NCBI GenBank assembly: GCA_046261875.1 | Contig: JBHENW010000200.1 | Location: 1-60,438 of the forward strand | DNA: 60,438 bases | Direction: 5' to 3' | Source: Thermoanaerobaculia bacterium | GTDB lineage: Bacteria > Acidobacteriota > Thermoanaerobaculia > UBA5066 > Gp7-AA6 | Shown: positions 1-60,438 of the stretch, one piece after another | Position numbering within the stretch: position 1 is the stretch's first letter | Layout of the letters: each line of letters starts with the position of its first letter | Position numbers and translations under genes: made by a program | The notes under the pieces: model-generated | Seen by the model: the letters and a program-made list of their open reading frames with translations, nothing else | Databases searched by the model: none | What the model was told of the DNA's origin: nothing

Positions 1-471
1 CCGGAGGGTCGCCATGGTGATCGCCGCCTCGGCCGCCTCCGCGCCTTTTCCCGTTCGGGAGCGCGCCTGCTCCATCGTGTCGCAAGTCAGCAAGCCGAAG
101 CCGATCGGTACGCCCGAGTCCGCGGAGAGCCGGGCCAGGGCTCCCGCGACCGCGTGCGCGAGGACCTCGTGGTGCGTCGTCTCCCCCCGCACGATGGCGC
201 CCAGGGCCACGATGGCATCGCTCCGTGCGGCGACCGCTCGGGCGGCCGCCGGGAGCTCGAAGGCGCCGGGGACCCGAAGGATGGTGACGTCGGAGGCGCG
301 AGCTCCATGGCGCTCCAGCGCCTCGAGGCAGGACCGGAGGAGTGCCTCGGTCACGGTCGGATTCCATCGGGCGCAGAGCACGGCGATGCGCAGACCTTTC
401 GCATGGAGATCACCCTCCCGCTCTTTTGGGGAGAAGGACGACGGAAGGCGGCGGAGGGAGCGGACCGTCAC
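1..471 (-). CDS. ribH: 6,7-dimethyl-8-ribityllumazine synthase (3' end runs off window)
   Basis: Not in the ORF track. Manual minus-strand translation gives KGLRIAVLCARWN...RVPGAFELP...VALGAIVRGETTHHE...GVPIGFGLLTCDTMEQA...GKGAEAAEAAITMA. The GTG start at 471 is approximate. Confidence 0.9.
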   Translation of the reverse strand, partial: MTVRSLRRLPSSFSPKEREGDLHAKGLRIAVLCARWNPTVTEALLRSCLEALERHGARASDVTILRVPGAFELPAAARAVAARSDAIVALGAIVRGETTHHEVLAHAVAGALARLSADSGVPIGFGLLTCDTMEQARSRTGKGAEAAEAAITMATLR

Positions 472-496
472 GGAAGGGCCTCTTCGAGAGGGGATG

Positions 497-502
497 ATTC
501 TA
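497..502 (-). promoter_or_regulatory. Candidate sigma70 -10 element (TAGAAT) upstream of ribH
   Basis: TAGAAT on the minus strand, overlapping the stop codon of the PfkB kinase gene, about 25 nt before the ribH start. Confidence 0.35.
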
Positions 503-1504
503 ACCCGGCGCCGCCGCGCTTTCCGCCAGCCGCGCGAGGCGGGACTGGGGCCCGAAGTTGCGCTCGTACCGCGCGATGAACTCCTGCATGGTGTAGCGGG
601 GCGGCTGCGGCCCCTGCGCTTCGAGGGCGATGACCGCGGCCGTGCTCCCCATCCGCCCGGCGACCTCCCACGGCAATCCCAGGCGGACGCCGCGGATGAG
701 CCCCGCGCGGAAGGCGTCCCCGACGCCCGTCGGCTCCACGGATGCGCTCTCGACCCTGGCGGCGGGGATGTCGTGGCGTTGCCGTCCGCTCTTCCCGGCC
801 ACCGAGATCGTGGAGCCGTCTGACCCGTGCGTGATGACCGTGACGGGGACGCGCTCCTCCACCTGCTCTCTCGTGAGCCCGGTCTTCTGCGTCAGGATGC
901 CCGACTCGTAGTCGTTCATGACGAGCGCCCAGGCGCCGCTCAGTCCCTCGAGCAGCTCTTCTCCCGAGAGGCGAGCGACCTGCTGGCTCGGATCGTAGAG
1001 GAACGGAATCTCCAGGCGCCGGCACTCCCCCGTGTACCGGCGCATCGCCTCCGGATCGTTTGGCGAGACCAGCACGATCGCCGGCCGCGCGCCGGCGACC
1101 GATTCGAGGGAGAGCTCGCGCGCGCGGGCCATCGCGCCGGTGTAGAAGGATGCGAGCTGGTTCTGGTCGCTGTCGGTGGAAACGAAGAAGGACGCGGTGA
1201 AGAGATCCTCCTGGAGCACGAGCCACCGCACGTCGACCCCTTCCGCCGCCAGCCGCTGCCGGTAGTCGGCGGCGTCCAGACCGGCGGTCGCGAAGATCAC
1301 GGGGGCGTCGCCGAGCACGGCGAGGCCGTAGGCGATGTTCGGCGCGCAGCCGCCCGGGACCCGGCGCATTTCGTCCACGAGGAAGGAGACCGACAGACGC
1401 GAGAGCCGGTCCGGGATCAGGTGCTCGACGAACCGTCCGGGGAACCGCATCAGGTAGTCGAAAGCCACCGAGCCGGTGACGACGACGGGACCGGCGCCCC
1501 TCAC
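500..1504 (-). CDS. PfkB-family carbohydrate/nucleoside kinase (adenosine kinase-like)
   Basis: GSVAFDYLM, PGGCAPNIAY and the C-terminal PfkB motif EPTGVGDAFRAG. GTGA overlap with the mtnP stop. Confidence 0.85.
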   Translation of the reverse strand: MRGAGPVVVTGSVAFDYLMRFPGRFVEHLIPDRLSRLSVSFLVDEMRRVPGGCAPNIAYGLAVLGDAPVIFATAGLDAADYRQRLAAEGVDVRWLVLQEDLFTASFFVSTDSDQNQLASFYTGAMARARELSLESVAGARPAIVLVSPNDPEAMRRYTGECRRLEIPFLYDPSQQVARLSGEELLEGLSGAWALVMNDYESGILTQKTGLTREQVEERVPVTVITHGSDGSTISVAGKSGRQRHDIPAARVESASVEPTGVGDAFRAGLIRGVRLGLPWEVAGRMGSTAAVIALEAQGPQPPRYTMQEFIARYERNFGPQSRLARLAESAAAPG

Positions 1505-2358
1505 AGGCGGCCGGAGAGAAGGGGTCCGAGTCGCCCCCGGGCGGCCTCGGGAATGGCCCCGCGCTCGGTGATCACCGCGAGACGGAGGGCGCCGCGGCAG
1601 CCGCAGGCGCGCGCCGGATCCACGCGGGCCACGGCCGACGCCAGTGTCCGGCGCGCCGCCTCCGCGTTGTCCCTCAGGACCCCGAGCAGCGCTTCGACCG
1701 AGACGGCCTCCGTCGCCTCCCGCCAGCAGTCGTAGTCGGTCACCAGGGCGAGCGTCGCATAGCAGATCTCCGCTTCGCGCGCCAGCTTCGCCTCGGTCAG
1801 GTTCGTCATGCCGATCACGTCCGCCCCCCAGGAGCGGTAGAGGCGGGATTCAGCGCGGGTCGAGAACTGCGGCCCCTCCATGCACACGTATGTTCCGCCG
1901 CCGTGAGTCGTCAGGCCCGCCTCGCGGGCCGAGGCCACGAGCGCGCCGGCGAGGGCCGGACAGACCGGATCGGCGAAAGCCACGTGGGCGGCGACGCCGT
2001 CTCCAAAGAAGGTGTCCGGACGATGCCGCGTGCGGTCGATGAACTGGTCGGGGACGACGGCATGGCGCGGCGCGTAGCGCTCCTGGAGGCTTCCGACCGC
2101 TGAGGCCGAGAGGACGGCGTCGCAGCCGAGCAACTTGAAGCCGAAGAGGTTCGCGCGGTAGTTGATCTCGCTCGGGAGCAGCCGGTGCCCTCTTCCGTGA
2201 CGGGCGAGGAAGGCGACGGGCCGCCCGCTCAGGCGTCCCGTGAAGAAGGCGTCCGAGGGCGCTCCGAAGGGGGTCTCCAGCCGCTCCTCCCGGAGGTCCT
2301 GCACGGACGCGAGGTCGTAGACGCCGCTGCCTCCGAGCAGCCCGATCCGGGCGCTCAA
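1501..2358 (-). CDS. mtnP: S-methyl-5'-thioadenosine phosphorylase
   Basis: RIGLLGGSG, FLARHGRGH, PDQFIDRT, EGPQFSTRAES, IGMT, LVTDYDCW. TTG start at 2358 overlaps the upstream stop (TTGA). Confidence 0.9.
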   Translation of the reverse strand: MSARIGLLGGSGVYDLASVQDLREERLETPFGAPSDAFFTGRLSGRPVAFLARHGRGHRLLPSEINYRANLFGFKLLGCDAVLSASAVGSLQERYAPRHAVVPDQFIDRTRHRPDTFFGDGVAAHVAFADPVCPALAGALVASAREAGLTTHGGGTYVCMEGPQFSTRAESRLYRSWGADVIGMTNLTEAKLAREAEICYATLALVTDYDCWREATEAVSVEALLGVLRDNAEAARRTLASAVARVDPARACGCRGALRLAVITERGAIPEAARGRLGPLLSGRL

Positions 2359-3320
2359 GCGCGGACCTCTTCGGCTGCGCGGCGGTACTCGGAAATGGCC
2401 TCGAGCACCCGGTGCGCGAGGACGAGCGCATCGCGCCCCTCGCCACCGGGCACGAGCGGTTCGGTGCGCTGCCGGACCGCCCGGAGGAAGTCCCCGAGCT
2501 GCCGGGCGAGCGGCTCCTCCGGGACGACGGAGACCTCGACGGGCACGATCTCCGGGCGGCCGCTCTCCTGGCTCAGACGGAAAGCGGCGAGAGAGCGCGC
2601 CTGCATGTCGACCGACACGTAGAGCGAGGCGGCGAAGACGCGGCACTTCCGCGCCCGGCCCATCGAGACGCGCGAGGCGGTCAGGTTGGCGACGCAGCCT
2701 CCCTCGAAAGCGATGCGCGCGTTGGCGATGTCCAGCCGGGGGGTGAGGACCGGAACGCCGGCGGCGCGGATTTCGACGACCGGCCGGCCCACCATCGTCC
2801 GAACGATCTGCAGGTCATGGATCATGAGGTCGAGGACCACGTCGATGTCCAGGCTCCGGGGAGAGAACGTCCCGAGGCGATGGACCTCGATGAACCGAGG
2901 CTCCGAAACGAGGCGGAGGGCCGCCTCGACGGCCGGGTTGTGACGCTCGATGTGTCCCACCTGCAGAATTCGCCGATGCCGGCGCGCCCTCGCCACGAGC
3001 TCGTCGGCCTCCGCGACGGTAACGGTGATGGGCTTCTCGACGAGGACGTCGATTCCGCGATCGAGGAAGAACCCCCCCACCTCGGCGTGGGAGGAGGTCG
3101 GCGTGGCGACGATGACCGCCTCCGCGGCGGCGGCGACCTCCTCGAGCGACCCGAGGACCGCGAGTCCCTGCGAGGCCGCGACTTCTTCGGCGCGGCCTTC
3201 GTGGTGGTCGTGCACGCCGACGAAGTCCACGCCGGAGGCCTGCGAGGCGACGCGCGCGTGCTGCCGGCCGAGGTGTCCCACGCCCACGACGGCGAGGCGG
3301 ATCCGCCGCGGACTCGTCAA
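2355..3320 (-). CDS. Gfo/Idh/MocA oxidoreductase (GnnA-like UDP-GlcNAc 3-dehydrogenase candidate)
   Basis: GVGHLG Rossmann motif, VLVEKP, QVGHIERHNP, DVVLDLMIHD. Lies directly downstream of lpxA. Confidence 0.8.
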   Translation of the reverse strand: MTSPRRIRLAVVGVGHLGRQHARVASQASGVDFVGVHDHHEGRAEEVAASQGLAVLGSLEEVAAAAEAVIVATPTSSHAEVGGFFLDRGIDVLVEKPITVTVAEADELVARARRHRRILQVGHIERHNPAVEAALRLVSEPRFIEVHRLGTFSPRSLDIDVVLDLMIHDLQIVRTMVGRPVVEIRAAGVPVLTPRLDIANARIAFEGGCVANLTASRVSMGRARKCRVFAASLYVSVDMQARSLAAFRLSQESGRPEIVPVEVSVVPEEPLARQLGDFLRAVRQRTEPLVPGGEGRDALVLAHRVLEAISEYRRAAEEVRA

Positions 3321-3348
3321 TGCACGAAGCGGAGAACCGGAGTGTCGG

Positions 3349-4131
3349 TCACTTGTGAAACCCGCGCTTGCTCTCCCGGATGAACCGCGCGAGCCGCTCG
3401 ACGTCCGGCTGCCCCGGCAGCTCCGACTCCATGCGTTCGAGCGCCTGGGTCGTGTTCAGCTTGGACTTGCGCAGGAAGCGGTAGGCCTTCTGCAACGCCT
3501 CGATCCGCTCGTCGGAGAAACCGTTGCGGCGCAGTCCCACGAGGTTCAGGCCGTAGGTCTTCGGCTCCGTCACGCCGTCGGTCCGGCAGAACGGCAGGAC
3601 GTCCTGGCGCCCCATCGTGTAGGCGCCGACGAAAGCGTGGTCGCCGATCCGGACGAACTGGTGGAACCCGGAGAACGCGCCGAGTACGACCCCGTCACCG
3701 ACCTCGATGTGCCCGGCGAGCGCCGCGTAATTCGCGAAGACGCATTGCGATCCGACTCGGCAGTCGTGGGCCACGTGGGTGTAGGCCATGAAGTAGTTGT
3801 CGTTCCCGACCGACGTCTCCGTCCGTCCGGTCGGAGTTCCGCGGTGCACCGTCGAGAACTCGCGGAAGACGTTGCGGTCGCCGACGAGGAGGCGCGTCGG
3901 CTCCCCGCGGTACCGCACGTCCTGCGGTTCCCCTCCGAGCAGCGCGTGATCGAAGATCCGGTTCTCCCGGCCGATCGTCGCGGGGCCCTGGAGAGACACG
4001 TGGGCGCCGATGCGCGTCCGCGCCCCGACGCGGACGTCGTCTCCCACGACCGCGTAGGGACCCACCTCGACGTCGTCCTCCAGCTCCGCCCGGGGCGAGA
4101 TGACGGCCGTGGCGTGGACCGTCGCGGTCAC
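3349..4131 (-). CDS. lpxA: Acyl-ACP--UDP-N-acetylglucosamine O-acyltransferase
   Basis: Hexapeptide repeats, [34 protein letters not shown] start at 4131 overlaps the fabZ stop. Confidence 0.95.
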
Positions 4132-4565
4132 GGCCGGTCCACCATCGTCGAAGTCAGGTCCGCTTCGGCGCACAGAGCCCCTTCCACCCTGGCGACCGCG
4201 TGGCATTTGCAGACGTTCATCTTCCAGTTCGTGATCTCCACCTCGAGCCGGAGCTGGTCTCCCGGCACGACCGGCTTGCGAAACCGGCAGCGGTCCACGC
4301 CGCTGAAGAGGAGCAGCTTCTTCTCCGGCTCGGCGATCGTCCCGATCAGCCCCACGGCGCCGACCTGCGCCATGGCTTCGAGAATGAGAACGCCGGGCAT
4401 CACGGGGTTCCCTGGAAAGTGCCCCTGGAAGAACTCTTCGTTGTAGGTCACGTTCTTGATCCCGACGATCCTCTTTCCGGGCTCCAGCTCGAGGATCCGG
4501 TCGACGAGCAGGAAGGGATACCGGTGCGGGAGAAGCTTGAGGATGTCCTGGATTCCGAGCTCCAT
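4128..4565 (-). CDS. fabZ: 3-hydroxyacyl-ACP dehydratase
   Basis: [35 protein letters not shown]. Confidence 0.97.
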
Positions 4566-4569
4566 CGCG

Positions 4570-5661
4570 TCAGTCCCCTTCCAGCTCCGCCAGCCGCTCT
4601 TCGAGGGCCTGCAGCCTCCGGATCATGTCGGGCAGGCGGCCCACGAGGGCCGCGCGGCGGAGAAACTCGCGATGCGGGATGGACGGCAGTCCGGAGACCG
4701 CCACCCCGGCCGGAACGTTAGCCGACACGCCGGTCCCCCCGGTCGCTGTCGACCCGTCGCCCATCTCGAGGTGATCCGCCACGCCCGCCTGTCCCGCGAG
4801 AGTTACCCGCCGGCCGAGGCGGACGGAACCCGCAATGCCGACTTGTCCGCAGAGGACCGAGTGCTCGCCGATCTGGACGTTGTGGCCGACCTGGACGAGG
4901 TTGTCGATCTTCGTTCCCCGGCCGACGGCGGTCTCGCCGAGCGTGGCGCGGTCCACGCACGCGTTGGCGCCGACCTCCACGTCGTCTTCCAGGCGCACGA
5001 TGCCCACCTGCGGGACCTTTCGGTGGACCGATCCGTCCCACACGTAGCCGAAGCCGTCGGAGCCGATGACCGCGCCGGGATGGAGGATGCAGCGGTCGCC
5101 GATACGGCACCGTTCGAGCACGACGGCGTGCGGGTAGAGGAGACAGTCCTCGCCGATCTCGACCTCCTCGCCGAGAAATACGCCCTCCCCGATCACCGTC
5201 CGCGCGCCCACGCGCGCCCGTGCGGAGATCGTCGCGCCGGCCGCGACCGACGCCGACCGCGCGACGGAGGCGGAGGAGGCCACGCGGGCCCCGCGCGCCA
5301 CGCCGGGCCGGGGCCGGCGCCGGGGCTGGAGCGCCTCGAGGCAGACGGCGAACGCCAGTTGCGGGTGCGGAGCGACGATGGCCGGTTTGCCGGAGGCATC
5401 CTCGGCTGCCCGGACGATCAGAGCGCCGGCGCCGCTCGCGGCGGCTTTCCCGGCCCGACGCGAGTCCGCGACCCAGGAAAGGTCGTCCGCGCGCGCCTGT
5501 TCGAGCGACTGGGCGCCCGATATCCGTTTGGCCGCATCACCTGACACCCGCCCGCCGACGAGCTCGGCGAGCTCTCCGAGCGTGCGGAAAGGCTTTCGGG
5601 GCGCGCGAGGCTCGGAAGGAGTCCGCGCGGCCGCAGCCGAAGAACGCTTTGCGGGCTTCAC
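4570..5661 (-). CDS. lpxD: UDP-3-O-(3-hydroxyacyl)glucosamine N-acyltransferase
   Basis: Hexapeptide repeats, GSDGFGY, KVPQVG, EVGANACVDRA, KIDNLVQVGHNV. Confidence 0.95.
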   Translation of the reverse strand: MKPAKRSSAAAARTPSEPRAPRKPFRTLGELAELVGGRVSGDAAKRISGAQSLEQARADDLSWVADSRRAGKAAASGAGALIVRAAEDASGKPAIVAPHPQLAFAVCLEALQPRRRPRPGVARGARVASSASVARSASVAAGATISARARVGARTVIGEGVFLGEEVEIGEDCLLYPHAVVLERCRIGDRCILHPGAVIGSDGFGYVWDGSVHRKVPQVGIVRLEDDVEVGANACVDRATLGETAVGRGTKIDNLVQVGHNVQIGEHSVLCGQVGIAGSVRLGRRVTLAGQAGVADHLEMGDGSTATGGTGVSANVPAGVAVSGLPSIPHREFLRRAALVGRLPDMIRRLQALEERLAELEGD

Positions 5662-5723
5662 GCGGACGGGATAGTAGCGTGGATGGCCCGTCGTCGGGCC
5701 GCGACCGTCCTGCGCGCCGGGGT

Positions 5724-6344
5724 CTAGTTCTTCCTCGGAGCGGGCGTTGGCGACGGACCGGCCGCGGCGGCCGGCGCCGGCTTGGCGGCCGGGGGCACGG
5801 CGACCGTCGTGTTGAACCGCCGCAGGACGTCGTCGGTCACGTCCGCCGCGTCGTCGGCAAAGACCAGCCCCGACTGGAACTTGTTGAAGATCATCGTGAA
5901 GCCCTTCTCGCGGCCGACCTGCGCGATGACGGGCATCACGCGCCGCTCGAGCTCGGCGAGCTCCTTCTTCTGCTGCTGGTCTAGCTCGCGGGTGGCGTCT
6001 TCGTTGAAGCGCTTGAAGGACATCGCCTTCTCCTGGTACTGCTTCTGGAGCGCTTCGCGCTTGTCGTCAGCCAGCGACTGACCCTGGTCCGCGAGCTTCT
6101 GTTCCATCTCGCGGATCTCTTTGGCGAGCTTCTCGGCCTCGCCCTTCTTCGAATCGTTGATCCTCTTGAGCCGAGCGAACGCTTCCTTTCCCAGCGCCGA
6201 GTCGCGCACGAGGCGCTCGACGTCGATGACGGCCACGCGCAGTCCGCCCGCGGCGGCGGCCGGAGCCGTCTTCGGCGGCGGGGTCTGGCCTTGCGCGGCC
6301 GCGGCGGCGAAGGCCGCCAGAAGCACGATCGCGATGCGTTTCAT
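5724..6344 (-). CDS. skp: OmpH/Skp periplasmic chaperone
   Basis: Signal peptide MKRIAIVLLAAFAAAAA, RVAVIDVERLV, coiled coil, GLVFADDAADVTDDVL. Lies between bamA and lpxD. Confidence 0.9.
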   Translation of the reverse strand: MKRIAIVLLAAFAAAAAQGQTPPPKTAPAAAAGGLRVAVIDVERLVRDSALGKEAFARLKRINDSKKGEAEKLAKEIREMEQKLADQGQSLADDKREALQKQYQEKAMSFKRFNEDATRELDQQQKKELAELERRVMPVIAQVGREKGFTMIFNKFQSGLVFADDAADVTDDVLRRFNTTVAVPPAAKPAPAAAAGPSPTPAPRKN

Positions 6345-6454
6345 GCGAACTCCTTCATTCCCTGTCCGGGAAAAGCGCGACATCTTAGCAAAGCCTCCGG
6401 CGTCCGAAAACATCTCCCGGGAAGGGGTCATTCCTCCCCGCCGGGCCGCTCCCC

Positions 6455-8989
6455 TCAGAAGGTCCGGCCGATGGAGAAGTCGAAGCCGGCGCGCCGCTCC
6501 TGCAGGGACCGGATCGGGAAGCCGAACTGGTCGATCGGAGTCTTCGGATCCAGGTTGAACGAATAGATGAAACGCAGCGGCTGCTGGAAGATCGGAAGGA
6601 AGATGCGCAGCTCCGCCCCGACCGAGGTCCGGATGCGCGTGGGGTCGAAGGCCTGGCTTTCGTGGTACGTGTTGCCGACGTCCACGAAGGCCAGCAGCTT
6701 GGCGGGACCGATCGTCACGAAAACGTACTCGACGTTGAGCACGAAGTATTTGTCGCCCCCGAGGATCCGGCCGGCTTCGTCGGTGAAGATCTGATCCTCG
6801 TCGGTCAGCGGGAGCACGGATCCGCTCCGGAATCCGCGCAAGCTCTGCTCGCCCCCGATCTGCCACCGCTCGAAGATCGGGATCTCTTCGCCGCCGAAGG
6901 GCGCCACGTATCCTCCTTCCACGTTCAGCCCGAGGTAGGAGCGGCGCGGGAAGGGCATCCGGATGTAACCCGAGGCGCCGAGGATCGGCTTGACGAAGGA
7001 GTTGCTGCCTCCGAGGAAACTCCCGGCCAGCTGCGATGAGGCAAAGAAGCGGTAACCGCCGCTCGGGTCGAACGGGTCGTTGCGGCTGTCGTATCGATAG
7101 CCGGGGGTGAACGAGGACGTCCGCCCGGTCACGCGAGTGAGCTTCTCCGGCGGGGCCGGCTGCCCGGGAGGAACGGGAGCCCCGCGCGCGGGGAAATTGG
7201 ACCGGATGTCCTCGTACTGGTAGATCAGCGACCAGCCGTCGAAAAGTCCGAGTCCCCTCCCGTAGAAGATGTTCCCGCCCTGCCGCCGCTCGTCGATGTC
7301 GAGAAACGAGTAATCGACGGTGCGCTGGTAGATCGAAACACCGATCGTCTGGTTCTTGTCCATGAACCAGGGGATCGTGTACGAGAGGTCGTAGTAATCC
7401 GAGATCCGTCCGAGCTGCGCGGAGGCGCCGAGGATCTCGCCGCGCCCGAGAAAGTTTCGCGTCTGGAAGGAGAACTGCCCGAAGAAACCGTCCAGCGCCG
7501 AGTACCCCGCGCCGAACTGGATCTCGTTCTTGGACGTCTCGGTCCCCTTGACCGTCAGGTCCACCTTTTTCTCTTCACGGCGTACCTGGAAGTCCGGCTC
7601 TTCCGTGACCTTGAAGTACCCGAGCTGCTGGAGCTTCAGGAGGCTCTTCTTGATCGCCTCCATGTTCATCACGTCGCCTTCGTCCAGCGCGAACTCACGG
7701 CGGATCACCTTGTCGCGCGTGACCGTGTTGCCCTGCACCTCGAGGCGGCCGAGGTAGTACTTGTCCCCCTCGAACAGCCTCACGTCGACGTCCACCCGGT
7801 TGCTGCCCACCTCCCGGTACTGCGGATCGGCGAACCAGAAGATGTAGCCGCGGGACTTGTATCGCGTCTCGATCCGCGACAGGGCTTCGGTGAGGCGGTT
7901 CCGGTTCAGGACCGAGCCGGGGGGAAGCTCCCCGAACTCCGCCAGGATGACCTCGCGCGGTATGACGAGCGCGCCCTGGTCCTCTGCCGGCTCCCCGCGC
8001 TCGTTCATCTTGATGACCTGGAAGTTTCCGGTGAAGAACTGCTCCCCCTCGACGACGGGGATCGTGATGCGGACCCGGCGCTTGCGCCGCTTCTCGCTCG
8101 CCTCCGGGTTCTTCACGAAGACGTCGAGCTGCGGGTCCTTGACGACGACGTCCTTGTAACCCCGCGAGTGATAGACCGCCTTGAGGTTCTCGACGTCCTC
8201 TTCGTAGTTGGCCTGGCTGTAGGTCGTCTTGTCCGACGCGATGCGCCAGAAGGCGTTGACCTTCGTCTTCTTCATCGCCCGCCGCAGGCGTCCGTCGGAA
8301 ACGACGGAGTTCCCCTCGAACGTGATCGACTCGATCTTGACCTTGTCCCCTTCGTCGATCGCGAAGACGACTTTCTTCTCGGTCTTCGAGAGATCCTCGA
8401 TGGAGAAATCGACCGTCGCACTCCGGTAGCCCTGCTGGAGGTAGTAGTCGGCGATCGCGGTGCGGGTCCGCGCGATGTCACGCAGGGAGAGCGGCGCCCC
8501 CTCCTTGATCTCGACCTTCTCCTCCTTGAGACGGTCCTTGATCTGCGAAGTCGAGAGCTTGCGGTTGCCGGAGAACTCGACCGTCTTGATCGTGGGTCGT
8601 TCCTCGACGGTCACCACCAGCGTGACACCGGCCGCCGAGGGCTCGGCTTCGATGGAGATGTTCTCGAGCAGCCCGACGTCCCAGAGCGCCTGGAAGCGCG
8701 CGCGGATCTTCTCGGGGTCGTACGGGTCGCCGACGCGGATGCCGAGGTAGTGGCCGATCGTCTCGGGAGACACGGTCTGGTAACCCACGACGCGGATCCC
8801 AACGATCGGCGGAGCCGGCTCGGCCGCCACCGTGGCTGCCAGGTTCTGAGGCGCGATCTGGCCGGGAGGCTGGGGCGCCGCCGGAGCCCCGGGGACGGGG
8901 GTGGGAATGGGGGCGGGCTGCTGGGCGAGCCCGAAAGCGGAGCCCACCATCAACCCGAGGGCCGCGGCCACGAGTGTCTTGAACATCAA
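6455..8989 (-). CDS. bamA: Outer membrane protein assembly factor BamA
   Basis: POTRA repeats (GNTVTRDKVIRRE), beta-barrel, LRGF loop, C-terminal FDFSIGRTF. Confidence 0.95.
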   Translation of the reverse strand: MMFKTLVAAALGLMVGSAFGLAQQPAPIPTPVPGAPAAPQPPGQIAPQNLAATVAAEPAPPIVGIRVVGYQTVSPETIGHYLGIRVGDPYDPEKIRARFQALWDVGLLENISIEAEPSAAGVTLVVTVEERPTIKTVEFSGNRKLSTSQIKDRLKEEKVEIKEGAPLSLRDIARTRTAIADYYLQQGYRSATVDFSIEDLSKTEKKVVFAIDEGDKVKIESITFEGNSVVSDGRLRRAMKKTKVNAFWRIASDKTTYSQANYEEDVENLKAVYHSRGYKDVVVKDPQLDVFVKNPEASEKRRKRRVRITIPVVEGEQFFTGNFQVIKMNERGEPAEDQGALVIPREVILAEFGELPPGSVLNRNRLTEALSRIETRYKSRGYIFWFADPQYREVGSNRVDVDVRLFEGDKYYLGRLEVQGNTVTRDKVIRREFALDEGDVMNMEAIKKSLLKLQQLGYFKVTEEPDFQVRREEKKVDLTVKGTETSKNEIQFGAGYSALDGFFGQFSFQTRNFLGRGEILGASAQLGRISDYYDLSYTIPWFMDKNQTIGVSIYQRTVDYSFLDIDERRQGGNIFYGRGLGLFDGWSLIYQYEDIRSNFPARGAPVPPGQPAPPEKLTRVTGRTSSFTPGYRYDSRNDPFDPSGGYRFFASSQLAGSFLGGSNSFVKPILGASGYIRMPFPRRSYLGLNVEGGYVAPFGGEEIPIFERWQIGGEQSLRGFRSGSVLPLTDEDQIFTDEAGRILGGDKYFVLNVEYVFVTIGPAKLLAFVDVGNTYHESQAFDPTRIRTSVGAELRIFLPIFQQPLRFIYSFNLDPKTPIDQFGFPIRSLQERRAGFDFSIGRTF

Positions 8990-9097
8990 GCAGTTGGCTC
9001 GCGCGGCCGGTAGCGTGGTCCGCGACGGAAAAACTCTTCCTTTCCCCTTTCTCCGAATCCTATTAAACGGCCGGGCCGGCCGGGACTATTTCTCGGG

Positions 9098-11530
9098 TCA
9101 GCGGCCCAGAGCGGTCGTCTCGCGCTCCCGGGCGGTGACGGAGAGCCCTTCGGGGCCCACCCGGGCTTCGATCGCCTCGATCTTTTCGTCCCGCGCCGCG
9201 ATGAGCAGCTCCGAAACGGGGTCCTCGACGTGCTTCTGGATCGCCCGGCGCAGGGGGCGGGCGCCCATGTTCGGGTCATCGCCGCTCTGCCGGAGAAGCC
9301 ACTCGACGGCGGCGTCGTCCACGTCCACGAACGCGCCCTTGGGGGAGAGCGTCGCGTTGACGTCGTCGATGAGAAGCCGGCATATCTTCGCGAGCTCTTC
9401 GCGGCCGAGCGGGTGGAAGACGATCGTCTCGTCGATCCGGTTGATGAACTCGGGCGAGAAATCCCGCTTGAGCTCCTTCAGGACGAGCTCTTCGATCTCG
9501 CGCGAGTTCTGGATCCCCCGCGAGTCCCCGAACCCCAGGCGGTTGCGGGTGACGAGGTGCTTGGTCCCGATGTTCGACGTCATGATGATGAGCGTGTTCT
9601 TGAAGTCCACGACGTTGCCGTACGCGTCCGTCAGGATCCCGTCTTCCAGGATCTGCAGGAGCAGGTTGGCGATGTCGGGATGCGCCTTCTCGATCTCGTC
9701 GAACAGGATCACGCTGTAGGGGTTGCGCCGGATCCTCTCCGTCAGCTGGCCGCCGTCCTCGTGTCCGACGTAGCCGGGGGGCGATCCGATCAGCTTCGAG
9801 ACGGCGTGCTTCTCCATGTACTCGGACATGTCGAAGCGCACCAGAGCCTTCTGGTTCTCGAAGAGAAACTCCGCCAGCCGGCGCGCGACCTCCGTCTTTC
9901 CGACGCCGGAGGGCCCGAGGAAGATGAAGGAGCCCATCGGGCGGTTCGGGTTCTTCACGCCGAGGCGCGAGCGGCGGATTGCCTTGGACACGCCGACGAT
10001 GGCCGCTTCCTGCCCGACGATGCGCCGGCGCAGCGCATCCTCCATGTGGAGGAGTTTCTCGGCCTCTTCCATCTCGAGCGACGCGACGGGGATGCCCGTC
10101 CAGGAGGAGATGATCTCCTCGATGTCGCGGCGGGTGACCTCCTGGGTCGCCTCGTTGCGCTCGGCCGTCTGCGCCTTTGTCCGCTCGATCTCTTCCTTGA
10201 GCTCGATCTCCCGCTCGCGCAGGAAGACGGCCTTTTCGAAGTCCTTGTCGGAGATCGCCTTCTTCATCTCCTTGACGATCTGGCGGGTCTCGATCTCCAG
10301 CTTGCGCAGGTTCTGCGTATCGGCGACGCGCTTGAGCTTCACCTTCGCTCCCGCCTCGTCGAGGATGTCGATCGCCTTGTCCGGGAAGAAGCGGTCCGTG
10401 ATGTAGCGGTTGGATTGATACACCGCCGTCTTGATCGCTTCCGCGGAGTAACGCACCTTGTGGAACTGCTCGTAGCGGTCCTTGACGCCCTCCAGGATCT
10501 CGAAGGTCTCGTTCTCGGAAGGGGCCGTCACCTGGATCGCCTGGAAGCGCCGGAGGAGGCTGCGGTCCTTCTCGATGTACTTGCGGTATTCCTTCAGCGT
10601 CGTCGCCCCGATGCAGGAGACCTCGCCGCGCGAGAGGGCGGGCTTCAGGATGTTCGCCGCGTCCAGGCTCCCCTCGGCGGAGCCGGCGCCGATCAACGAA
10701 TGGATCTCGTCGATGAAGATGATCAGGTCGGGGTTCTCCCGCAGCTCGCGGATGATCCCCTTGAGGCGCTCCTCGAACTGGCCGCGGTACTTGGTGCCCG
10801 CCACGATGAGGGAGAGGTCGAGCGCGAGGATCTTCTTGTTCGCGAGAAACATCGGGACCGCGCCCTCGATGATCCGCGTCGCCAGCCCTTCCACGATCGC
10901 CGTCTTGCCGACCCCCGGTTCGCCGAGGAGGATCGGGTTGTTCTTGGTGCGGCGGGAGAGGATCTGGATGATCCGCTCGACCTCCTTCTCGCGGCCGATC
11001 AGCGGATCGAAGGTTCCTCCCGTCGCGAGCTGCGTCAGATCGCGGCTGTACTCCGCCAGGAAGGGAAGCTCCTTCTTCTGCTTGGAGACCTCGCGCTCCT
11101 TGATCAGGGAGATCGTCTCTTCACGGACTCCGTAGAGGTTGAAGCCCCGCGCCGTGAGCAGGCGGCCGGCGACACAGCCGTCCACCCGGAGCAGGCCGAT
11201 CAGGAGGTGCTCCGTGCCGACGTAGGGATGCATCATGGATTCCGCCTCGTGGGAGGCGTAAGCCAGGATCTTCTTCGACTCCTCGGAAAGCGGAAGCTCG
11301 GCCGTCGAGGAGATCCGTTCGACGAAGATGCGATCTCCTTCGATCTCGCGGCGGACCTCTTCCGGCTTCACGTTGAAGCGGGAGAAGATCTCCTTGATGA
11401 TGTCCTCGCCCTCTCGCAGGATGCCGAGCAGGAGATGCTCGGACTCGATCACCTTGGAGCCGAGCTTGGAGGCCTCGTAGCGCGCGAAGAAGAGAGCCCG
11501 GCGCGCTTTCTCGTTGTACTTCTCAAACAT
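9098..11530 (-). CDS. clpC: ATP-dependent Clp protease ATP-binding subunit (ClpC/ClpA-type)
   Basis: Clp N-domain, Walker A motifs GEPGVGKT and GPSGVGKT, UVR-like coiled coil, LGF ClpP-docking loop. Confidence 0.9.
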   Translation of the reverse strand: MFEKYNEKARRALFFARYEASKLGSKVIESEHLLLGILREGEDIIKEIFSRFNVKPEEVRREIEGDRIFVERISSTAELPLSEESKKILAYASHEAESMMHPYVGTEHLLIGLLRVDGCVAGRLLTARGFNLYGVREETISLIKEREVSKQKKELPFLAEYSRDLTQLATGGTFDPLIGREKEVERIIQILSRRTKNNPILLGEPGVGKTAIVEGLATRIIEGAVPMFLANKKILALDLSLIVAGTKYRGQFEERLKGIIRELRENPDLIIFIDEIHSLIGAGSAEGSLDAANILKPALSRGEVSCIGATTLKEYRKYIEKDRSLLRRFQAIQVTAPSENETFEILEGVKDRYEQFHKVRYSAEAIKTAVYQSNRYITDRFFPDKAIDILDEAGAKVKLKRVADTQNLRKLEIETRQIVKEMKKAISDKDFEKAVFLREREIELKEEIERTKAQTAERNEATQEVTRRDIEEIISSWTGIPVASLEMEEAEKLLHMEDALRRRIVGQEAAIVGVSKAIRRSRLGVKNPNRPMGSFIFLGPSGVGKTEVARRLAEFLFENQKALVRFDMSEYMEKHAVSKLIGSPPGYVGHEDGGQLTERIRRNPYSVILFDEIEKAHPDIANLLLQILEDGILTDAYGNVVDFKNTLIIMTSNIGTKHLVTRNRLGFGDSRGIQNSREIEELVLKELKRDFSPEFINRIDETIVFHPLGREELAKICRLLIDDVNATLSPKGAFVDVDDAAVEWLLRQSGDDPNMGARPLRRAIQKHVEDPVSELLIAARDEKIEAIEARVGPEGLSVTARERETTALGR

Positions 11531-11568
11531 CGGGAGCGGCGGAAAGCGAAGCCAGCATCGGCGTTTTC

Positions 11569-12354
11569 TTACCGATTCGCGTAACCCGCCCGTCCCACGA
11601 TTCCTTCCCGGGACATCGAAAAGATCTTATCACAGCGATTCGCGAGCTCCGGGTTGTGCGTGACGAGAACGGTCGTCATCGCACGCTCCCGGTGCAGCTG
11701 CTGGAGCAGATCGAAGACGATGCGGGCGGATTCAACGTCCAAATTGCCCGTCGGCTCGTCCGCCAGGAGCAGGCGCGGTCCGCGCGCGAGGGCGCGGGCG
11801 ATCGCGGCCCGCTGCTGCTCGCCGCCGGAGAGCGCGAGGGGTCGATGGCTCGCGCGGTGTCCCAGGCCGACGCGCTCGAGCATGACGAGGGCCTGCCGCT
11901 CGGACTCCGCGCGCTGGAGTCCCGCGATGCGGTGAGGCATCGCCGCGTTCTCCAGCGCCGTGAACTCGGGCAGCAGGTGGTGGTACTGGAACACGAACCC
12001 GATCTTCTCGTTGCGGAAACGCGCGCGCTCGCGGGGCGGGAGATCCTCGAGCGACTGCCCGAAGATCTCCACGCGGCCGGCATCGGGTCGGTCGATTCCC
12101 CCGAGCAGGTGCAGCAGCGTGGACTTTCCGACGCCGGACGGGCCCATGATCGCCGCGAACGTCCGATCCTCCAGCGCGAACGACAGGTCGGTGAAGACCG
12201 TGACCGGCGCCCCCTCCCCGGCATAGGTCTTGGAGACGCCGAGGGCGCGAACCGAGATCTCCTCCGGGGAGGTCGCGGGTGGTGGGTGGTGGGTGATGGG
12301 GTCCGAGCCCTCTTCCCCAGCACCTACCACCTTCCACCGACCACCTTCTTTCAT
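11569..12354 (-). CDS. lolD: Lipoprotein-releasing ABC transporter ATP-binding protein
   Basis: GPSGVGKST, IGFVFQYHHLLPEF, LSGGEQQR, DEPTGNLD. ATGA overlap with the upstream permease stop. Confidence 0.88.
   Translation of the reverse strand: MKEGGRWKVVGAGEEGSDPITHHPPPATSPEEISVRALGVSKTYAGEGAPVTVFTDLSFALEDRTFAAIMGPSGVGKSTLLHLLGGIDRPDAGRVEIFGQSLEDLPPRERARFRNEKIGFVFQYHHLLPEFTALENAAMPHRIAGLQRAESERQALVMLERVGLGHRASHRPLALSGGEQQRAAIARALARGPRLLLADEPTGNLDVESARIVFDLLQQLHRERAMTTVLVTHNPELANRCDKIFSMSREGIVGRAGYANR
12277..12345. repeat. Heptamer-repeat imperfect inverted repeat inside the lolD 5' coding region
   Basis: GGGTGGT GGGTGGT GGGTGAT arm (12277-12300) faces a CACCTAC CACCTTC CACCGAC CACC arm (12321-12345). 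Confidence 0.8.
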
Positions 12355-13541
12355 CGCGACAGCCTCAACGCCTCGCCCGGCGCCAGCCGGGCCGCCGCCC
12401 GGGCCGGAAGGACCGCGGCGCCGACCGCCGTCGCCAGCGCGAAGACTGCGACGAGGAAGACCTCCCCGGGATGGACGGCGAATGGGACGTGGGTCAGGAG
12501 ATAGACGTCGGCGGGAAGCGGCACGGCGCGGGTGCGATCGAGCAGGGTCGCGACCGTCACGCCCAGGGCGACCCCGGCGGCGGTGCCGAGGAGCCCGATG
12601 AGGGCCCCGAGCGTCAGGTAGACGCGGCCGAGGGCCTCCGGCGTCGCTCCGAGCGAGGCGAGGACGCCCAGGTCCCGCTTCTTCTCGACGACGAGCAGCG
12701 CGACGTTGGACACGATGTTCAGCGCCGCGACGAGGATGACGAGCGCGACCGTGACGAAGATGACGAGTTTCTCCAGCCTCAGCGCAAAAGAGAGGGGCGC
12801 GTTCAGGTCCTTCCAGGTCTGGATCCGCGTTTCCGCCGGAAGTCGCGGGGCCAGTCGCGCGGCGACTTCCTCGGCGCGCTCGGGATCACGCAGCCGCGCC
12901 TCGTAGGCGCCCGCTCCGTCGGTGACTCCGGCGAGCAGCCGCGCCGAGCGCTCGGAGACCTCGACGTCCGCCGCCTTTTCCAGCGCGCCGATGCGCATGA
13001 CGTCCGCGACCTGGAAGACCATCGTGACCGGGATCGGTCCGAGCGGCGAGAGGCGCGTTCGGGAGGAGGTGACGCGGATGCGCCCGCCACGGGAGACCCC
13101 CGTGCGCGCCGCCACGGATCCGCTCACGCGCGCGAGCGGGAAGGACCCTTCCCCCGAGGGCTCCAGGGAGCTCTCCTCTTTCGCCGCATTGCGGTAGCGG
13201 ACGGGCAGCGCGCTCTCCCCTTCCGGGTCGGCGACCCAGGCGCGGCCCGCGATCGATGGAGCGACCGCGGCGACTTCCGCCTGCGCGGCGAGCAGCCGGC
13301 GCACGCTCTCGGCGTCGGCGAGGCGGGCTCCCCGCTCCGGCGAAACGACGAGGTGCGGGCTCCGCTCGGCCATCTGGGCGCGGATCCGGTCCTGGAAGCC
13401 CGAAAGGAGCGACAGCGAGATGACCAGGGCCGCGACGCCCACGGCGAGCCCCAGCACCGCGATCGTCGAGATGAGCGCCACGTGGGCGCGCCGGCGCGAG
13501 GCGGCGAGGTACCGGAGGGCGACGAAGGACGGAAAGCTCAT
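12351..13541 (-). CDS. LolC/E-type (FtsX-family) lipoprotein-releasing permease
   Basis: FVALRYL, GVAALVISLSLLSGF, VEKKRDLGVLASLGA, YLLTHVPF. Start taken at ATG 13541 (MSFPSF). Confidence 0.88.
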   Translation of the reverse strand: MSFPSFVALRYLAASRRRAHVALISTIAVLGLAVGVAALVISLSLLSGFQDRIRAQMAERSPHLVVSPERGARLADAESVRRLLAAQAEVAAVAPSIAGRAWVADPEGESALPVRYRNAAKEESSLEPSGEGSFPLARVSGSVAARTGVSRGGRIRVTSSRTRLSPLGPIPVTMVFQVADVMRIGALEKAADVEVSERSARLLAGVTDGAGAYEARLRDPERAEEVAARLAPRLPAETRIQTWKDLNAPLSFALRLEKLVIFVTVALVILVAALNIVSNVALLVVEKKRDLGVLASLGATPEALGRVYLTLGALIGLLGTAAGVALGVTVATLLDRTRAVPLPADVYLLTHVPFAVHPGEVFLVAVFALATAVGAAVLPARAAARLAPGEALRLSR

Positions 13542-13552
13542 GGAGACGACGA

Positions 13553-13634
13553 TCGGGAGTCGGTAGTCCATAGTCGATAGTCGGGCTGGTTTCCTCGACT
13601 CCCGACTCCCGACTCGACTCCCGACTCCCGACTC
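13553..13634. repeat. Heptamer tandem repeat hairpin (GACTCCC)n between lysS and the permease
   Basis: Four full and two partial GACTCCC units (13597-13634) face a degenerate complementary arm GGGAGTC GGTAGTC CATAGTC GATAGTC (13555-13582). Confidence 0.85.
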
Positions 13635-15186
13635 ACGAACCCTCCTTCGGCCGTAACAGGGGAAACAGGATCACGTCCCGGATCGAGTGCCGGTCGGTCA
13701 GGAGCATCGTGAGCCGGTCGATGCCGACCCCTTCCCCGGCCGTCGGCGGCATCCCGTACTCGAGCGCTTCGACGTACTCCTCATCGTAGGGGGTGGCCTC
13801 GAGGTCCCCCCGCCGGCGCTCCTCCTCCTGCTGCCGGAACCGGCGCGCCTGCTCGGCGGGGTCGTTCAGCTCGGAGAAGCCGTTGGCGATCTCCATCCCT
13901 CCCGCATAGAGCTCGAAGCGATCGACCCATTCCGGATCGTCGGGGTTCTGCTTGGAAAGCGGCGAGATCTCCGTCGGAAACTCGTGGAGGAACGTCGGCT
14001 GGATGAACCGGGCCTCGGCCACCGCTTCGAAGAGCTCCGCGAGGAGCTTGTCCTTCTGGCCGGCGAAGCGATCGGGCCGCTCGACGCCCAGCCGCCGCGC
14101 GGCGGCGAGAAGCCCCTCGGCGGAAGCCAGGTCCTCCTCGCGCACGGGGCCTCGCGGGTCTTCGCGCACCGCCTCGAGGACGGCCTGGCGCATCGTCACG
14201 CGCCGATACGGCGGAGTCCAGTCGATCGTGTGCTCCCCCCACGGCGTGCGGAGACCGCCGGAGGTTTCGCGGGCGAGACCGGCGAGCATCTGCTCCGTCA
14301 GCTCCATCAGGTCGGCCGCGCGTGCGTAGGCCTGGTAGAACTCGAGCATGGTGAATTCCGGGTTGTGCTGCGTTGAGATCCCCTCGTTGCGGAAGTTGCG
14401 GTTGACCTCGTAAACCCGGTCGATCCCTCCCACCACGAGCCGCTTGAGGTACAGCTCCGGAGCGATGCGCAGGAAGAGAGGAAGGTCGAGGGCGTTGTGG
14501 TGGGTCACGAACGGACGCGCCAGCGCGCCGCCCGCCACCGGCTGCATCATCGGCGTCTCGACCTCGAGAAACCCCCGCGCGTCGAGGAACCCGCGCAGGT
14601 AGCGCACGATCGCCGCCCGCCGCTCGAAGACCTCACGGGACTCGGGATTCACGGCGAGGTCGAGGTACCTCTGCCGGTAACGGCGCTCGACGTCCTTCAG
14701 GCCGTGCCACTTTTCCGGGAGCGGCCGGAGACACTTCGCCAGGAACTCCACTTCGCGCGCCTTGACGGACAGCTCCCCGGTCCGCGTGCGGAAGATTTCG
14801 CCGCGCACGCCGATCCAGTCTCCGAGGTCCAGGGCCCGGACCAGCTCCCACGCCGGCTCCCCCACGACGTCCTTGCGGACGTACACCTGGAGCCGGTGCC
14901 GGCCGTCGGAGAGATCCAGGAACGCCGCGCGTCCCTGATCCCGCCGGGCGAGGATCCGCCCCGCCGTCGCCGCGGCGGGGGGCGTCCGCTCCAGCTCCTC
15001 TCCGGGCGTCCCGGCGTACTTCCGGGCGATCTCGGATACGGAGGCCGTGAGGTCGAAGCGGAAGGGATAGAGCGCGGACACGACCGAGCCGATCTGCTCC
15101 AGGCGCACCCTCCGGTTCCGGATGAGATCGGCTTCGGCGGATTCTTCGAGGAGATCCGGGGGCGTGTTCGCCGGGGGCGCTTTCAT
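13633..15186 (-). CDS. lysS: Lysine--tRNA ligase (class II)
   Basis: KCLRPLPEKWHGL, RYRQRYLDL, LRIAPELYLKRL, FRNEGISTQHNPEFTMLEFY, YGMPPTAGEGVGIDRL. Confidence 0.98.
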   Translation of the reverse strand: MKAPPANTPPDLLEESAEADLIRNRRVRLEQIGSVVSALYPFRFDLTASVSEIARKYAGTPGEELERTPPAAATAGRILARRDQGRAAFLDLSDGRHRLQVYVRKDVVGEPAWELVRALDLGDWIGVRGEIFRTRTGELSVKAREVEFLAKCLRPLPEKWHGLKDVERRYRQRYLDLAVNPESREVFERRAAIVRYLRGFLDARGFLEVETPMMQPVAGGALARPFVTHHNALDLPLFLRIAPELYLKRLVVGGIDRVYEVNRNFRNEGISTQHNPEFTMLEFYQAYARAADLMELTEQMLAGLARETSGGLRTPWGEHTIDWTPPYRRVTMRQAVLEAVREDPRGPVREEDLASAEGLLAAARRLGVERPDRFAGQKDKLLAELFEAVAEARFIQPTFLHEFPTEISPLSKQNPDDPEWVDRFELYAGGMEIANGFSELNDPAEQARRFRQQEEERRRGDLEATPYDEEYVEALEYGMPPTAGEGVGIDRLTMLLTDRHSIRDVILFPLLRPKEGS

Positions 15187-15260
15187 CGGCCGAGGATACT
15201 AGGAGACCCCCGCAGCGGACAGTCCGGTATCCGGCGCGCGGTGCGCGCGCTCCGTGCCGG

Positions 15261-16799
15261 TCAGCCTTCGATGTCGGTCGGGGAGGCCCGTTGCCGCTCG
15301 ACCTCGTCGAGCCCGAGCCAGAGATCGGCGGTCGCGCCGAGCAGCCGGAAGCGCGAGCGCGTCCAGGAGCGCGTCTCCGCCTCGGCCTCGCCGAGGTGCG
15401 CTTCCTCGATGGCGACCGTCATCCGCGCGTCGAGCTGGGACGCCCGGGCGAGCGTCGCGCGGGCCGCGCGGAGGAGGTCGGGCGATGGCGCGGCGGAAGC
15501 CGCGAGGGCCTCGAGCTCCTGCTCCGCCTTCACCCGCAGGACGGCAGCCTGCAGGAGGGCCCGGTCGCGATCGGAGGGGGGCTCCCCTCCCGCCGCGACG
15601 GTCTTGCGCGCCGCGAGCAGCTCCCAGGGCTCCAGCTTCAGGTGCGCCAGGCCGGGGATTTCGGGCCGCACGGGGCCGTGTCCCTCGTCGTAGAGCTCGA
15701 CGGCTCCGAGCAGCCGGTCCATGGAGGGCTTCCAGAACGCCGCCTCGTGCTCTTCTCCTTCGACTTCCTCCACGAGTTCGAGTGCCTCGTCGATGTCCTG
15801 GGCTTCGAGGCCCGAGATGTCGAACTTCTGGAGCACCTCGCTGATCGCGTGCTTGAGCTCGTGGATGTGCTGCGCGCGAAGGTTGCGCTCCGTCGCCTGG
15901 CGGTCGTACCGGATGCGGGACTCGCGAAAACGGCGGAACTCTTCGGACGCCTTCTCCTCCCCCCCGCGGGTCAGCTCGCGCTCCAGGTCGGTGATGCGTC
16001 CCGTCGCCTCGTCCAGCCGTCTTTCTTCCTTCTCGTAGAGCCGGTGGAAGACCGAACGCGTCGTCAGGTTGCAGCAGGCGACCGCCGTCAGGATGTCCGG
16101 ATTCGCCAGCCCGCTCGCGACACGGCGCTTCATCGTCCGGACGTTGTTGAGGAGCCTCTCGGAGACCAGATCCTCGAACTCCCGCGCCCGGTTCATGTCG
16201 GTCGCGAGCTCGTCGAAGGCCCGCACGATGGGCGGCGTCATGCCGGACTCCAGCCGGGGCCAGACCGATGCGGCCGTGACGGACTCGAACAGCTTCTGGA
16301 TCGCCACGCGCGGGCGGGTGAGCGAGGCCTCCGGGTCCGCGCGCCCGGTCGCGGCGACGGTCGCCAGGAAGTCCACCTTGTCGATGACGTCCTCGTCGAC
16401 TTCCGACTGCGAGAAGTAGAAGCGCAGCAGGTGAAAGGCGATCTTCTCGTCCTGCGGCCGGACCTTCTCGAAGAAACGCCGCACGAAGGAGGGCGAGACG
16501 CGGCGGTCCGTTTCGCGCAGCTCGCGCGCGAAGGCGTCGAGCTTTTCCCACAGCTCCCGGAGGCGCGGCGCGACCGCTTCGGGCAGCGCCGTGTTGATTT
16601 GCGCCGCGACGGCCCGGATCTCCTCGTAGAGGGCGTTGAAATCGAGCTTGTATCCGGGCTCCGAAGAGAAGAAGGTCTTGTAAACGCCGCGCAGGAATTG
16701 ATTGAACGTCCAGAGCGCCTTGAATCTCTCCGTCAGCCGGATATAGTCGTCGTGCAGCAGCTGGATCTTCTCGACGGACATCGTAAACTCTGTAACCAT
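15261..16799 (-). CDS. Hypothetical helical/coiled-coil protein (about 510 aa)
   Basis: Long ORF with normal globular composition that fills the gap between lysS and hpt. No family recognised. Start at 16799 or 16781. Confidence 0.8.
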   Translation of the reverse strand: MVTEFTMSVEKIQLLHDDYIRLTERFKALWTFNQFLRGVYKTFFSSEPGYKLDFNALYEEIRAVAAQINTALPEAVAPRLRELWEKLDAFARELRETDRRVSPSFVRRFFEKVRPQDEKIAFHLLRFYFSQSEVDEDVIDKVDFLATVAATGRADPEASLTRPRVAIQKLFESVTAASVWPRLESGMTPPIVRAFDELATDMNRAREFEDLVSERLLNNVRTMKRRVASGLANPDILTAVACCNLTTRSVFHRLYEKEERRLDEATGRITDLERELTRGGEEKASEEFRRFRESRIRYDRQATERNLRAQHIHELKHAISEVLQKFDISGLEAQDIDEALELVEEVEGEEHEAAFWKPSMDRLLGAVELYDEGHGPVRPEIPGLAHLKLEPWELLAARKTVAAGGEPPSDRDRALLQAAVLRVKAEQELEALAASAAPSPDLLRAARATLARASQLDARMTVAIEEAHLGEAEAETRSWTRSRFRLLGATADLWLGLDEVERQRASPTDIEG

Positions 16800-16865
16800 T
16801 CATTGTAGCGCCATGGATCCGACCATTTCCGAGGAATAGACGCCTATGGCACCTTCGGGCCCCCG

Positions 16866-17450
16866 ATGAAGCTCGGGCGCACCCTGATCGACGCGCCGAC
16901 GTTGAGCGACGGGGTCGAGCGGCTCGCGCGGGAGCTCGACCGCGATCAGGAGGGCCGTTCCGCCCTTCTCGTCGGAATTCTCAAAGGATCGATCTTCTTC
17001 CTCTGCGATCTCGCCAAGCGGCTGAAGACCCCCGTGACGCTCGATTTCCTCCAGGTCTCTTCCTACGGCTCGGGCACGCGCTCTTCCGGCAACGTGCGCC
17101 TGCTGCGGGATCTCTCGACGGACGTCGCGGGGCAGGACGTCGTGATCGTCGAGGACATCGTGGACACCGGCAGGACGCTCAAGAAGATCATCGAGATCCT
17201 GGGGACGCGCAAGCCGCGGTCCGTCAAGATCTGCGCGCTCTTGAAGAAGCGCGTCCCGGGCGCCCTCGAGATCCCCATCGACTACCTCGGCTTCACGATC
17301 GACGACCACTTCGTCGTCGGCTACGGCCTCGACCACGCCGAGTCGTACCGCAACCTGCCCTACATCGCCATCCTCGAGCCGGACGGCGATCCGAAGCCGG
17401 ATGCGGAGAGCCTGCCGGTCGGGGCTGCGGCGGGCAGCTCCCCCAAGTGA
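16866..17450 (+). CDS. hpt: Hypoxanthine phosphoribosyltransferase
   Basis: VGILKGSIFF, VSSYGSGT, PRPP-binding VVIVEDIVDTGRT, FVVGYGLD, YRNLPYI. Confidence 0.95.
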   Translation: MKLGRTLIDAPTLSDGVERLARELDRDQEGRSALLVGILKGSIFFLCDLAKRLKTPVTLDFLQVSSYGSGTRSSGNVRLLRDLSTDVAGQDVVIVEDIVDTGRTLKKIIEILGTRKPRSVKICALLKKRVPGALEIPIDYLGFTIDDHFVVGYGLDHAESYRNLPYIAILEPDGDPKPDAESLPVGAAAGSSPK

Positions 17451-17845
17451 AGTTCGTCCGCACGGACGCCGCCCCGGCGGCCATCGGTCCCTACTCGCAG
17501 GGAGTCGTGGAGGGCGAGTACCTCTTCGCCTCGGGACAGATCCCCCTCGACCCGTCCACGGGCGAGCTCGTAGCCGGCGGAGTGGAAGCCGCGGCCGAAC
17601 GCGTCCTCGACAACCTCGAAGCGATCCTGGAGGCGGAGGGGCTGTCCTTCGCCGACGTCGTCAAGACGACGGTCTTTCTGACGCGGAGCGAGGACTTCCC
17701 CGCGATGAACGCGGTCTATGCCCGCCGGTTCGGGGACCACCGTCCGGCTCGCTCCACGGTCACCGTCGCGTCGCTCCCGAAAGGAGCGCCTCTCGAGATG
17801 GACCTCATCGCTCGGCTGCCACGGAGCTGGCGAGAGTCTTCCTAG
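17447..17845 (+). CDS. RidA/YjgF-family reactive intermediate deaminase
   Basis: APAAIGPYSQG, SGQIPLDP, VVKTTVFL, FPAMNAVY, PARSTVTVASLP. Confidence 0.92.
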   Translation: MKFVRTDAAPAAIGPYSQGVVEGEYLFASGQIPLDPSTGELVAGGVEAAAERVLDNLEAILEAEGLSFADVVKTTVFLTRSEDFPAMNAVYARRFGDHRPARSTVTVASLPKGAPLEMDLIARLPRSWRESS

Positions 17846-18306
17846 GGAGTCGTCCCGAGAGCGACGATCGCCGCGATCCACCCGACCGTCAGGACGGCGG
17901 TCGAACGCCGGTGCAGCCGGTCGAAACGCGCCTTCCAGGGATCTCCCGGCGAGGCGTCTTCGAAGGAGCCGACCTTCATCCGACAGTAGTTCATCCGCGG
18001 CCGGACCACCATGGAGAGATAGACGTTCGTGGCGACCGCGGTGAAGATCCCGGCGGCCGCCACGAAGCTCCGGCCGGTAATCTCACGCGTCTCCTCGAGC
18101 TCGAGGAACACGCAGAGGACGAGCAGCAGCGAGAGCACGTGCTTGACCGCTTCGAACCGCCGGAGGATCTCGCCGAAGACCCTGCCCGCGACGTCGCGCG
18201 AAGGGACCTCCCGAAAGACGACCGGAGCCGCGAGGATCACCAGGAGCGTTCCGCCGACCCAGAGCGCGAGCGAGAAACGGGCGACCTGGGAGACGACGGC
18301 GAGCAA
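17842..18306 (-). CDS. DUF4149-like membrane protein
   Basis: LWVGGTL...APVVF...AGRVFGEIL, four hydrophobic segments, FDRLHRRS. Confidence 0.7.
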   Translation of the reverse strand: MLAVVSQVARFSLALWVGGTLLVILAAPVVFREVPSRDVAGRVFGEILRRFEAVKHVLSLLLVLCVFLELEETREITGRSFVAAAGIFTAVATNVYLSMVVRPRMNYCRMKVGSFEDASPGDPWKARFDRLHRRSTAVLTVGWIAAIVALGTTP

Positions 18307-18382
18307 GCGGGGCGCAGTCTAGCCTACCGCGGAGGGTCGGGCCGGATGAGCCCGCGTCCATCGCACGGTAGGATCCGGGCCC

Positions 18383-18787
18383 ATGGACAAGGAGCTCGAG
18401 ACCGCCCTCGACGACCTGATCCTCGGCCGCGGCGTGGCCCGCGGCCGACACAGCCTGCGTCACTCCGGACGGATCGTGCGGGCGGAGATGGAGGAGCGGC
18501 TGCGGCACAACGGGTTCCGTGAGATGACCGTGCGGGAGGCGCCGATCGAGCCCGGCGAGAAGATCCCCGCCTTCTCCTTGCACGACGAGACGGCGGATTT
18601 CGGATACATCCGCTGGGAGATCTTCACGCCGAAGAGCCGCCGGAAGCTCTTCGCTTCCGAGCACCGTCGTCCGGACAACCAGGAGTGGGCGGTCCAGATC
18701 AACCTGGGCTCGACCGAGAAAGTCTGGGCCGATCCGGAGCGCAAGGAGCGGCACGATGTGGACACGGTCGTCGCCGTCAACCCGTGA
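18383..18787 (+). CDS. Hypothetical protein
   Basis: Globular-looking ORF with TAGGAT 8 nt upstream of its ATG. Its stop overlaps the start of the MBL hydrolase (GTGA). Confidence 0.7.
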   Translation: MDKELETALDDLILGRGVARGRHSLRHSGRIVRAEMEERLRHNGFREMTVREAPIEPGEKIPAFSLHDETADFGYIRWEIFTPKSRRKLFASEHRRPDNQEWAVQINLGSTEKVWADPERKERHDVDTVVAVNP

Positions 18788-19422
18788 AACCGTCCCTCCA
18801 GATCGTCCCGGTCGGTCCGCTCCAGTGCAACTGCTCGATCCTCATGGACGAAGCATTCGGCGAAGCGCTGATCATCGATCCGGGCGATGAGCCCGCGAAG
18901 ATCCTGGCCGCTCTCGCCGGAGCCGGCGCGAAACCCGTCGCCCTGCTCCACACGCACGCCCATTTCGACCACATCGGCGGCACCCGCGAGCTCCGGCGCG
19001 CCACGGAAGCGCCGATCCGGCTGCATCCGGCCGACCGGTTCCTGTACGACGCGCTCCCGAAGCAGGCCGCCCTCTTCGGCGAATCGGCGACGGAGCCGCT
19101 GCCTCCGGACGGCGACCTGGCTGACGGTCAGACGATCCCCTTCGGCGCATCCGCGGTCCGCGCGATCCACACTCCCGGTCACACCCCGGGCTCGACTTGC
19201 TTCCTGCTCGACGGCGACCCGCCGGTGCTCTTCTCGGGCGATACGCTGTTCCGCCGTTCGATCGGACGCACGGATCTCTGGGGCGGCGACGGCGATCAGA
19301 TCCTCACTTCGATTCGGGAGAAGCTCTACACGCTGCCGCCGGCGACGCGCGTCGTCTGCGGCCACGGCCCGGATACGACGATCGGAGAGGAGCGGAAGCT
19401 CAACCCGTTCGTCCGGGAATAG
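18784..19422 (+). CDS. MBL-fold metallo-hydrolase (glyoxalase II/YcbL-like)
   Basis: THAHFDHIGG, HTPGHTPGS, FSGDTLF, GHGPDTTIGEE. GTG start at 18784. Confidence 0.92.
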   Translation: MKPSLQIVPVGPLQCNCSILMDEAFGEALIIDPGDEPAKILAALAGAGAKPVALLHTHAHFDHIGGTRELRRATEAPIRLHPADRFLYDALPKQAALFGESATEPLPPDGDLADGQTIPFGASAVRAIHTPGHTPGSTCFLLDGDPPVLFSGDTLFRRSIGRTDLWGGDGDQILTSIREKLYTLPPATRVVCGHGPDTTIGEERKLNPFVRE

Positions 19423-19433
19423 CCGACAACTTT

Positions 19434-19439
19434 TATAAT
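19434..19439 (+). promoter_or_regulatory. Consensus -10 box TATAAT 7 nt upstream of ATG 19447 (likely leaderless)
   Basis: TTTTATAATCCCCTCGATG in an otherwise GC-rich context, with no Shine-Dalgarno sequence. Confidence 0.6.
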
Positions 19440-19446
19440 CCCCTCG

Positions 19447-20127
19447 ATGAAGCTCTCGCTCCCGGACCAGTCGCGTCTCGTGTCGGCGTTCTGGAAGGAC
19501 CTGCCTCCGGTCTGCCCCAGGCACGACCTCCCGATGCGGTCCTTCTTCGTGGAGCGGGTCTACAAGCCACAGGTCGTCATGGTCTGCGCGAAGGGCGAGA
19601 TGTTCCGCTTCGATCAGAAGCCGAAGCAGATCGAGTTTTCGCGGCCGCACCTGAAGACGATGGTGCTCGATGCGCAGGAGCGGGAGTCTCCCGCGTGCGC
19701 CCAGGACTTCACGCCCCTCGTCGTCTACCGGACGCCGGCCAAGTTCATCCCGAAAGGCTGGGACTACTCCTTCATCTGTCCCAACTGCCTTTCCTACGGA
19801 CAGTGGATCGACACGGGACGCCCCGAAGAAGACGTCACGGCCGCGCCGATCCAGAAGAAAGAAGCGCCCCCCTTCCACGACGAGACCCTCCCGCTCCCGA
19901 AGCGGATGGACATGGCCAAGGAGGGGGACCTCAAGACGAAGCTCTACGCCGCCATGGCGCAGACGGACTGCACCGCTTGCGGCTATGACTGCGAGGGATA
20001 CGCCTACGCCCTCGCCGACGGCTCGGAGAAGGATCCGAATCTCTGCGTCCCGGGCAAGGAGGAGACGGCCCGCGTCGTCAAGGACCTCCTCAAAGGCACG
20101 GGCCTGCCCGCGTCTTTCGTCGCCTAG
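19447..20127 (+). CDS. Protein with two N-terminal Cys/His motifs and a C-terminal putative [4Fe-4S] domain (PF04060/RnfB-type)
   Basis: CPRH...C, CAQD...CPNC, then AMAQTDCTACGYDCEGYA...LCVPG. Confidence 0.75.
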   Translation: MKLSLPDQSRLVSAFWKDLPPVCPRHDLPMRSFFVERVYKPQVVMVCAKGEMFRFDQKPKQIEFSRPHLKTMVLDAQERESPACAQDFTPLVVYRTPAKFIPKGWDYSFICPNCLSYGQWIDTGRPEEDVTAAPIQKKEAPPFHDETLPLPKRMDMAKEGDLKTKLYAAMAQTDCTACGYDCEGYAYALADGSEKDPNLCVPGKEETARVVKDLLKGTGLPASFVA

Positions 20128-22775
20128 GTCCCGGTCCCTCCCTCCAGTACGGCCGCGACGCCGACGGGCTCCGCTCGAAGCGCCTGCCGGCTGACCGCTC
20201 GGATCGGGAGCGTGAAAACGAACCGGCTCCCGTGGCCGACGACGCTTTCCGCACGGATCGTCCCGCCGTGGAGCTCGACGAGCGAGCGGGCGAGCGACAG
20301 GCCGATCCCCATCCCGGCGTAGCGCCGCGTCGGCGAGCCGTCCACCTGGCGGAAGCGCTCGAAGACGTGAGGCAGCTCGCTTTCCGGGATACCGATTCCG
20401 TCGTCCTCGACGCTGACGACGAATCGCTCCGGTTCGCGCTCGACGCGCACGATGATCCGCCCGTGTCGGGAGGTGAACTTGATCGCATTGGAGAGGAGGT
20501 TCCAAAGGACCTGCTGCAGACGGAGCGGGTCGGCGCGGGTTATCGGGAGCGAAGGAGGCATCGGGGCCGTGATGATCGCGACGGACCGCGCTTCCGCCAT
20601 GAGCCGGACCGTGTCGATCGAGCGCTGGATGACCTCGGGAAGCGAGACCGGCCGCAGGTCCAGGGAGAGCGCGCCGCGGTCCATGCGCGCGAGATCCAGC
20701 AGGTCGTCGATCAGCGCGAGCAGGACCCGCGAGGAATGGCGGACCTGCCGCAGTCCCCGGCGGCGGGTCGCTTCATCGAGCGATTCTTCTTCGAAAAGGT
20801 CGAGCCATCCGACGATCGAGGTCAGGGGCGTGCGCAGCTCGTGGTTGATGTTCTGGAGAAACTGGTCCTTCAGCCGGCTCGCCCGACGGAGCTCCTCGAC
20901 CGTCCCCGTCAGCTCGGCATAGAGCCGCGTGTGCTTGACCAGAAGGGTCGCGGCGTCGGCGAACGAGACCATCGCGTCCACCTCTTCGGGCCCGAAACCG
21001 CCCGGACGGTTGACCGCCATGACGACGCCGATCGTCCCCTCCTCGACCTTCAGCGGCGCGTACATGCCGTTGGTCGCGTTGAAGGCGCGCTGGGTCTCGC
21101 GGTGCACGTACGGATCTCGCTCGAGGTCGTTTGAGTAGTAGAGCTCCCCGGTCTGGAAGACCATGGCCGTGATCGATCTCCTGTCCAGGGGGACCTCGAG
21201 CGCGCTGACGAGCTCTTCCGAGACGTTCCAACCCGGCCAACTCGCCTTGAGCCGGTTGGTCTCCGGGTCATGGAGGAAGAACACGACCCGCTCGGCTCGC
21301 GTGAAGGCGGCGATCGCCTCGCTGCACCGCGCGAGGACCTCCTTGAGGTCCACCAACCTGTAGGAGGCGCGGAAGAGCAGGTGGAGCCGCCGCAGCGTCT
21401 CCACCCGCCGCTCGATACGCCGCCCCATGAGATCCAGGGCCGCGGCCAGTCGTCCCACCTCGTCCGGAGCGGCGCGCCCCTCGACGGCGACCGAACGACC
21501 GCGCCCGATCGATTCGGCCGCCCGCACGAGCGAGTACACGGGCGCGGAGATCCGTCGCGAAACGAAGAGGACGGCCAGGAGAATCGCGGCGACCAGGTAG
21601 ATGAAGAGCAGCAACACGTCTCGCCGCACCGCGGAGTAGGAACGGGGCTGGATCTCCAGCCGCGCCTCCCGGCCGATGGCGGCGAGGGCGTCCGCGGAGA
21701 GACCCTCGACAAACACCCAGCCCGTGCTGCGCACGGGGGTATGCGCCAGCAGGTGCGTGCCGCCACGCAGCACATAGCGATCCGAGGCGCTCCGCGGCAT
21801 CTGAATGGCGCGGGCGAGGCGCAGCCGGCCGGAGTCGAAGGTATCGATCAGCTTCTCCGCTTCCGCGCCGCGCCAGCCGAGTATCTTCGCGGCGGCTGGC
21901 GGCATGCGCAGCGCGTGGCCCGCTCCGTCCAGCGCAAACCAGACGTCACCGCCCGGATTCCCGAGCGACAGGGCTTCGTCCACCCAGCGCCGCGCGTCCA
22001 TGTCGAGGGACAGGCTGCCGAGCAGCTCGCCGGATGCCGAGCGCACCGGGACGAAGAGCGTAACGAGCCGCGGATCGCCGGCCATCCGCGGGCCGGCGTG
22101 GGCCGGCGACCAAACCGCTTCCTCCTTTGCGACCGAGTGCTGCGGAAATCGGGCCGTGCGGTTGAAGACGAAGTCTTCCAGAGCTCCACCCGACTGGCGG
22201 ATGCCCGCGTGCAGGTCCACCCAAGGGCTGTGGCGCATGACCCCCGAGGCGGTCCAGATCCCCACGTTCCGGACCGTGTGGCGCCGCTCGCGCAGCTCCT
22301 TCATGAGGCCGGCCAGCTTCCTGGTCCTCGCGACGTCCCGGCGCGCCCGGAGGAGGTCGGGGCGCGCGGAGGAGATGAAGGCGACCGAGTCGTCTTCGGG
22401 AGTCGGAGTCCAGAGGAGACCGTGGTCGTCGGCCGAGACCGCGCCGAACTCGGACGTGTCGCCGAAATCCTCTTCCAGGGCGTGTCGGACCGCGCCGGCG
22501 AGAGACCAGGCGGCCTCCTGCGCCGTCTGCGCCCGGCGTTCGAGCGACTCCGCGCGGAACAGCGCGTCCTGCCGGAGCCGCATCGCCGCCTCGGCTTCCC
22601 GGCTCGCGGCGAAGACGTCCGCGGAGGTCTCCTCGAGAGCCCGGAGCTGATTGACGAGGACGAGCACGAAGACCGACCCGGGGATGAAGAACGCGAGTAA
22701 GAAGCCCCAGAGCAGCCGCGCGGTCATGCTCCGCCGCGGATCGAGCGAGCGCCACAGCCGCGCCAGGGCGGTCAT
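20124..22775 (-). CDS. Sensor histidine kinase (periplasmic Cache-like, HAMP, GAF, HisKA, HATPase)
   Basis: Two TM helices, HAMP DEVGRLA, H-box NHELRTPLTSI, NLLSNAIKFT, DDGIGIP, GMGIGLSL. Confidence 0.92.
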   Translation of the reverse strand: MTALARLWRSLDPRRSMTARLLWGFLLAFFIPGSVFVLVLVNQLRALEETSADVFAASREAEAAMRLRQDALFRAESLERRAQTAQEAAWSLAGAVRHALEEDFGDTSEFGAVSADDHGLLWTPTPEDDSVAFISSARPDLLRARRDVARTRKLAGLMKELRERRHTVRNVGIWTASGVMRHSPWVDLHAGIRQSGGALEDFVFNRTARFPQHSVAKEEAVWSPAHAGPRMAGDPRLVTLFVPVRSASGELLGSLSLDMDARRWVDEALSLGNPGGDVWFALDGAGHALRMPPAAAKILGWRGAEAEKLIDTFDSGRLRLARAIQMPRSASDRYVLRGGTHLLAHTPVRSTGWVFVEGLSADALAAIGREARLEIQPRSYSAVRRDVLLLFIYLVAAILLAVLFVSRRISAPVYSLVRAAESIGRGRSVAVEGRAAPDEVGRLAAALDLMGRRIERRVETLRRLHLLFRASYRLVDLKEVLARCSEAIAAFTRAERVVFFLHDPETNRLKASWPGWNVSEELVSALEVPLDRRSITAMVFQTGELYYSNDLERDPYVHRETQRAFNATNGMYAPLKVEEGTIGVVMAVNRPGGFGPEEVDAMVSFADAATLLVKHTRLYAELTGTVEELRRASRLKDQFLQNINHELRTPLTSIVGWLDLFEEESLDEATRRRGLRQVRHSSRVLLALIDDLLDLARMDRGALSLDLRPVSLPEVIQRSIDTVRLMAEARSVAIITAPMPPSLPITRADPLRLQQVLWNLLSNAIKFTSRHGRIIVRVEREPERFVVSVEDDGIGIPESELPHVFERFRQVDGSPTRRYAGMGIGLSLARSLVELHGGTIRAESVVGHGSRFVFTLPIRAVSRQALRAEPVGVAAVLEGGTGT

Positions 22776-22966
22776 ATGTTCCGGAGCGTGACGCCCCGGG
22801 ACAGTGTTTTCATGGATTTGCCGACATTTTAGCCGACGCGAACGTTTTTGTCCTTAGTGGATCGAGCTCCCGCCAGGGAGCACGCGGGATCCGGCGCGCG
22901 ATCGAGCCCCTTTGCGCGAGTCGCGCGCCGGTGCTTCAGCAGATCCCGCGCAAGCGGAGCCGACGG

Positions 22967-24184
22967 CTACTCGTAACGGAGCGCTTCGATCGGGTCGAGA
23001 CGAGCGGCCTTGCGCGCCGGGTAGAAACCGAAGAACACGCCGATGGCTGCCGAGAATCCGAATGCGAGCATCACGGCGGCCGGCGAGATCTGGATCGGCC
23101 ACTGGGCCTTCCAGGCGAGCAGCCGCGAGGCTCCCACACCCAGGGCAATGCCGATCGCCCCGCCCGCGACGGAAAGCGTCAAGGCTTCGATCAGAAACTG
23201 CGTGAGGATGTCCTTCCCCTTCGCGCCGATCGCGAGGCGGATCCCGATCTCGCGCGTGCGCTCCGTCACGGAGACGAGCATGATGTTCATGATCCCGATT
23301 CCGCCGACGAGCAGCGAGATCGAAGCGGCGGAGGCGAGCAGGACGGAGAGCGTCCGGGAGGTCTCGTCCGCCGTCTCGGCGATCTCCTGTTGCGAACGGA
23401 TCTGGAAGTCGGCATCCCCCCCGGGAGGGATGCGATGCCGCTGTCGCAGCAGCGCGTCGATTTCGGACTGCGCCTGCGCGACGGACTGGCGGGAGACGGC
23501 CGACGCCATCACGACGTCGATGCGATTGCGCCCCTTGAGCAGCCTGATCACGGTGGTATACGGGGCGATGACGACGTCGTCCTGATCCTGGCCCGTCGTG
23601 TTGCCGCCCTTCCTCTCGAGCACGCCGATGACGCGGAAGGGAAAGTTCTTGATGCGTATCGTCTCCCCGACCGGGTTCTGGGCATCGAAGAGCGCCTCGG
23701 AAACGGTGGCTCCGAGGACGGCGACTTTGGCCGCCGAGCGCACCTCGGACTCCCCGAAGAACGCGCCACGGTCCACGTTCCAGGCGCGGATGAAAGGCCA
23801 TTCCACGCCGACCCCTTGCGTCTGTGTCGACCAGTTCATCGTTCCGGCGACGATCTGGCCGCTGGCCCGGGCCACCGGCGAGACGTACGAGACGGATGGA
23901 GCCTCCGTCTTGATGGCGGCGACGTCCTCTTCGGTGAGCGCCGAGTCCCCGGTGAAGACGCGGGCGCCCGACTGCGTGGTGGCACCCGGGAAGACCATCA
24001 GGAAGTTGCTGCCGAGGGCGCTGATCTGGGATTGGATCGCGGCCTGCGACCCCTGTCCGACGCCGATCATCGCGATGACGCAGGCGACGCCGATGATGAT
24101 CCCGAGCGCCGTCAGGGTCGACCGCATCTTGTTGCGCACGATGGCCTTGAGGCCGACCTTGAGGATCGTCAGGAACTTAAACAC
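22967..24184 (-). CDS. MacB-type ABC transporter permease
   Basis: MRSTLTALGIIIGVACVI, VGGIGIMNIMLVSVTERTREIGIR, LDPIEALRYE. GTG start at 24184 follows GGAGG. Confidence 0.92.
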   Translation of the reverse strand: MFKFLTILKVGLKAIVRNKMRSTLTALGIIIGVACVIAMIGVGQGSQAAIQSQISALGSNFLMVFPGATTQSGARVFTGDSALTEEDVAAIKTEAPSVSYVSPVARASGQIVAGTMNWSTQTQGVGVEWPFIRAWNVDRGAFFGESEVRSAAKVAVLGATVSEALFDAQNPVGETIRIKNFPFRVIGVLERKGGNTTGQDQDDVVIAPYTTVIRLLKGRNRIDVVMASAVSRQSVAQAQSEIDALLRQRHRIPPGGDADFQIRSQQEIAETADETSRTLSVLLASAASISLLVGGIGIMNIMLVSVTERTREIGIRLAIGAKGKDILTQFLIEALTLSVAGGAIGIALGVGASRLLAWKAQWPIQISPAAVMLAFGFSAAIGVFFGFYPARKAARLDPIEALRYE

Positions 24185-24959
24185 GGCACACTCCTCCCGC
24201 ACGCCGCCGCTGGGAGACGGGATGGTCCTCGACGACCTGCCCGTCACGGAAAACGACGATGCGTCGGGCGTACTCGGCGATGTCGGCTTCGTGGGTGATG
24301 ACGACCACGGTCTTGCCGTCGTCGTTGAGCGCCTGGAAGACGCCCATGACCTCTTCGGAGGTCTTCGTGTCGAGGTTTCCGGTCGGCTCGTCCGCCAGGA
24401 TGAGTTTGGGGTCGTTGATGAGCGCACGGGCGATCGCGACGCGCTGCTGCTGGCCGCCGGAGAGCTGGCTGGGGAAGTGGCCTTCCCGCCCCGCCAGGCC
24501 CACGATGGCCAGGCACCGGCGCGCTTTCGCTTCGCGCTCCGCCGACGTGAGCCGACTGTTGGCCGAGTAGATCAGGGGGAGCTCGACGTTCTCGATCGCG
24601 GAGGTGCGCGCGAGGAGGTTGAAGGATTGGAAAACGAACCCGATCTTCCCGTTCCGGATCTCGGCTCGCTCGTCCCGGTCGAGCCCGGACACGTCCTGCC
24701 CATCGAGGAAATAGCGGCCCGAGGTGGGTCGGTCGAGGCATCCCACGATGTTCATGAAGGTGCTCTTGCCGGAGCCCGAAGGTCCCATGACCGCGACGAA
24801 CTCTCCCGGCTCGATCGAGAGCGACAACCCGTCGAGCGCCCGCACTTGCACCTCGCCCATCTGATAGACGCGCTCGAGGTGTTCGATGCGGATGACGGAA
24901 GGTGTCGATCCGGGGTCGGTCCGGAGGGCCCCGACCGCCGCGGACTCCGAAAGGGCCAT
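24177..24959 (-). CDS. MacB-type ABC transporter ATP-binding protein
   Basis: GPSGSGKST, IGFVFQSFNLL, LSGGQQQR, DEPTGNLD. Confidence 0.92.
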   Translation of the reverse strand: MALSESAAVGALRTDPGSTPSVIRIEHLERVYQMGEVQVRALDGLSLSIEPGEFVAVMGPSGSGKSTFMNIVGCLDRPTSGRYFLDGQDVSGLDRDERAEIRNGKIGFVFQSFNLLARTSAIENVELPLIYSANSRLTSAEREAKARRCLAIVGLAGREGHFPSQLSGGQQQRVAIARALINDPKLILADEPTGNLDTKTSEEVMGVFQALNDDGKTVVVITHEADIAEYARRIVVFRDGQVVEDHPVSQRRRAGGVCRV

Positions 24960-26215
24960 CAGAACCCGCGGCGGCCGCCGCCGCCGGCGCCGCGCCCCGC
25001 GGGGCCGGTCCCGGAGATCTGCGCGCGGGCGGTCGCGACGCCCGTGACCACTGCGTCCCCCTCTTTCAGGTCGCCCGAGACCACCTGGGTGTACCGGCCG
25101 TCGGTGATTCCGGTGCGGATCGCAACCGGCTTCGGATCGCCGTCGGGCTCCGCGGGAGCCGCATAGACCGTCTGGGGACGAAGAGCGACCGCGCCGGCCC
25201 GTCCACCTCCGGCGGTCCGTCCGAACTGGCGAGTCGCCGCCGCCGGCCCCGTCGCTGATCCCGTGCGCGCCGCCCGCTCCTCCGCCGAAGTCGCGTCGGT
25301 CACCTCGGGGCGGAAACGGAGGGCCGCGTTCGGAATCCGGAGGACGTCGCGGACGCTCTCGACGTCGATTGTGACGTTCGCGGTCATCGTCGGACGCAAC
25401 AGCATTTCCGGGTTGGAGACCTCGACGATGACCGGATAGGTGACCACGTTCTGGTTGACGGTCGCATTGAGCCGGATCTGGCTCACCCTGCCCCGGAACT
25501 CCCGCTCGGGGTAGGCATCCACGTTGAACCGGACGGGCTGTCCGACCTTCACCCCTCCGATGTCCGACTCCGCGATGTCCGCAGCGACCTGCATCTTGGT
25601 GAGGTCCTGCGCGATCGTGAACAGGGTCGGCGCCTGAAAAGAGGCCGCGACCGTCTGTCCCACGTCGTATTGCCGCGCGACGACGACTCCATCGATCGGC
25701 GCCTCGATCTTCGTGTAGCGAAGGTCCGTGAGAGCCTGGTCGAGCGCCGCGCTGGCCTGGCGCACGCTGGCGCGGGCGACGTCCGCGTCCGCCTTGGCCT
25801 GGTCATAGTCCGCCTGCGGCGTGAGCTGCTGCTGCCTCAGGGCTTCCTGCCGGCGCAGAGAAATTTCCGCGTTGCGCAGCTCGATCTGCGCTTTCTGGAG
25901 GGCTGCGCGGCTCTGCTCGACGCGCGCCTCGAATGGGGTCGGATCGAGCTCCGCGAGGAGGTCGCCCTTCTTGACCTGGCTGTTGAAGTCCGCGTGGAGT
26001 CTCGCGATGATCCCGGAGACCTGGCTGCCGACCGCGACCGTCGTGACGGCGGAGAGAGCTCCGGTCGCCGTGACAGTCTTCGTCACGGTGCCGCGGTCCA
26101 CTTTCGACGTGCGGTACTTCGGTTCGGACTTGCTGCGGCCGCCCACGAGGAAGAGCACGCCGGCGACCGCGCCGACCGCAACGAGAACCCAGATCAGCGT
26201 TTTTCTCGTCTTCAT
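24959..26215 (-). CDS. MacA-like periplasmic adaptor (membrane fusion protein)
   Basis: N-terminal TM, VGSQVSG, IEAPIDGVVV, GQTVAASFQAPTLF, LRIPNAALRF. Confidence 0.92.
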   Translation of the reverse strand: MKTRKTLIWVLVAVGAVAGVLFLVGGRSKSEPKYRTSKVDRGTVTKTVTATGALSAVTTVAVGSQVSGIIARLHADFNSQVKKGDLLAELDPTPFEARVEQSRAALQKAQIELRNAEISLRRQEALRQQQLTPQADYDQAKADADVARASVRQASAALDQALTDLRYTKIEAPIDGVVVARQYDVGQTVAASFQAPTLFTIAQDLTKMQVAADIAESDIGGVKVGQPVRFNVDAYPEREFRGRVSQIRLNATVNQNVVTYPVIVEVSNPEMLLRPTMTANVTIDVESVRDVLRIPNAALRFRPEVTDATSAEERAARTGSATGPAAATRQFGRTAGGGRAGAVALRPQTVYAAPAEPDGDPKPVAIRTGITDGRYTQVVSGDLKEGDAVVTGVATARAQISGTGPAGRGAGGGGRRGF

Positions 26216-26312
26216 CGCGGCTTCTGAAACGCCCCCCGGGCGCAGGCTGTTCCCGATGTGAGCCTGTGCCAGTGCAATCGGCGTTCCCGCGATCGGGCGT
26301 CGCCCCTGCGCC

Positions 26313-27473
26313 CTAGTGGAGGAGCTCGAAGATGCGCTCGAGCTGCGCCAGGCCGGTTTGCAGGAGGAAGGTCCTGGCGCGCCCGTACGACTTTGCGCCG
26401 ATGAGGAAGAAACCGGGCTCTCCCGAGGCGAGATCGGCGGGCGCGATCGCCGGCACGGAAAGGCAGTCCGTGACGTTCGCCAGCGCGCGAGAAAGGCGGC
26501 CGGCCCCTTCGGTCGAAGGAGAAATCTCCAGGGGCAGCTCGCTCAAGAAAGTCAGGTCCGGCCTGTAACCCGTCAGGGAGACGATCTCATCGAATTCGCC
26601 GGAGCGGTCTCCCGAGAAGCGCGCTTCGACGGCGCCCCTCCCGTCGGAGAGCGCTTCGGCCGCTGCGCGGCGGTGAACGGTCAGGTATGGCGCTGGATCC
26701 GCCGCGAGGTCGTTGGCTCCGGCGGTGATGCGCGCGCGCTCCGGAAGAGGATCGTTCGCCACCTCCATGCACGGGCGGCGGTTCGGCGAGCGGACTGCCC
26801 ACGTCACGCGCGTGGCGGGGTGGCGTCCGGCGATCTCGCTCAGCCGGAGAATGGCGGTCGCCGCCGAGTGACCGTGCCCCGCGAGTAGGATCCGCCGGCC
26901 GGCGAGCCCGCCGGCGCGTTCCGCCAGGGCTCCGAGGTCGCGGATGATGCGGCCATCCATCCGCGATTCGCCCGGAGCCGGAACCCCTCCGGCGCCCAGG
27001 GCGTTGGGCTGCCCCGTGACGCCCGACGCGTCCATGAGAGCCTCGGCCTCGAACACGGACTCTTCGCCGTCACGGCGGGCCAGGACGCGGAAGGGACGCT
27101 CCGCGCGCAGCGGGTGTCCGCCGAAGTCCATGCGGGTCAGCCCCGCCCTTCCGACCGAAAGGACCTCGTGCCCCGCCCGGATTCTCCCGGCGAGGGCCGG
27201 CGACTGGGCGAGAGGGCGCAGGACGGCGTCCACCATTTCCGGGCCCGTCAGCAGGGTCTCCTCGGACGGCAGACGCCCGCCGAGGACGCGGCGCATCGCG
27301 GGCGAGACGTTCATGCTCAGCGGAGTGAAAAACCGGGTCGGGCCCCACCGGTCGAGCCCCGCCCCGACCTCCGCTTTCTCCAGAACCGTCACGTCGAACC
27401 CCCGCTCGACCCCCTCGAGCGCGGCGGCGAGCCCCATGGGGCCCGCCCCGATGATCAGCAGGCGCCGTGGCAG
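26313..27473 (-). CDS. FAD-dependent monooxygenase/oxidoreductase (type seen in ars clusters)
   Basis: LLIIGAGPMG Rossmann fold, DASG...PN.LG.GG.PA.GE, GHGHSA, DPLPERA, GAKSYGRARTFLL. The first in-frame start before the FAD motif is CTG at 27473. Confidence 0.85.
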   Translation of the reverse strand: MPRRLLIIGAGPMGLAAALEGVERGFDVTVLEKAEVGAGLDRWGPTRFFTPLSMNVSPAMRRVLGGRLPSEETLLTGPEMVDAVLRPLAQSPALAGRIRAGHEVLSVGRAGLTRMDFGGHPLRAERPFRVLARRDGEESVFEAEALMDASGVTGQPNALGAGGVPAPGESRMDGRIIRDLGALAERAGGLAGRRILLAGHGHSAATAILRLSEIAGRHPATRVTWAVRSPNRRPCMEVANDPLPERARITAGANDLAADPAPYLTVHRRAAAEALSDGRGAVEARFSGDRSGEFDEIVSLTGYRPDLTFLSELPLEISPSTEGAGRLSRALANVTDCLSVPAIAPADLASGEPGFFLIGAKSYGRARTFLLQTGLAQLERIFELLH

Positions 27474-27477
27474 CGGC

Positions 27478-27807
27478 TCACCCTTTTCGCGCGATCGTGT
27501 TGCAGGCCTGGACCCAGTGCGCGATGGTTCCTCCGCCGCGAATGACCGCGGCCACGTTCACCGCTTCCGACATCTCCTCCGGAGATATCCCGGCGTCGGT
27601 GCACGCCGAAGCATAGGAGTCGATGCAATACGGCTCCTGGATGGCGTACGCCACGGCGAAGGCGATCAGCTTCTTGGTCCGATCGTCGAGAGCGCCCGGG
27701 CTCATCGTCGCCGTGTACCACTGGAGAAAGAGATCCCAGAGCTTCGGCTGCGTCTTCCCCATCTCGGGGAAGCGGGCGAGGTCCTCGGAAAGGTAGTAGC
27801 TCGGCAT
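27478..27807 (-). CDS. AhpD/CMD-family protein resembling the arsenosugar-locus peroxidase-like family
   Basis: MPSYY...DL..F, GALDDRTKKLIAFAVA, QEPYCIDSY, EMSEAVNVAAVIRGG. ATG at 27807. Confidence 0.8.
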   Translation of the reverse strand: MPSYYLSEDLARFPEMGKTQPKLWDLFLQWYTATMSPGALDDRTKKLIAFAVAYAIQEPYCIDSYASACTDAGISPEEMSEAVNVAAVIRGGGTIAHWVQACNTIARKG

Positions 27808-27815
27808 GTGCGTTC

Positions 27816-28595
27816 CTAGTGGAGTCCTTTCTCCCGCTCTTTGGCAGGCAGAATCTCCAGACAGGTGGTCCACCAACCGGTCCGGATCGTTTCGATGAAC
27901 TCGGTGGGGAGACCTTCCCCGGCCATCTCCCGCGCGAGCGCCTCGTGGTCGTAGACGACAGGGACGAACTCGGCGTCGACCTCCGTCCCGAATCGCAGGG
28001 TGGCGTACCAGACGTTCGTATGGCCGTCGTTGGCCGGCCGGCCGAGGACGCCCGCGTTGAGGACGAGCCTCCCGGACGGTAGCCGCCGCTTCCAGTGAAG
28101 GCCCGTGTGGGTGCACACGAGCACGTCGGCCTCGGCGTCGGACAGCAGCTTCTCCAGGAACGGAACCGGAGAAGTCGATTCCCAGAGGAACTCGTTGATC
28201 CTTCGGGGCGACCCGTGGACGAGGAGGACGCGGCGGCGGCCGATCTCCAGCCGGCGGGTCTTCGGCAGGTCGCCCATCCAGACCTTCCACGCGGGCGACG
28301 TCCGCGCCGCCGTGTAGTCATAGGAGATCTGGGCGAACTGGTTGTCCCGCGGATCCGTGTACCCGCAGTGGCAGTCCTCCGCGCCGGAAGAAAGGCTCTC
28401 CTCGTAGTTCCCCTGGATCGCCTCGACGCGGTTGTCGCACAGGATCGGGAAGACCCGATCCGGGTTCGGGCCGAAGCCCCCGAAATCCCCGAGGGCGAAG
28501 ATTCCATCCACGCCGCGGCGCCGGACGTCGTCCACGGCGGTCTCGAGCGCGCGCCAGTTGCTGTAGATGCCCCCGAAGAAAGCGAGGCGGGTCAT
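27816..28595 (-). CDS. Metallophosphoesterase-fold protein with degenerate metal motifs and a CxC motif
   Basis: GGIYSN, LGDFGGFGP, QGNYE, DCHCGY, VHGSP, CTHTG, NAGVLGRP. ATGA overlap with the radical SAM stop. Confidence 0.82.
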   Translation of the reverse strand: MTRLAFFGGIYSNWRALETAVDDVRRRGVDGIFALGDFGGFGPNPDRVFPILCDNRVEAIQGNYEESLSSGAEDCHCGYTDPRDNQFAQISYDYTAARTSPAWKVWMGDLPKTRRLEIGRRRVLLVHGSPRRINEFLWESTSPVPFLEKLLSDAEADVLVCTHTGLHWKRRLPSGRLVLNAGVLGRPANDGHTNVWYATLRFGTEVDAEFVPVVYDHEALAREMAGEGLPTEFIETIRTGWWTTCLEILPAKEREKGLH

Positions 28596-29494
28596 GTGCG
28601 ACAGGTGACCCCGTACTCGTGGCACGTGAAACAGGCGGCATGGCGCAAGGGGAAGGGGCGCAGCGTGCCGGCGAGGTCCTCGCCCATCCGCGCGGCCGGC
28701 TCCTCGATGAGGATCGGACAGACGTAGACCCCTTTGGACGTCACCATCCGGCAGGAGGAGCACTGGAGGTTGGCGGCCTCCTCCTCCGTCAGGTGCCGTC
28801 CGCGCAGGGTCTCCCAGGAAGCGTAAGCACGCAGGCGGCTTTCCTCCGCGCCGATCCGGAAGAGCGAGAGGATCTTCAACCTCGGGCGCGGGAGACCGAT
28901 CGACCGCATCCAACCGAGAAATGCCGCTCGCCCCTCCGCGGTCGCGGCCTCCCCGCACGCTTCCGTCACCGTCACCACCGGGTTCAAGCCGGCTTCGGCG
29001 AGGTTCCGGATACCCGCCAGGATTTTCTCGAAGGTGCCCGCGCCGCGGATCGGGTCGTTGACTTCCGCCGAGTACCCGTCGATCGAAATCCGGATGTCCA
29101 GCGAATACTCACTCGCGTCGGAGAGCCGGCGCAGCCTGCGGCATCTCTCCGGGTTCAGCAGCAGGCCATTGGTCAGGACCGAAGCGGGTCCCTGACGCAG
29201 CGTCTCCTCGAGGATCGGGAGCATCTCCGGGTTCATGAACGGCTCTCCGCCGGTGAAGTAGTACTCGCGCACGCCGAGCGGTATCGCTTCACGCAGCCGC
29301 CCGCGCACCTGTTCGAGCGTCAGCATCGCGTGGTTGTGGTTGGTCGGAGAGCAGGAGATGAAGCAATGCGTGCAGCGCAGGTTGCACAGTGTGCCTGCGA
29401 CCTGGAACCAGAGGGTGTCCAGGGAAAGCGAGGGCACGAACGGGTACGCCTCGTTCTCGAAGCGATTCCGATTGCCGGGAGCGGCGATTTCCAG
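28592..29494 (-). CDS. Radical SAM protein with Cys-rich C-terminus
   Basis: CNLRCTHC (CxxxCxxC), FTGGEPF, SVLTNG, ISIDG, tail CSSC...CP...CFTC...C. Probable CTG start at 29494, 5 nt after AAGGAG. Confidence 0.9.
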   Translation of the reverse strand: MEIAAPGNRNRFENEAYPFVPSLSLDTLWFQVAGTLCNLRCTHCFISCSPTNHNHAMLTLEQVRGRLREAIPLGVREYYFTGGEPFMNPEMLPILEETLRQGPASVLTNGLLLNPERCRRLRRLSDASEYSLDIRISIDGYSAEVNDPIRGAGTFEKILAGIRNLAEAGLNPVVTVTEACGEAATAEGRAAFLGWMRSIGLPRPRLKILSLFRIGAEESRLRAYASWETLRGRHLTEEEAANLQCSSCRMVTSKGVYVCPILIEEPAARMGEDLAGTLRPFPLRHAACFTCHEYGVTCRT

Positions 29495-29552
29495 TGAAGC
29501 TCCTTCCTGGCCGGAAGCCGGTCGTAAAAAACCCGGGGGAACGAAAAGGAAA

Positions 29553-30272
29553 CTAGGCGGCGGCGGGGGGGGCGCGCAGTCCGTTGGGCGTCGCCGCGAC
29601 GCGGCGCTCGACGGGCCGTTGGCGCTTCGGGGGGGGCGCCAGCCGCGCGAGCGCGCCGCGCATCAGCGCGCGCAGACCGCTCCGCGGCTTTCCGCGCAGT
29701 ATCCGTCGCAGCGCGCGGCGGCCGTCCACGTCCGCCAGGCGGGCGATGACGGCGAGGCGTCTTCCGCGGTGCACGAGCCGGCGGGCGAGAGCGGCGAAGA
29801 CGTCCCGGCGGCGCCGGGGGAGCGTCCGCAGAAGGTCGAGGTCTTCGGGCGGCACGGACAAGAGGGACACCCCGCCGTCCGGCGCGGGGCAGAGGACCGC
29901 GTCGCAACCCTCTTCGAGACGCGCAAACGCGGCGGCCAGCCCCGTCGCCGACGGAGCGACGTCTCCTCCGACGATCACGGCGGGGCCCCCCAGCCGCAAC
30001 GCCTGCGCCGCCACGCCCTTCAGACGCTCCCCGAAGGAGGCGCCTCTCTGCAGGATCGCGAGATCCGGCGCGAAGGCCGGCGCGGTCCGGCGCCATCGCG
30101 CCATGTCCTCGGGAGGCGTGGCGAGAACGAGGCGGGCGCCGACCGAATCGGCGGCTCGCGCCCATCCGGCGGCGAACGCCGCAAAAAGCTCCGCCGCTTC
30201 CTGCCTGTCGAATCCCTTCGCGCGCGCCTCGCGGCCCGGCTCCCGCGCAAAGAGGACCACGTAACGGGACAT
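29553..30272 (-). CDS. DUF2064-family (CofC-like/GT-A) transferase
   Basis: VVLFAREP, QRGASFGERL, VIVGGD, VLCPAPDGGVSL, LADVD. Start at 30272 (alternative 30284). Confidence 0.75.
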   Translation of the reverse strand: MSRYVVLFAREPGREARAKGFDRQEAAELFAAFAAGWARAADSVGARLVLATPPEDMARWRRTAPAFAPDLAILQRGASFGERLKGVAAQALRLGGPAVIVGGDVAPSATGLAAAFARLEEGCDAVLCPAPDGGVSLLSVPPEDLDLLRTLPRRRRDVFAALARRLVHRGRRLAVIARLADVDGRRALRRILRGKPRSGLRALMRGALARLAPPPKRQRPVERRVAATPNGLRAPPAAA

Positions 30273-30333
30273 GTTTTCGGTCATCTTACGTCGGCGCGGC
30301 CCCGCCGGATTCCCGTCGCTTTCTCCAGCGCGC

Positions 30334-30360
30334 AAAAGAAAAAGGGCCCCGAAGGGCCCT
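30334..30360 (-). terminator. Rho-independent terminator after trxA
   Basis: Minus strand reads AGGGCCC-TTCG-GGGCCCT followed by TTTTCTTTT. Confidence 0.85.
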
Positions 30361-30381
30361 CCGCGTTTTCCGCAAGGGGTC

Positions 30382-30714
30382 TCAGAGGTTGCGGTCGATG
30401 AACTTGACGAACTCGCCCCGAGGAAGCGCTCCGAGGACCCGGTCCGCGACCGCGCCGCTCTTGAAGAGGATGAACGTGGGAATCGACGTCACCTGGTACT
30501 TCATGGCCACGGCCGTGGACTCATCCACGTTGACCTTCGCGACCTTGATCTTCCCGAGGTACTGCGTCGCCAGGTCGTCCACGATGGGAGCGACCGTCCG
30601 GCACGGACCGCACCAGGGAGCCCAGAAGTCTACGAGAACGGGGAGATCGCTCTTGAGGATGTCCCCCTCGAAGCTCGCGTCCGAGACCAGGTGCACGTTG
30701 GGGCTTTCCGCCAT
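30382..30714 (-). CDS. trxA: Thioredoxin
   Basis: VLVDFWAPWCGPC, KVNVDE, SIPT. Confidence 0.95.
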   Translation of the reverse strand: MAESPNVHLVSDASFEGDILKSDLPVLVDFWAPWCGPCRTVAPIVDDLATQYLGKIKVAKVNVDESTAVAMKYQVTSIPTFILFKSGAVADRVLGALPRGEFVKFIDRNL

Positions 30715-30788
30715 TCAAATTCTCCTTCCTCGGGACCAAATATGCCGGATCCGTGCCTTTGGATTCGGATGGTACAACGCCCCGCGCC

Positions 30789-31244
30789 TCAGATCGCAGG
30801 GAGCGCGCCGGCGGGTTCGGGCTGCGTCTTCTCGCAGCAGCCGGATCCGGGGCCGCAGTGTCCTTCTTCCTCCAGATCTTCCAGCACCGCGTAGACCTCC
30901 CACTCGTTGCCGTCCGGATCGGCGAGCCAGATCTTCTCCTGGAGCGCATAACAGCACGCCGTCAGGGCTTCGATCCTCGGAGACAAGCCGTTCGCCTCGA
31001 GCCGGCGTCGCCAGCCGTGAACTTCGTCGGGCGACCCGACGCGGATACCGAGGTGCGACAGGACCCCGCCCCCGGCCGGCGCCGTGGTGCTGCCCGGCTG
31101 CAGGGCGAGGTGGATTTCCGGGTTGGCCGTCACGAACTTGACGTACCCCGGTTTCTTTTTTGCCGGTTCCCCGAGGAAACGCGAATAGAACAACGTGGAC
31201 TTCTCCAGGTCCCCGACCTGCAGCGAAATGTGAACCCCCGCCAT
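30789..31244 (-). CDS. arsI: ArsI/CadI-family VOC metalloenzyme (C-As lyase-like)
   Basis: VHISL, SHLG, vicinal ACCYA, DPDGNEWE, C-terminal GCC. Confidence 0.8.
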   Translation of the reverse strand: MAGVHISLQVGDLEKSTLFYSRFLGEPAKKKPGYVKFVTANPEIHLALQPGSTTAPAGGGVLSHLGIRVGSPDEVHGWRRRLEANGLSPRIEALTACCYALQEKIWLADPDGNEWEVYAVLEDLEEEGHCGPGSGCCEKTQPEPAGALPAI

Positions 31245-31262
31245 GATGTCCTCCTATCTATA

Positions 31263-31280
31263 GATCGAGAAATTTCGATC
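31263..31280. promoter_or_regulatory. Putative ArsR/SmtB operator upstream of arsI
   Basis: Perfect inverted repeat GATCGA-N6-TCGATC in an AT-rich spacer, matching the ATCAA-N6-TTGAT-type spacing. Confidence 0.6.
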
Positions 31281-31297
31281 AATCGTGGCAAATTTTT

Positions 31298-31657
31298 TCA
31301 GACCGACCGCGCCGTTTCGCTGGCGACGGATGCGAGCGCCCCCTCGTCGCGGCGATAGAACATCCAGCGCCCGCGCTTCTCGGCGATCACGAGCCCGGCG
31401 CGGCGGAGGATCGCGAGGTGGTGCGACGTGGCGGCCTGCGAAAGCCCGATCGCCTCCTCGACGTCGCAGGCGCAGAGCCCGGCCTCACCCGGCGAAACGA
31501 GCGAACAGCAACTCCCGCCGCGCGCGCGAAGCAGGTCGAGGATCCTGAGCCGGGTCGGATCGCCGAGCGCCCGGAAGGCCTGGATCAGGTCCGGTGAAGC
31601 CGAAACGGAGCTCCCCCGGCCGCTTTGGACCGGCAGGCTCCTTCTCATCGAATCCAT
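31298..31657 (-). CDS. arsR: ArsR/SmtB-family metalloregulator
   Basis: FRALGDPTRLRIL, LCACD (alpha3N-type site), SQAATSHHLAILRRAGLV, RGRWMFY, plus an extra SCCS. Confidence 0.88.
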   Translation of the reverse strand: MDSMRRSLPVQSGRGSSVSASPDLIQAFRALGDPTRLRILDLLRARGGSCCSLVSPGEAGLCACDVEEAIGLSQAATSHHLAILRRAGLVIAEKRGRWMFYRRDEGALASVASETARSV

Positions 31658-31659
31658 AC

Positions 31660-31695
31660 ATCTGCATTCTTAGATACGTTCGCGGCCTCTGTCAA
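31660..31695 (-). promoter_or_regulatory. arsR promoter (TTGACA at 31690-31695) with overlapping operator-like repeat ATCT-N8-AGAT
   Basis: Perfect -35 hexamer, 17 nt to TAAGAAT. The inverted repeat at 31660-31675 has the same ATC-N10-GAT spacing as the arsI site. Confidence 0.5.
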
Positions 31696-32380
31696 CCCCC
31701 CTTTTTGGCCGGCTTTTTCTGTGAACGTGGGCGTGGACGCGGCCCCGGACGTGTGCGAGCCCCTCCCGCAGGAACCACGGGACCATGAGGAGCGAGAGGG
31801 CCGGGTCCAGCCACGCGGGCGCGCCGGCGAGGCCGCCGACCATGGCGAGGAGGGTCAGAAAGGAGAGCGCGGAGCAGGAGATCGATTCCTTGGCTTCCGC
31901 CGCGAGGCCTTGGCTGCCGAGCACCCGGGCCGTCCGCCACTTGAGCCATCCGATGATCGGCATGCCGAACGAAGCGAAGATCGTCAGGAAGAGTCCCAGG
32001 ACGCTCTCCTCGGCGTGGCTCCCGGCGGTCAGCTCGTGCACCCCCCGCACGAGAACGTAGGCGGCCAGGAGGAGGAAGGAAACGCCGATCCAGCGGGCGA
32101 GGTTGCGGTCGTGGCGCGCGTGGTCGGTCTCCTCGTCTGCCAGGCGGCGCAGGTGGCGGACGGCGAGAAACGCGGCTCCCCCCTCGATCGCGCTCTCCAC
32201 CGAGAAGGCCAGGAGCGCCAGGCTTCCCGTGCGGATCGCCTCGTAGAGGCCGAGCCCCCCTTCGCCGAAGACGTGCAGAAAGGTCAGCCCGAGGAGCCAG
32301 TACATCCGGCGTCGGAGGGCCTCTTCCCTCGCGGCCGGGGGGGCGATCACAGGGCCCGCCGTCGCGGTCGCGTCTCCCAT
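31670..32380 (-). CDS. Cation diffusion facilitator-like transporter (TM domain only, TMEM163-like)
   Basis: GSLALLAFSVESAIE, six TM segments, LAAEAKESISC, WLDP, His-containing tail. Confidence 0.78.
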   Translation of the reverse strand: MGDATATAGPVIAPPAAREEALRRRMYWLLGLTFLHVFGEGGLGLYEAIRTGSLALLAFSVESAIEGGAAFLAVRHLRRLADEETDHARHDRNLARWIGVSFLLLAAYVLVRGVHELTAGSHAEESVLGLFLTIFASFGMPIIGWLKWRTARVLGSQGLAAEAKESISCSALSFLTLLAMVGGLAGAPAWLDPALSLLMVPWFLREGLAHVRGRVHAHVHRKSRPKRGVDRGRERI

Positions 32381-32439
32381 CCAGCCATTCTATGCAGGCC
32401 CTCGCCGCCGGCCCGCTGCGCGAAATACAATCCCCGGCG

Positions 32440-32805
32440 ATGGCGTTGCCACCAACGATGTTGTGGCGGTTGCGCGTGGCTCGAAGCGCCCGGCTCATCC
32501 TGTGCGTCGCGGCGCTGCTTTCGGTGGCCGGCTCTTTTGGCTTGCACCCCGAGCCGGCCGATTCTTCTTTTCTACCCCTGCCGACCGCGCCCTCCGATGG
32601 ATCGCCGGAGCTCCGCAGAGCGGTCGCCCCGCGGGACAGCTGCATCGCGTGTCTTTCCCAGCGCCCGCACTCTCTCGCCTCGGTCATCGACGCGCCCTCG
32701 GCGCGCATTCGGGTCGTCCCTTACGCGCCCCGGCCGGCGCTTCTCCTTCCCCAGCGGCTCCAAGCCGCGAACCACGAAGGCCGCGCCCCTCCGACCGCCT
32801 CCTGA
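32440..32805 (+). CDS. DUF2946/CruR-like leader protein with CxxC and C-terminal RAPP
   Basis: Hydrophobic N-terminal segment, CIAC (32641-32652), RAPP (32782-32793) just before the stop. TACAAT lies 8 nt upstream of ATG 32440. Confidence 0.72.
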   Translation: MALPPTMLWRLRVARSARLILCVAALLSVAGSFGLHPEPADSSFLPLPTAPSDGSPELRRAVAPRDSCIACLSQRPHSLASVIDAPSARIRVVPYAPRPALLLPQRLQAANHEGRAPPTAS

Positions 32806-32819
32806 CGAGCCGGTCTCGT

Positions 32820-32839
32820 CTTCCGCCCCGCGGCGGAAG
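32820..32839 (+). promoter_or_regulatory. GC-rich hairpin between the RAPP leader and the beta-barrel gene
   Basis: CTTCCGCC-CCGC-GGCGGAAG, perfect 8-bp stem. Confidence 0.5.
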
Positions 32840-32870
32840 GCATTCACGACATTTCGTTACGGGGGGGCCA

Positions 32871-33989
32871 GTGACCAGATCACGCGTTCTTTCCTTTCTC
32901 CTGCTCGCGCTCGCCGCGAGTGCCTTCGCATCCGGGCAGGAGCCCACGCCGACGCCGACACCCACGGCGACACCGGGGCCGGAAGAGACTCCCGCCCAGC
33001 CAACCGGCGCGTCGCCCGCGCCGAACTACTTCAACCCGGCCATCGCCGTGATCGGCAACTTCCTCGGGGTCGCAGGAAAAAACCTGCTCGAGAACCGCGA
33101 TTCCCTCCAGATGCGCGAGTCGGAGATCTCGCTGCAGGCTGTCGTGGATCCCTTCGCCCGCGCGGACTTTTTTGTAGCCGTCACGGACGAGGAGGTCGAG
33201 CTGGAGGAGGGCTTCATCACCTTCACGAGCTTGCCCGCGGATCTCCTCGTCAAGGTCGGAAAGTTCAAGGCGCAGATCGGAAAGGTCAACCTGATGCACC
33301 TGCACCTCCTCCCGTGGGTGGACGTGCCGCTCCCCAACGAGAACCTCATCGGAGGGGAGGAGGGGTGGAACGACGCGGGCGTCTCGGTCGCCCGGCTTTT
33401 CCCGCTACCCGGGGACACTTTTTCCGAGCTCACCTTGCAGGTCTTCCGCGGAAAATCAGAGGGGCTCTTCGACGCGCCCTCCAGGAGCGATCTCGCGTAC
33501 CTCGGCCACTATCGCGCCTACCGTGACTTCGGGGACGATCACAACGTCGAACTCGGAGCCACCTGGGGCCGCGGCTCCAATGGGGCATCCGAGGACGCCG
33601 AGACGACCGTCGAGAACCTCCATCTCGTGTATCGCTGGAAGCCCCTGACGGGACGGCCCTACCGGCAGTTCATTCTCCGAAGCGAGCTCACACGGAGCCG
33701 CCGCGAGCAGCCCGAGGGGCGGCAGAGCGCGCGCGGCTTCTTCGTCGGGGGCGACTATCGGCTGAGCCGCCGGTGGTGGGCGGGCGGACGCTACGAGTTC
33801 GCCGACCGGGCCGACGAAGCGGCGGCGCGGGATCGCGGCGAGGCCGTCACCCTCACTTTCTGGCCGAGTGAGTTCTCTCAGCTCCGGGCCGAAGGGCGCC
33901 GCCGCCGCTACGCGGGAGGCGTGACCGCCAACGAGCTGCTCGTGCAGCTCCAGTTTTCCATCGGCGCGCACGGCGCGCATCCATTCTGA
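32871..33989 (+). CDS. Outer-membrane beta-barrel protein associated with Zn/Mn uptake
   Basis: Signal peptide, Pro/Thr linker, NPAIAVIGNF, ESEISLQAVVDPFARADF, amphipathic strands, C-terminal QFSIGAHGAHPF. GTG start at 32871. Confidence 0.78.
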   Translation: MTRSRVLSFLLLALAASAFASGQEPTPTPTPTATPGPEETPAQPTGASPAPNYFNPAIAVIGNFLGVAGKNLLENRDSLQMRESEISLQAVVDPFARADFFVAVTDEEVELEEGFITFTSLPADLLVKVGKFKAQIGKVNLMHLHLLPWVDVPLPNENLIGGEEGWNDAGVSVARLFPLPGDTFSELTLQVFRGKSEGLFDAPSRSDLAYLGHYRAYRDFGDDHNVELGATWGRGSNGASEDAETTVENLHLVYRWKPLTGRPYRQFILRSELTRSRREQPEGRQSARGFFVGGDYRLSRRWWAGGRYEFADRADEAAARDRGEAVTLTFWPSEFSQLRAEGRRRRYAGGVTANELLVQLQFSIGAHGAHPF

Positions 33990-33997
33990 GGAGCGCC

Positions 33998-34918
33998 ATG
34001 AAGAAAACGGTTTTGATCTGCCTACTCGCCTTCCTGGCCGCCGCGTTCTCCCCGGCCGCCCCGATCCGTGTCGTCACCAGCCTCCAGGACTTCGCCTCGC
34101 TCGCGCAGACGGTCGGGGGCAACCGCGTCGAGACGTTTTCCCTGGCCCGGGGGTATCAGGACCCGCACTTCGTCGAGCCGAAGCCTTCCTTCATCCTGCG
34201 GCTTTCGAAAGCGGACCTCCTCATCGTGGCCGGCCTCGACCTCGAGATTGGATACCTTCCGCCGCTTCTCGACCAGAGCCGGAACGCGAAGATTCGGCCG
34301 GGCGGCCCCGGCCACCTCGACGCCTCCGTCGGATGCGAGATTCTCGAACGACCCCGGGGGGTCGTGACTCGGGCGATGGGCGACGTCCATCCCTTCGGCA
34401 ATCCGCATTACTGGCTCGACCCGTCCAATGGCCGCGTCATCGCTCGCTCGATTGCGTCGCGGCTCATCCAGCTCGACCCGGCCGGCGCCGCGGCCTATCG
34501 CGCGAACCTCGCCGCATTCGAAGCGAAGCTGACGGAAGGCGAGAAGCGGTGGGATGCCGCTCTGGGGCCGTACGCCGGAACCCCGGTCGTGACGTACCAC
34601 AACTCGTGGCCGAATTTCCTCAAGCGCTTTCGGCTCATTGCCACCGGATACGTCGAGCCGAAGCCGGGAGTCCCTCCATCGCCCGCGCACATCGTCTCGC
34701 TCGTCAACCTCATGAGGGAGAAGAAAGTCCGGGTGATTCTCATGGAGCCTTACTTCGACGAACGGACGCCGCGTTCCATCGCATCCCGGACCGGCGCGAA
34801 GCTGCTCACGTTCATCCCGTCGGTCGGGGGCGTCCCCGCGGCGCGCGACTACATCGCGCTCTTCGACTACGACGTGAAGCTGCTGGCGGAGACTTTGCGG
34901 GAGAAGACGGGTCGATGA
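33998..34918 (+). CDS. Metal ABC transporter substrate-binding protein (ZnuA/TroA family)
   Basis: Signal peptide, QDPHFVEPKP, GDVHPFGNPHYWLDP, TYHNSW, EPKPGVPPSPAH. Confidence 0.9.
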   Translation: MKKTVLICLLAFLAAAFSPAAPIRVVTSLQDFASLAQTVGGNRVETFSLARGYQDPHFVEPKPSFILRLSKADLLIVAGLDLEIGYLPPLLDQSRNAKIRPGGPGHLDASVGCEILERPRGVVTRAMGDVHPFGNPHYWLDPSNGRVIARSIASRLIQLDPAGAAAYRANLAAFEAKLTEGEKRWDAALGPYAGTPVVTYHNSWPNFLKRFRLIATGYVEPKPGVPPSPAHIVSLVNLMREKKVRVILMEPYFDERTPRSIASRTGAKLLTFIPSVGGVPAARDYIALFDYDVKLLAETLREKTGR

Positions 34919-35745
34919 CCGTACTCGACGTCCTCCTTCCCGCGTTCGTCGCGGGATTGATCCTCACGGGGATCCACGCCTATCTGGGCGTGCACGTCGT
35001 CGAGCGGGGCGTCATCTTCGTGGACCTCTCGCTGGCGCAGATCGCGGCGCTCGGAGCGACGATCGGCTATCTCTTCGGGTACGACGTGCACTCGGACCGC
35101 GGTTACGTCTTCTCCCTGATGTTCACCTTCATCGGCGCCGCGATCTTCGCCATCACGCGGCCGCGCCACACCACCCGGATCCCGCAGGAGGCCATCATCG
35201 GAATCGTGTACGCCGTCGCGGCGGCCGCCTCCATCCTCGTCATGTCGAAGTCGACGCGGGAGACCGAGCACCTCAAGGAGATGCTCGTCGGAAACGTTCT
35301 TTCGGTCTCCTGGCGGGAGCTCTCCCACATGGCCATGCTCTATGCGGCCGTCGGAGTGTTTCACTGGATCTTCCGGAAAAAGTTCCTGCTCATCTCGATG
35401 AACGAGCAGGAGGCGGTCCGTCAGGGGGTCCGCGTCCGCCTGTGGGACTTCCTCTTCTATGTATCTTTTGGCTTCGTCGTGACCTCTTCGGTGGCGATCG
35501 CCGGCGTGCTGCTCGTTTTCTCGTTCCTGATCGTGCCGTCGGTCTCCGCGATGCTCTTCACCGAGCGCCTGGGGCCCCGGCTGGCGATCGGCTGGACCAT
35601 GGGCGCCATCGTCTCAGCGCTCGGTGTCTATCTTTCCTACCTCCTGGACCTGCCTACCGGAGCCACGATCGTGACGACCTTCGGGGCGGCGTTGCTCCTG
35701 ATGGCTGGCGCCCGCCAGGTTCTGAGTCGGCGGCCCGCGGCATGA
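34915..35745 (+). CDS. Metal ABC transporter permease (ZnuB-like)
   Basis: GIHAYLGVHVVERGVIFVDLSLAQIAALG, GVLLVFSFLIVP, LPTGATIV. ATGA overlap with the SBP stop. Confidence 0.88.
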   Translation: MTVLDVLLPAFVAGLILTGIHAYLGVHVVERGVIFVDLSLAQIAALGATIGYLFGYDVHSDRGYVFSLMFTFIGAAIFAITRPRHTTRIPQEAIIGIVYAVAAAASILVMSKSTRETEHLKEMLVGNVLSVSWRELSHMAMLYAAVGVFHWIFRKKFLLISMNEQEAVRQGVRVRLWDFLFYVSFGFVVTSSVAIAGVLLVFSFLIVPSVSAMLFTERLGPRLAIGWTMGAIVSALGVYLSYLLDLPTGATIVTTFGAALLLMAGARQVLSRRPAA

Positions 35746-35863
35746 GCCGGCCGTAGGCATAGCCCTGCGCACCCAACCCGGGAAGAGTAGCCCTGGTCAG
35801 TCAAGACCCAGAACGTATGTGCTGGCGTAGGTGTTCACAGCGACCCAGCGACTACCGGTCTCA

Positions 35864-36040
35864 TCATTCTCGCTTGTACCACACGAAGCGGCCTGCTGTC
35901 GGTGCGGCGGAGAAGCCGTACACCTCCAGAATCCTGTCGATTGATCCGTTTCTTAGCACATTCTCGAGCTCGATGCCGTCTATGGTCACCGCGGACCAGT
36001 GCGGAAACCGTCTAAGCAACGCGTCGACAATCCTCTTCAT
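35864..36040 (-). CDS. Small hypothetical protein (58 aa)
   Basis: ATG at 36040 with a perfect AGGAGG 7 nt upstream. MKRIVDALLRRFPHW...VWYKRE. Confidence 0.45.
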   Translation of the reverse strand: MKRIVDALLRRFPHWSAVTIDGIELENVLRNGSIDRILEVYGFSAAPTAGRFVWYKRE

Positions 36041-36416
36041 ACATCTGCCTCCTCGCCTCGGAGTCAAGCCGAGTCTCTCGCTTCCGGTCTGACGGGGTGA
36101 CGCGTATCGTGACGGCGGTTGCGGTTGATTCGCCGTAGGTGCTGGGGATCGAGAACGTCGCCGTCCGCACCCCCGCCGTCACCGTCACACTCGACGGCAC
36201 GGTCGCAACGGGGGGATTCGAAGACGTCAAAGAGATGACCGCTCCCCCAGCCGGCGCGTTCGCCGACAGCGTCACCGTTCCCGTCGCCGTGGCGCCACCG
36301 ACGAGGCTCGTCGGGCTGACCGCCACTGAGCTGAGCGTCTGGCCTGCGGCCGGGGCGCAGAGAGCGATGAGCAGGAAAAGGCCCGGGGGGATGTTGCGGA
36401 TGGACCATCCCCCCAA
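36012..36416 (-). CDS. Short secreted single Ig-like/beta-sandwich repeat protein, possibly a truncated remnant
   Basis: Signal-like LFLLIALCAPAAG, then TLSSVAVSPTSLVGG..ATGTVTLSANAPAGGAVISLTSSNP.VATVPSSVTV.AG..TATF, a repeat unit typical of secreted proteins. The C-terminus looks non-homologous. Confidence 0.5.
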   Translation of the reverse strand: MGGWSIRNIPPGLFLLIALCAPAAGQTLSSVAVSPTSLVGGATATGTVTLSANAPAGGAVISLTSSNPPVATVPSSVTVTAGVRTATFSIPSTYGESTATAVTIRVTPSDRKRETRLDSEARRQMYEEDCRRVA

Positions 36417-36574
36417 CCCGGGAAGGGTGACTCTCCCAGTCGGTTTGATGTGTTCCTCTGTCTATAGAGTTGTCCCGAAACGCGCAAACTCGGACAACTT
36501 TTTTTAGGCCAGGTTAGAACCTTCCTCCGCTGTCCAGGTTTTGAACAACCTCCGGGGAGGACTGGCCCATTTGG

Positions 36575-37555
36575 CTAGCGATCGGGTCCTGCGACGACCC
36601 CAAGGTGGGAAGCCGTGTGCCTCCTGGCCGCTTCGACGTCTCTGCCAATCTGCTCCGTCAGTTCCTCGAGGGAGTCGAATTTCCGCTCCTCGCGCAGTCG
36701 CTCAACGAAAAACAGACCGACTCGTTCGCCATAGACGTCACCGGAGAAGTCCAGAACGAACGTCTCGATGGTGCGCAAGTAGTCCTCGTAAAGGGTCGGA
36801 CGTGTTCCGACGTTCGTGACGGACCGAAAGATCTGCCGGGAGGACTCGAGAGCCAGGCGGGAGACGTAAACGCCGTTGGCGGGAAAGAGCTCGTTCTCGG
36901 GCGCGAGGTTGACGGTTGGGAAGCCGATCCTTCGGCCGACGCCCGACCCTTTCGACACGATTCCGGCCATCTCGTACTCGCGGCCGAGCATTGCCGCGGC
37001 GCGGGCCACTTCCCCGGCGCGGATCGCCTCGCGGATGCGCGTGGAGGAGATCGGCTCCCCCTCGAAGTCCACTTCCTCGACAGCGGAGGCCTGGAACCGA
37101 AACTCCGGCCCGAGGAGCGCCAGCAGGGAGAGATCTCCCCGTTTTCCCCGCCCAAAAGCGAAGTGGCGCCCGAGGAAGATCTCGGAGGCGCCGAGGCGGG
37201 CTCCCAGGAAGTCGCGGACGAAGTCCTCGGGCTCGGTCAGCGAGAAGTCGCGTGTGAAAGGGATCACGAGCAGGGTATCGATACCGAGCGCCTCGATGGC
37301 CTCCTCTTTCTGCCGTAGCGTCTGCAGGCGCGGCGGGGCCTGGTCGGGGCGCAGCACGGCGAGCGGGTGCGGCTCGAGGGTGATCGCGACGGCCGGTCGG
37401 CCGACTTCCCGCGCCCGGGCGACGACGCGCCGCAGGATCCGCTGGTGACCGCGATGGACGCCGTCGAAGTTGCCGATGGTGGCGATCCCACCGCGCGGAA
37501 GCTCGGCCGCCCCCAGCGGATCGCGGACGACGTGCATCCCCCCGCCGGAGCTCAT
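36575..37555 (-). CDS. ribF: Bifunctional riboflavin kinase/FAD synthetase
   Basis: TIGNFDGVHRGH, FAFGRGKRG, ISSTRIR, GRRIGFPTVN, NVGTRPT, LREERKF. Confidence 0.96.
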   Translation of the reverse strand: MSSGGGMHVVRDPLGAAELPRGGIATIGNFDGVHRGHQRILRRVVARAREVGRPAVAITLEPHPLAVLRPDQAPPRLQTLRQKEEAIEALGIDTLLVIPFTRDFSLTEPEDFVRDFLGARLGASEIFLGRHFAFGRGKRGDLSLLALLGPEFRFQASAVEEVDFEGEPISSTRIREAIRAGEVARAAAMLGREYEMAGIVSKGSGVGRRIGFPTVNLAPENELFPANGVYVSRLALESSRQIFRSVTNVGTRPTLYEDYLRTIETFVLDFSGDVYGERVGLFFVERLREERKFDSLEELTEQIGRDVEAARRHTASHLGVVAGPDR

Positions 37556-37630
37556 GGGAGAGGATCTCGTCGCATCGGAAAGCGTGCCGCGCCGGAGAAG
37601 CCCCGCCGGTCGCTCAACGGCGGGTGAAGG

Positions 37631-38977
37631 TCAAACGACCGCGCCGACGAGGTCGTATTCGTAAGCGCGATCGATCTTCACCCGCACGAGGTCGCCCGGC
37701 CACAGCGCCCGGCCGCCTGTGTCGTTGATCAGCAGCCTCCCGTCGATCTCCGGCGCCTGCGAGGCGATTCGCCCTTCGAGCAGGTGCTCGGTCTCGGGCG
37801 ACGCGCCTTCCACGATCGCTTCGAGGATCTGACCGCGCAGGGCGCGGCTCTTGCGGCGGGCAATCGGCCGCTGGAGGGAGAGGAGGAAGTCCTGCCGCCG
37901 CTCCTTCTCCTCGGGAGAGACGGGATCCCCGAGCGCCTCGGAGCCCGAGCCCGGCTCGGGCGAGTAGGTGAACGCCCCCAGGTTGTCGAACTGCGCCTCG
38001 CGGACGAACTCGCAGAGCTCCCGGAACTCCTTCTCCCCTTCGCCCGGAAAGCCCAGTATGAAGGTCGTGCGGATCGCGATGCCGGGGACGATCTCGCGCA
38101 TGCGGGCGAGCATCCTGCCGTACGTCGCCGGATCTCCGCCGCGCCGCATCGCCGAGAGCACGGGTCGGGAGACGTGCTGCAGCGGCACGTCCACGTAGGG
38201 GAGAAACCGGGGCTCGCGCGTCATGAGGTGGAGTACCGACTCGTCGAGTGTGCGCGGGTAGGCGTACAGGAAGCGGATCCAGGGGAAGCCCGTTTCCGCC
38301 AGGAGGCGTTCGACGAGCGACGTCAGGCCTCGCCGGCCCAGCCCCAGGTCCCAACCGTAGCGCGTCGTGTCCTGGGAGATCAGGACCAGCTCCCGCACGC
38401 TCTCGGCCTCGATGCGTTGGGCCTCCCCCAAGAGAGACTCGATGCTGCGGCTGCGCGCGGATCCGCGCATCTGCGGAATCGTGCAGAACGTGCAAGGGTT
38501 GTCGCAGCCTTCGCCGACCTTCAGGTAGGCGTATCCGCGGCGCGTCGAGAGGACGCGCGGCGCCGCCTCGTCGTAAAGACGCGTCGCCAGCGGCTTCTCG
38601 GTGAACCGGGGGAGCCCGGGCTGACCGGACGCCGCCGCCGGAGCCTTTTCCAGCTCGTCCAGACCGATGAAGACGTCCACTTCCGGGATCTCGTCGGCGA
38701 GCTCCCGCCCGTACTTCTGCACCATGCAGCCGGCGACGATGACGCGGTCGATCTCGCCGCGCCGCTTGCGCTCGACCTGCTCGAGGATCGCCTCGACGGA
38801 CTCCTCTTTGGCCCGGTCGATGAACCCGCAGGTGTTGATCAGGACGACCTGCGCGCGGTCTTCCGGTACGACGGCGTGCCCCGACCGCGCGAGGTGGCCG
38901 AGCATGACCTCCGTGTCGACGAGGTTCTTCGCGCAACCGAGCGAGACGACGCCGACGGCGGGGAGCGGCTGACTCAG
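37631..38977 (-). CDS. rimO: Ribosomal protein S12 methylthiotransferase
   Basis: SLGCAKNLVD, NTCGFI, AGCMVQ, EGCDNPCTFC, SRSIE, QAPEIDG TRAM domain. Probable CTG start at 38977 overlaps the asnS stop. Confidence 0.95.
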   Translation of the reverse strand: MSQPLPAVGVVSLGCAKNLVDTEVMLGHLARSGHAVVPEDRAQVVLINTCGFIDRAKEESVEAILEQVERKRRGEIDRVIVAGCMVQKYGRELADEIPEVDVFIGLDELEKAPAAASGQPGLPRFTEKPLATRLYDEAAPRVLSTRRGYAYLKVGEGCDNPCTFCTIPQMRGSARSRSIESLLGEAQRIEAESVRELVLISQDTTRYGWDLGLGRRGLTSLVERLLAETGFPWIRFLYAYPRTLDESVLHLMTREPRFLPYVDVPLQHVSRPVLSAMRRGGDPATYGRMLARMREIVPGIAIRTTFILGFPGEGEKEFRELCEFVREAQFDNLGAFTYSPEPGSGSEALGDPVSPEEKERRQDFLLSLQRPIARRKSRALRGQILEAIVEGASPETEHLLEGRIASQAPEIDGRLLINDTGGRALWPGDLVRVKIDRAYEYDLVGAVV

Positions 38978-40287
38978 GGGTAGATCCTCTTGAGCGTCCG
39001 CGGATACGGGATGGCCTCGCGCAGGTGGTGGATCCCGCAGATCCACGCCACGAAGCGCTCGAGCCCCATCCCGAAACCGGAGTGCGGGAAGGTCCCGTAG
39101 CGGCGCACGTCGAGGTACCACTCGTAGGCCTCGCGCGGGAGCTTGTGCTCGGCCAGCCGCTTCTCCAACAGCGCGAGGTCGTGGATCCGCTGCGAGCCGC
39201 CGATGATCTCGCCATAGCCTTCGGGAGCGAGCGTGTCGAGCCCCAGCACGACCTCCGGGTCCTCCGGATCGGGCTGCATGTAGAACGACTTGATCGCGGC
39301 CGGGAAGCGGGTGACGATCAAGGGCCGGTCGGTCTCCGAAGCGAGCGCGGTCTCCTCGTCGGCGCCGAGGTCGTCGCCGAACTTCGCTTCGAATCCCTTC
39401 GCTTGCAGGCGGGCAATCGCCTCGCGGTAGGTCATTCGCGGAAACGGTGACTTGATCCCCTCGAGCCTCGAGGTGTCGCGCTCCAGCCGCTTCAGGTCTT
39501 CGGCGCTACGGTTGAGCGCCCGCTCCACGAGATGGACGACGAACTCCTCCGCGAGCGCGCAGAGACCCTCGAACTCGAGGAACGCGACTTCGGGCTCGAC
39601 CATCCAGAACTCGGTCAGGTGCCGGCGGGTCTTCGACTTCTCGGCGCGGAAGGTCGGGCCGAAGCAGTAGACCTTTCCGAACGCCGCCGCCGCCGGCTCC
39701 AGGTGGAGCTGTCCCGACTGCGAAAGGTACGCCTTGTCGCCGAAGTAGTCGGTCTCGAAGAGCGTCGAGGTTCCCTCGACCGCCGCTCCCGTGAGGATCG
39801 GCGAGTCGATCAAGACGAAGTCCCGTTCGTAGAAGAAGTCGCGGATTCCCTGCGCGATCTCGGAGCGCACCCGGAGAACGGCATGCTGCTGGGAAGAGCG
39901 CATCCAGAGGTGGCGCTGCGACATGAGGAAGTCGACCCCGTGCTCCTTCGGACTGATCGGGTAGTTCTCCGAAGGGCCGAGGACCTTCAGCTCGCGGACG
40001 GTCATCTCGTAGCCACCCGGAGCCCGCGCGTCCTCCCGGACCGCTCCCGACACTTCGAGCGAGGACTCCTGCGAGGCTTTTTCCGCTGCCTCCCAGACCT
40101 CGGGCGGCACCTCCGCGCGCGGCACGACGGCCTGCAGATACCCGGTCCCGTCGCGGACGATCAGGAACTGGATCTTCCCGGACGAGCGCCGGTTGTAGAG
40201 CCATCCCCGGACGGTCGCCGTGACCCCCGCGAGGCGTCCCAGGCGGGAGATCGGTGTCGCTGGCATGGGGGTCGCGCTGACGGCCAT
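38974..40287 (-). CDS. asnS: Asparagine--tRNA ligase
   Basis: RDGTGYLQ, AYLSQSGQL, FRAEKSKTRRHLTEFWM, EIIGGSQR, PHSGFGMGLER. Confidence 0.93.
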   Translation of the reverse strand: MAVSATPMPATPISRLGRLAGVTATVRGWLYNRRSSGKIQFLIVRDGTGYLQAVVPRAEVPPEVWEAAEKASQESSLEVSGAVREDARAPGGYEMTVRELKVLGPSENYPISPKEHGVDFLMSQRHLWMRSSQQHAVLRVRSEIAQGIRDFFYERDFVLIDSPILTGAAVEGTSTLFETDYFGDKAYLSQSGQLHLEPAAAAFGKVYCFGPTFRAEKSKTRRHLTEFWMVEPEVAFLEFEGLCALAEEFVVHLVERALNRSAEDLKRLERDTSRLEGIKSPFPRMTYREAIARLQAKGFEAKFGDDLGADEETALASETDRPLIVTRFPAAIKSFYMQPDPEDPEVVLGLDTLAPEGYGEIIGGSQRIHDLALLEKRLAEHKLPREAYEWYLDVRRYGTFPHSGFGMGLERFVAWICGIHHLREAIPYPRTLKRIYP

Positions 40288-40401
40288 CGTCGGGTCCTCG
40301 AGGGAAACGCGGGATTATACGGGCAGGCCGGCAGACTGCGTGGCCGCGCTTCCATGCCGCGAATCGCGGGACGCCTCGGGATGACAACGAAAAAGAACCG
40401 G

Positions 40402-42726
40402 TCAGCGGATGCGGACGCGGCGCTGCAGCCTGATCTCTCCCCCGTCGTGCGCCACGATCGTCGCCGTCAGGGTGTGCGCTCCCGGCGGGAGGGCCGGGAT
40501 GCGGAAGCCGTAGCCGGGCTTGGCGGAACCGGGATAGCCCGGGAAGATCTGCGAAACGCCCGGGAAGTCGCCGCCGAGGACACCAGCCGCGGCGGGCGCT
40601 CCGGGCGCCGAGACGCGCACCTCGGCGATCCCCGATTCGTCGAGGGCCCATCCGAAACCCCAGCTCCCGACGTCTACCGTGGCGCCTTCGCGCGGGAACT
40701 CGATGACGCCGAAGGGGGGCGAGAGCCTTCCGTGGGTCTCGCGCAAAGACTCGACTTCTGCGGCCGCTTTGTGACGCATTTCCACCGGCACGTGGGCGTC
40801 GAAGCGCTTGCCACCGGCGAAGCGGAAGACGTAGTCCGTGGCATCGCCATGGGGAAATGCTGCCAGCGCCTCGAGCCGGCCGGCCGCCGTCCAGCGGAAA
40901 ACGGCTTTGACGGCCTCGGGGCGGGCTTGCGCCGCCGCCCCCGGGTGCGGGTGAAGCACGAGGATCTCCGCGCCGAGCTCGCGTGCCTTCTCCAGTGCCC
41001 GGTCCGGAATGGGGATCTCGTTCATCAGCCCGAAGAGCTCGTGATAGTGCGCCGGGCCCGCCCCGGAGTAGCCGTTGAGCAGCGGCTGCCAGTGCGCCGT
41101 GGAGCGGAACTCGTACTCCACGTCGTAGTCGGTCCCGAAGGGCATCTCGACGATCGGCGTTCCCGCCGGCAGAGTCGCCATCCAGCCGTAGACGGGCGCG
41201 GCGCGCTCCTCGACCGGATGGACCGGAACGGGGAACGCGCGGTACTCGAATCCGGTCAGCAGCAGGCCCCCGGCGATCCAGGCGGCCGACCGGAGGCGGC
41301 CCGGCCGGCGGCGCGCGAGCAGAGAGAGGCCCCATGCGGCCAGGAGCGCGACGGCCAGGTGCACGAGCACGATGCCGCGCGCGGGCACGCGGATGCCACG
41401 CATCACCGGCCCGAGGGACTGGAAGAGGAACCGGTAGAAAGGGGTGTTTGCGCCCAGCGTGATCAGCAGGCCCAGAACGAAAACGAGAACGAAGAGAAAC
41501 GGGTAGGTCCCCAGCCGCTGCCTGCTCATGAAATCCGAAAGGTCGCGGAAACGGGAACGGCCCGGGAAGGCGACGAGCAGCCGCACGACGAGCGCGACGC
41601 TCGCGAACACCAGGATGCGTCCCGGGTCGCCGAGCTTGAGCGGACCCAGGCGCAGCCCGGGAACCGCGGTGGCGGCGATCCAGAGGCCGACGAGCAGGAC
41701 CGTGACGGCGTCGAAGAGGCGGACGAGCCGGAGCCGGCCGGGGGAGAGCGCCGGGCGCTCCGCCCGTTGCGGCTTCCGCGCGCGCGCGAACGCGACGATC
41801 GCGTAGACGGCCAAAGCCAGGGGAACCAGCCCGAAAAAGAAGTCCCCTTCCGGCTTTCCCCACTTCTGCGTCAGGGGCGCGTAGAGCTTGTTTTCGGCCC
41901 CGGCCGTCAGGAAGTCGAGCAGCCGGCCGGAGAAGAACTTCATCTCCCCCGCGCTGCGCCGCGTCCCGTAGAGCTGGGCGACGCGGAAGTACGGCCAGAG
42001 AAAGGGGGAGACCGCCACGCACGCCGCGCCAAGCCAGAGCAGGCCCGCGCGCACGCGTCGGCTCTCTCCGGGCCGCGCGAGCCGCCAGTAGGCGAGTACG
42101 AGCAGCGCGAGCATGCCGCCGAAGAGCGCGTAGTGGAGGTTGGCCAGCGCGTTCCACGCGAAGAAGAGCGCGAAGAATAGGGCGTCCCTTCGCCGGCCGT
42201 CCTCGAGGTAGCGCAGGAGGAAGAGCAGGAAGAGCGGGAGGAAGACCGCCCACTGGAACTGAATGTGGGGGATCTGCGCGAGCCGCCAGGGGTTGAACGC
42301 GAATATGAGGCCGGCGAGGAGGGCGGCGGGACCGTCGCCGGTCACGGCGCGCGCGAGGGCCCAGGCGCCCATCCCGGAAAGCGCCATTCCGAGGAGGAAC
42401 GACACGTTGTAGGCGGCGAGCGTGGAAACTCCGGCGGCGTACAACGGAAAGCCGAACACCGCAGCGCCGTAGAGGTTCTCCGAGAACGCGAGCGCGTAGC
42501 GCGCGGGATGAAAGATGTTCGCGTGGAAGAGCCGCAGGGGGTCGCGGAAGGTCTGGGCGTAGTCCCAGTGCATCACCCAGGCCGTGAACTTCGCGTCCCA
42601 GATGTCCGTCAGCCCGTCCCTCACGTGCCGGACCTGGGGCCATGTCGAGACGACGGCGGCGAGGAGAAAGACGCCGGCCGCGAGGGACGCAGCGCGCGGC
42701 CAGCCGGGCCGCGCCGGGAAGCTCAA
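40402..42726 (-). CDS. Polytopic GT-C/YfhO-like membrane glycosyltransferase with C-terminal Ig-like domain
   Basis: FHANIFHPARYALAFSENL, many TM helices, LLNGYSG, terminal PPFGVIEFP...GWALDESGI. TTG start at 42726 (TTGA overlap). Confidence 0.72.
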   Translation of the reverse strand: MSFPARPGWPRAASLAAGVFLLAAVVSTWPQVRHVRDGLTDIWDAKFTAWVMHWDYAQTFRDPLRLFHANIFHPARYALAFSENLYGAAVFGFPLYAAGVSTLAAYNVSFLLGMALSGMGAWALARAVTGDGPAALLAGLIFAFNPWRLAQIPHIQFQWAVFLPLFLLFLLRYLEDGRRRDALFFALFFAWNALANLHYALFGGMLALLVLAYWRLARPGESRRVRAGLLWLGAACVAVSPFLWPYFRVAQLYGTRRSAGEMKFFSGRLLDFLTAGAENKLYAPLTQKWGKPEGDFFFGLVPLALAVYAIVAFARARKPQRAERPALSPGRLRLVRLFDAVTVLLVGLWIAATAVPGLRLGPLKLGDPGRILVFASVALVVRLLVAFPGRSRFRDLSDFMSRQRLGTYPFLFVLVFVLGLLITLGANTPFYRFLFQSLGPVMRGIRVPARGIVLVHLAVALLAAWGLSLLARRRPGRLRSAAWIAGGLLLTGFEYRAFPVPVHPVEERAAPVYGWMATLPAGTPIVEMPFGTDYDVEYEFRSTAHWQPLLNGYSGAGPAHYHELFGLMNEIPIPDRALEKARELGAEILVLHPHPGAAAQARPEAVKAVFRWTAAGRLEALAAFPHGDATDYVFRFAGGKRFDAHVPVEMRHKAAAEVESLRETHGRLSPPFGVIEFPREGATVDVGSWGFGWALDESGIAEVRVSAPGAPAAAGVLGGDFPGVSQIFPGYPGSAKPGYGFRIPALPPGAHTLTATIVAHDGGEIRLQRRVRIR

Positions 42727-42989
42727 GATCGGCGCAAACGAACGCTGTTGGCGATCGTCAAGGCCTGCTGGAGCCTCTGCATGCGGCGCTGCCGTTTCTG
42801 CAGGGCCTCCGTGTCGTTCGTCGCGGGTTGCGTGCCGCGGACTTCGCGAAGGAGTTTTTCCGTCTCGAGGAGGAAGGTCTGGAAATCGGGCGGCTTGTAC
42901 TGCCGGAAGGTCAGCTCCGTCGCGATGATGTAGCCATCCGCGATGTCGCGCGCCATGTTGTAAGCAGATCCCCCGACGAACACGCTCAT
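42723..42989 (-). CDS. Small helical hypothetical protein (88 aa)
   Basis: MSVFVGGSAYNMARDIADGY..., coupled to the downstream membrane protein. Confidence 0.65.
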   Translation of the reverse strand: MSVFVGGSAYNMARDIADGYIIATELTFRQYKPPDFQTFLLETEKLLREVRGTQPATNDTEALQKRQRRMQRLQQALTIANSVRLRRS

Positions 42990-43071
42990 GACCGTCTCCG
43001 GGCCCCAATTCTGGCGCAAGGCGGGTGCGGACTCCAGCGTCGGAATGGCGAGTGCGCTAGCATCCCGCGGA

Positions 43072-44250
43072 ATGGCATTCCCCGGCGTGGACTATCTCGA
43101 CTGCGACTCGCTCCTTACGGAGGAGCAGCGGCTCGTCCGTGACACGGTCAGGGGCTGGGTCGAGGACCGCGTCCTTCCGATCATCGAGGAAGCGGCTTAC
43201 GAGGGGCGGTTCCCCCGGGAGCTCGTGCCCGACATGGCGGAGATGCACCTCTTCGGCTCGACGATCTCCGATTACGGCCTTCCGGGTCTCGACAACGTGG
43301 CTTACGGCCTCATCATGCAGGAGCTCGAGCGGGGCGACTCCGGTCTGCGCTCCTTCGTCTCCGTGCAGTCGGCGCTCGTGATGTACCCGATCTACGCCTT
43401 CGGCTCTTCGGAACAGAAAGACCGGTGGATCCCGGAGCTCGGGAGCGCCCGCGCCATCGGGTGCTTCGGGCTGACCGAGCCGGACTTCGGGTCGAACCCG
43501 GGGGGGATGCGCACGACGGCCCGCTGCGACGGCGACGGCTTCGTCCTCAACGGCGCGAAAGCCTGGATCACCAACGGGTCGATCGCCGACGTCGCGGTGG
43601 TCTGGGCGAAGCTCGACGGGGTGATCCGCGGCTTCCTCGTCGAGAAGGGCACGCCCGGCTACTCGACGTTCGAGCACCGCGGCAAGATGTCGCTGCGCGC
43701 GTCGGTCACTTCGCAGCTCGTCTTCGAGGATTGCCGCGTGCCCGGGTCGAGCCTGCTGCCGGGGGTCGAAGGGCTCAAGGGTCCCCTCTCCTGCCTGACA
43801 CAGGCCCGGTACGGGATCGCCTGGGGGGCGCTCGGGAGCGCCATGGCGACCTACCACGCCGCGCTGGAGTACGCGAAGTCACGCAAGCAGTGGAAAGAGC
43901 GCCCGATCGCGTCCCACCAGCTCGTACAGGAGCGGCTCGCGTGGATGGTGACGGAAATCACGAAGGGACAGCTCATGGCGTGGCGGCTCGGACGGATGAA
44001 GGACGACAAGACGATGCGGCCACATCACGTCTCGATGGCCAAGCGGAACAACGTCTGGGTCGCGCGTGAGTGCGCCAAGCTCGCCCGCGAGACGCTCGGA
44101 GCCAACGGGGTCGTGAACGAGTACCCGGTCTTCCGCCATCTCGCCAACATCGAGAGCGTGTATACCTACGAGGGAACCCACGACATCCACACGCTGGTGA
44201 TCGGGGAGGCCGTCACCGGCATTCCCTCCTACAACCCGCCGTCGGACTGA
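43072..44250 (+). CDS. Acyl-CoA dehydrogenase (glutaryl-CoA dehydrogenase-like)
   Basis: QELERGDSGLRS, FGLTEPDFGSNP, LNGAKAWITNG, YTYEGTHDIH. ATG at 43072. Confidence 0.92.
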   Translation: MAFPGVDYLDCDSLLTEEQRLVRDTVRGWVEDRVLPIIEEAAYEGRFPRELVPDMAEMHLFGSTISDYGLPGLDNVAYGLIMQELERGDSGLRSFVSVQSALVMYPIYAFGSSEQKDRWIPELGSARAIGCFGLTEPDFGSNPGGMRTTARCDGDGFVLNGAKAWITNGSIADVAVVWAKLDGVIRGFLVEKGTPGYSTFEHRGKMSLRASVTSQLVFEDCRVPGSSLLPGVEGLKGPLSCLTQARYGIAWGALGSAMATYHAALEYAKSRKQWKERPIASHQLVQERLAWMVTEITKGQLMAWRLGRMKDDKTMRPHHVSMAKRNNVWVARECAKLARETLGANGVVNEYPVFRHLANIESVYTYEGTHDIHTLVIGEAVTGIPSYNPPSD

Positions 44251-44253
44251 CTC

Positions 44254-44673
44254 TCAGACCCTCCAGAGGCTCAGCCCGGTCGCTTCGTCCGGCGTCCGCT
44301 CGATCGGAGCGTCGGCGACGCGCACGAAGAGCTCGACGGTCGCCGTCGCCTTCGCCGAGAAGAGGTGGCCGCCGTACGTACGGCACTCGCGATCCGACAG
44401 GACGGCGTGAAGGTGGAGGTGCGGCTTGCCGTCCAGTCGCGAAAGCGTCCCGACGGCCGACGCCAGCTCCACCTCGCCGGGAACGGACGTCCGGGCGTAG
44501 TCCCGCCGCTCCAGATCGTAGTAGCCGAGGACGACGTCTCGAACCGCCCCGAGCGCCGTGACGGCGCCTCCGGTAATTCCCTCCCGCTCCGCGAGCTCCA
44601 GCACCGAAGCATGCAGGTCTTCCCCGGTCTCCAGCCGGACGAAAACGCGCTGCGATTCCCTGCGGTACTTCAT
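44254..44673 (-). CDS. PPC-domain (DUF296) protein
   Basis: VRLETGEDL, ALGAV, GKPHLHLHAVL, GGHL, TVELF. Confidence 0.85.
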   Translation of the reverse strand: MKYRRESQRVFVRLETGEDLHASVLELAEREGITGGAVTALGAVRDVVLGYYDLERRDYARTSVPGEVELASAVGTLSRLDGKPHLHLHAVLSDRECRTYGGHLFSAKATATVELFVRVADAPIERTPDEATGLSLWRV

Positions 44674-44792
44674 GAAACTCCTTCCTTCGGAAGTGCGCGC
44701 CTCCGGCTGCCGCGAGGCGGCCTGAGCGCGCGGAAACTGCTGAAACACAAGCGATTCGGCTACAATATCGTCTCTCGATCGAGCAAAAAAAG

Positions 44793-45935
44793 TTGGGCAT
44801 CACCGGCAATCTCAAGACCATGCAGCTGTCCGAGCTGCTGCAGTGGCTGTCGCTCGGGCTGAAGACAGGGACGCTCCTGATCGAGGGGCATGGTGTCGAG
44901 AAAAGAATCTATTTCCAGAACGGCCGGATCTACTCCTCCTCTTCGTCGGACCAGCGCGAGTACCTCGGCCACTTCCTCGTGTCCCACGGCTACATCACCG
45001 AGGAGGAGCTGAAGATGGCCATGGAGGTCCAGGAGGAGTCTTCCATCCTCCTCGGGAAGATCCTCGTCATGATCAACGCGATCTCCGAGACCGACCTGCT
45101 GCGCCTGATGCGCAAGAAGGCGGAGGAGTCGATCTACGATGTCTTCCTCTGGGAGGAGGGGGACTTCGAGTTCGTGGACGGAGACCTCCCGGACTTGAAG
45201 ATGGTCCCCCTTTCCCTCGACGTGACCGGCATCATCATGGAAGGACTGCGCCGCTACGACGAATGGCAGCGCATCCGGGTCGCCGTGGCGGACCACTCCG
45301 TCGTCCCCCAGATCGTCAAGCCACTCAACCTCGAGACCCTGACGGAGCAGGAGAAGCTCATCGTCCCGTACATCGATGGGCAGCGGACGATCGAGGAGAT
45401 CGCTCTCCAGACGCACAACGCGGAGTTCAACGTATCGCGCCTCGTGTTCGAAGGATTGCGCAACGAGACGATGGCAATCTCCGAGGGAAAGCTGGACGCC
45501 CGCCGCGTCGTCGCGGTGGGGAGCGGCACCGTCGAGGACGAGGTGGACCATTTCCTCCAGCGCGGGAGGGCACGCCTGAAGGAAGACCCGCAGACGGCTT
45601 ACAGGATGTTCAAGGTCGCCTCGGACCTGGATCCCTCGGACGGCCGCGCCGCCGAGGCGATCCGCGAAGCGGAGCGCGAGATCAAGTCCGCCCTGCAGAA
45701 AGACGGTGTCTCCGGGGAAAAAGTGCCGGAGCTCGCGATCCCGGTCTCCGATTTGACCGAGCGGTCCTTCTCGCCGCACGAAGGATTCGTCCTCTCCCGG
45801 ATCAACGGTCAGTGGGACGTCAAGTCGATCATGAAGATCTCGCCGATCCGGGAGCTCGAGGTGCTGATGATCTTCCAGAAGTTCCTTCGGGATGGGGTCA
45901 TCCGGTGGAAGGGCAGGAAATCCGAGGCGCGATGA
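44793..45935 (+). CDS. DUF4388-domain protein
   Basis: GITGNLKTMQLSELLQWL...KTGTL, LGHFLV, WEEGDFEF, TPR-like helix pair, and C-terminal EGFVLSRING. Confidence 0.8.
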   Translation: MGITGNLKTMQLSELLQWLSLGLKTGTLLIEGHGVEKRIYFQNGRIYSSSSSDQREYLGHFLVSHGYITEEELKMAMEVQEESSILLGKILVMINAISETDLLRLMRKKAEESIYDVFLWEEGDFEFVDGDLPDLKMVPLSLDVTGIIMEGLRRYDEWQRIRVAVADHSVVPQIVKPLNLETLTEQEKLIVPYIDGQRTIEEIALQTHNAEFNVSRLVFEGLRNETMAISEGKLDARRVVAVGSGTVEDEVDHFLQRGRARLKEDPQTAYRMFKVASDLDPSDGRAAEAIREAEREIKSALQKDGVSGEKVPELAIPVSDLTERSFSPHEGFVLSRINGQWDVKSIMKISPIRELEVLMIFQKFLRDGVIRWKGRKSEAR

Positions 45936-45945
45936 GGCTCATCCG

Positions 45946-48258
45946 ATGAGCGGCATCCACGGCGGGGCGGGGATCGCCGTGCGCGAGCGCGGTTTCCGGC
46001 TGCTCCAGTTCGGAACGACGCTCGGGGCGCTGGCCCTCCTCTTCTTCGAGGTGCGGGACATTCCGGCCGAGCGCACGCCGGAGATCCTCTTTTTCATCGC
46101 CCTGACGGCGTTCGCCTTCCGCCTCCGGGTCCGGTACGCCGGAAACTTCCTGGGTCTCGAAGCGGCCACGCTCGTACCGGCGATCCTCATCCTCAACTCG
46201 CCGGGCGCCGCCATGCTGATCTGCATCGCCGCCGACGTCGTCGCCAAGGTCGTCGGACGGATGCGGCGCGTCCTGCTCTCGACGGCGTTCGACCTCTCCC
46301 AGCTGGCCATTTCGTACGGCCTTGCGGCGATATTCTTCCGCGAGCTGCAGGAGGCGGCACAGGGTCCGCTCGCCTTGACGGCGCTGGCGGGCGGCGTGCT
46401 CCTCATCTTCTTCTTCTTCAACATGGCGTTCGTCTTCTCCTACCTGGAGATGGGGCGTCTCGTGCCGCGCCCGCGGCTGCTCGAGATGGGACTCTTCCAG
46501 CTCATCGCGCTCGGCCTGCTGACTCCGATCGTCGCCCTGGAGATCCTCGTCTATCGGAGCTACGGCCCCGTCGGCCTGCTGCTCGCCTTTTTCCCCGTCG
46601 TCCTGGCCGCTTTCGTCGTCCGGGGCCTCTCGACGATGGAGCAGAAATACAGCGAGGTGGCGCGGGAGAACCAGCAGCTCGCCGTCCTGCGGGAGATCTC
46701 GAACATCTTCGCCGTGGGGACGCGGGGCGACCGATACGAAAAGGTCTTCCAGGCGATCCGCAGGCTGCATCCGGTCGAAGCCATGGCCTTCATCGAGTGG
46801 GCGGAGGACGGGGAGGGAGACGTCTCGGTCCACACCGTCGGGGCCGTGGCGGCGACGCGAGCGCAGCTGCTCGGCTGGATCCGGGAGAATCGACTCGAGG
46901 AAGCGGGGGCTGGGGAGGGAGGGGAAGCCGTCGAGCGCAGAACGGGCCAGGCGCGGACCGTCCGGCTGTCGCCGGACCTTTCCTATCAGGTGATCCTGCG
47001 GCTCTCGACCATCGAGCTGAACACGGGCGTCCTCGTCCTGGAGAGCTCTTTTCCCGCGATGCACTCCACCTCGGCGACGACGTCGCTTGCCGCGCTCGCC
47101 GACCAGATTGCGCTCGTCCTCCAGGACCGCGCGATCCGCGCCCAGATCCAGGAGCTTTCCGAACGCAACCGAGAACGCGCCGAGACGTTCAGCCAGATCC
47201 TCGAGGTCTCCAACGAACTGAAGCGCCACTTGAACCCCGACACGCTCTTCCAGTCGATCGTTTCCGCCGTGGCGCGCAGCCTCGGGTTCGATGTCGTTCT
47301 CCTCTCGCTGTACGACGCGGAGCGCGACGTCTTCGTTCGACGGGCGCAGCACGGGCTGGACCGTCGTTGGGAGGAGATCCAGGGCCAGGAGGTGCCCGCG
47401 GAAGAGATCACCCGGTTCTGGACGGACCCCAACCGGATCTCGAAGTCTTACCTCGTGCGCAACCGGACCTCCCGCGACCTCGGTCCGTACGACGTCGTGC
47501 AGTCGCCCGGCTCTCGCCGCCGGGGCGCAAACGGCTGGCGGCCGTACGAGATCCTATGGATCCCGCTCGTGTCGGGCGAGCGCCTCGTCGGGTGCCTGTC
47601 GGTCGATTCCCCGCGCGCCGGCCAGTCGCCGACGATCGAGACCGTCCAGGCGCTCGAGATCTTCGCCAATCAGGCCGTCACGGCGATCGAGAGCGCGCGC
47701 AGCTACACGGACGCCCGCGAGCAGAGCATTCGCGACGGCCTGACCGGCGCGTACAACCACCGTCACTTCCAGGAGTCGCTTCAGAAGGAGCTCGGGCGCG
47801 CGGAGCGCCTCAACCGCCCGCTGACGCTGCTGATGCTCGATATCGACGACTTCAAGTCGGTCAACGACCGATACGGACACCCCGTGGGAGACGCGATCCT
47901 CCAGCGCATCGTGACGGAGATCCGCGGAGAGGTCCGCGGAGACATGGACCTGGTCGCGCGCTACGGAGGGGAAGAGTTCGCCGTGATCCTCCCGGAGACG
48001 TCGATTGCGGAAGGCACGGAGGTGGCCGAGCGCGTGCGGCGCCGTGTGGACGAACGCCTCTTCCGACCCCCCGACAGCAACGACGTGCTGCGCGTGACCG
48101 TCTCCATCGGGTTGGCGACCTACCCGCACGATGCGACCACGAAGAAGGAGCTCATGGACCGGGCCGACGCCGCGCTCTACCGCGCCAAGCGCGGCGGCAA
48201 GAACGCAGTCGCCGTGACTTCGGAGCCCGCGGAGCCCCTACCGCCTCTCCCCCACTGA
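45946..48258 (+). CDS. Membrane-bound diguanylate cyclase (TM sensor, GAF, GGDEF)
   Basis: About 7 TM segments, GAF, RDGLTGAYN, DIDDFKSVNDRYGHPVGD, RYGGEEF. ATG at 45946. Confidence 0.92.
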   Translation: MSGIHGGAGIAVRERGFRLLQFGTTLGALALLFFEVRDIPAERTPEILFFIALTAFAFRLRVRYAGNFLGLEAATLVPAILILNSPGAAMLICIAADVVAKVVGRMRRVLLSTAFDLSQLAISYGLAAIFFRELQEAAQGPLALTALAGGVLLIFFFFNMAFVFSYLEMGRLVPRPRLLEMGLFQLIALGLLTPIVALEILVYRSYGPVGLLLAFFPVVLAAFVVRGLSTMEQKYSEVARENQQLAVLREISNIFAVGTRGDRYEKVFQAIRRLHPVEAMAFIEWAEDGEGDVSVHTVGAVAATRAQLLGWIRENRLEEAGAGEGGEAVERRTGQARTVRLSPDLSYQVILRLSTIELNTGVLVLESSFPAMHSTSATTSLAALADQIALVLQDRAIRAQIQELSERNRERAETFSQILEVSNELKRHLNPDTLFQSIVSAVARSLGFDVVLLSLYDAERDVFVRRAQHGLDRRWEEIQGQEVPAEEITRFWTDPNRISKSYLVRNRTSRDLGPYDVVQSPGSRRRGANGWRPYEILWIPLVSGERLVGCLSVDSPRAGQSPTIETVQALEIFANQAVTAIESARSYTDAREQSIRDGLTGAYNHRHFQESLQKELGRAERLNRPLTLLMLDIDDFKSVNDRYGHPVGDAILQRIVTEIRGEVRGDMDLVARYGGEEFAVILPETSIAEGTEVAERVRRRVDERLFRPPDSNDVLRVTVSIGLATYPHDATTKKELMDRADAALYRAKRGGKNAVAVTSEPAEPLPPLPH

Positions 48259-48265
48259 GAGCGGC

Positions 48266-48886
48266 TCAGCCTCCCCCGTTCTTTTTCCTCCGCGGGCCCG
48301 AGACGGCGGGCGAGTCCCGGTCGAAGAAACGCAGCGGCCAGTCTTTCGCGTCTCCGGCGTAGTCCACGCCGATCCTCGGAGAGACCCCGATCCGAGGACG
48401 TCGCTCGCGCCGGAAGATCCGGAACTCCCTCCCCGCGACGATGTCGCTCCCGCTCGCCTCCGTGGTGATCGCGAGCGCGGCGCAGAACCGTCCCGGTCCG
48501 GAGAGGAGCCGCGCGGGCGCTTCCGGCGGACCGGCCGCGGCCCGTATCAGGACCGCCTCGGGAACCCCCGGTCCGCGCGTCACGACGTTGGCGCAGGAGT
48601 GCATGCCGTAGACGAAGAAGACGTAGAGGTGGCCGCCGTCCGCGTACATCGGCTCGACGCGCGGCGTGCGGCGGCCTCCGCGGGAGTGGGCGGCGGCGTC
48701 CGGAACCCCGAGATAGGCCTCCGTTTCCACGATGCGGGCGGCATACCACGCCCCGCGAAAGCGCCGCGCGAACGTCGCGCCGATGAGGGCCCTCGCCACG
48801 CCAACACAGTCGCCGCGGTAGAACTCGCGCGGCAGGAGCTCCAGACCTTCCGCCGCCGGGTCCCGGCGGAGAAAAGGATCGGGCAC
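48266..48886 (-). CDS. mpg: 3-methyladenine DNA glycosylase (AAG/MPG family)
   Basis: RIVETEAYLG, YVFFVYGMH, AVLIRA, GPGRFC, RIGV. GTG start at 48886 is approximate. Confidence 0.9.
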   Translation of the reverse strand: MPDPFLRRDPAAEGLELLPREFYRGDCVGVARALIGATFARRFRGAWYAARIVETEAYLGVPDAAAHSRGGRRTPRVEPMYADGGHLYVFFVYGMHSCANVVTRGPGVPEAVLIRAAAGPPEAPARLLSGPGRFCAALAITTEASGSDIVAGREFRIFRRERRPRIGVSPRIGVDYAGDAKDWPLRFFDRDSPAVSGPRRKKNGGG

Positions 48887-48953
48887 GCCCTTCGCAGTAT
48901 CGCGCCCCCGGGCGGCCACCGCCCTCACCTTAAACTGCAAACGGAAGGATTGT

Positions 48954-49880
48954 ATGAATATCCTCGTGACCGGCGGGGCCGGATTCATCGGCGCGCACAT
49001 GGCACACCGGCACGCCTCCGACGGGCACCGTGTCGTCGTCGTGGACGATCTTTCGGCGGGACGCCGGGAGAAGGTCCCGCGTGAAGCGCGCTTCGTCCAG
49101 GCGGACCTCGCCGAAACGGACCTGGAGCCTCTGCTGCGCGACGAGCGGATCGAGTTAGTTTCGCACCACGCGGCGCAGATCGACCTCCGCCACAGCGTCG
49201 CAGACCCGATTCACGACGCGCGCGCGAACATCCTCGGCTCTCTGAGGCTCTTCGAGGCCTGCCGTCGCGCCGGAACGCGCCGCATCCTTTTCGCTTCTAC
49301 CGGGGGCGCCCTCTACGGCGAGCCCGAAGGGGGCCGCCCCGCGCCGGAGACCCATCCGACCAACCCGGTTTCCCCCTACGGGTGCGCGAAGCTCTCGATC
49401 GAGAAGTACCTCTACTACTACCAGGTCATCCACGGCCTCGAAACGCAGGTGTTTCGGTACGCCAACGTCTATGGTCCCGGACAGAGCGGCAGCGGCGAAG
49501 CCGGCGTCGTCGCGATCTTCGCGGAGGCGATCCTCCGCGGCCGGCGCCCCAAGATTCGCGGGGATGGGGAGCAGACGCGGGACTACGTCTTCGTCGGCGA
49601 CCTCGTCGAGGCCGCGGCCCGTGCGGTCGACCGCCCCGGAAGCGGCACCTGGAACGTCGGAACGGGCGTGGAGACCTCGGTCAACGACCTCTACCGGCTG
49701 ATCGCCGGCGCCCTGAGCTACCCCGAGGAGGCCGAGCACGTGCCGCTGCCTCCCGGGGAGCAGCGCCGCAGCGTCCTGGACGGCACGCGTCTCCTCTCCG
49801 ATTTCGGGCTGGTGCCCTACACGCCGCTCGAACGGGGGATCCCCGCGACTGCCGAGTACTTCCGGCAGACGATCCGATAG
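48954..49880 (+). CDS. NAD-dependent epimerase/dehydratase (UDP-glucose 4-epimerase-like)
   Basis: TGGAGFIG, HHAAQID, STGGALYG, YGCAK, RYANVYGP, QTRDYVFV. Confidence 0.92.
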   Translation: MNILVTGGAGFIGAHMAHRHASDGHRVVVVDDLSAGRREKVPREARFVQADLAETDLEPLLRDERIELVSHHAAQIDLRHSVADPIHDARANILGSLRLFEACRRAGTRRILFASTGGALYGEPEGGRPAPETHPTNPVSPYGCAKLSIEKYLYYYQVIHGLETQVFRYANVYGPGQSGSGEAGVVAIFAEAILRGRRPKIRGDGEQTRDYVFVGDLVEAAARAVDRPGSGTWNVGTGVETSVNDLYRLIAGALSYPEEAEHVPLPPGEQRRSVLDGTRLLSDFGLVPYTPLERGIPATAEYFRQTIR

Positions 49881-49890
49881 CCCGTCCCCC

Positions 49891-51063
49891 TCAGATCATC
49901 GCGTCGTCGAGGAGCGGTCTCCCCTGCGCGAACCTCGCGATGGAGAGCGGGCCGATGTCCAGGGAGAGCGGGAGGCCCAGAAGGGATTGCGCGACGAGCT
50001 GCCCGGTCGCCGGGGCCATCATCAGGCCATGACCGGAGAAGCCGCATGCGAGATGGAGGCCGGGCAGGTCCGGGTGCTCTCCGAGCAAGCCATTCTGGTC
50101 GGGTGTCATCTCGTAGAGCCCGGCCCAGGCAGCGGCCTGCTCGAGGCCGGCGAACTCGGGGACCCGGCGGGCGAGCAGCGGCTTCCACTCGCGCGCGAAG
50201 AGGTCCTCATCCGCCTCGAAGCGCTCCCCCGGCGGCTCGGCGGCCTCGGTCTTTGCGATCACGATCGTATTGGCTTCGGCGCTTCGCCAGTGGATCCCGC
50301 TCGGGTCGATGACGACCGGAAACTCGTAGCTCCAGGGGCGCGGGAGGACCGCGCGAACGAGCTGCTGCCGGACCGGGGTCACGGGAATCGAAACACCGGC
50401 CATCCCTCCGACCCGTGCCGAGAAAGCCCCGGCCGCGCAGACGAGCCGTGAGGTCTCGATGCGGCCGGCCCCGCGCGTGGCGATTGCCCGCACGCGGCCG
50501 TCTCGCTCCACCCCGGTCAGCTCGTCGGCCAGGAATTTCGCGCCGAGGGACTCGGCCTTCGCACGGAAGCCGCCGAGGATCGCGGAAGGGTCCCCGTAGC
50601 CGTCCTTCCGGCCGAATATTCCGAGCTCCACGTCCGAGACGTCGAGCTCGGGGACTCGCTCGCGAATCTCCTCCACCGTGAGCGGCTCGACGATCGCGCC
50701 GGCCGCGCGCATCCGCGCAAGCCGTTCGAGAAGACGCGCGGTCGAGTCTCTGTCCCCGAGGAAGAGATAGCCGCGCTGTCGGAACTTCCCCGCCGCGGCC
50801 CTTGCCCCCACTCCCATCGTCTCGTCGAAGCGCTCGTAGAATGCGACGCTCATCTGCGCCATGCGCACGTTGATCTCGCAGCAGTACTGCTGTCGCACGC
50901 CGCCGAACGCGAGCCGGCTCGACGCCCGCCGGTAAGCGGGATCGCGCTCCAGAACGAGGACCTTCCCGCCGAAGCCCATCGAAAGGAGGTTGTAGGCGAC
51001 AGAGGACCCGATGACCCCTCCGCCGATGATCGCGATGTCAGCGCCCGCGGTTTTCCCGGTCAT
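49891..51063 (-). CDS. FAD-dependent oxidoreductase (DAO/sarcosine oxidase beta-like)
   Basis: IIGGGVIG, AFGGVRQQ, GLYEMTPD, GFSGHGLMMAPATG. Confidence 0.88.
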   Translation of the reverse strand: MTGKTAGADIAIIGGGVIGSSVAYNLLSMGFGGKVLVLERDPAYRRASSRLAFGGVRQQYCCEINVRMAQMSVAFYERFDETMGVGARAAAGKFRQRGYLFLGDRDSTARLLERLARMRAAGAIVEPLTVEEIRERVPELDVSDVELGIFGRKDGYGDPSAILGGFRAKAESLGAKFLADELTGVERDGRVRAIATRGAGRIETSRLVCAAGAFSARVGGMAGVSIPVTPVRQQLVRAVLPRPWSYEFPVVIDPSGIHWRSAEANTIVIAKTEAAEPPGERFEADEDLFAREWKPLLARRVPEFAGLEQAAAWAGLYEMTPDQNGLLGEHPDLPGLHLACGFSGHGLMMAPATGQLVAQSLLGLPLSLDIGPLSIARFAQGRPLLDDAMI

Positions 51064-51085
51064 GGACGGTGACGCCGGCTCCCGT

Positions 51086-52315
51086 TCAGGAGGGAGGAGG
51101 CGTGGAGCGTTCGGCCGTCGGCTTCGATACCCTTTTGACGACGACGACCGTGCGGTCGTCTTCCGGGTCGGCGGACTTCGTGAACTCCTTGACCCTCTCG
51201 ATGATCTGACGCGGGATCTCGTCGGCCGGTCGGTCGCGCAGCGCGGTGAACGCGTTCTTCAGACGCTCGATCCCGAACTCGCGGCCCCTCGGGTCCGTCG
51301 CCTCGACGATCCCGTCGGTGAACAGGAGCAACGCGTCCCCCGGCTCGAGCGAGAGAAACCCGCGGCTGTAGGTCGAAGTCGCCGAAGGCCCCAGCACCAT
51401 GCCCGTCTGCTTGAGTGTCGTGACGCCGCCGCCGTGGAAATGCAGCGGCGGCGGATGGCCCGCGTTGACGTAGATGAAGTTGCCTTCCTCCTCGATCTCG
51501 CCGTAGAAGAGGGACACGAACTTCGTCGTCATCCGCGACTGGTGGATGATCCGGTTCAGCCGCTCGACGGTCCGCACGATCTTGAAGTCGCGGGCGACCC
51601 CCATCCGGAGTCCGGTGTAGACGTCCCGCACCTGGAGCGCCGCCGGGAGGCCGTGCCCCGAGGCGTCCGCGATGGCGATTCCGTAAATGCGGTCCGTGAC
51701 CCGTATGAAGTCGAAGAAGTCACCGCCCACGATCTCGGCGGGCGTACTGAATCCGGCGATGTCGAATTCTCCCCGCCGGGGCGGGCGCTTGGGCAGGATC
51801 GACATCTGGATCTGGCGCGCCTCGTTGAGCGCCGAGACGAGCTTCCCTTCGCGCAGCTTCTGGTCCACGGCGTGCCGGAGGATGCTCAGCGATGCGACGA
51901 GGTCGTCGGCGGGAGCCTGCGGATCCACGGTGAAGGAAAGGATGTACTGGTCGTTGCCCACGGCGATGGCGGCGAACCGGTCCGCGCCGACCTGCTTCTC
52001 GAACTCGGGATCCACGCCCGGGGCGTTGCGATCCATGACCGCGACCCCCTCGTCGATCACACTCTGGACCGGCGGATACTCGCTCGAAACGAAGATCCCG
52101 GGTGGCACCGCCGCGGCGTCTCCGAAGGTGCGCGTCAGCTCGTAGCCCCCGTCGCGGCACTCCCATACGCGCCCGCCCCGCACGCCGAGCTCGTCCTGGA
52201 AGTTCTCGATTACGGCGGTGGCCGCCTCCGCGATGGTGGAGGACACGTCGGAGGAGCGCTCGATCGCCTCGATCGCCTTTTCGACCTTACGGAAGACGGA
52301 CTTACGGTTGTCCAC
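51086..52315 (-). CDS. PP2C/SpoIIE-family phosphatase with N-terminal GAF-like domain
   Basis: VGGDFFD, IADASGHG, VNAGHPP, LLFTDGIVE, DDRTVVVV. GTG start at 52315. Confidence 0.9.
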   Translation of the reverse strand: MDNRKSVFRKVEKAIEAIERSSDVSSTIAEAATAVIENFQDELGVRGGRVWECRDGGYELTRTFGDAAAVPPGIFVSSEYPPVQSVIDEGVAVMDRNAPGVDPEFEKQVGADRFAAIAVGNDQYILSFTVDPQAPADDLVASLSILRHAVDQKLREGKLVSALNEARQIQMSILPKRPPRRGEFDIAGFSTPAEIVGGDFFDFIRVTDRIYGIAIADASGHGLPAALQVRDVYTGLRMGVARDFKIVRTVERLNRIIHQSRMTTKFVSLFYGEIEEEGNFIYVNAGHPPPLHFHGGGVTTLKQTGMVLGPSATSTYSRGFLSLEPGDALLLFTDGIVEATDPRGREFGIERLKNAFTALRDRPADEIPRQIIERVKEFTKSADPEDDRTVVVVKRVSKPTAERSTPPPS

Positions 52316-52385
52316 GGGAGCGGGCGATTCTATCGTGTCGCCCGCGGCAGTCGCTCGTCGTTCCCGCCGGGGATGGCGAGCGACT

Positions 52386-52973
52386 TCAGGCGGGCAACAG
52401 AATGGCGCGCACGGGTGAGGCGTCGAGCTCCTCGAGACGGAGCGGGAGCGCCACGAGCCTGTAGTCTCCCGGCTCGACCTCCGCAAGATCCAGATTCTCG
52501 AGCAGCGCGACGCGCCGCGACAGGAGCGCGCGATGGGCCGGGAGATCCTCGGCGTCGTGCGGATCGATCGATGCCGCGTCCGTGCCGACCAGAAGGGCGC
52601 CCTTCTCCGCCAGCCGGACCGCTGCCAGGGGTGAGAGGAACGCCCTTCCCCGAGACCGGAAGAGCACGCGGGGCCGCCCGAGGCATTCGCGAGGCAACGC
52701 GTCCGGACCGACTTCGCCGCGCCCGGTGAGAGCGACCACGCGGGCTGGCCCCATGAACGGCGCGAGGTCGAGGGCTCCGACGAAAGCGCCTTCGGCGAAG
52801 ACGTGCGCGGGTGCGTCCACGTGAGTTCCCAGATGGGAGCTCATCGTGAAAGCCATGGATTCATATGGCGAGCCATCTCCCAGGCTGGCCGTCGAACGGG
52901 TAGTCAGGGGGACGTCGCCGGGCCAGCTCTTGGTGCCGGGACCCAGGGGGCGCGAGATGTCCCAGATCCTCAG
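52386..52973 (-). CDS. Cyclase-family metal hydrolase (KynB-like)
   Basis: WDISRPL, WPGD, HLGTHVDAPAH, GTDAASID, LLENLDL, DASPVRAIL. Probable CTG start at 52973. Confidence 0.85.
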   Translation of the reverse strand: MRIWDISRPLGPGTKSWPGDVPLTTRSTASLGDGSPYESMAFTMSSHLGTHVDAPAHVFAEGAFVGALDLAPFMGPARVVALTGRGEVGPDALPRECLGRPRVLFRSRGRAFLSPLAAVRLAEKGALLVGTDAASIDPHDAEDLPAHRALLSRRVALLENLDLAEVEPGDYRLVALPLRLEELDASPVRAILLPA

Positions 52974-53431
52974 CGCATCCGGCGCACGGTCCTTTTTTTG
53001 GCGTACCGTTCCGCGATGTGAGGATCGTGAGCGCGATGCCGGGAATTCAGCGGGACGTCGCGGTACTCGGCGTCGCATCGGTAGCAGATCGTAACCGCAC
53101 CGATGCGCGTCGCGACGATCCAGTCCACGACCACGCTCGCGAGGAGAGCCGGCGTGAACCAGATCCACCCGAACCTCCATCCGATGAAGACCGCCAGGCC
53201 GAGCGAGAGCGCCATCAGGAGACAGCCGATCCGCTGATCGAAATCTTTCTGTACGAAGAAGGCCCGGTTCCCGCAGAAGACGCAACGCTCGACGCCGGCG
53301 CCGCCGAGGGCGCCGTCCGGTCGGACCGGATAGGCGCGGCCGCAGCGCGCGCACCCTGGATCGGCGGCCGTCAGCGGCTCCGTGAACTCGCGCGCCGCGA
53401 GGCAATCAGGGCAGTAATAGCGGGCACGCAA
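52970..53431 (-). CDS. Small membrane protein with multiple CxxC zinc-ribbon motifs
   Basis: CPDC, CARC, CVFC, two TM helices, ICYRC. TTG start at 53431. Confidence 0.72.
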   Translation of the reverse strand: MRARYYCPDCLAAREFTEPLTAADPGCARCGRAYPVRPDGALGGAGVERCVFCGNRAFFVQKDFDQRIGCLLMALSLGLAVFIGWRFGWIWFTPALLASVVVDWIVATRIGAVTICYRCDAEYRDVPLNSRHRAHDPHIAERYAKKRTVRRMR

Positions 53432-53433
53432 GG

Positions 53434-54192
53434 CTACGCAGGGAATCCGGTGGCGACGGTGAGGTACGAGGAGAGCATCTCGCCGATCAGGACGAAGACG
53501 AGGGCGACGTAGAGCAGGCCCGTCGCCGCTTGATTCGACTTCATCTCGGCGCTCCGCCAGATGAAGTACGAGAGCGCGAGGGGGCCGGCGATGCCCCAGA
53601 GCACCCGGAAAAGAAAGAAGAGAGCGTCCCGCTCGGGGGAGAGGAGAACCGCCAGACCCTCGGGCCGCGGGTTCACGGCGAACGCCAACCCCAGAAGCAG
53701 CGCGCGCAGGAGCGCCAGAGCGCCGAAGAGGGCCGCGCCGCGGATCAGGAGCCTGAACGGAAGGGAACGTGAAACGAGATACCAATGCCCGAGGTTCATC
53801 GTGAGAAGGACTGCTCCGAAGAAAAGAGCGCCGGCGATGGAGTTCACGATGGTCCAGGAGCTCCCCGAAGGCCGTGGGGCGGAAGCGGCCACGCCGACCA
53901 TCGCAGCGGCCGCGCAGAGGCCGCCCAGGCCGAGGAGGGGCCGCGCCGTGCGCGCTCGGTTTGCGTGGGCGGCAACCGTGAAGGCTCCGACCAAGCCGAC
54001 CGCCGCCCATCCCAGGTTCTGCGGGAGACCCAAGGGATGCAGCAGAACGGCAAACAACATGAAGAGGAACGCGAGAGCGCCGTGCAAGCTGAAGAATCCC
54101 TTTCCGAGCGTCTTGACGGGGAAAAAGAGGAGCAGCAGAGCAGTTCCGGCCCCGGCTTCCAGAAGAAAGAGACCCAGGCCGCCCCGCGCCAT
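53434..54192 (-). CDS. Polytopic membrane protein with GHWYL motif (DmsC/NrfD-like resemblance)
   Basis: About 8 TM segments, TMNLGHWYL, SNQAATGLLY, GEM. Confidence 0.7.
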   Translation of the reverse strand: MARGGLGLFLLEAGAGTALLLLFFPVKTLGKGFFSLHGALAFLFMLFAVLLHPLGLPQNLGWAAVGLVGAFTVAAHANRARTARPLLGLGGLCAAAAMVGVAASAPRPSGSSWTIVNSIAGALFFGAVLLTMNLGHWYLVSRSLPFRLLIRGAALFGALALLRALLLGLAFAVNPRPEGLAVLLSPERDALFFLFRVLWGIAGPLALSYFIWRSAEMKSNQAATGLLYVALVFVLIGEMLSSYLTVATGFPA

Positions 54193-54219
54193 GAGGGGGC
54201 GGAATATAACCGACGCCTC

Positions 54220-54858
54220 CTAACGCGCGGAGGCGCCGGAGCTCGCGACGATCTCTTCCGCGATGCGCGATACGGCGTCGACGAGTCCGTGATCTCCCTG
54301 AGGGATCTCGATGTATCGCGACCCCTCGGCGAGACGTCCGGATTCCTCCCAACGGCGCCAGGTCTCCTGCACGATCTCTGGCGGCACGCTTTCGTCGGCG
54401 GCACCCATGATGAGGGTCACGGGTCTCGTCGGAGGATCGCGATCGACCGTCAGAGAGGCGAGCCTTTCGAAGAAGGCACGATGAATGGGGAGGTCCCGTC
54501 CCTGTGCGTAGTGAAAGAAAGTGAGCGGATCGTCCGCGGGCAGTTTGGCCGTCCAGCGGGACCCAAAGCCTATCGCCGGCGCGATCAGGAGGAGAGGCGC
54601 CGCCACCCCGCGCGGGCTGGCGGCCAGGGCGACCAGGGCGCCCAGGGAGCTGCCCACGACCACGACCGGACGGTGCACCTTGGATTCCCAGACGGCGATC
54701 TGCACCATCGCCTGGAAATCGAGCCGCCGAAACGACGGGGCATTCAGATCGGGCGCCACAAGGCGGAATCCTTTCGGGCCGAGGATTTCCCGGAGCGCGG
54801 TGACCTTCCTGCCCATCGGACCGGAAGCAAAGCCGTGCAGGTAGAGGACGGTCTTCAC
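54220..54858 (-). CDS. YqiA/YcfP-type alpha/beta hydrolase (esterase)
   Basis: YLHGFASG, VGSSLG nucleophile elbow, LLIAPA, GDHGL. GTG start at 54858. Confidence 0.85.
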   Translation of the reverse strand: MKTVLYLHGFASGPMGRKVTALREILGPKGFRLVAPDLNAPSFRRLDFQAMVQIAVWESKVHRPVVVVGSSLGALVALAASPRGVAAPLLLIAPAIGFGSRWTAKLPADDPLTFFHYAQGRDLPIHRAFFERLASLTVDRDPPTRPVTLIMGAADESVPPEIVQETWRRWEESGRLAEGSRYIEIPQGDHGLVDAVSRIAEEIVASSGASAR

Positions 54859-54923
54859 GGCGTCGAAGCGTACATCCCGGGTCGCGGCTGGCGCGCTAGA
54901 CTCCTCGCGAGGAGATCCCATCC

Positions 54924-55196
54924 ATGACGCGAAAGATCACGCGGCGCGCCGCCGGACGGCTGCTCGTTGCCGCTCCCGTCGCGCTCTCCCTCTCCGGCAC
55001 AGGAGCCGACGCACAGACGTCGCCGAAGCCCGCGCCGAAAGCGCCGACGCGGCCGAAGCCGGCGGCCCGTCAGCAGCGGGAGCTCGCCAAGGCAACCGAA
55101 GGCCTCGAGAAGGCCGCATCTGCGGTGCGGGCCATGAAGATCCCGATCGGGACCGAGCCGGCGTTCCTGTTTCGCCCATTCCGAAGCAAGGCATGA
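54924..55196 (+). CDS. Small twin-arginine-signal protein coupled to the amidase (GatC/AtzG-like partner candidate)
   Basis: KITRRAAG, hydrophobic h-region, ADA-Q cleavage site, C-terminal EPAFLFRP. ATGA overlap with the amidase. Confidence 0.68.
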   Translation: MTRKITRRAAGRLLVAAPVALSLSGTGADAQTSPKPAPKAPTRPKPAARQQRELAKATEGLEKAASAVRAMKIPIGTEPAFLFRPFRSKA

Positions 55197-56590
55197 CCCC
55201 CGAAGAAGCCCTCGCCCGCACGGTCGCCGATGTCGGGCCTGAGGTCCGCGCCGGCCGTCTCACGTCGGTGGCGCTGACGGAGGCTTCCCTCCGAAAGCTC
55301 GACACGGTCGGTCGAGAACTCGGCAGCGTTGCGTCCCTGTCCAGGGAGCAATCTCTCGAAGAGGCGCGGCGGGCCGACGGCGAGATAGCGGCCGGGAAGT
55401 ATCGAGGTCCCTTGCATGGGATTCCCTATGGCGCAAAAGACCTGCTGGCGACAGCGGGCTTCCCTACGACGTGGGGAGCCGGGCCCTTTAAGGGGCGAAT
55501 CCTCGAGCCGGACGCAACGGTGGTGAGGCGGTTGCGCGACGCCGGCGCCGTTCTCGTGGCCAAGCTCGCCATGATCGAGCTCGCGGGGGGGCTCGGTTAC
55601 AACATCGCCGCCGCTTCGGCGACGGGAGCTGCGAAGAACCCGTGGGATCGGAACCGCTGGACCTGCGGGTCCTCCTCCGGCTCGGGCGGGGCGACTGCAG
55701 CGGGTCTCGTCGGCTTTGCGATCGGTTCCGAAACCTGGGGATCGATCCTCTGTCCGTCGGCCTTCAACGGCGTGACCGGCCTGCGGCCCACCTACGGCCT
55801 CGTGCCGAGGACGGGAGGCATGGCGCTGTCCTGGACGATGGACAAGATCGGTCCCATGGCCCGATCCGCCGAGGACTGCGAGCTCGTGCTCGACGCCATC
55901 GCAGGCCACGACGCGGCCGACCCCGGATCGCTGCAGGAGACTCTACCGGCGCGGTCTGCCTCGGACGACCCCCGACGCTATCGAGTGGGAGCCTACCGGC
56001 CTTCCTTCGAGAAGTTCGGCAGCCAGGAGGTCGAGCGCGCTTTCGACGACGCGGTCAAGGTGTTCGACGGTCAGGGAATTCGTGTCAGCGACGTGAAGCT
56101 TCCCGATCTACCATTCGACCAGACCGCCATCCTCATCATCGTCGTCGAAGCCGCGGCGGCATTCGAGCCTCTCATCACCTCCGGACAGGTCCAGCGCCTG
56201 GCAGATCCCGGCGCCGACGTGAACTCCCGCGCGGCGCGCTCGATCCCCGGCGTGGACTACGTCCGGGCCATGCAGGCGCGCCGGATCTTGCAGCAGGAGA
56301 TGGCCAAGCTCTTCGAGACCTACGACCTCGTCATCTCCCCCACCGTTCCCATGCTGGCCACGAAGCTCGAGGAGAAACTCGAGGCCGCATTCGCCTACTC
56401 GGACCCCCTGGGATCAGGCGGCAACCTCGCGGGCTTGCCGGCGCTGTCGCTTCCCTGCGGGTTCTCGGCGAACGGTCTCCCGATCGGGATGCAGATCGTC
56501 GGCGCTCCGCTTAGTGAGAGGAAAGTTTTGGTGCTTGGGAAGTGGTTTCAGCGGGAGACGGAGTGGAATAGGCGGAGGCCGACCAGCTGA
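55193..56590 (+). CDS. Amidase-signature family enzyme
   Basis: GIPYGAKD, CGSSSGSG, GSETWGSILCPSAFNGVTGLRPT, GLPIGMQIVG. Confidence 0.92.
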   Translation: MTPEEALARTVADVGPEVRAGRLTSVALTEASLRKLDTVGRELGSVASLSREQSLEEARRADGEIAAGKYRGPLHGIPYGAKDLLATAGFPTTWGAGPFKGRILEPDATVVRRLRDAGAVLVAKLAMIELAGGLGYNIAAASATGAAKNPWDRNRWTCGSSSGSGGATAAGLVGFAIGSETWGSILCPSAFNGVTGLRPTYGLVPRTGGMALSWTMDKIGPMARSAEDCELVLDAIAGHDAADPGSLQETLPARSASDDPRRYRVGAYRPSFEKFGSQEVERAFDDAVKVFDGQGIRVSDVKLPDLPFDQTAILIIVVEAAAAFEPLITSGQVQRLADPGADVNSRAARSIPGVDYVRAMQARRILQQEMAKLFETYDLVISPTVPMLATKLEEKLEAAFAYSDPLGSGGNLAGLPALSLPCGFSANGLPIGMQIVGAPLSERKVLVLGKWFQRETEWNRRRPTS

Positions 56591-56644
56591 CGTCTATATG
56601 GTACGAGAGCCGAATCGGCTCCACTTCTTCTCGGCAAGCGATCG

Positions 56645-56665
56645 CTGGGCGACTACGGTCGCCAG
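56645..56665. terminator. Hairpin between the convergent amidase and TPR genes
   Basis: CTG(G)GCGAC-TACG-GTCGCCAG with a UNCG-type loop. A second palindrome GAGCCG-AAT-CGGCTC lies at 56607-56621. No clear U-tract. Confidence 0.35.
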
Positions 56666-56670
56666 TGGCT

Positions 56671-58086
56671 CTACGACTGAAATGGGTTTCGCCGTTGGAA
56701 CGTCTCTCGAAAGGCCCTAAGGCTGAATGTATCAAGGTCCTTCTGCTTCAAAGACTTTTCGAGAAGGGCAGCTGCAGCACGACCTTCTGGAGTCCTTCCT
56801 TCCTTTCGCAGGATAGGTAGGGCCCATCTTAACTCACTTGCCGCCTCCGATGGCAGATCAAGTAGAAGTGCGACCTCCGAGATCAAGACGGCGACATACG
56901 CGGCAAGCCAAAGCATATCCATAGAAACATACTGACCTTTAGCACGCCGAAACGCCCTCAAAGCTTCGGGGTGCATCGTCTGCACAGATAGGAATCCCCC
57001 GAGGATGGTCCAGAAGTCTGCGCTGCTGGCGGTTGGCTCGGTTCCCTCCAGCATCTGGGCCGCGGAGCGCAGAAACCCTGCTGCCTCCTCATGCCGGCTG
57101 AGTTCTACCAGGGAGTCGGCAAGTTGTGTAAGTACGCGGACCCGGAGTACCGGCCGCTCCTGCACGGAGTCATCGTTCAAAAGTGGCCTAAGTAAGTCAA
57201 CTGCTCGATCCGAGCGTCCTCTGATCTTCTCGGCCATGGCTTCGACGTGTTGGCACTTCGCAGCCCAAACCGGCATTGCGAACCGGTTGAGGATCGCGCG
57301 GACGTTCTGGGATTCTCTTACGACGTCGTCAAATTGATAGTTCAGGTACAAGATCGCCAGTCGAGAGAATGCGATCTTCGCGAGGCCAAAATCCGGATAT
57401 ACGGTATTTAGAAAGAATCCTTCCGCTTGGTTGAACCAATGGGAGGCATCGTCGAGCTTCCCCCGAAATCGCGCTGCCACTCCCGCCATCCAGGATAGTT
57501 CCGCTTTGAAGTACTCTCTCTCGTCAAACATGCCGGCGGGTTCTTTATAAAGTCCTTCCAAGCCTTCTAGTGCACGGCGCGTAGCTCGAGCGGGGGCGCG
57601 CTCCAAGTCTCTAGCTACAGTTGCGCAGTAATTGAAAAAGTTGCCAAGAGAGCCAAGGGGGAACGTCAGCCTTACGTCTGCCTGGTAGGCGTCGCCGGTT
57701 TGCTTGCGCAAAGAACGGAGAGTCTCTGGGTCCAGGCCGCAGGCCGTCCAGCCCATATCTGCCAATCCCCGGAGAAGCTGACGCATTTCCTCGTCGCCCG
57801 CGAGAAGTCCCGGAACCGCCACCCAGGTATAAACCTTATTTAAAACCGCGATATCTAGTCGCCTCTGCCGCCCAGGAAGAACAACATGCATCAATGCGTA
57901 CAGAACGTCCTTCAGGTCATCTCCAGCCACGGCGTGATAGCCGGTTCTCTCGGCAGTTACCTGGTGAAGAAGACGTTCTGCCTGTTGGATAGCCTCGGCA
58001 CGGCCGAGGCCCGTTCGAACGGCCCTGTCTCGGCTGACTGCTAGCCAACTTGGAATTAGCTCAATTAGCTCAGCATCAGTCGCCAA
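56671..58086 (-). CDS. TPR-like helical repeat protein (471 aa)
   Basis: A/L-rich helical repeats. Clear paralogy with 58615-59739 (FDEREY..ELSWMAG vs FDEKDY..ELARFAG). Confidence 0.8.
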   Translation of the reverse strand: MATDAELIELIPSWLAVSRDRAVRTGLGRAEAIQQAERLLHQVTAERTGYHAVAGDDLKDVLYALMHVVLPGRQRRLDIAVLNKVYTWVAVPGLLAGDEEMRQLLRGLADMGWTACGLDPETLRSLRKQTGDAYQADVRLTFPLGSLGNFFNYCATVARDLERAPARATRRALEGLEGLYKEPAGMFDEREYFKAELSWMAGVAARFRGKLDDASHWFNQAEGFFLNTVYPDFGLAKIAFSRLAILYLNYQFDDVVRESQNVRAILNRFAMPVWAAKCQHVEAMAEKIRGRSDRAVDLLRPLLNDDSVQERPVLRVRVLTQLADSLVELSRHEEAAGFLRSAAQMLEGTEPTASSADFWTILGGFLSVQTMHPEALRAFRRAKGQYVSMDMLWLAAYVAVLISEVALLLDLPSEAASELRWALPILRKEGRTPEGRAAAALLEKSLKQKDLDTFSLRAFRETFQRRNPFQS

Positions 58087-58432
58087 ATGGCTCCTCCACC
58101 TGAGGATCAGAGGATTGATCGGCTGATGGATCTCGCAGACTCCAAGTCTGCGTCAGGCGTGCTCGCCTCGCCGCTTTTCGCTGGAAGTTTGCAGAGAGAT
58201 TGTCGACGACTCGCGTCAACCAGGCTTTAGGGTTACCTTCCGCTCGTATTTTTCCAATGGCGAGCAGGAAAGCTTCCTGAACTATATCTCTAGCGTCCTC
58301 TTTGGAGAGACCGTGTTTCCACGTAGCCCTCCGAACAAGAGGCATGAAAAGGCGCGCGTGAAACTCTTCGAGCTGTTCTGAAGTGGCCGGTGGCCGGGGG
58401 TCCATGGGCGCCCGCCGAGCCTCCGAAGTCAC
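58076..58432 (-). CDS. Sigma-70 region-2-only (ECF-like) protein
   Basis: LVRRATWKHGLSKEDARDIVQEAF...NPKAWLTRVVDNLSANFQRK. The ORF ends about 25 aa later, with no room for region 4. Confidence 0.75.
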   Translation of the reverse strand: MTSEARRAPMDPRPPATSEQLEEFHARLFMPLVRRATWKHGLSKEDARDIVQEAFLLAIGKIRAEGNPKAWLTRVVDNLSANFQRKAARRARLTQTWSLRDPSADQSSDPQVEEPFGD

Positions 58433-58459
58433 TGAGATCCTACACCGCTCGCCACGGGC

Positions 58460-58486
58460 TTTTTTTTTCTCTCTCTCTCTCTCTCT
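58460..58486. repeat. Simple sequence repeat T9(CT)9
   Basis: Read directly from the sequence. A G8 run also lies at 58560-58567. Confidence 0.9.
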
Positions 58487-58586
58487 ACATTGTCACGAGC
58501 GACAGACCGCAGCACGTCAAGCCTTACCAGCGTCTCCGACACACCCGTAGCCGGCACTTGGGGGGGGCCAAGCGACGATTAACTCA

Positions 58587-58603
58587 GCCTCGCAAAGCGA
58601 GGC
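58587..58603 (-). terminator. Hairpin just downstream of the upstream TPR gene
   Basis: GCCTCGC-AAA-GCGAGGC, perfect 7-bp stem 12 nt past the stop at 58615. Weak U-tract. Confidence 0.4.
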
Positions 58604-58614
58604 CACCCAGCTAA

Positions 58615-59739
58615 TTAACGGTAGGAACTGGAGAGGCGTTCCCGCAGATCGCTGAGAGCTCTCGGATCAGCACGGCGCTGTCGCGCAGTCTCCTGAAGAA
58701 GTGCGACAGCAGCGGCGACCTCAGCGCCCAAGTCCGCCTTCGCTATCGCGGGCAAGGCTGCGAGGATCTCCCACTCCGCTTCCCGCGGCTTTCCCAGAGA
58801 TAAAAGGGTATCAGCGATAGCTAAACCGACGAAGGATTCAAAGTTGGCATGCCCGAGCTGGTGGTAGTCCGCCCGAGCAGCCCGATAAGCTTCCAGAGCC
58901 GCCTTTAGCCGTCCCTGCGCACGATAGGTCGACCCAATGCTCCACTTCAACTCTGCCACCGCAGTTGCTCTGCCATGCGCGGCGATGACCGGCACAGCCC
59001 TCTGATAGTAGGCTTGGGCCTGATCAAACTCGCCAAGACTTGCCGTGTAGTCACCCAGATGGACAAGAACCTGACCAAATAGGGATCTCTCAGGGGAGTC
59101 TTCCAAATCGGCGCAGAGTGTCAAGAACGCCTGAAAAGCGTCTTCGCCCCTTCCGGCAGCTCGTAGTGTCAGGGCGTGAACAAATCGCGTCTTGAAAGCT
59201 TCAGCAGACATTCCGAGCTTGGCAAAAGTGCGAAGAAGGTCCGGAATAAGGTCTAGGATTTCGTCATAGCGGTGCGTCTCGTACCTGACAGCAAGTCTCG
59301 CATACGCAACACTCGCTAAAAGAGGGCCGGGATTAATCGTATTCTGATACGCGGCGTCCGCGCGATCAAACCACCGTTCCGCCTTCTCGTACTCGCCTAT
59401 GGCGCGACACGCGGCGCCTGCGAACCGTGCGAGTTCGCCGCAAACATAATCCTTTTCGTCGAACAGGCCGAGAGGCTCCGATGAGCGCTGAACCCGGTTG
59501 AAGAGATCGGCCGCGGCTTCGCAGACCTCAGCGGGGGCTGTTTCCAGCAACTCCTTCAACAGATTGATCACCGCGAAGATGATCTCCGGCTGCCGGAGAT
59601 CGACAAAGATTGACTCGGGAGAGCGCCCTTCCCTAAGAGACTTCAGATATTCGCTCGCCGCCTCAATAGCGGAGGCGGCAGAAAGATTCTGTCGCCGTTG
59701 CCGGGGCGCGAACGGAAGGACCCGAGCTGCTTCAGGCAT
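58615..59739 (-). CDS. TPR-like helical repeat protein (374 aa)
   Basis: TPR-like units such as LGEFDQAQAYYQRA and QGRLKAALEAYRAA. Paralog of 56671-58086. Confidence 0.82.
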   Translation of the reverse strand: MPEAARVLPFAPRQRRQNLSAASAIEAASEYLKSLREGRSPESIFVDLRQPEIIFAVINLLKELLETAPAEVCEAAADLFNRVQRSSEPLGLFDEKDYVCGELARFAGAACRAIGEYEKAERWFDRADAAYQNTINPGPLLASVAYARLAVRYETHRYDEILDLIPDLLRTFAKLGMSAEAFKTRFVHALTLRAAGRGEDAFQAFLTLCADLEDSPERSLFGQVLVHLGDYTASLGEFDQAQAYYQRAVPVIAAHGRATAVAELKWSIGSTYRAQGRLKAALEAYRAARADYHQLGHANFESFVGLAIADTLLSLGKPREAEWEILAALPAIAKADLGAEVAAAVALLQETARQRRADPRALSDLRERLSSSYR

Positions 59740-60127
59740 CAGAACGTCGGAAGCTCAACAGCTCTAGGCTTCGCGAGAAATCTCCTGCCACATCACCCGG
59801 ATCCCGATCGAGAAGGCGCTTTAGCTTGTCGCTCGACTCTCTCGAACCGATCCCGACAAGGTACTTTTGGTACTCACGAGCGAATTGGCAACATGCAACG
59901 AGAAGGAAAGGTCTCAGGTCACGAGGGCTGCCAGCTCCAGGTCGTGAGCAGAACCGGGAAAACCAAACGTAGAGATCTTTTTCGAGTTCAACCGCCTCAG
60001 CCTCCTCGAGACCGTAATGGCTGACGAGGGCAATATGAATCAGGCCAAGCGTGTCTTGGAAGACTGTTTGGATTTCACCTTCAGTCTTCTCCTGCGGGGA
60101 TCCGACAGCCTCGTCAGAGATCTCCAT
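59732..60127 (-). CDS. Degenerate sigma-70 region-2-like protein
   Basis: ALVSHYGLEEAEAVELEKDLYVWF...LRPFLLVACCQFAREYQK aligns by eye with the 58076-58432 protein. AGGAAAGGA SD. 8-nt overlap with the TPR gene. Confidence 0.6.
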   Translation of the reverse strand: MEISDEAVGSPQEKTEGEIQTVFQDTLGLIHIALVSHYGLEEAEAVELEKDLYVWFSRFCSRPGAGSPRDLRPFLLVACCQFAREYQKYLVGIGSRESSDKLKRLLDRDPGDVAGDFSRSLELLSFRRSDA

Positions 60128-60438
60128 GCGTAGTCCTTTCTAGGAAGATTACGCAGAGAGTACACCTGTCCGGCAGGACAGTCAAACCGTTTGGCGAAAA
60201 AGACAATCGCCTCGCAAACCACTATTATTGAGTGGTTTAGATGCTAGTTAGGGATGCCGCCGACGAGACTCGTCAAGGCTGCTCCTTATTCGCCAATAGG
60301 CCCTGGCCCAATGCCGGGGCCGAAAACCGCGAAAAAACAGGTCTGCCGGCCCCGCGGCGCGGAAAAGCGCAGGCGGAATGCGGCATGCCCGAAACCTCCC
60401 CCCTCGCCACGCCGGTCGGAAAAACCCGGCTCAGCCTG

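Follow-up and report, generated by a model that had tools for sequence, protein, structure and literature searches.

ArsS, the radical SAM (rSAM) enzyme of a cassette that also includes ArsM, adds a 5'-deoxyadenosyl group to DMAs(III), giving DDMAA (PMC13598754). Enzymes of the ArsS type carry a Cys-rich C-terminal domain, DUF3641, and the accessory families TIGR04282, TIGR04283 and TIGR04169 bear 'arsenosugar' names that are based on co-occurrence, not on assays. In the arsinothricin pathway, ArsL, encoded beside or fused to ArsM, is likewise an rSAM enzyme that forms a C–As bond on As(III); its C-terminal RCCLKC motif defines ArsL and binds arsenite (10.1101/2024.02.01.577332). Metallophosphoesterases (MPEs) of ars operons, such as 'Orf1', are reported to resemble Car1 of Rufibacter tibetensis, an As(V) reductase requiring Cys74 and Cys76 (PMC12124457). 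Finally, some ars operons encode ArsT and ArsX, a thioredoxin reductase and a thioredoxin, so that an arsenic thiol-reductase has a dedicated NAD(P)H flavoprotein and small thiol partners beside it, an arrangement that the locus described below resembles.

The locus studied here lies in the Thermoanaerobaculia genome of a soil-type acidobacterium, within a window (the whole stretch of DNA that was analysed) of 60,438 nucleotides. It comprises eight co-oriented genes at positions 26313–31657, all on the minus strand. These are listed below with two sequence signals, in the direction of transcription; scores are in bits, each against the cut-off of its model.

31666..31695, minus strand: sigma-70-like promoter match, TTGACA-18-AAGAAT (10/12 consensus positions)
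31298–31657, minus strand: arsR (NF033788, 86.2 against 55)
30789–31244, minus strand: ArsI/CadI-family gene (NF041414, 124.7 against 116)
30382–30714, minus strand: trx, thioredoxin with WCGPC (TIGR01068, 121 against 97)
30331..30362, minus strand: terminator-like GC-rich hairpin and T tract, between trx and the DUF2064 gene
29553–30284, minus strand: DUF2064 gene (Pfam DUF2064, 41.6 against 25.8; TIGR04282, 55.4 against 134)
28592–29437, minus strand: radical SAM gene (PF04055, 83.3 against 29.5)
27816–28595, minus strand: MPE gene with C75-H-C77 (Metallophos_2, 39.9 against 27)
27478–27807, minus strand: AhpD/CMD-like gene (TIGR04169, 114.1 against 120, full length)
26313–27473, minus strand: FAD/NAD(P)H flavoprotein gene (two dinucleotide-binding domains)

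An earlier note, made from the sequence alone, had placed the eight genes at the same positions and described the last four as tightly spaced, and both statements held: the rSAM and MPE genes overlap by 4 nt, the MPE and AhpD-like genes are separated by 8 nt, and the AhpD-like and flavoprotein genes by 4 nt. The last gap depends on CTG 27473 being the start codon of the flavoprotein, which we infer to be likely; starting instead from the earliest in-frame ATG (27437) would remove the GxGxxG motif. The co-oriented run extends past these genes, to a CDF-like gene on the upstream side and to MacAB plus a histidine kinase on the downstream side, and much of this local order (the CDF-like gene, MacAB) reflects lineage synteny, not functional linkage. 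The flanking synteny also includes the housekeeping gene RibF and a RimO-like gene, the latter assigned by eye. The promoter-like site, a consensus match only, lies directly upstream of arsR within the 3' end of the CDF-like gene (two sigma-70-like sites were found in 10.5 kb, with 0.4 expected), and the hairpin after trx has a 9-bp stem in a region that folds at −26 kcal/mol. With a promoter-like match ahead of arsR and a strong hairpin and T tract behind trx, the eight genes are, judging from sequence alone, likely not a single operon, and the hairpin may uncouple arsR from the genes downstream. Two related loci (L086 and L087) lack this hairpin; there, trx and the DUF2064 gene are only ~30 nt apart. 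The start context of the DUF2064 gene (CGTAAGATG) is kept in relatives.

The rSAM protein belongs to an unnamed family that is neither ArsS nor ArsL, as shown by profile scores and by its tail motif. Its cluster motif, C18-x3-C22-x2-C25 (C18-NLR-C22-TH-C25), is invariant in 18 and in 28 homologues, and five further invariant cysteines (C226, C240, C269, C272 and C279) lie in the C-terminal region in an arrangement that suggests a twitch/SPASM-like domain. A structure model (pLDDT 85) has BlsE, SkfB and anSME as its top PDB matches; Pfam returned only PF04055 and Fer4_12, with no match to the SPASM domain, and no NCBIfam model reaches its cut-off. Assignment to ArsS (TIGR04167) was rejected at 50.4 bits against a cut-off of 300, upholding the earlier view that the enzyme does not read like ArsS. 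The N-terminal regions of the two proteins resemble each other (TLW.Q..G..CN..C.HC, followed by TGGEP), and the ArsS model aligns residues 6–150 with its positions 7–147 of 303, in the N-terminal half only. The C-terminal half is left unaligned and contains no DUF3641 detectable with Pfam; in this family, unlike ArsS, the C-terminal domain has the five invariant cysteines in their twitch-like arrangement. Assignment to ArsL (NF040542) was also rejected: the protein has no RCCLKC tail, its C terminus reading CHEYGVTCRT (ACFTCHEYGVTCRT), and ArsL is absent from its 25 best NCBIfam matches.

The surroundings of the enzyme can be compared in the same way. With the ArsS cassette the locus and its relatives share the same or near-related accessory families (DUF2064/TIGR04282, TIGR04283 and AhpD-like) and a link to ArsM, whereas the window's rSAM stands apart in having a Car1-like MPE as an obligate partner and a flavoprotein as a frequent one, and in the absence of arsM from the window. 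Its partners (MPE, FAD protein and DUF2064) differ from those of ArsL–ArsM as well. No ArsM, ACR3, ArsB, Grx-type ArsC or TIGR04283 GT2 gene was found in the 60-kb window by tblastn (the queries did not include a Trx-type ArsC), in agreement with what had been noted before.

The MPE aligns over its full length, with 30–34% identity, with MPEs of annotated ars operons; the search returned 87 plasmid records, with E-values down to 6e-36 and 92–99% coverage. These homologues occur in ars contexts such as arsR–MPE–arsM, arsR–DUF6428–MPE–ACR3 and arsM–arsR–MPE–arsC–arsC–MIP. C75-x-C77 is invariant in the alignment with them, and the window's MPE shares with Car1 and Orf1 the MPE fold, the GNY[DE] motif and the position of the CxC (Cys74/76 in Car1, 75/77 here). 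In the window's clade, however, GGIYSN (GG(I/V/C)YSN across the clade) has taken the place of the DxH metal motif retained in ars operons, an extra conserved C-terminal segment is present (GWWTTC245LEILP; GWWTTCLE(I/V)LP..ER across the clade), and the coupling is to the rSAM gene rather than to ACR3 or ArsC. We infer from the sequence, without a direct comparison with the Car1 sequence, that this MPE is likely to be a thiol-dependent arsenate or organoarsenate reductase of the Car1 type; the reductase activity itself is inferred.

In 54 of 69 informative loci the MPE gene comes directly after the rSAM gene, no more than 1.5 kb downstream, and it is still found there in 32 of the 45 loci that are less than 70% identical to the window. 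An MPE–rSAM fusion was seen once (L164). There are also fusions to ArsM. Another Thermoanaerobaculia protein (P0368) joins a complete ArsM to an rSAM domain that is 65% identical to ours over residues 5–281, and the genes after it encode proteins homologous to the MPE (64% identity) and FAD protein (40%) of the window. A second type of rSAM–ArsM fusion (P0137) accounts for ~100 clusters in anammox Planctomycetota and Thermodesulfobacteriota. It reaches 237 bits against the ArsM model NF008823, with the four ArsM cysteine motifs all present, and the fused ArsM domain reaches 226 bits against an arsinothricin-type ArsM model. The rSAM is also fused to the FAD protein (P0131 and P0150) and to thioredoxin (P0139). 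One compact locus (L115) has the order ArsM–rSAM–MPE–FAD, and a locus in Vicinamibacteria (L083) reads TIGR04283 GT2 (229 bits against 182)–AhpD–FAD–rSAM–MPE; true TIGR04283 and TIGR04282 genes adjoin other rSAM relatives too. In many relatives, uptake transporters of the PhnS/PhnD type and a porin stand in place of the AhpD–FAD module or next to it, and the sister clade has DedA and MerA-like genes alongside. Two loci from other Acidobacteriota (L084 and L085) have ArsR-type regulators next to MPE-like–AhpD–FAD modules. The association is not uniform: arsM lies within 10 kb of the rSAM gene in only 11 of 166 related loci, Longimicrobiales relatives (46% identical) are solitary, and so are most alphaproteobacterial relatives (~33% identical), which adjoin zwf–pgl–pgi.

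The DUF2064 protein is GT-A/nucleotidyltransferase-like and only a distant relative of TIGR04282, below its cut-off, and the AhpD-like protein, a small redox protein, falls just under that of TIGR04169; their earlier description as arsenosugar partners is therefore weak. The AhpD-like gene is immediately upstream of the flavoprotein gene wherever both are found. The flavoprotein, which had been called a flavin monooxygenase, is not ArsO (NF040505; 19.5 bits against 425, from the N-terminal Rossmann motif only). Its structure model (pLDDT 80) best matches YpdA/Bdr (TM 0.65–0.76) and then class B monooxygenases, but membership of the YpdA/Bdr family (TIGR04018) is not met at 39.6 bits against 339.9, leaving similarity of fold only. 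The active-site Cys of YpdA lies in a GPCG motif; the flavoprotein reads GAGPMG, with Met at that position. It has no CxxC, and its Cys337 is invariant. As predicted from the model, it is likely to be closer to a YpdA-type disulfide reductase than to ArsO, and its monooxygenase name is not established. Its lack of CxxC, its pairing with an AhpD-like protein and, in some organisms, its fusion to the rSAM distinguish it from both ArsT/ArsX and YpdA.

Upstream, ArsR is 41% identical to E. coli ArsR over 78 aa. Its C-A-C aligns with Cys32 and Cys34 of the E. coli protein, Cys37 is replaced by Glu, and a CC pair lies upstream; by this alignment the site is inferred to be an As(III)-type CxC. The ArsI/CadI protein is a VOC metalloenzyme of the C–As lyase type with a Cys-rich C-terminal tail. 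It scores 88 bits to chains of PDB 5C4P/5D4F, which we take to be Thermomonospora curvata ArsI, and conserves the vicinal cysteines of TACCYA as well as a His and a Glu that we take to be metal ligands, the first-ligand position being His in the window and Gln in the solved protein. Neither arsR nor arsI, nor ACR3, is found beside the rSAM gene in any of the 166 other related loci. The arsR–arsI pair, absent from all of them, is an insertion specific to this genome, between the CDF-like gene and trx; the thioredoxin gene is kept upstream of the cluster within Thermoanaerobaculia-type loci. As the main arsenic link, the role given to it in the earlier note, the pair is weak. The proposal that the cluster is a non-canonical pathway building or dismantling an organoarsenical is nevertheless supported, on stronger grounds than arsR and arsI, because of the homology of the MPE to ars-operon proteins, its coupling to the rSAM, the ArsM fusions and the TIGR04283 and TIGR04282 neighbours. 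That note had also held that homologous blocks without any association with ars genes, and without an arsenic-dependent product or induction, would refute the proposal. Here the outcome is mixed: the blocks lack arsR, arsI and ACR3 but are associated with arsM and carry an ars-type reductase.

We favour, with modest confidence, an explanation in which the unnamed rSAM and the Car1-type MPE reductase are a conserved core pair, with thioredoxin, the AhpD-like protein, the YpdA-like flavoprotein and DUF2064 around it, and in which the rSAM forms a C–As bond. All steps of this mechanism are inferred, and no member of the rSAM family has biochemical evidence behind it. The CxC cysteines of the MPE would reduce a pentavalent arsenical to the trivalent form, and the resulting disulfide would be re-reduced by thioredoxin, or by the AhpD-like protein acting together with the NAD(P)H flavoprotein, which may also prime the Fe–S cluster of the rSAM. 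The rSAM would cleave SAM, and the carbon radical so formed would add to As(III) in a reaction of the ArsS type; the radical would most likely be 5'-deoxyadenosyl, as for ArsS, and less likely 3-amino-3-carboxypropyl, as for ArsL. DUF2064, or the TIGR04283 GT2 in relatives, may then remodel the nucleoside or sugar moiety. The arsR–arsI module, inserted upstream in this genome only, would add arsenic-responsive control and the protection of a C–As lyase. Against this explanation stand the absence of arsR, arsI and ACR3 from the other 166 loci, the scarcity of nearby arsM and its absence from the window, the solitary relatives and the loss of DxH, as well as the co-occurrence basis of the 'arsenosugar' names, the share of lineage synteny in the local gene order and the hairpin after trx.

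The rSAM might instead serve degradation or detoxification, as an oxygen-independent C–As-cleaving or demethylating enzyme that would parallel ArsI under anaerobic conditions, with the Car1-like reductase supplying the trivalent substrate and the thiol/flavin chain keeping cysteines reduced. The adjoining ArsI is of the C–As lyase type, carriers include anaerobes (anammox bacteria and Thermodesulfobacteriota), and the PhnS/PhnD-type transporters and porin of many relatives would suit import of organoarsenicals; we also list in its favour that, to our knowledge, no anaerobic C–As lyase is known. However, fusion in more than 100 clusters to ArsM, an enzyme that forms C–As bonds, points to synthesis, as do the GT2 and DUF2064 transferase partners common to ArsS, and ArsI is confined to one genome. 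We consider this reading unlikely.

Less likely still are two further possibilities. The physiological substrate could be a metalloid or chalcogen other than arsenic (Sb, Se or Te), handled by the same chemistry: ArsM enzymes methylate Sb, Se and Te too, several partner families are often selenoproteins or named for selenium (TIGR04167 '(seleno)protein'; the ArsM/AhpD selenoprotein NF041537), there is a weak match to TIGR04553, a putative selenate binding protein, and DedA and MerA-like genes occur with the sister clade. This is very doubtful, given that the closest annotated relatives of the MPE belong to classical ars operons alongside ACR3, ArsC and ArsM, that the ArsM domains have the four arsenic-binding cysteines, and that this genome adds ArsI and an ArsR whose CxC site is of the As(III) type. 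Alternatively, the cluster could have no metalloid role at all, being a housekeeping redox, cofactor or nucleoside-modification cluster to which arsR–arsI is adjacent by chance. That pair is unique to this genome and separated by the terminator-like hairpin, RibF and the RimO-like gene lie in the flanking synteny, and many relatives are solitary, next to zwf or gyrA. Yet independent links in several phyla (fusion or adjacency to ArsM, homology of the MPE to ars-operon reductases), the ArsR-type regulators beside the modules of L084 and L085, and the true TIGR04282 and TIGR04283 neighbours make this equally remote.

Synthesis of a C–As bond by the rSAM remains our preferred reading. A bolder version of it, which we regard as no more probable than its opposite, is that the family is a third C–As-forming rSAM family besides ArsS and ArsL, in an obligate pair with a Car1-type reductase, producing an undescribed organoarsenical. 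Members of the rSAM family occur widely among soil Acidobacteriota as well as in anammox and sulfate-reducer lineages, and its sister clade occurs in Alphaproteobacteria, including marine genera of the Roseobacter group. Because its relatives are fused to arsenic methyltransferases, the enzyme probably makes carbon–arsenic compounds by a route that has not been described.

All eight genes of the cluster lie on the minus strand, which confirms the co-orientation and positions that the earlier note had read from the sequence alone. The window has a G+C content of 68%, and its nearest relatives are MAGs of Thermoanaerobaculia (Acidobacteriota).

Genes of the cluster, with model scores against cut-offs
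31298–31657, minus strand: arsR (NF033788, 86.2 against 55)
30789–31244, minus strand: ArsI/CadI (NF041414, 124.7 against 116)
30382–30714, minus strand: thioredoxin, Trx (TIGR01068, 121 against 97)
29553–30284, minus strand: DUF2064 (Pfam, 41.6 against 25.8; TIGR04282, only 55.4 against 134)
28592–29437, minus strand: radical SAM protein, rSAM (no model at its cut-off)
27816–28595, minus strand: metallophosphoesterase-fold protein, MPE (Metallophos_2, 39.9 against 27)
27478–27807, minus strand: AhpD-like protein (TIGR04169, 114.1 against 120)
26313–27473, minus strand: flavoprotein, FAD (no model at its cut-off)

The tight spacing claimed for the last four genes also held, provided that the flavoprotein begins at a CTG codon. 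No ATG, GTG or TTG is found upstream of the GxGxxG motif in its frame, and starting at the first in-frame ATG (27437) would leave the FAD-binding fold incomplete; the start is likely to be the CTG at 27473, 4 nt past the AhpD stop codon. Selenocysteine was considered as the reason why no usual start codon is seen and set aside, the CTG start with its 4-nt gap being simpler. The stated absence of ArsM, ArsC, Acr3/ArsB and GT2 held as far as queried: in tblastn searches of the 60-kb window, ArsM, ACR3, ArsB, ArsC (Grx type only) and the TIGR04283 GT2 gave no match, and neither did DedA, MerA-like or DUF547 genes. Rfam and tRNA scans of the whole window were likewise without a match. A lower-G+C segment (56671–60127, minus strand; 0.58 against about 0.68 for the window) carries three ORFs of 471, 374 and 131 amino acids without an obvious family.

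The window rSAM belongs to an unnamed family. No NCBIfam model matches it at cut-off, the top match being the Rv1681 family (101 against 380), and Pfam returns PF04055 and Fer4_12 only. On the ArsS model (TIGR04167) it reaches 50.4 bits against a cut-off of 300, over the N-terminal half only, in line with the earlier note's view that it is unlike ArsS. ArsL is defined by an arsenite-binding C-terminal RCCLKC motif (10.1101/2024.02.01.577332), whereas the window rSAM ends in CHEYGVTCRT. HMM scores and motifs thus rule out both ArsS and ArsL. The family has a CxxxCxxC motif and five invariant C-terminal cysteines. Because its confident structure model (pLDDT 85) resembles twitch/SPASM enzymes (nearest BlsE, SkfB and anSME), an auxiliary cluster is likely, as a model-based prediction; a PDB sequence search gave generic radical SAM matches only. 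A search of a library clustered at 50% identity gave 116 representatives with E ≤ 1e-30, of which many are fragments. A sister clade in Alphaproteobacteria, about 33% identical to the window rSAM, has the identical cysteine pattern; its members score 54–72 bits on the ArsS model, so they are not ArsS either.

The MPE gene directly follows that of the rSAM in 54 of the 69 loci with enough downstream sequence, and in 32 of 45 once loci at 70% identity or more to the window are excluded; in one sister-clade locus (L164) the two are fused. On annotated plasmids, tblastn finds full-length MPE homologues (30–34% identity, E down to 6e-36) in the position usually held by arsC: arsR-MPE-arsM in Paraclostridium, arsR-DUF6428-MPE-ACR3 in Pontibacter, arsR-DUF6428-MPE-GNAT-ACR3 in Hymenobacter and arsM-arsR-MPE-arsC-arsC-MIP in Rubrobacter. 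PMC12124457 gives about 40% identity between such an 'Orf1' and Car1, the As(V) reductase of metallophosphoesterase type from Rufibacter tibetensis in which Cys74 and Cys76 are essential (as cited there). Aligned with these ars-operon proteins, the window MPE shares an invariant CxC (its C75/C77), whereas the window clade lacks the DxH motif (GGIYSN instead) and has a further conserved C-terminal segment that contributes a third cysteine. Searched against the PDB, the MPE matched just 1NNW and SapH, at about 30 bits.

Window-type rSAMs are also fused to ArsM. P0137-type proteins (about 100 clusters, from anammox Planctomycetota and Thermodesulfobacteriota) consist of an N-terminal rSAM and a complete C-terminal ArsM, the latter scoring 237 bits on NF008823 with the cysteine motifs CC, GCG, NCV and EC(I)SGA present. 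The opposite domain order occurs in P0368, a protein of a Thermoanaerobaculia MAG: across residues 5–281 its rSAM domain shares 65% identity with the window rSAM, and homologues of the window MPE (64% identical) and flavoprotein (40%) lie downstream. ArsM is found within 10 kb of the rSAM at 11 of 166 loci; L024, L028 and L168, all of the sister clade, are among these, as is L115 with its compact order ArsM-rSAM-MPE-FAD. True TIGR04283 GT2 genes (cut-off 182) stand beside rSAM relatives at L083 (229), L153 (217), L156 (219) and L140 (188), and true TIGR04282 genes (cut-off 134) at L153 (143) and L093 (179); the order at L083, a Vicinamibacteria locus, is GT2-AhpD-FAD-rSAM-MPE. In two acidobacterial loci without rSAM, L084 (4152–7659) and L085 (4764–9312), from Blastocatellia and another acidobacterial MAG, an ArsR-type regulator is accompanied by AhpD, FAD and an MPE-like protein of larger size. 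This regulator carries a vicinal CC pair in its C-terminal part; having only a CC site is a likeness to ArsR proteins selective for methylarsenite. The MPE-like protein measures 470–500 amino acids; it contains a CGC motif, and its C-terminal half is rich in Cys and of unknown type. At L080 (Brocadiaceae) and L082 (Thermodesulfobacteriota), rSAM-ArsM fusion genes adjoin membrane glycosyltransferases (GT2 and MptA/PMT_2-type GT-C), joined at L080 only by a Pst-like phosphate transporter and an AhpC-type redoxin; these neighbours hint at a possible sugar- or lipid-linked arsenical.

The flavoprotein gene is immediately preceded by the AhpD-like gene wherever both are found. Of 38 informative distant loci, 16 have it directly upstream of the rSAM, and in P0131 and P0150 the flavoprotein is fused to the rSAM. 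The label of flavin monooxygenase in the earlier note is unproven, because the ArsO model is not met (19.5 against 425, so the protein is not ArsO), the fold is nearest to YpdA/Bdr disulfide reductases (model pLDDT 80, TM 0.65–0.76) and the gene is paired with the AhpD-like one. The next structural matches are class B monooxygenases and TrxR-like ferredoxin reductases; the protein has no CxxC and one invariant cysteine. In our judgement, the protein is at least as likely to supply reductant as to be a monooxygenase.

Relatives of the rSAM were gathered from 79 genome loci, 80 metagenome loci and loci reached via flavoprotein and fusion proteins. The rSAM neighbourhood lacks arsR, arsI and ACR3 at each of the 166 other loci. 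The arsR-arsI pair, located between the CDF-like gene and trx, is specific to the window's genome among related loci, and the adjacency on which an arsenic link had been based is weak evidence when taken alone. In the window ArsR, a C-A-C aligns with Cys32/Cys34 of E. coli ArsR. The ArsI-like protein scores 88 bits against the chains of PDB 5C4P/5D4F, which we take to be ArsI of Thermomonospora curvata, and keeps their vicinal cysteines and His and Glu ligands; both proteins are likely to be genuine. An GCATATTT element 5' of trx is kept in the window, as in the related loci L086 and L088. Because there is a promoter-like site upstream of arsR (31695–31666, minus strand) and a strong hairpin with a T tract 3' of trx (30362–30331, minus strand; missing in relatives), and because the arsR-arsI pair is genome-specific, the eight genes are likely to form two or three transcription units.

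Thermoanaerobaculia-type loci share the order CDF-like, Trx, (DUF2064), rSAM, MPE; after these come either AhpD-FAD or a porin and a PhnS-like ABC transporter, with MacAB beyond them. The porin-like protein and transporter replace AhpD-FAD in most of them (L001, L003–L007, L010, L016, L017 and L019, at about 1–7 kb downstream of the rSAM), the transporter's binding protein being distantly PhnS-like (2-aminoethylphosphonate type); at L001 the MPE is present twice, and a SPASM-radical SAM/ArsM fusion of 826 aa is encoded as well. Membership of the system was considered and rejected for the CDF-like gene, MacAB and the Znu-type genes, as they are conserved within Thermoanaerobaculia-type loci only and are missing in Vicinamibacteria and metagenome relatives. 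The CDF-like membrane protein (31670–32380, minus strand) is short (236 aa) and without a cytoplasmic domain. Divergent from it (32392–35745, plus strand) are a small Cys-motif ORF, a porin-like protein, a ZnuA/AztC-like binding protein and a ZnuB-like permease, an arrangement kept in Thermoanaerobaculia-type loci and not in relatives of the cluster that are further removed. The cluster is directly followed (20124–26215, minus strand) by MacA, MacB ATPase, MacB permease and a GAF/HAMP histidine kinase, syntenic in Thermoanaerobaculia-type loci only.

The sister clade carries an N-terminal KF.DP..TA.GE.RA and a C-terminal C..FCVLGGASC motif, and occurs at L025–L079 (Alphaproteobacteria), L151–L168 and L173 (Roseomonas haemaphysalidis plasmid p546-1). 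Its rSAM gene is solitary in many genomes of the marine Roseobacter group, where it is divergent from zwf-pgl-pgi; zwf, pgl, pgi and gyrA were rejected as functional partners in Alphaproteobacteria, being housekeeping genes. At other loci of the clade its neighbours are TIGR04282, TIGR04283, DUF547, DedA, a MerA-like oxidoreductase, PhnDEC-type transporter genes and MPE; besides the one MPE fusion, there is one overlap with arsM (L168). On the cultured Roseomonas plasmid, RefSeq labels the sister-clade genes merely 'radical SAM protein', despite an annotated TIGR04282 gene in the locus.

We consider the cluster likely to be arsenic-linked and propose the following route, all of it inferred. 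The Car1-like MPE would reduce a pentavalent arsenical via its CxC and would be recycled by Trx, or by AhpD, the flavoprotein and NAD(P)H; Trx, AhpD and the flavoprotein may additionally prime the rSAM cluster. By analogy with ArsS and ArsL, the rSAM would add a SAM-derived radical to As(III); ArsS is known to adenosylate DMAs(III) (PMC13598754). The product would be remodelled by DUF2064 or a GT2. Methylation would be part of the route where ArsM is fused or adjacent; because ArsM is not nearby in the window lineage, inorganic As(III) may serve as substrate there; alternatively, the gene for methylation may lie elsewhere. We lean, without great confidence, towards C–As bond formation by the rSAM, and slightly doubt that the group it would add is 5'-deoxyadenosyl.

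Other readings remain. The cluster could be an anaerobic system that cleaves C–As bonds, which we regard as unlikely. Lower still do we rate the possibilities that its substrate is another metalloid (Sb, Se or Te) or that its function is unrelated to metalloids, each of them very improbable.

To our knowledge, there are no radical SAM routes to C–As bonds beyond ArsS (arsenosugars) and ArsL (arsinothricin). The literature searched holds no description of the rSAM family, of its pairing with a Car1-type protein or of the ArsM fusions, and nothing relevant on DUF2064 with radical SAM or on ArsM-radical SAM fusion; none of the curated models describes the family. On balance, we favour by a small margin the inference that the cluster directs organoarsenical biosynthesis dependent on a radical SAM enzyme. 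If this is true, a third C–As-forming family, with a reductase partner of its own and present in abundant uncultured Acidobacteriota, in anammox bacteria and, as the sister clade, in marine Alphaproteobacteria, would alter which organisms count as organoarsenical makers in soils, wastewater and the sea. It would provide concrete gene markers for a pathway overlooked by arsM-based surveys, and the newly described Car1 type of reductase would gain a new role, supplying trivalent arsenic to a radical enzyme.

Follow-up and report, generated by a model that had tools for sequence, protein, structure and literature searches.

A candidate metal-sensing arrest leader ahead of a porin-ZnuA-ZnuB operon in Thermoanaerobaculia, with arrest codons predicted to pair with the downstream Shine-Dalgarno sequence

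Introduction

Metal-sensing arrest leaders such as CruR and CutF are a recent discovery and, to our knowledge, work on leaders of this type has been confined to copper and largely to Proteobacteria. CruR of Bordetella pertussis (Bp2923), the prototype of the DUF2946 family (PF11162), is the small first gene of a metal-import operon whose cargo is a TonB-dependent transporter; it works via its nascent chain, not as a finished protein, and its output is Rho-dependent termination. In CruR 45 residues separate CXXC from RAPP, the latter lying 3 residues from the C-terminus; the spacing varies by one or two residues across the DUF2946 family, and altering it by five residues in CruR strongly reduces copper regulation (PMC9426467). 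In vitro arrest of CruR takes place with the P and A sites occupied by Pro codons, RSPP is partly permissive for arrest, and arrest by RAPP, and in part by RSPP, is also established for other peptides (PMC12992588).

CutF of Rhodobacter capsulatus is a Sec-targeted nascent sensor with a Cys motif (CXXXC) and a C-terminal proline stall (PPP, dependent on EF-P). A stem-loop before the next gene shields its Shine-Dalgarno (SD) sequence and is opened by the stalled ribosome; the stall is copper-induced and the cargo is a detoxifying multicopper oxidase. ApdA, ApdP and the SecM-secA system share an arrest at a C-terminal R-A-P-P (RAGP in SecM), the P and A sites being occupied by Pro codons. In these systems too the leader lies 5' of the regulated gene and the stalled ribosome exposes the ribosome-binding site (RBS); they monitor Sec/YidC and are released by the pulling force of translocation. 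DUF2946-type genes also stand beside zinc/cadmium/cobalt systems, as do CC2720 of Caulobacter (before czrCBA) and CzcI of Cupriavidus, the second of which is without the C-terminal proline motif.

Here we examine a small open reading frame (ORF) in a stretch of 60,438 nucleotides from a Thermoanaerobaculia bacterium (contig JBHENW010000200.1), the whole of which we call the window. A preliminary description of this DNA had proposed that the ORF is an arrest leader controlling a metal-uptake operon.

Results

A conserved leader gene with fixed CxxC-RAPP spacing

The leader and its parts are as follows, numbered by window position and by residue of the 121-aa frame.

32426 to 32431, + strand: -10-like box TACAAT, part of the conserved GAATACAAT; likely to be the promoter from which the leader is transcribed
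32440 to 32805, + strand: leader ORF, ATG 32440 to TGA 32803-32805, 121 aa (homologues, GC3)
32455 to 32541, + strand: basic and hydrophobic N-terminal helix, residues 6-34 (AlphaFold2, family hydropathy)
32530 to 32556, + strand: G-S-F-G-L-H-P-E-P at the helix end (conservation in 102 sequences)
32641 to 32652, + strand: C-I-A-C, residues 68-71, with Cys68 and Cys71 both invariant in 102 sequences
32653 to 32781, + strand: spacer of 43 codons from CxxC to RAPP, fixed in length and free in sequence
32782 to 32793, + strand: R-A-P-P, residues 115-118 of 121 (CGC GCC CCT CCG), then T-A-S-stop

This ORF is a real gene and more than a chance reading frame, as its GC3, its homologues, its near-invariant motifs and the fold of its RNA (z = -4.0) together establish; GC3 in the leader frame is 0.79, the highest among the three forward frames. 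All that the preliminary description had read in the 121-aa frame, namely an N-terminal hydrophobic segment, CIAC, and a RAPP separated from the stop by three codons, is in the sequence. The start codon used family-wide is ATG 32458, which gives a leader of 115 aa, and the TACAAT box is kept ~27 nt 5' of this conserved ATG in nearly all loci inspected. ATG 32440 lies only ~9 nt 3' of the box and would make the transcript nearly leaderless if used. A sigma-70 scan returned no full two-hexamer promoter, and an Rfam scan of 32200-33000 at E<=1 gave no match. We dropped a 137-aa version of the ORF because its ATG (32392) is missing in homologues and falls within the promoter of the divergent cation-diffusion-facilitator (CDF) gene.

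The N-terminus of the leader is basic and then hydrophobic (MALPPTMLWRLRVARSARLILCVAALLSVAG...), and across the family this segment has a median hydropathy of 1.55 and a median of 3 Arg/Lys ahead of it. The AlphaFold2 model of the leader consists of a single confident helix (residues 6-34, pLDDT about 91-94), with low confidence elsewhere. The helix is predicted to be a Sec signal peptide or an N-in signal anchor.

We found 13 homologues of the leader with E-values down to 6e-53, and a profile search of 1.8 billion representatives identified 99 representative clusters. Profile searches of these representatives and of a 5.8 billion collection returned only the leader family and no annotated DUF2946 protein. 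With a genome scan for loci, run with a 14-sequence leader alignment, the family comprises ~100 protein clusters and ~95 loci; all named members are Thermoanaerobaculia (Acidobacteriota), and the family is labelled "hypothetical" in every database.

Mean column identity in the alignment of 102 leader sequences is only 29%. Six residues are nevertheless invariant (G34, H36, C68, C71, P117 and P118), and a further five are at least 90% conserved (L35, E38, P39, G114 and R115). From this conservation Cys68 and Cys71 are a candidate metal-binding pair, and His36 and Glu38 candidate metal ligands. Counting from the first Cys, the Arg lies 47 residues on in 94 of 98 proteins and 46 residues on in the remaining 4 (that is, 43 and 42 residues between CxxC and RAPP, in a gap-free spacer alignment), and 47 on in all except one of the ~95 loci; the distance from His to Cys varies from 25 to 43 across the family. 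Of the 98 proteins 68 have RAPP and 30 have RSPP as the C-terminal motif (G-R-(A/S)-P-P when the preceding Gly is included), and in 81 of them exactly 3 residues follow it. A lack of conservation of RAPP and CxxC in orthologous loci was among the outcomes that, according to the preliminary description, would refute its reading; the result favours that reading, as over ~100 clusters CxxC never varies and R(A/S)PP hardly does.

The Pfam search for DUF2946 proposed at the outset was negative for the window protein, which had no match in Pfam and NCBIfam scans and none to PF11162 even at E<=10. Its relatives come closer, 25 of the 102 matching PF11162 below threshold with a best E-value of 6.4e-4. 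In the five relatives for which scores are listed these lie between 14.7 and 19.8 bits, against a gathering score of 23.7 bits, and the alignments extend to the end of the profile, at most 3 residues from the protein C-terminus. The features of CruR and the DUF2946 proteins are present in the leader, namely a CXXC, a RAPP ~3 residues before the stop, a fixed spacing between them and an N-terminal helix. Its 43 intervening residues lie at the edge of the DUF2946 range, and GLHPEP is an additional motif, outside the two DUF2946 motifs described (PMC9426467).

A porin-ZnuA-ZnuB operon downstream

The genes that flank the leader in the window are the following.

31670 to 32380, - strand: divergent CDF (efflux) gene, PF01545, with a control region in common with the leader
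32871 to 33989, + strand: porin-like outer-membrane beta-barrel, first gene after the leader (AlphaFold2, Foldseek)
33998 to 34918, + strand: ZnuA-family periplasmic binding protein (PF01297, E 1.6e-50)
34927 to 35745, + strand: ABC-3 (ZnuB-type) permease (PF00950, E 1.4e-38)

The leader heads its operon in ~95 loci, in keeping with the position of DUF2946 genes as the first gene of a metal-homeostasis operon, and what follows is porin-ZnuA-ZnuB in all loci with enough sequence save one. The uptake operon of the preliminary description is present, but its first gene is the porin-like one, with ZnuA and ZnuB after it. The porin-like protein has a signal peptide, a Pro/Thr-rich linker, 16 predicted strands and a conserved C-terminal GAHGAHPF. 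Pfam and NCBIfam gave no match for it; its AlphaFold2 model (pLDDT 66) matches OprO and general porins in Foldseek with E-values of about 1e-9.

The solved structure closest to the ZnuA-family protein is Synechocystis ZnuA, with which the histidines of DPH, NPHYW and YHNSW are aligned, and the protein has a three-His site of the zinc type. Because of this site the earlier suggestion that a metal other than copper is sensed is plausible. NCBIfam equivalog scores for a ZnuABC-type importer were all below their cut-offs. An ATPase gene is absent from the operon in every locus, and a search for a ZnuC ATPase within the window found none, the two ABC ATPases of the window being LolD/MacB-like.

The CDF gene is syntenic in most loci that have enough upstream sequence, and the clade of the window has an additional ArsR/SmtB regulator. 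A thioredoxin gene also lies nearby, on the opposite strand and beyond the CDF gene, not downstream of the leader. The single exception among the downstream genes is a locus (L037) in which the same leader stands ahead of an OEP-MFP-RND efflux system of the Cus/Czc type. In view of this efflux cargo, the direction of the response is unreadable from the genes that the leader heads.

Predicted pairing of the arrest codons with the Shine-Dalgarno sequence

As had been described, the next gene starts 65 nt after the leader stop (gap 32806-32870, up to GTG 32871); the gap from leader to next start is 59-70 nt in the 30 loci measured. This short region and the codons before it contain several RNA features.

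32793 to 32815, + strand: stem-loop over the last sense codons and the stop (TGA 32803-32805), from the window RNA fold
32818 to 32841, + strand: 10-bp hairpin, with the 8-bp hairpin 32820-32839 as its core
32846 to 32857, + strand: small 4-bp hairpin, from the window RNA fold
32861 to 32873, + strand: SD sequence GGGGGGGC (32861-32868) and GTG start (32871-32873) of the porin gene, predicted to pair with 32782-32792

The perfect 8-bp hairpin first reported (CTTCCGCC at 32820-32827, loop CCGC, GGCGGAAG at 32832-32839) is present and extends to 10 bp. We rejected it as an intrinsic terminator, because no U-tract follows it and a terminator scan of the intergenic region called none. The suggestion that this hairpin is the switch needs modification: it would not act alone, since in the predicted fold a long-range helix, formed by the RAPP codons with the SD sequence and start codon, surrounds it together with two further inner stems.

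In the window this helix joins 32782-32792 with 32861-32873, the Arg codon pairing with the GTG start, and the minimum-free-energy structure and the centroid agree on it. From the Arg codon as far as the next start, the RNA folds with -49.8 kcal/mol (z = -4.0 against dinucleotide shuffles). In two relatives (L034 and L035) the RAPP/SD pairing is a perfect 9 bp, GCCCCUCCG with CGGAGGGGC, and the RAPP codons are paired to the SD sequence in the minimum-free-energy folds of most loci; when 60-90 nt of upstream context are included, this pairing is seen in only ~60% of loci. Stems over the leader stop codon equivalent to 32793-32815 occur in many loci, hairpins of different sequences occupy the position of 32818-32841 in the other loci, and in most other loci a GCCGGC...GCCGGC stem abutting the SD sequence takes the place of the 4-bp hairpin. 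Of the predicted stems, an RNAalifold consensus from a MAFFT alignment kept no more than two, the long-range helix and the SD-proximal hairpin; the rest were misaligned because their sequences differ between loci.

Of the six pairs in the core of the helix four are unable to vary, CC being set by the Pro codons and GG by the SD sequence, and the RNA evidence therefore depends on bias at the wobble positions. Among 85 unique leaders the first Pro codon is CCU in 71 (84%, against a background of 8.2%, or 19% at Pro-Pro sites), and the Ala/Ser codon has U at the wobble position in 57 (background 4-5%, or 12% for Ala before Pro), while the second Pro codon shows no U bias (CCC 54, CCU 17, CCG 13). 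Pro-Pro/Ala-Pro context as the sole cause of the U-ending codons was rejected (19% and 12% against 84% and about 69%). The actual RAPP codons and the SD region have a pairing energy of -11.95 kcal/mol, compared with -8.39 expected from synonymous codons (p = 4.5e-14, a value inflated because the loci are related). At the Ala/Ser wobble position U stands in 79% of loci that have A after GGAGG and in 45% of those that have U there, so that U is still kept at the Ser wobble in 45% of the loci whose partner base is U. In the clade of the window there is a compensatory change, GCC pairing with GGGG. New among such leaders is a RAPP written in rare U-ending codons, which may serve as an anti-SD tract.

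Thermodynamic modelling of a switch gave partial support. The predicted RBS opening energy falls from 15.6 to 11.1 kcal/mol with a ribosome on RAPP, and the median across loci from 11.1 to 9.8 (p = 1e-6, again inflated by the relatedness of the loci). In about half the loci the predicted opening energy is not lowered by the ribosome, because other C/U-rich tracts can substitute for the RAPP codons in this G+C-rich RNA.

Discussion

With its motifs, their spacing, its position in the operon, its codon bias and its predicted pairing, the family supports at the level of sequence the original reading of an arrest leader that regulates a metal-uptake operon. We consider it probable, though by no means assured, that the leader is a self-stalling, metal-sensing nascent peptide of the CruR/CutF type that controls translation of the porin-ZnuA-ZnuB operon. 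The leader would be translated and its N-terminal signal helix would engage the membrane or translocon, and we infer that the ribosome would arrest at R-A-P-P, its P site occupied by the first Pro codon and its A site by the second. CxxC would at that point be fixed 46-49 residues from the peptidyl-transferase centre, just beyond the exit tunnel/translocon, with the His and Glu of GLHPEP positioned at the end of the membrane helix, and metal bound by this Cys2-His(-Glu) set would alter the duration of arrest. In free mRNA the RAPP codons would act as an anti-SD and pair with the porin SD sequence and start codon, closing a compact fold around two or three inner hairpins and turning the operon off; a ribosome parked on RAPP would cover the anti-SD tract, free the ribosome-binding site and turn the operon on. 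The analogy with CruR and the importer cargo make it most likely that metal releases the arrest and that scarcity turns the operon on. The three-His ZnuA and the CDF neighbour make zinc the favoured metal.

CruR is the nearest of the described systems, as a small first gene of a metal-import operon with a fixed CXXC-RAPP spacing (45 intervening residues in CruR, 43 in the window leader). The two differ in that CruR belongs to Proteobacteria and the leader family to Acidobacteriota, that PF11162 has CruR as its prototype but fails to recognise the window leader and scores its relatives below threshold, that a TonB-dependent transporter is replaced by a porin with ZnuA/ZnuB, and that the RAPP of CruR is written in frequent codons whereas that of the leader family uses the rare U-ending ones predicted to form an anti-SD tract. 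CutF resembles the proposed mechanism in its Sec targeting, its C-terminal proline stall and its shielded SD sequence; the window leader has CxxC and RAPP in place of CXXXC and PPP, its cargo is an importer instead of a detoxifying oxidase, and one strand of the shielding helix would be provided by its own arrest codons. ZnuA is absent from the text of the survey paper on CutF, and there is no porin class among the neighbours that paper names. From ApdA/ApdP and SecM the window leader differs in its candidate Cys2-His metal-type site and its metal-transport cargo. CC2720 and CzcI are matched by locus L037, where the leader is also ahead of an RND efflux system, but they head efflux pumps and neither is linked to a ZnuABC-type importer.

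The same arrest sensor could have a mainly transcriptional output, with the RNA fold secondary: the stalled ribosome would mask a Rho-loading (rut) site, and once the arrest is released Rho would be free to terminate upstream of the porin gene or within it. This is how CruR works (PMC9426467). No other stretch of the region is as rich in C and as poor in G as the final 80 nt of the leader (C/G 2.05, 32720-32799), and the Pro/Thr-linker region of the porin gene is C-rich as well (C/G about 1.6). The intergenic region of the leader family however spans just 59-70 nt, where Bordetella has 162 nt, and is tightly structured, and a rut site leaves the rare-codon anti-SD bias unexplained, so that we regard this output as unlikely to be the main one; the two routes could also combine, since sequestration of the SD sequence would leave untranslated porin mRNA open to Rho. 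A second alternative concerns the metal, which may be copper and not zinc, with the operon switched by copper stress. CxxC is the copper-sensing motif of CruR (PMC9426467) and a classic Cu(I) site besides, copper genes lie downstream of most DUF2946/CutF-like leaders, and L037 places the leader before a Cus/Czc-type OEP-MFP-RND efflux system. Against copper, the three-His site of the ZnuA is of the zinc type, the solved structures nearest to this protein are those of zinc ZnuA proteins, the leader is partnered by a CDF gene to which the window clade adds an ArsR/SmtB regulator, and the conserved His and Glu near the Cys pair suit tetrahedral Zn(II). As CutF-like leaders for other metals are already suspected, we hold copper to be doubtful, while giving it real weight.

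Two further explanations would dispense with metal-sensing by a nascent chain. The signal helix, the Cys/His motifs and the constant company of transporter genes would also fit a stable small exported or membrane-anchored protein (a metallochaperone or an accessory subunit of the transporter) in which RAPP is structural. AlphaFold2 shows no folded domain past the helix, however; the length between the motifs is fixed while the sequence is free, RAPP and RSPP are among the most avoided bacterial tetrapeptides outside arrest peptides (PMC12992588), and a structural role explains neither the position of RAPP 3 residues before the stop nor its codon bias. As the related CutF is moreover degraded upon export, we judge a stable product highly improbable. 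The leader could alternatively monitor secretion or the thiol-disulfide status of the periplasm, in a SecM-like or Dsb-related manner: it has a signal helix, its Cys pair would be oxidisable in the periplasm, RAPP leaders are known upstream of DsbA/thioredoxin genes (PMC12992588), and a thioredoxin gene is close by. That gene is nevertheless separated from the leader by the CDF gene, on the other strand and not downstream, whereas every locus has metal-transport cargo and the conserved His and Glu are consistent with a metal site, which makes a role of this kind very improbable indeed.

Returning to the metal-sensing nascent peptide, we put forward tentatively, as a possibility that may well prove wrong, that it is the first zinc-responsive sensor of this kind, coupling periplasmic Zn(II), bound by Cys2-His(-Glu), to translation of porin/ZnuAB through arrest codons that are also the anti-SD strand. 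The Cys2-His(-Glu) site would form at the translocon mouth just as the ribosome arrives at RAPP, and, if so, one four-codon stretch would have been selected both as peptide and as RNA. These two uses of the RAPP codons, as peptide signal and as anti-SD strand, are separable by synonymous recoding. On the more general reading, the arrest-leader design would extend to Acidobacteriota, in a family missed by Pfam, and a zinc-type importer would be added to the known cargo of arrest leaders. The family is a clean natural data set, with ~100 clusters, a 47-residue ruler, an extra invariant motif and one swap of cargo, and could be used to test how a nascent chain couples metal binding to the release of arrest. 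As regards annotation, two additions are to be grouped with ZnuAB in these soil bacteria, a regulatory gene that is conserved and a porin family that is unannotated.

The leader ORF and its conservation

The operon opens with a conserved leader that bears the CruR signature; the leader's arrest codons show complementarity to the following gene's ribosome-binding site. The 121-residue ORF of the preliminary description, with its hydrophobic N-terminus, CIAC and RAPP three codons before the stop, is present in the sequence, 65 nt separating its stop from the GTG of the next gene at 32871.

32440-32805, + strand: leader ORF, 121 residues (ATG 32440 to TGA 32803-32805)
Leader residues 68-71, + strand: CIAC
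Leader residues 115-118, + strand: RAPP, followed by T-A-S and the stop codon
32426-32431, + strand: -10-like TACAAT inside the GAATACAAT element

Since spurious long ORFs are common in the window (67% G+C), the leader frame needed checking. No other forward frame reaches its GC3 of 0.79; its homologues comprise 13 proteins (E down to 6e-53), and 99 representative clusters matched its profile in a search of 1.8 billion sequences. All named sources of the family are Acidobacteriota/Thermoanaerobaculia MAGs. In most loci inspected an ATG lies 27 or 28 residues before GLHPEP, corresponding to 32458 in the window, and the TACAAT box is found ∼27 nt upstream of it. ATG 32440 is found in some clades only, and a start there would make the leader mRNA almost leaderless; no canonical Shine-Dalgarno sequence (SD) was found upstream of the leader. 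On the minus strand, the box TAGAAT (32387-32392 in reverse complement) precedes the ATG of a cation-diffusion-facilitator (CDF) gene (reverse complement of 32378-32380), an arrangement conserved in most related loci inspected. Because this box is only 6 nt from the start codon, the divergent CDF mRNA appears to be leaderless.

The CxxC and RAPP motifs are conserved at related loci: in an alignment of 102 leader family members with a mean column identity of just 29%, both cysteines (C68, C71) and both prolines (P117, P118) are invariant, as are G34 and H36, and R115 is at least 90% conserved together with L35, E38, P39 and G114. As read from the alignment, the family signature is a signal-like helix (in the window protein a basic stretch, then a hydrophobic segment), G-L-H-P-E-P straight after it, C-x-x-C, and G-R-(A/S)-P-P close to the C-terminal end. 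Of 98 proteins, 68 have RAPP as their arrest-type motif and 30 have RSPP; in 81 of them exactly three residues follow it. Most telling is a fixed ruler from the first Cys to the Arg, which measures 47 residues in 94 of the 98 proteins and 46 in the remaining 4, across a stretch that is free in sequence and gapless in alignment; the 47-residue spacing is kept in all but one of ∼95 genomic and metagenomic loci. Unlike this ruler, the His-to-Cys distance ranges from 25 to 43. AlphaFold2, given the 102-sequence alignment, returned a confident N-terminal helix (residues 6-34) and elsewhere low confidence with two short helices only, so the leader is predicted to have no folded domain beyond the helix.

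Relationship to CruR, CutF and DUF2946

CruR of Bordetella pertussis, a DUF2946 protein, has CXXC and RAPP motifs, the latter three residues from its C-terminus; more than 95% of DUF2946 members carry an export signal, their genes stand first in copper-related operons, and copper sensed by the nascent CruR chain relieves arrest, allowing Rho-dependent termination (PMC9426467). Later work (PMC12992588) demonstrated CruR arrest in vitro, the P and A sites being occupied by the two Pro codons, with RSPP as a variant that is partly permissive. CutF of Rhodobacter capsulatus belongs to the same family and is exported co-translationally.

The expected Pfam DUF2946 match failed for the window protein, which did not hit PF11162 even at E≤10. 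PF11162 was matched by 25 of the 102 relatives and was by far their commonest match; in the five with listed alignments, scores were 14.7-19.8 bits against a cut-off of 23.7, and the alignments ran from about profile positions 24-47 to the last, 117, ending at most 3 residues from the C-terminus. Convergence is a possible source of this likeness; given the partial matches and the common motifs, spacing, topology and operon position, the most fitting view of the family is that of an unannotated, distant branch of the CruR/DUF2946 type. Motif and spacing conservation and operon position thus lend the CruR-like interpretation of the preliminary description computational support.

Leaders of the CruR/CutF type are already known; what is new is a Thermoanaerobaculia-wide, unannotated one on a zinc-type importer, known from sequence alone. 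Cargo named in leader surveys comprises TonB receptors, PepSY, PCuAC, YcnI, RND efflux, HupE/UreJ, DsbA and thioredoxin-like proteins, with no porin class among the named neighbours. "ZnuA" and "zinc" are absent from the text of the CutF survey and of PMC12992588, and neither is among the neighbours named in the CruR paper (PMC9426467).

Predicted pairing of the RAPP codons with the porin SD

The perfect 8-bp hairpin CTTCCGCC/GGCGGAAG at 32820-32839, previously proposed as the switch, is present and extends to 10 bp, but it makes up just one inner stem of a more extensive predicted structure, whose anti-SD strand is provided by the RAPP codons.

32785-32792, + strand: GCCCCUCC (Ala-Pro-Pro codons), RAPP strand of a long-range helix with the SD tract 32861-32868
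32782-32784, + strand: Arg codon, predicted to pair with the GTG start 32871-32873
32793-32815, + strand: predicted inner stem containing the stop codon
32818-32841, + strand: predicted inner stem, the hairpin just described
32846-32857, + strand: predicted third inner stem

In the window, the segment between the Arg codon and the start of the porin gene is predicted to fold at -49.8 kcal/mol (z = -4.0), with a centroid identical to the minimum-free-energy structure. Most other loci share this architecture, their inner stems differing in sequence, and RNAalifold keeps the RAPP-SD helix. In many loci the leader's final sense codons and its stop codon are enclosed in a small stem-loop that a ribosome reaching RAPP would need to melt; this stem-loop may serve in pausing or termination efficiency, or belong to the OFF fold. 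With 60-90 nt of upstream context the SD is almost always paired (median probability 0.99), the RAPP tract being its partner in only ∼60% of loci. With a ribosome footprint modelled on RAPP, opening the ribosome-binding site takes 4.5 kcal/mol less in the window and 7 kcal/mol less in two related loci (L034 and L006), but in about half of loci the cost is unchanged. Since many C/U tracts can substitute in G+C-rich RNA, the thermodynamic model is supportive, not decisive.

Because 4 of the 6 core pairs are fixed (CC by Pro coding, GG by SD function), our test used the wobble positions. Of 85 unique leaders, 71 have CCU as the first Pro codon, compared with 8.2% of Pro codons and 19% of Pro-Pro first codons in flanking genes, and 57 have a U in third position of the Ala/Ser codon before it (background GCU 4.8%, or 12% before Pro; UCU 4%), although p-values overstate independence as the loci are related. 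The second Pro wobble, outside the core helix, has no U bias (CCC 54, CCU 17, CCG 13), and the Gly codon before the tract varies. By calculation, the actual codons pair 3.6 kcal/mol more stably with the SD region than expected of usage-weighted synonymous alternatives. The U preference follows the partner base after GGAGG (79% if A, 45% if U), and the window clade has a compensatory change, GCC with GGGG replacing GCU with GGAG. That neighbouring synonymous sites vary freely argues that the codon bias is under selection. The RAPP of CruR, in contrast, uses frequent codons rather than U-ending rare ones.

Proposed mechanism

A ribosome stalled on RAPP, its P site holding Pro117, would cover ∼32776-32803 and with it both the anti-SD strand and the stop-codon stem, leaving the SD and start codon free for a second ribosome; upon release and termination four codons on, the RAPP-SD helix would re-form. 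At arrest the CxxC would be 46-49 residues from the peptidyl-transferase centre, just past the exit tunnel or, should the signal helix be engaged, at the periplasmic opening of SecYEG, with His36 and Glu38 at the trans end of that helix. Given this placement, a Cys2-His(-Glu) site could form only at the moment of arrest, the variable loop of 25-43 residues hanging free; the fixed ruler and variable loop fit such a geometry. Metal may either release the stall, the logic of CruR and sensible for an importer, or prolong it, as in CutF. Rho may contribute to the leader output as well: no other stretch of the region is as C-rich and G-poor as the leader's 3' end (C/G 2.05), and the part of the porin gene around the linker is C-rich too.

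Neighbouring genes and the sensed metal

Except for the cargo of one locus, L037, the loci have a common neighbourhood: thioredoxin and CDF genes on one strand and, divergent from them, the leader, a ∼380-residue protein, ZnuA and an ABC-3 permease. The uptake operon of the preliminary description thus has its ZnuA/ZnuB-type genes, but its first cargo gene encodes a porin-like protein.

32871-33989, + strand: porin-like protein, ∼380 residues, with signal peptide, Pro/Thr-rich N-terminal linker and 16 predicted beta strands
33998-35745, + strand: ZnuA/ZnuB pair
Within 30789-31657, - strand: ArsR/SmtB metalloregulator with CAC motif (window clade)
Within 30789-31657, - strand: glyoxalase-family protein with C-terminal Cys-Cys, reminiscent of CadI/ArsI

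The ∼380-residue protein has no Pfam or NCBIfam match; its structure model matches OprO and general porins, and it ends in an invariant, His-rich GAHGAHPF. Its family is large (at least 5278 matches at E≤1e-3 among 8000 candidates scored) and almost entirely unannotated, a few members having PF27998. Its linkage with ZnuA/ZnuB points to a path by which the metal could cross the outer membrane. The closest solved structure to the ZnuA homologue is Synechocystis ZnuA, from which we take the three histidines kept at aligned positions (DPH, NPHYW, YHNSW) to be zinc ligands. No related locus extending far enough has an ATPase gene in the operon, and the window's only two ABC ATPases, at 11572-12885 and 24180-25802 on the minus strand, resemble LolD/MacB. 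The two extra genes between thioredoxin and CDF (30789-31657, minus strand) occur also in the closest relatives (L034-L036 and the P0001 contig) and are absent from other loci.

The three-His ZnuA, the CDF neighbour and the adjacent ArsR/SmtB regulator of the window clade favour zinc as the sensed metal; copper, the CruR ligand, is possible. Arguing from cargo alone whether metal releases or prolongs the stall is unsafe because of L037 (L037:6001-12112; ENA ERZ25039463 contig_51131), where a leader family member in its usual position and neighbourhood is followed not by porin-ZnuA-ZnuB but by a remnant ORF of 57 codons; its beginning resembles that of the porin gene (VKTRK...), and it overlaps with an operon of OEP-MFP-RND heavy-metal efflux genes. 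The RAPP codons still pair with the SD, and the locus resembles a natural exchange of cargo genes, the leader having stayed the same. In two loci from Acidobacteriota MAGs labelled MFD (L012 and L023; MFD02199.bin.2.111 and bin.2.50), matches to CDF, porin and ZnuB are split over several frames, as is the leader match in L023; these look like assembly insertion/deletion errors, not real pseudogenes.

Follow-up and report, generated by a model that had tools for sequence, protein, structure and literature searches.

A conserved four-gene module of Thermoanaerobaculia-type Acidobacteriota that combines a stand-alone sigma region 2 with TPR proteins

The gene cluster and its conservation

The window (i.e., the whole stretch of 60,438 nt that was analysed) carries four minus-strand genes, small1, TPR1, sig2 and TPR2 (Table 1), which are real genes and constitute one conserved four-gene module of uncultured, Thermoanaerobaculia-type Acidobacteriota. 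In a survey of 43 related Acidobacteriota/Thermoanaerobaculia loci, TPR1 is located upstream of sig2 in 31 of 32 loci and small1 is present together with sig2 in 23 of 25, and the complete module occurs in at least three flanking contexts of unrelated kind. The module is best read as two transcription units, small1-TPR1 (unit 1) and sig2-TPR2 (unit 2). In both units the gene for the small protein runs into the start of the following TPR gene, and the overlaps were found as an earlier, sequence-only reading of this DNA had claimed: 8 nt between the small1 stop and the TPR1 start (ATGCCTGA), which recurs in L002, L006, L008, L012, L017, L019, L084 and L085, and 11 nt between the sig2 stop and the TPR2 start. 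The sig2/TPR2 junction varies among loci (overlaps of 11, 8, 4 or 35 nt, or a 2-nt gap), and the two genes are separate in all 43. The sequence-only reading had also regarded sig2 and the downstream TPR protein as dedicated partners and had made this pairing depend on adjacency in other genomes. It is supported, because a TPR gene directly follows sig2 in 37/37 loci, translation of the two genes is coupled, and the module stays together when its genomic surroundings change.

Table 1. Genes and DNA elements of the module, in the direction of transcription.
Feature	Position	Strand	Description
Candidate small1-TPR1 promoter	60157..60185	minus	housekeeping type; TTGACT, 17 nt, TACTCT
small1	59732-60127	minus	131 aa; predicted all-helical, orphan family, highly conserved
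TPR1	58615-59739	minus	374 aa; cytoplasmic TPR protein
GC-rich hairpin	58587..58604	minus	GGCCTCGC-TTT-GCGAGGC; just past the TPR1 stop
Block cTCGTGACAAT	58489..58499	minus	candidate -35-independent promoter or operator of the sig2-TPR2 operon
Simple repeat (AG)9 A9	58460..58486	minus	takes the place of the ATGTAAGTAGG that directly follows the block in orthologues
sig2	58076-58432	minus	118 aa, GTG start; stand-alone ECF-type sigma region 2
TPR2	56671-58086	minus	471 aa, TTG start; predicted all-alpha TPR solenoid

Further regulators were searched for around the module. A sigma-4 HMM gave no match in the family loci versus 61 in the control loci that served as positive control; sigma-4 ORFs are absent from the module and from 365 kb of family loci, no full-length ECF sigma lies near any module, and a sigma-4-only partner gene nearby was rejected accordingly. 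In L084, the gene after TPR2 encodes a SpoIIE/PP2C phosphatase, and L086 contains a STAS gene. An origin of the module as a defence system or from a phage was rejected as well, as neither PADLOC, whose defence models gave only chance-level TPR matches (E 0.002 or worse), nor PHROGs supported it.

The four proteins

sig2 is a genuine stand-alone ECF-type sigma region 2 that lacks region 4. It matches Pfam Sigma70_r2 (E=5e-9; 36 bits, cut-off 24) and carries DIVQEAF and AWLxxxxxN, in agreement with the earlier assignment of the second small protein to sigma-70 region 2, and its profile aligns with 49 full-length ECF sigmas at 98% hhalign probability in region 2 only. The absence of region 4, likewise proposed before, holds for the 118-aa protein itself and for the best 120 of its 432 relatives, all of which are 96-146 aa long with Sigma70_r2 only; identity is at least 50% across species. 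sig2 thus has the region 2 of ECF (group 4) sigmas, but unlike them has no region 4 on the same polypeptide. In region 2.2, the DxVQ(E/D)AF stretch, with D49, V51, Q52, A54 and F55 invariant, matches the canonical DLVQE motif; sigma-2 is the domain that touches the beta-prime coiled-coil in SigH (PMC6411747), and we read region 2.2 of sig2 as the surface that would make this contact. The nearly invariant N67 and the invariant W71 align with N77 and W81 of Mtb SigH, the two residues by which that sigma holds the flipped -10 base (PMC6411747); region 2.4, which is basic, is also conserved. Past region 2.4 there is only a tail of 25-35 aa, and a conserved RRAxLxxRW segment on this side of the domain aligns with the linker of SigJ (ECF41); in SigH, the linker is essential (PMC6411747). 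Gene callers alternatively place the sig2 start at an ATG at 58405 (109 aa). The GTG start is favoured, since the N-terminus MTSEARR is common to sig2 and the relatives P0005, P0006, P0010 and P0013.

The best PDB and NCBIfam matches of sig2 are SigJ-type sigmas, so that its closest likeness, including the RRxxxxxxW segment after region 2.4, is to ECF41/ECF42 (SigJ; S. venezuelae ECF42). Those sigmas, however, retain region 4 and carry their extension in cis, whereas sig2 is without region 4 and its TPR protein is a separate polypeptide. An ECF42-style TPR fusion C-terminal to sigma-2 and sigma-4 was not found, the genes being separate in 43/43 loci, and none of the best 150 TPR2 relatives is a fusion of more than 514 aa. 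DUF6596 is not among the 25 most frequent of the 49 Pfam families matched by 30 TPR2-type members, which is the listing used throughout for these members.

The first small protein presents a different picture. The sequence-only reading had seen the same two-gene cassette twice, with small1 as a degenerate sigma region 2 and possibly a decoy. Neither the cassette nor the decoy is borne out, because homology of small1 to sigma-2 could not be demonstrated: BLASTP gives no match to sig2, hhalign probabilities are 0.1-0.75% against the sig2 family and 0.1-0.3% against ECF sigmas, Pfam and NCBIfam return nothing, and Foldseek of the AF2 model (pLDDT 82) against PDB and viral structures (BFVD) finds no significant sigma match. 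On these results the degenerate sigma-2 was set aside as unsupported. The modelled three-helix topology would fit sigma-2, but is not diagnostic, and the leftover likeness to region 2.2 consists of helix topology and a loose EAxELEKDLYxWFxRFxxRPG. small1 instead represents a separate and very conserved orphan family with more than 650 relatives. It is not decaying, as no other gene of the module is conserved so strongly (65-93% identity among the best 120 of the more than 650 relatives). A role as Cys/His metal or redox sensor was dropped as a general idea because H31, H37, C60 and C79 are confined to a close subfamily; C80 is the sole survivor of the Cys/His residues in divergent members. The N-terminus, judged by eye, is acidic and unlike a signal peptide.

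TPR1, which matches TPR_12 and related Pfam families, and TPR2 are paralogues, as had been assumed (28% identity over 281 aa, E=7e-32). TPR2 starts at a TTG that has a Shine-Dalgarno sequence, GGAGGAG, 6 nt before it, and its N-terminal homology to relatives sets in roughly 10 residues past this start. A lineage-specific N-terminal helical region of about 180 aa (motif IPxWLAVT...GLSxxEA) is followed by about seven TPRs, and the AF2 model is a continuous all-alpha solenoid. The earlier reading had singled out a region-4 HTH inside the TPR N-termini as one of the points on which it could fail. Region 4 or an HTH in the TPR N-termini was rejected after profile comparison (0.4% hhalign probability of the TPR2 N-terminus against ECF sigmas), Pfam on the 30 members (TPR families only), a PDB sequence profile, and AF2 with Foldseek. 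Foldseek likens TPR2 to Rap targets (target-normalised TM 0.50-0.60), with APC, LGN and OGT scoring equally. Although TPR2 shares with Rap/RRNPP proteins an N-terminal helical region before about seven TPRs, the likeness is generic; TPR2 lacks an HTH, its partner is a sigma domain instead of a response regulator, and no secreted-peptide gene was evident by eye at the module. The mode of action of TPR2, which may be an anti-sigma, a co-activator or a ligand sensor, is a guess, since the TPR similarity is only generic. TPR1, TPR2 and small1 also differ from class I anti-sigmas (ASD/ZAS), as none of the three matches an ASD or zf-HC2 family in Pfam or NCBIfam.

A conserved block upstream of sig2

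A block, TCGYGACAAT(ATGTA), is invariant 20-50 nt 5' of sig2 in 30 distinct loci; in orthologues, it is directly followed by ATGTAAGTAGG. There is one copy in the 60-kb window and one per family locus, always 5' of sig2. Information content reaches 1.5-1.9 bits per position within the block and is about 0 over the 44 positions upstream, so that from -45 to -2 relative to the block no -35 element for sig2-TPR2 was found at these 30 loci. In a metagenome scan for the block, 13/13 hits carrying the module have sig2 36-60 nt downstream. Of the 80 hits to CTCGYGACAATATGTA in metagenomes, 13 lie in the region upstream of sig2; the remaining 67 resemble chance matches (low G+C, within ORFs, or in unrelated taxa), and regulon discovery by this route was abandoned without further convincing sites. 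In L009, a second block copy lies in the correct orientation about 65 nt 5' of a divergent gene for a 1799-aa RHS-type secreted protein. The block is a poor sigma-A -10 element; alternatively to a sig2 promoter, it could be an operator or an unusual sigma-A promoter.

The small1-TPR1 unit has instead a candidate promoter of the classical -35/-10 kind, whose TTGnnn-17-TAnnnT arrangement also precedes small1 in orthologous loci. The hairpin past TPR1 occupies the spot of clear intrinsic terminators in orthologues, its T-run being weak in the window, and in L011, L013, L020, L089 and L147 stem and T-run terminators lie directly 5' of the block. Many orthologous leaders contain a hairpin sequestering the Shine-Dalgarno sequence, with modest z-scores; the sig2 leader has no match in Rfam.

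How the module might work

Tentatively, as a possibility that falls short of being probable, we propose that sig2 is a minimal sigma which needs no -35 element, regulates its own expression and is gated by TPR2, the small1-TPR1 pair providing the input. sig2 would dock on the beta-prime coiled-coil of RNA polymerase via its intact region 2.2, read the -10-like block without a -35 contact, and drive its own operon (positive autoregulation is usual for ECF sigmas) together with a small regulon. TPR2 would bind sig2 1:1 and gate it, either by anti-sigma-like sequestration or by providing the contacts that are normally made by region 4 and the linker. The small1-TPR1 unit, with its ordinary -35/-10 promoter, may form the input stage, and as the C-terminal 280 residues are common to both TPR proteins, TPR1 could swap partners with TPR2 or sig2 once small1 responds to a signal, a role that we infer for small1 entirely from gene order. 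The shortness of the tail, only 25-35 residues, is a point against this mechanism. The evidence for a regulon consists of the one extra block site in L009.

Doubtful, but the best placed of the alternatives, is that sig2 acts as an adaptor or competitor and not as a promoter-specificity subunit. Bound to the beta-prime coiled-coil, it would keep other sigmas away or else tether TPR2 to the polymerase, and the block would serve another factor or sigma-A. The invariant region 2.2, the lack of region 4 and of a full linker (essential in SigH; PMC6411747), and the single non-self copy of the block are in line with such a role. However, conservation extends to N67 and W71 in the -10 specificity loop and to basic region 2.4, which argues against a pure docking module, as this would not need them, and the block, without a -35 partner, makes a poor sigma-A -10 element.

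The tentative proposal of a minimal sigma gated by TPR2 has a more far-reaching form, which we consider rather doubtful: sig2 would be the first cellular chromosomal region-2-only sigma and initiate at TCGYGACAAT independently of a -35 element, TPR2 would be a polymerase-bound co-factor replacing region 4 and linker, and small1-TPR1 a second, signal-sensing layer. Its model is T4 gp55, a region-2-like minimal sigma at a -10-type-only promoter, where a separate protein, the co-activator gp33, takes the role of region 4 on the polymerase. The region-2-only domain content of sig2 and the -35-less block would fit this arrangement if sig2 recognises the block. Unlike gp55, the sig2 system is cellular, chromosomal and ECF-derived, with a TPR protein as partner, and there is no specific likeness to gp55: in PHROGs, sig2 matches only a generic sigma family (E=9e-4), and its best matches are cellular ECF sigmas.

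An unlikely reading is a PhyR-like partner switch in which sig2 mimics a sigma or acts as an anti-anti-sigma. The TPR proteins would then be the anti-sigmas of a full-length ECF sigma whose gene lies elsewhere, and they would be titrated by sig2 or small1. The presence of two TPR paralogues that are each paired with a small helical protein would agree with it, as would the phosphatase gene of L084 and the STAS gene of L086, and switching through sigma mimicry has been established for PhyR-NepR (PMC4551977). With PhyR-NepR-EcfG, the module would share the use of a sigma-like domain as interaction module in a multi-protein switch, but it has no receiver or other switch domain and no NepR-like peptide, and searches near the modules found no full-length ECF sigma or sigma-4 (0 versus 61 positive-control matches). 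Sigma mimics tend to lose DNA- and core-contact residues, whereas sig2 retains both along with its canonical region-2 residues.

Very unlikely is a two-subunit sigma of the SigO-RsoA (YvrI-YvrHa) type, which the sequence-only reading had put forward and in which the TPR N-terminus or a sigma-4-only protein elsewhere would read the -35 element. B. subtilis provides the precedent, with sigma-2 and sigma-4 on separate polypeptides (cited in PMC7826278), and there, too, a small region-2-only protein is encoded beside its obligate partner; the family-specific N-terminal region of TPR2 (180 aa) is a further point in favour. Yet the partner of SigO has region 4 and reads the -35 element, while that of sig2 is a TPR solenoid without detectable region 4 or HTH (0.4% in hhalign, TPR families only among the Pfam matches of 30 members, a continuous alpha-solenoid in the AF2 model), the promoter associated with sig2 has no conserved -35, and neither the module nor 365 kb of family loci contain a sigma-4 partner. 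Finally, a frameshifted or truncated ECF sigma gene beside unrelated TPR genes, which the frameshifts in many related nanopore MAG loci might suggest and which the earlier reading had named as a pitfall, is extremely unlikely and was rejected on the uniform lengths of 96-146 aa among the best 120 of 432 sig2 relatives (identity at least 50% across species), the strict gene order, and the intact reading frames in the window.

The sig2/TPR cluster suggests an as yet undescribed means of directing RNA polymerase. To our knowledge, bacterial sigma factors except sigma-54 have at least two DNA-reading domains, the known exceptions being T4 gp55 from a phage and SigO-RsoA as the one split system in Bacillus. 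Censuses of ECF sigmas demanded both domains (PMC7826278), and the sig2 family was therefore invisible to them. In the literature, we came across no account of cellular sigmas that consist of region 2 only and have TPR partners, in keeping with the earlier remark that this is not a described system. A widespread cellular region-2-only family with a TPR partner and a -35-less promoter would widen the known modes of promoter recognition. If the tentative proposal is true, the module would be a compact, orthogonal two-protein transcription switch; its gp55-like form, if true, would amount to a new architecture by which promoters are recognised with the help of a sigma and this recognition is controlled; and even as a docking adaptor or decoy, sig2 would represent a novel type of regulator built on region 2. 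Most relatives of the module proteins are unnamed in public sources, including all five NCBI/ENA clusters that were looked up; at JGI, some small1 relatives are labelled as hypothetical proteins and some sig2 relatives as sigma24-family.

A stand-alone region 2 and its repeat-protein partner

The small protein sig2, a stand-alone sigma region 2 of the ECF type, scores above the Pfam cut-off for Sigma70_r2 (E=5e-9); in NCBIfam its top matches, each covering region 2 only, are generic ECF models and models of the SigJ type. When a profile of 30 sig2 relatives was aligned with one of 49 full-length ECF sigmas, the match had 98% probability and ended at the linker. A protein search returned 432 relatives, and the 120 listed are all 96-146 aa long with Sigma70_r2 only: sig2 represents a genuine family. 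The searchable literature yielded no description of it. In the family alignment, D49, V51, Q52, A54 and F55 of region 2.2 are invariant, N67, P68 and W71 of the specificity loop are invariant or nearly so, and region 2.4 is basic (R85, K86, R89, R90). GNPKAWL of sig2 lies opposite TNLKAWL of M. tuberculosis SigH, in which the flipped -10 base is held by N77 and W81, and the beta-prime coiled-coil is contacted by sigma-2 (PMC6411747). Region 2.4 of sig2 is followed by a conserved RRAxLxxRW segment, which aligns with the SigJ linker, and then by a variable acidic tail. A minimal sigma that arose from an ECF sigma by loss of region 4 fits the facts best; as such, sig2 would keep the features for polymerase docking and for reading a -10 element. 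A polymerase-docking adaptor or competitor appears rather unlikely, and a PhyR-like decoy more unlikely still.

The repeat proteins TPR1 and TPR2, encoded after small1 (a member of an orphan all-helical family) and sig2, respectively, are paralogues across their C-terminal 280 residues (28% identity, E=7e-32). TPR1 matches TPR_12, TPR_1 and TPR_8 in Pfam; TPR2 of the window matches TPR weakly, and TPR_12 is matched by 29 of 30 family members. The TPR family comprises 342 cluster representatives, whose lengths group at about 370 aa and at 470-510 aa, and since none of the best 150 is longer than 514 aa, there are no sigma-domain fusions among these. Compared with the PDB, the TPR2 profile matched generic TPR proteins only, via its C-terminal half only. 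Foldseek neighbours of the AF2 model of TPR2 are APC subunits, LGN, OGT and Rap proteins. No region 4 was found in the TPR2 N-terminus: a 30-sequence profile of the N-terminal 185 residues shows no relation to ECF sigmas (0.4%), the most frequent Pfam families among 30 TPR2-type members are all TPR-type, and the model is a single continuous alpha-solenoid (pLDDT 88, pTM 0.87). Likewise, a sigma-4 HMM built from 49 ECF sigmas gave 0 matches in all family loci, the window included, compared with 61 segments matched in control loci, the positive control. A split sigma whose partner is encoded far away is very improbable.

The nearest functional precedents of sig2-TPR2 are T4 gp55 with gp33, SigO-RsoA and the ECF41/ECF42 sigmas, but the pair does not qualify as a member of any of these families as described; its domain content and -35-less block would fit a gp55-type minimal sigma, to which sequence homology is absent. 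In ECF41 and ECF42, the sigma is regulated via its linker region by an extension, which in ECF42 consists of TPRs (PMC8999054). As a minimal sigma, sig2 may work with, or be held by, its translationally coupled partner TPR2. In kind, the system is rated among sigma-family regulators with dedicated partners, and the reading of sig2 as a minimal sigma would rank much higher if true.

Arrangement and conservation of the four genes

ORF calling in the window fills 56671-60127 with four minus-strand ORFs. The two gene overlaps described in the sequence-only reading, of 8 and 11 nt, are both present: ATGCCTGA is shared by the small1 stop and the TPR1 start, and the longer overlap joins the sig2 stop to the TTG of TPR2, 6 nt 5' of which lies a Shine-Dalgarno sequence, GGAGGAG.

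Positions of module genes, associated elements and neighbouring features in the window and related loci
Feature	Sequence	Position	Strand	Remark
small1	window	59732-60127	-	131 aa
TPR1	window	58615-59739	-	374 aa
sig2	window	58076-58432	-	GTG start, 118 aa; 109 aa if ATG at 58405
TPR2	window	56671-58086	-	TTG start, 471 aa
small1-TPR1 promoter	window	60157-60185	-	TTGACT-17-TACTCT
Inverted repeats before small1	window	about 60190-60250		
Block 10-mer	window	58489-58498		single occurrence in 60 kb
(AG)9A9 repeat	window	58460-58486	-	
90-aa/465-aa ORF pair	window	54924-56590	+	
RHS-type protein gene	L009	319-5718	-	1799 aa
Second block	L009	5781-5790		
Tandem small1-TPR1 pairs	L008	1767-3300, 4070-5639		
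SpoIIE/PP2C phosphatase gene	L084	6685-7968		
STAS-domain gene	L086	14583-14918		

Related loci (L-numbers) were collected by a one-genome-per-species scan with the sig2 alignment, by individual protein look-ups and by a metagenome scan for the block, the conserved DNA before sig2; family HMMs applied to stop-to-stop translations gave 43 sig2-family loci, the named ones all from Acidobacteriota or Thermoanaerobaculia MAGs. Among loci with enough flank, a TPR-family gene lies directly 3' of sig2 in 37 of 37; a TPR gene lies upstream of sig2 in 31 of 32, and small1 in 23 of 25. L009, a solo sig2-TPR2 pair, and L086, whose small1 is present but frameshifted, depart from this order; L209 is a second solo pair. 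An artefact has next to no probability. Peptidase S13 and UPF0227 hydrolase genes flank the module in L001, L002, L084 and the window; L086 has a transposase and glycogen-debranching genes in this place, L087 a rhodanese and Msr genes, and L083 VIT1. Because the flanking genes vary, the four genes travel as a unit.

Several loci show further arrangements. L008 has a tandem second small1-TPR1 pair ahead of a single sig2-TPR2 pair, and one MAG, MFD01916.bin.2.24, holds two full module copies (L018, L019). In L084 a SpoIIE/PP2C phosphatase gene comes immediately 3' of TPR2, and in L086 a gene with a STAS domain is found some 5 kb downstream; such genes typically belong to partner-switching cascades, but the module has neither as a conserved neighbour. 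Module genes are split into several ORFs in many MFD long-read loci (L003, L007, L010, L013, L020, L021 and others), the splits resembling indel errors of assembly more than pseudogenes. Two ORFs convergent with TPR2 in the window share a 4-nt overlap at the start of the second: the first, of 90 aa, has a twin-arginine-like signal (MTRKITRRAAGRLL...), and the second, of 465 aa, is the counterpart of the gene assigned to Pfam Amidase in the nearest metagenome contig. That contig has the pair too, but L001 and L002 lack it, and there the UPF0227 hydrolase gene directly follows TPR2.

G+C is 0.57 over the module genes versus 0.68 in the remaining window. In all genomes checked (window, L002, L004, L006, L012, L014, L017, L019, L083), the module is 9-11 points under its flanks. 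GC3 is 0.55-0.60 in the module versus 0.81 in the adjoining amidase gene. As the anomaly persists in syntenic orthologues, the module is not a recent island of this genome alone; its composition could stem from rare-codon control or from repeated transfer.

The conserved block before sig2

Every sig2 start is preceded, at 20-50 nt, by cTCGYGACAAT followed by ATGTAAGTAGG. In a block-anchored alignment of 30 distinct loci, the core holds 1.5-1.9 bits per position and the next ten positions 0.5-1.4 bits; all 44 positions 5' of the block hold about 0 bits, and there is therefore no conserved -35 element. The intrinsic terminator of TPR1 ends 10-15 nt before the block in L011, L013, L020, L089 and L147, leaving no room for a conventional promoter. 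This arrangement is consistent with autoregulation of sig2 from a -35-independent promoter. The block is found once per family locus, as the variant TCATGACAAT in L001 and L085 and in forms ending GACAGT in L009 (its own sig2 site), L087 and L209.

L009 carries a second copy, in opposite orientation, about 65 nt upstream of a gene that is divergent from the solo sig2-TPR2 pair and encodes a secreted RHS/YD-repeat protein whose C-terminal domain is hydrolase-like (GHSAG); no other candidate member of a regulon was found. Scanning metagenomes for the 16-mer recovered 13 regions upstream of sig2 and 67 matches that look random. Thin regulon evidence weighs against sig2 as a minimal sigma, as does the possibility that the conserved block is an operator.

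In the window, an (AG)9A9 repeat lies between block and sig2 start, where orthologues have ATGTAAGTAGG; the tract may be prone to slippage, which in this genome could change how the promoter or leader works. The leaders from block to start fold as a hairpin pairing the Shine-Dalgarno sequence in many orthologues (L002, L007, L011, L013, L015, L016, L019), with 4-5 of its 5 bases paired in L002, L007, L011, L015, L016 and L019 and z down to -3.5. Since the stems vary in sequence between genomes, the hairpins suggest that sig2 may be under translational control.

small1-TPR1 as a putative upstream input

The sequence-only reading had taken small1 for a degenerate sigma-2, which could not be shown by BLASTP, profile comparison, or AF2 with Foldseek. 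BLASTP against sig2 gave no match, profile-profile comparison with sig2 gave 0.1% (0.75% at most with divergent members from L083, L010, L086 and L087 added), and the small1 profile reached 0.1-0.3% probability against generic ECF sigmas. The AF2 model of small1 is confident (pLDDT 82, pTM 0.75; helices 11-37, 42-60, 68-93, 100-107 and 110-130); Foldseek found nothing at E <=0.001 in PDB or BFVD, the top PDB matches being without sigma, and searches of Pfam, NCBIfam, PADLOC and PHROGs matched nothing to small1. A very remote homology with sigma-2 is kept as a possibility, because its helix lengths and its motif EAxELEKDLYxWFxRFxxRPG bear a loose resemblance to regions 2.1-2.2. With more than 650 relatives of 130-136 aa, the best-scoring 120 of which share 65-93% identity with it, small1 is more conserved than sig2; such uniform length and high identity contradict a decaying copy.

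A classical TTGnnn-17-TAnnnT promoter precedes small1-TPR1 in the window and orthologous loci. Because this promoter is of the housekeeping type and TPR1 and TPR2 are paralogous, small1-TPR1 may act as an upstream input, perhaps by partner exchange. Inverted repeats whose sequence varies by genome (e.g., CCTGAGTTGCGATTTTGCGACTTAGGG in L002) lie directly 5' of the small1 -35 element in the window and orthologous loci, and could be an operator or the terminator of the upstream peptidase gene. In the close subfamily of small1, H31, H37, C60, C79 and C80 are invariant or nearly so, and a metal or redox site specific to this subfamily is possible; divergent members keep only C80 of these, together with the WFxR...RPG core.
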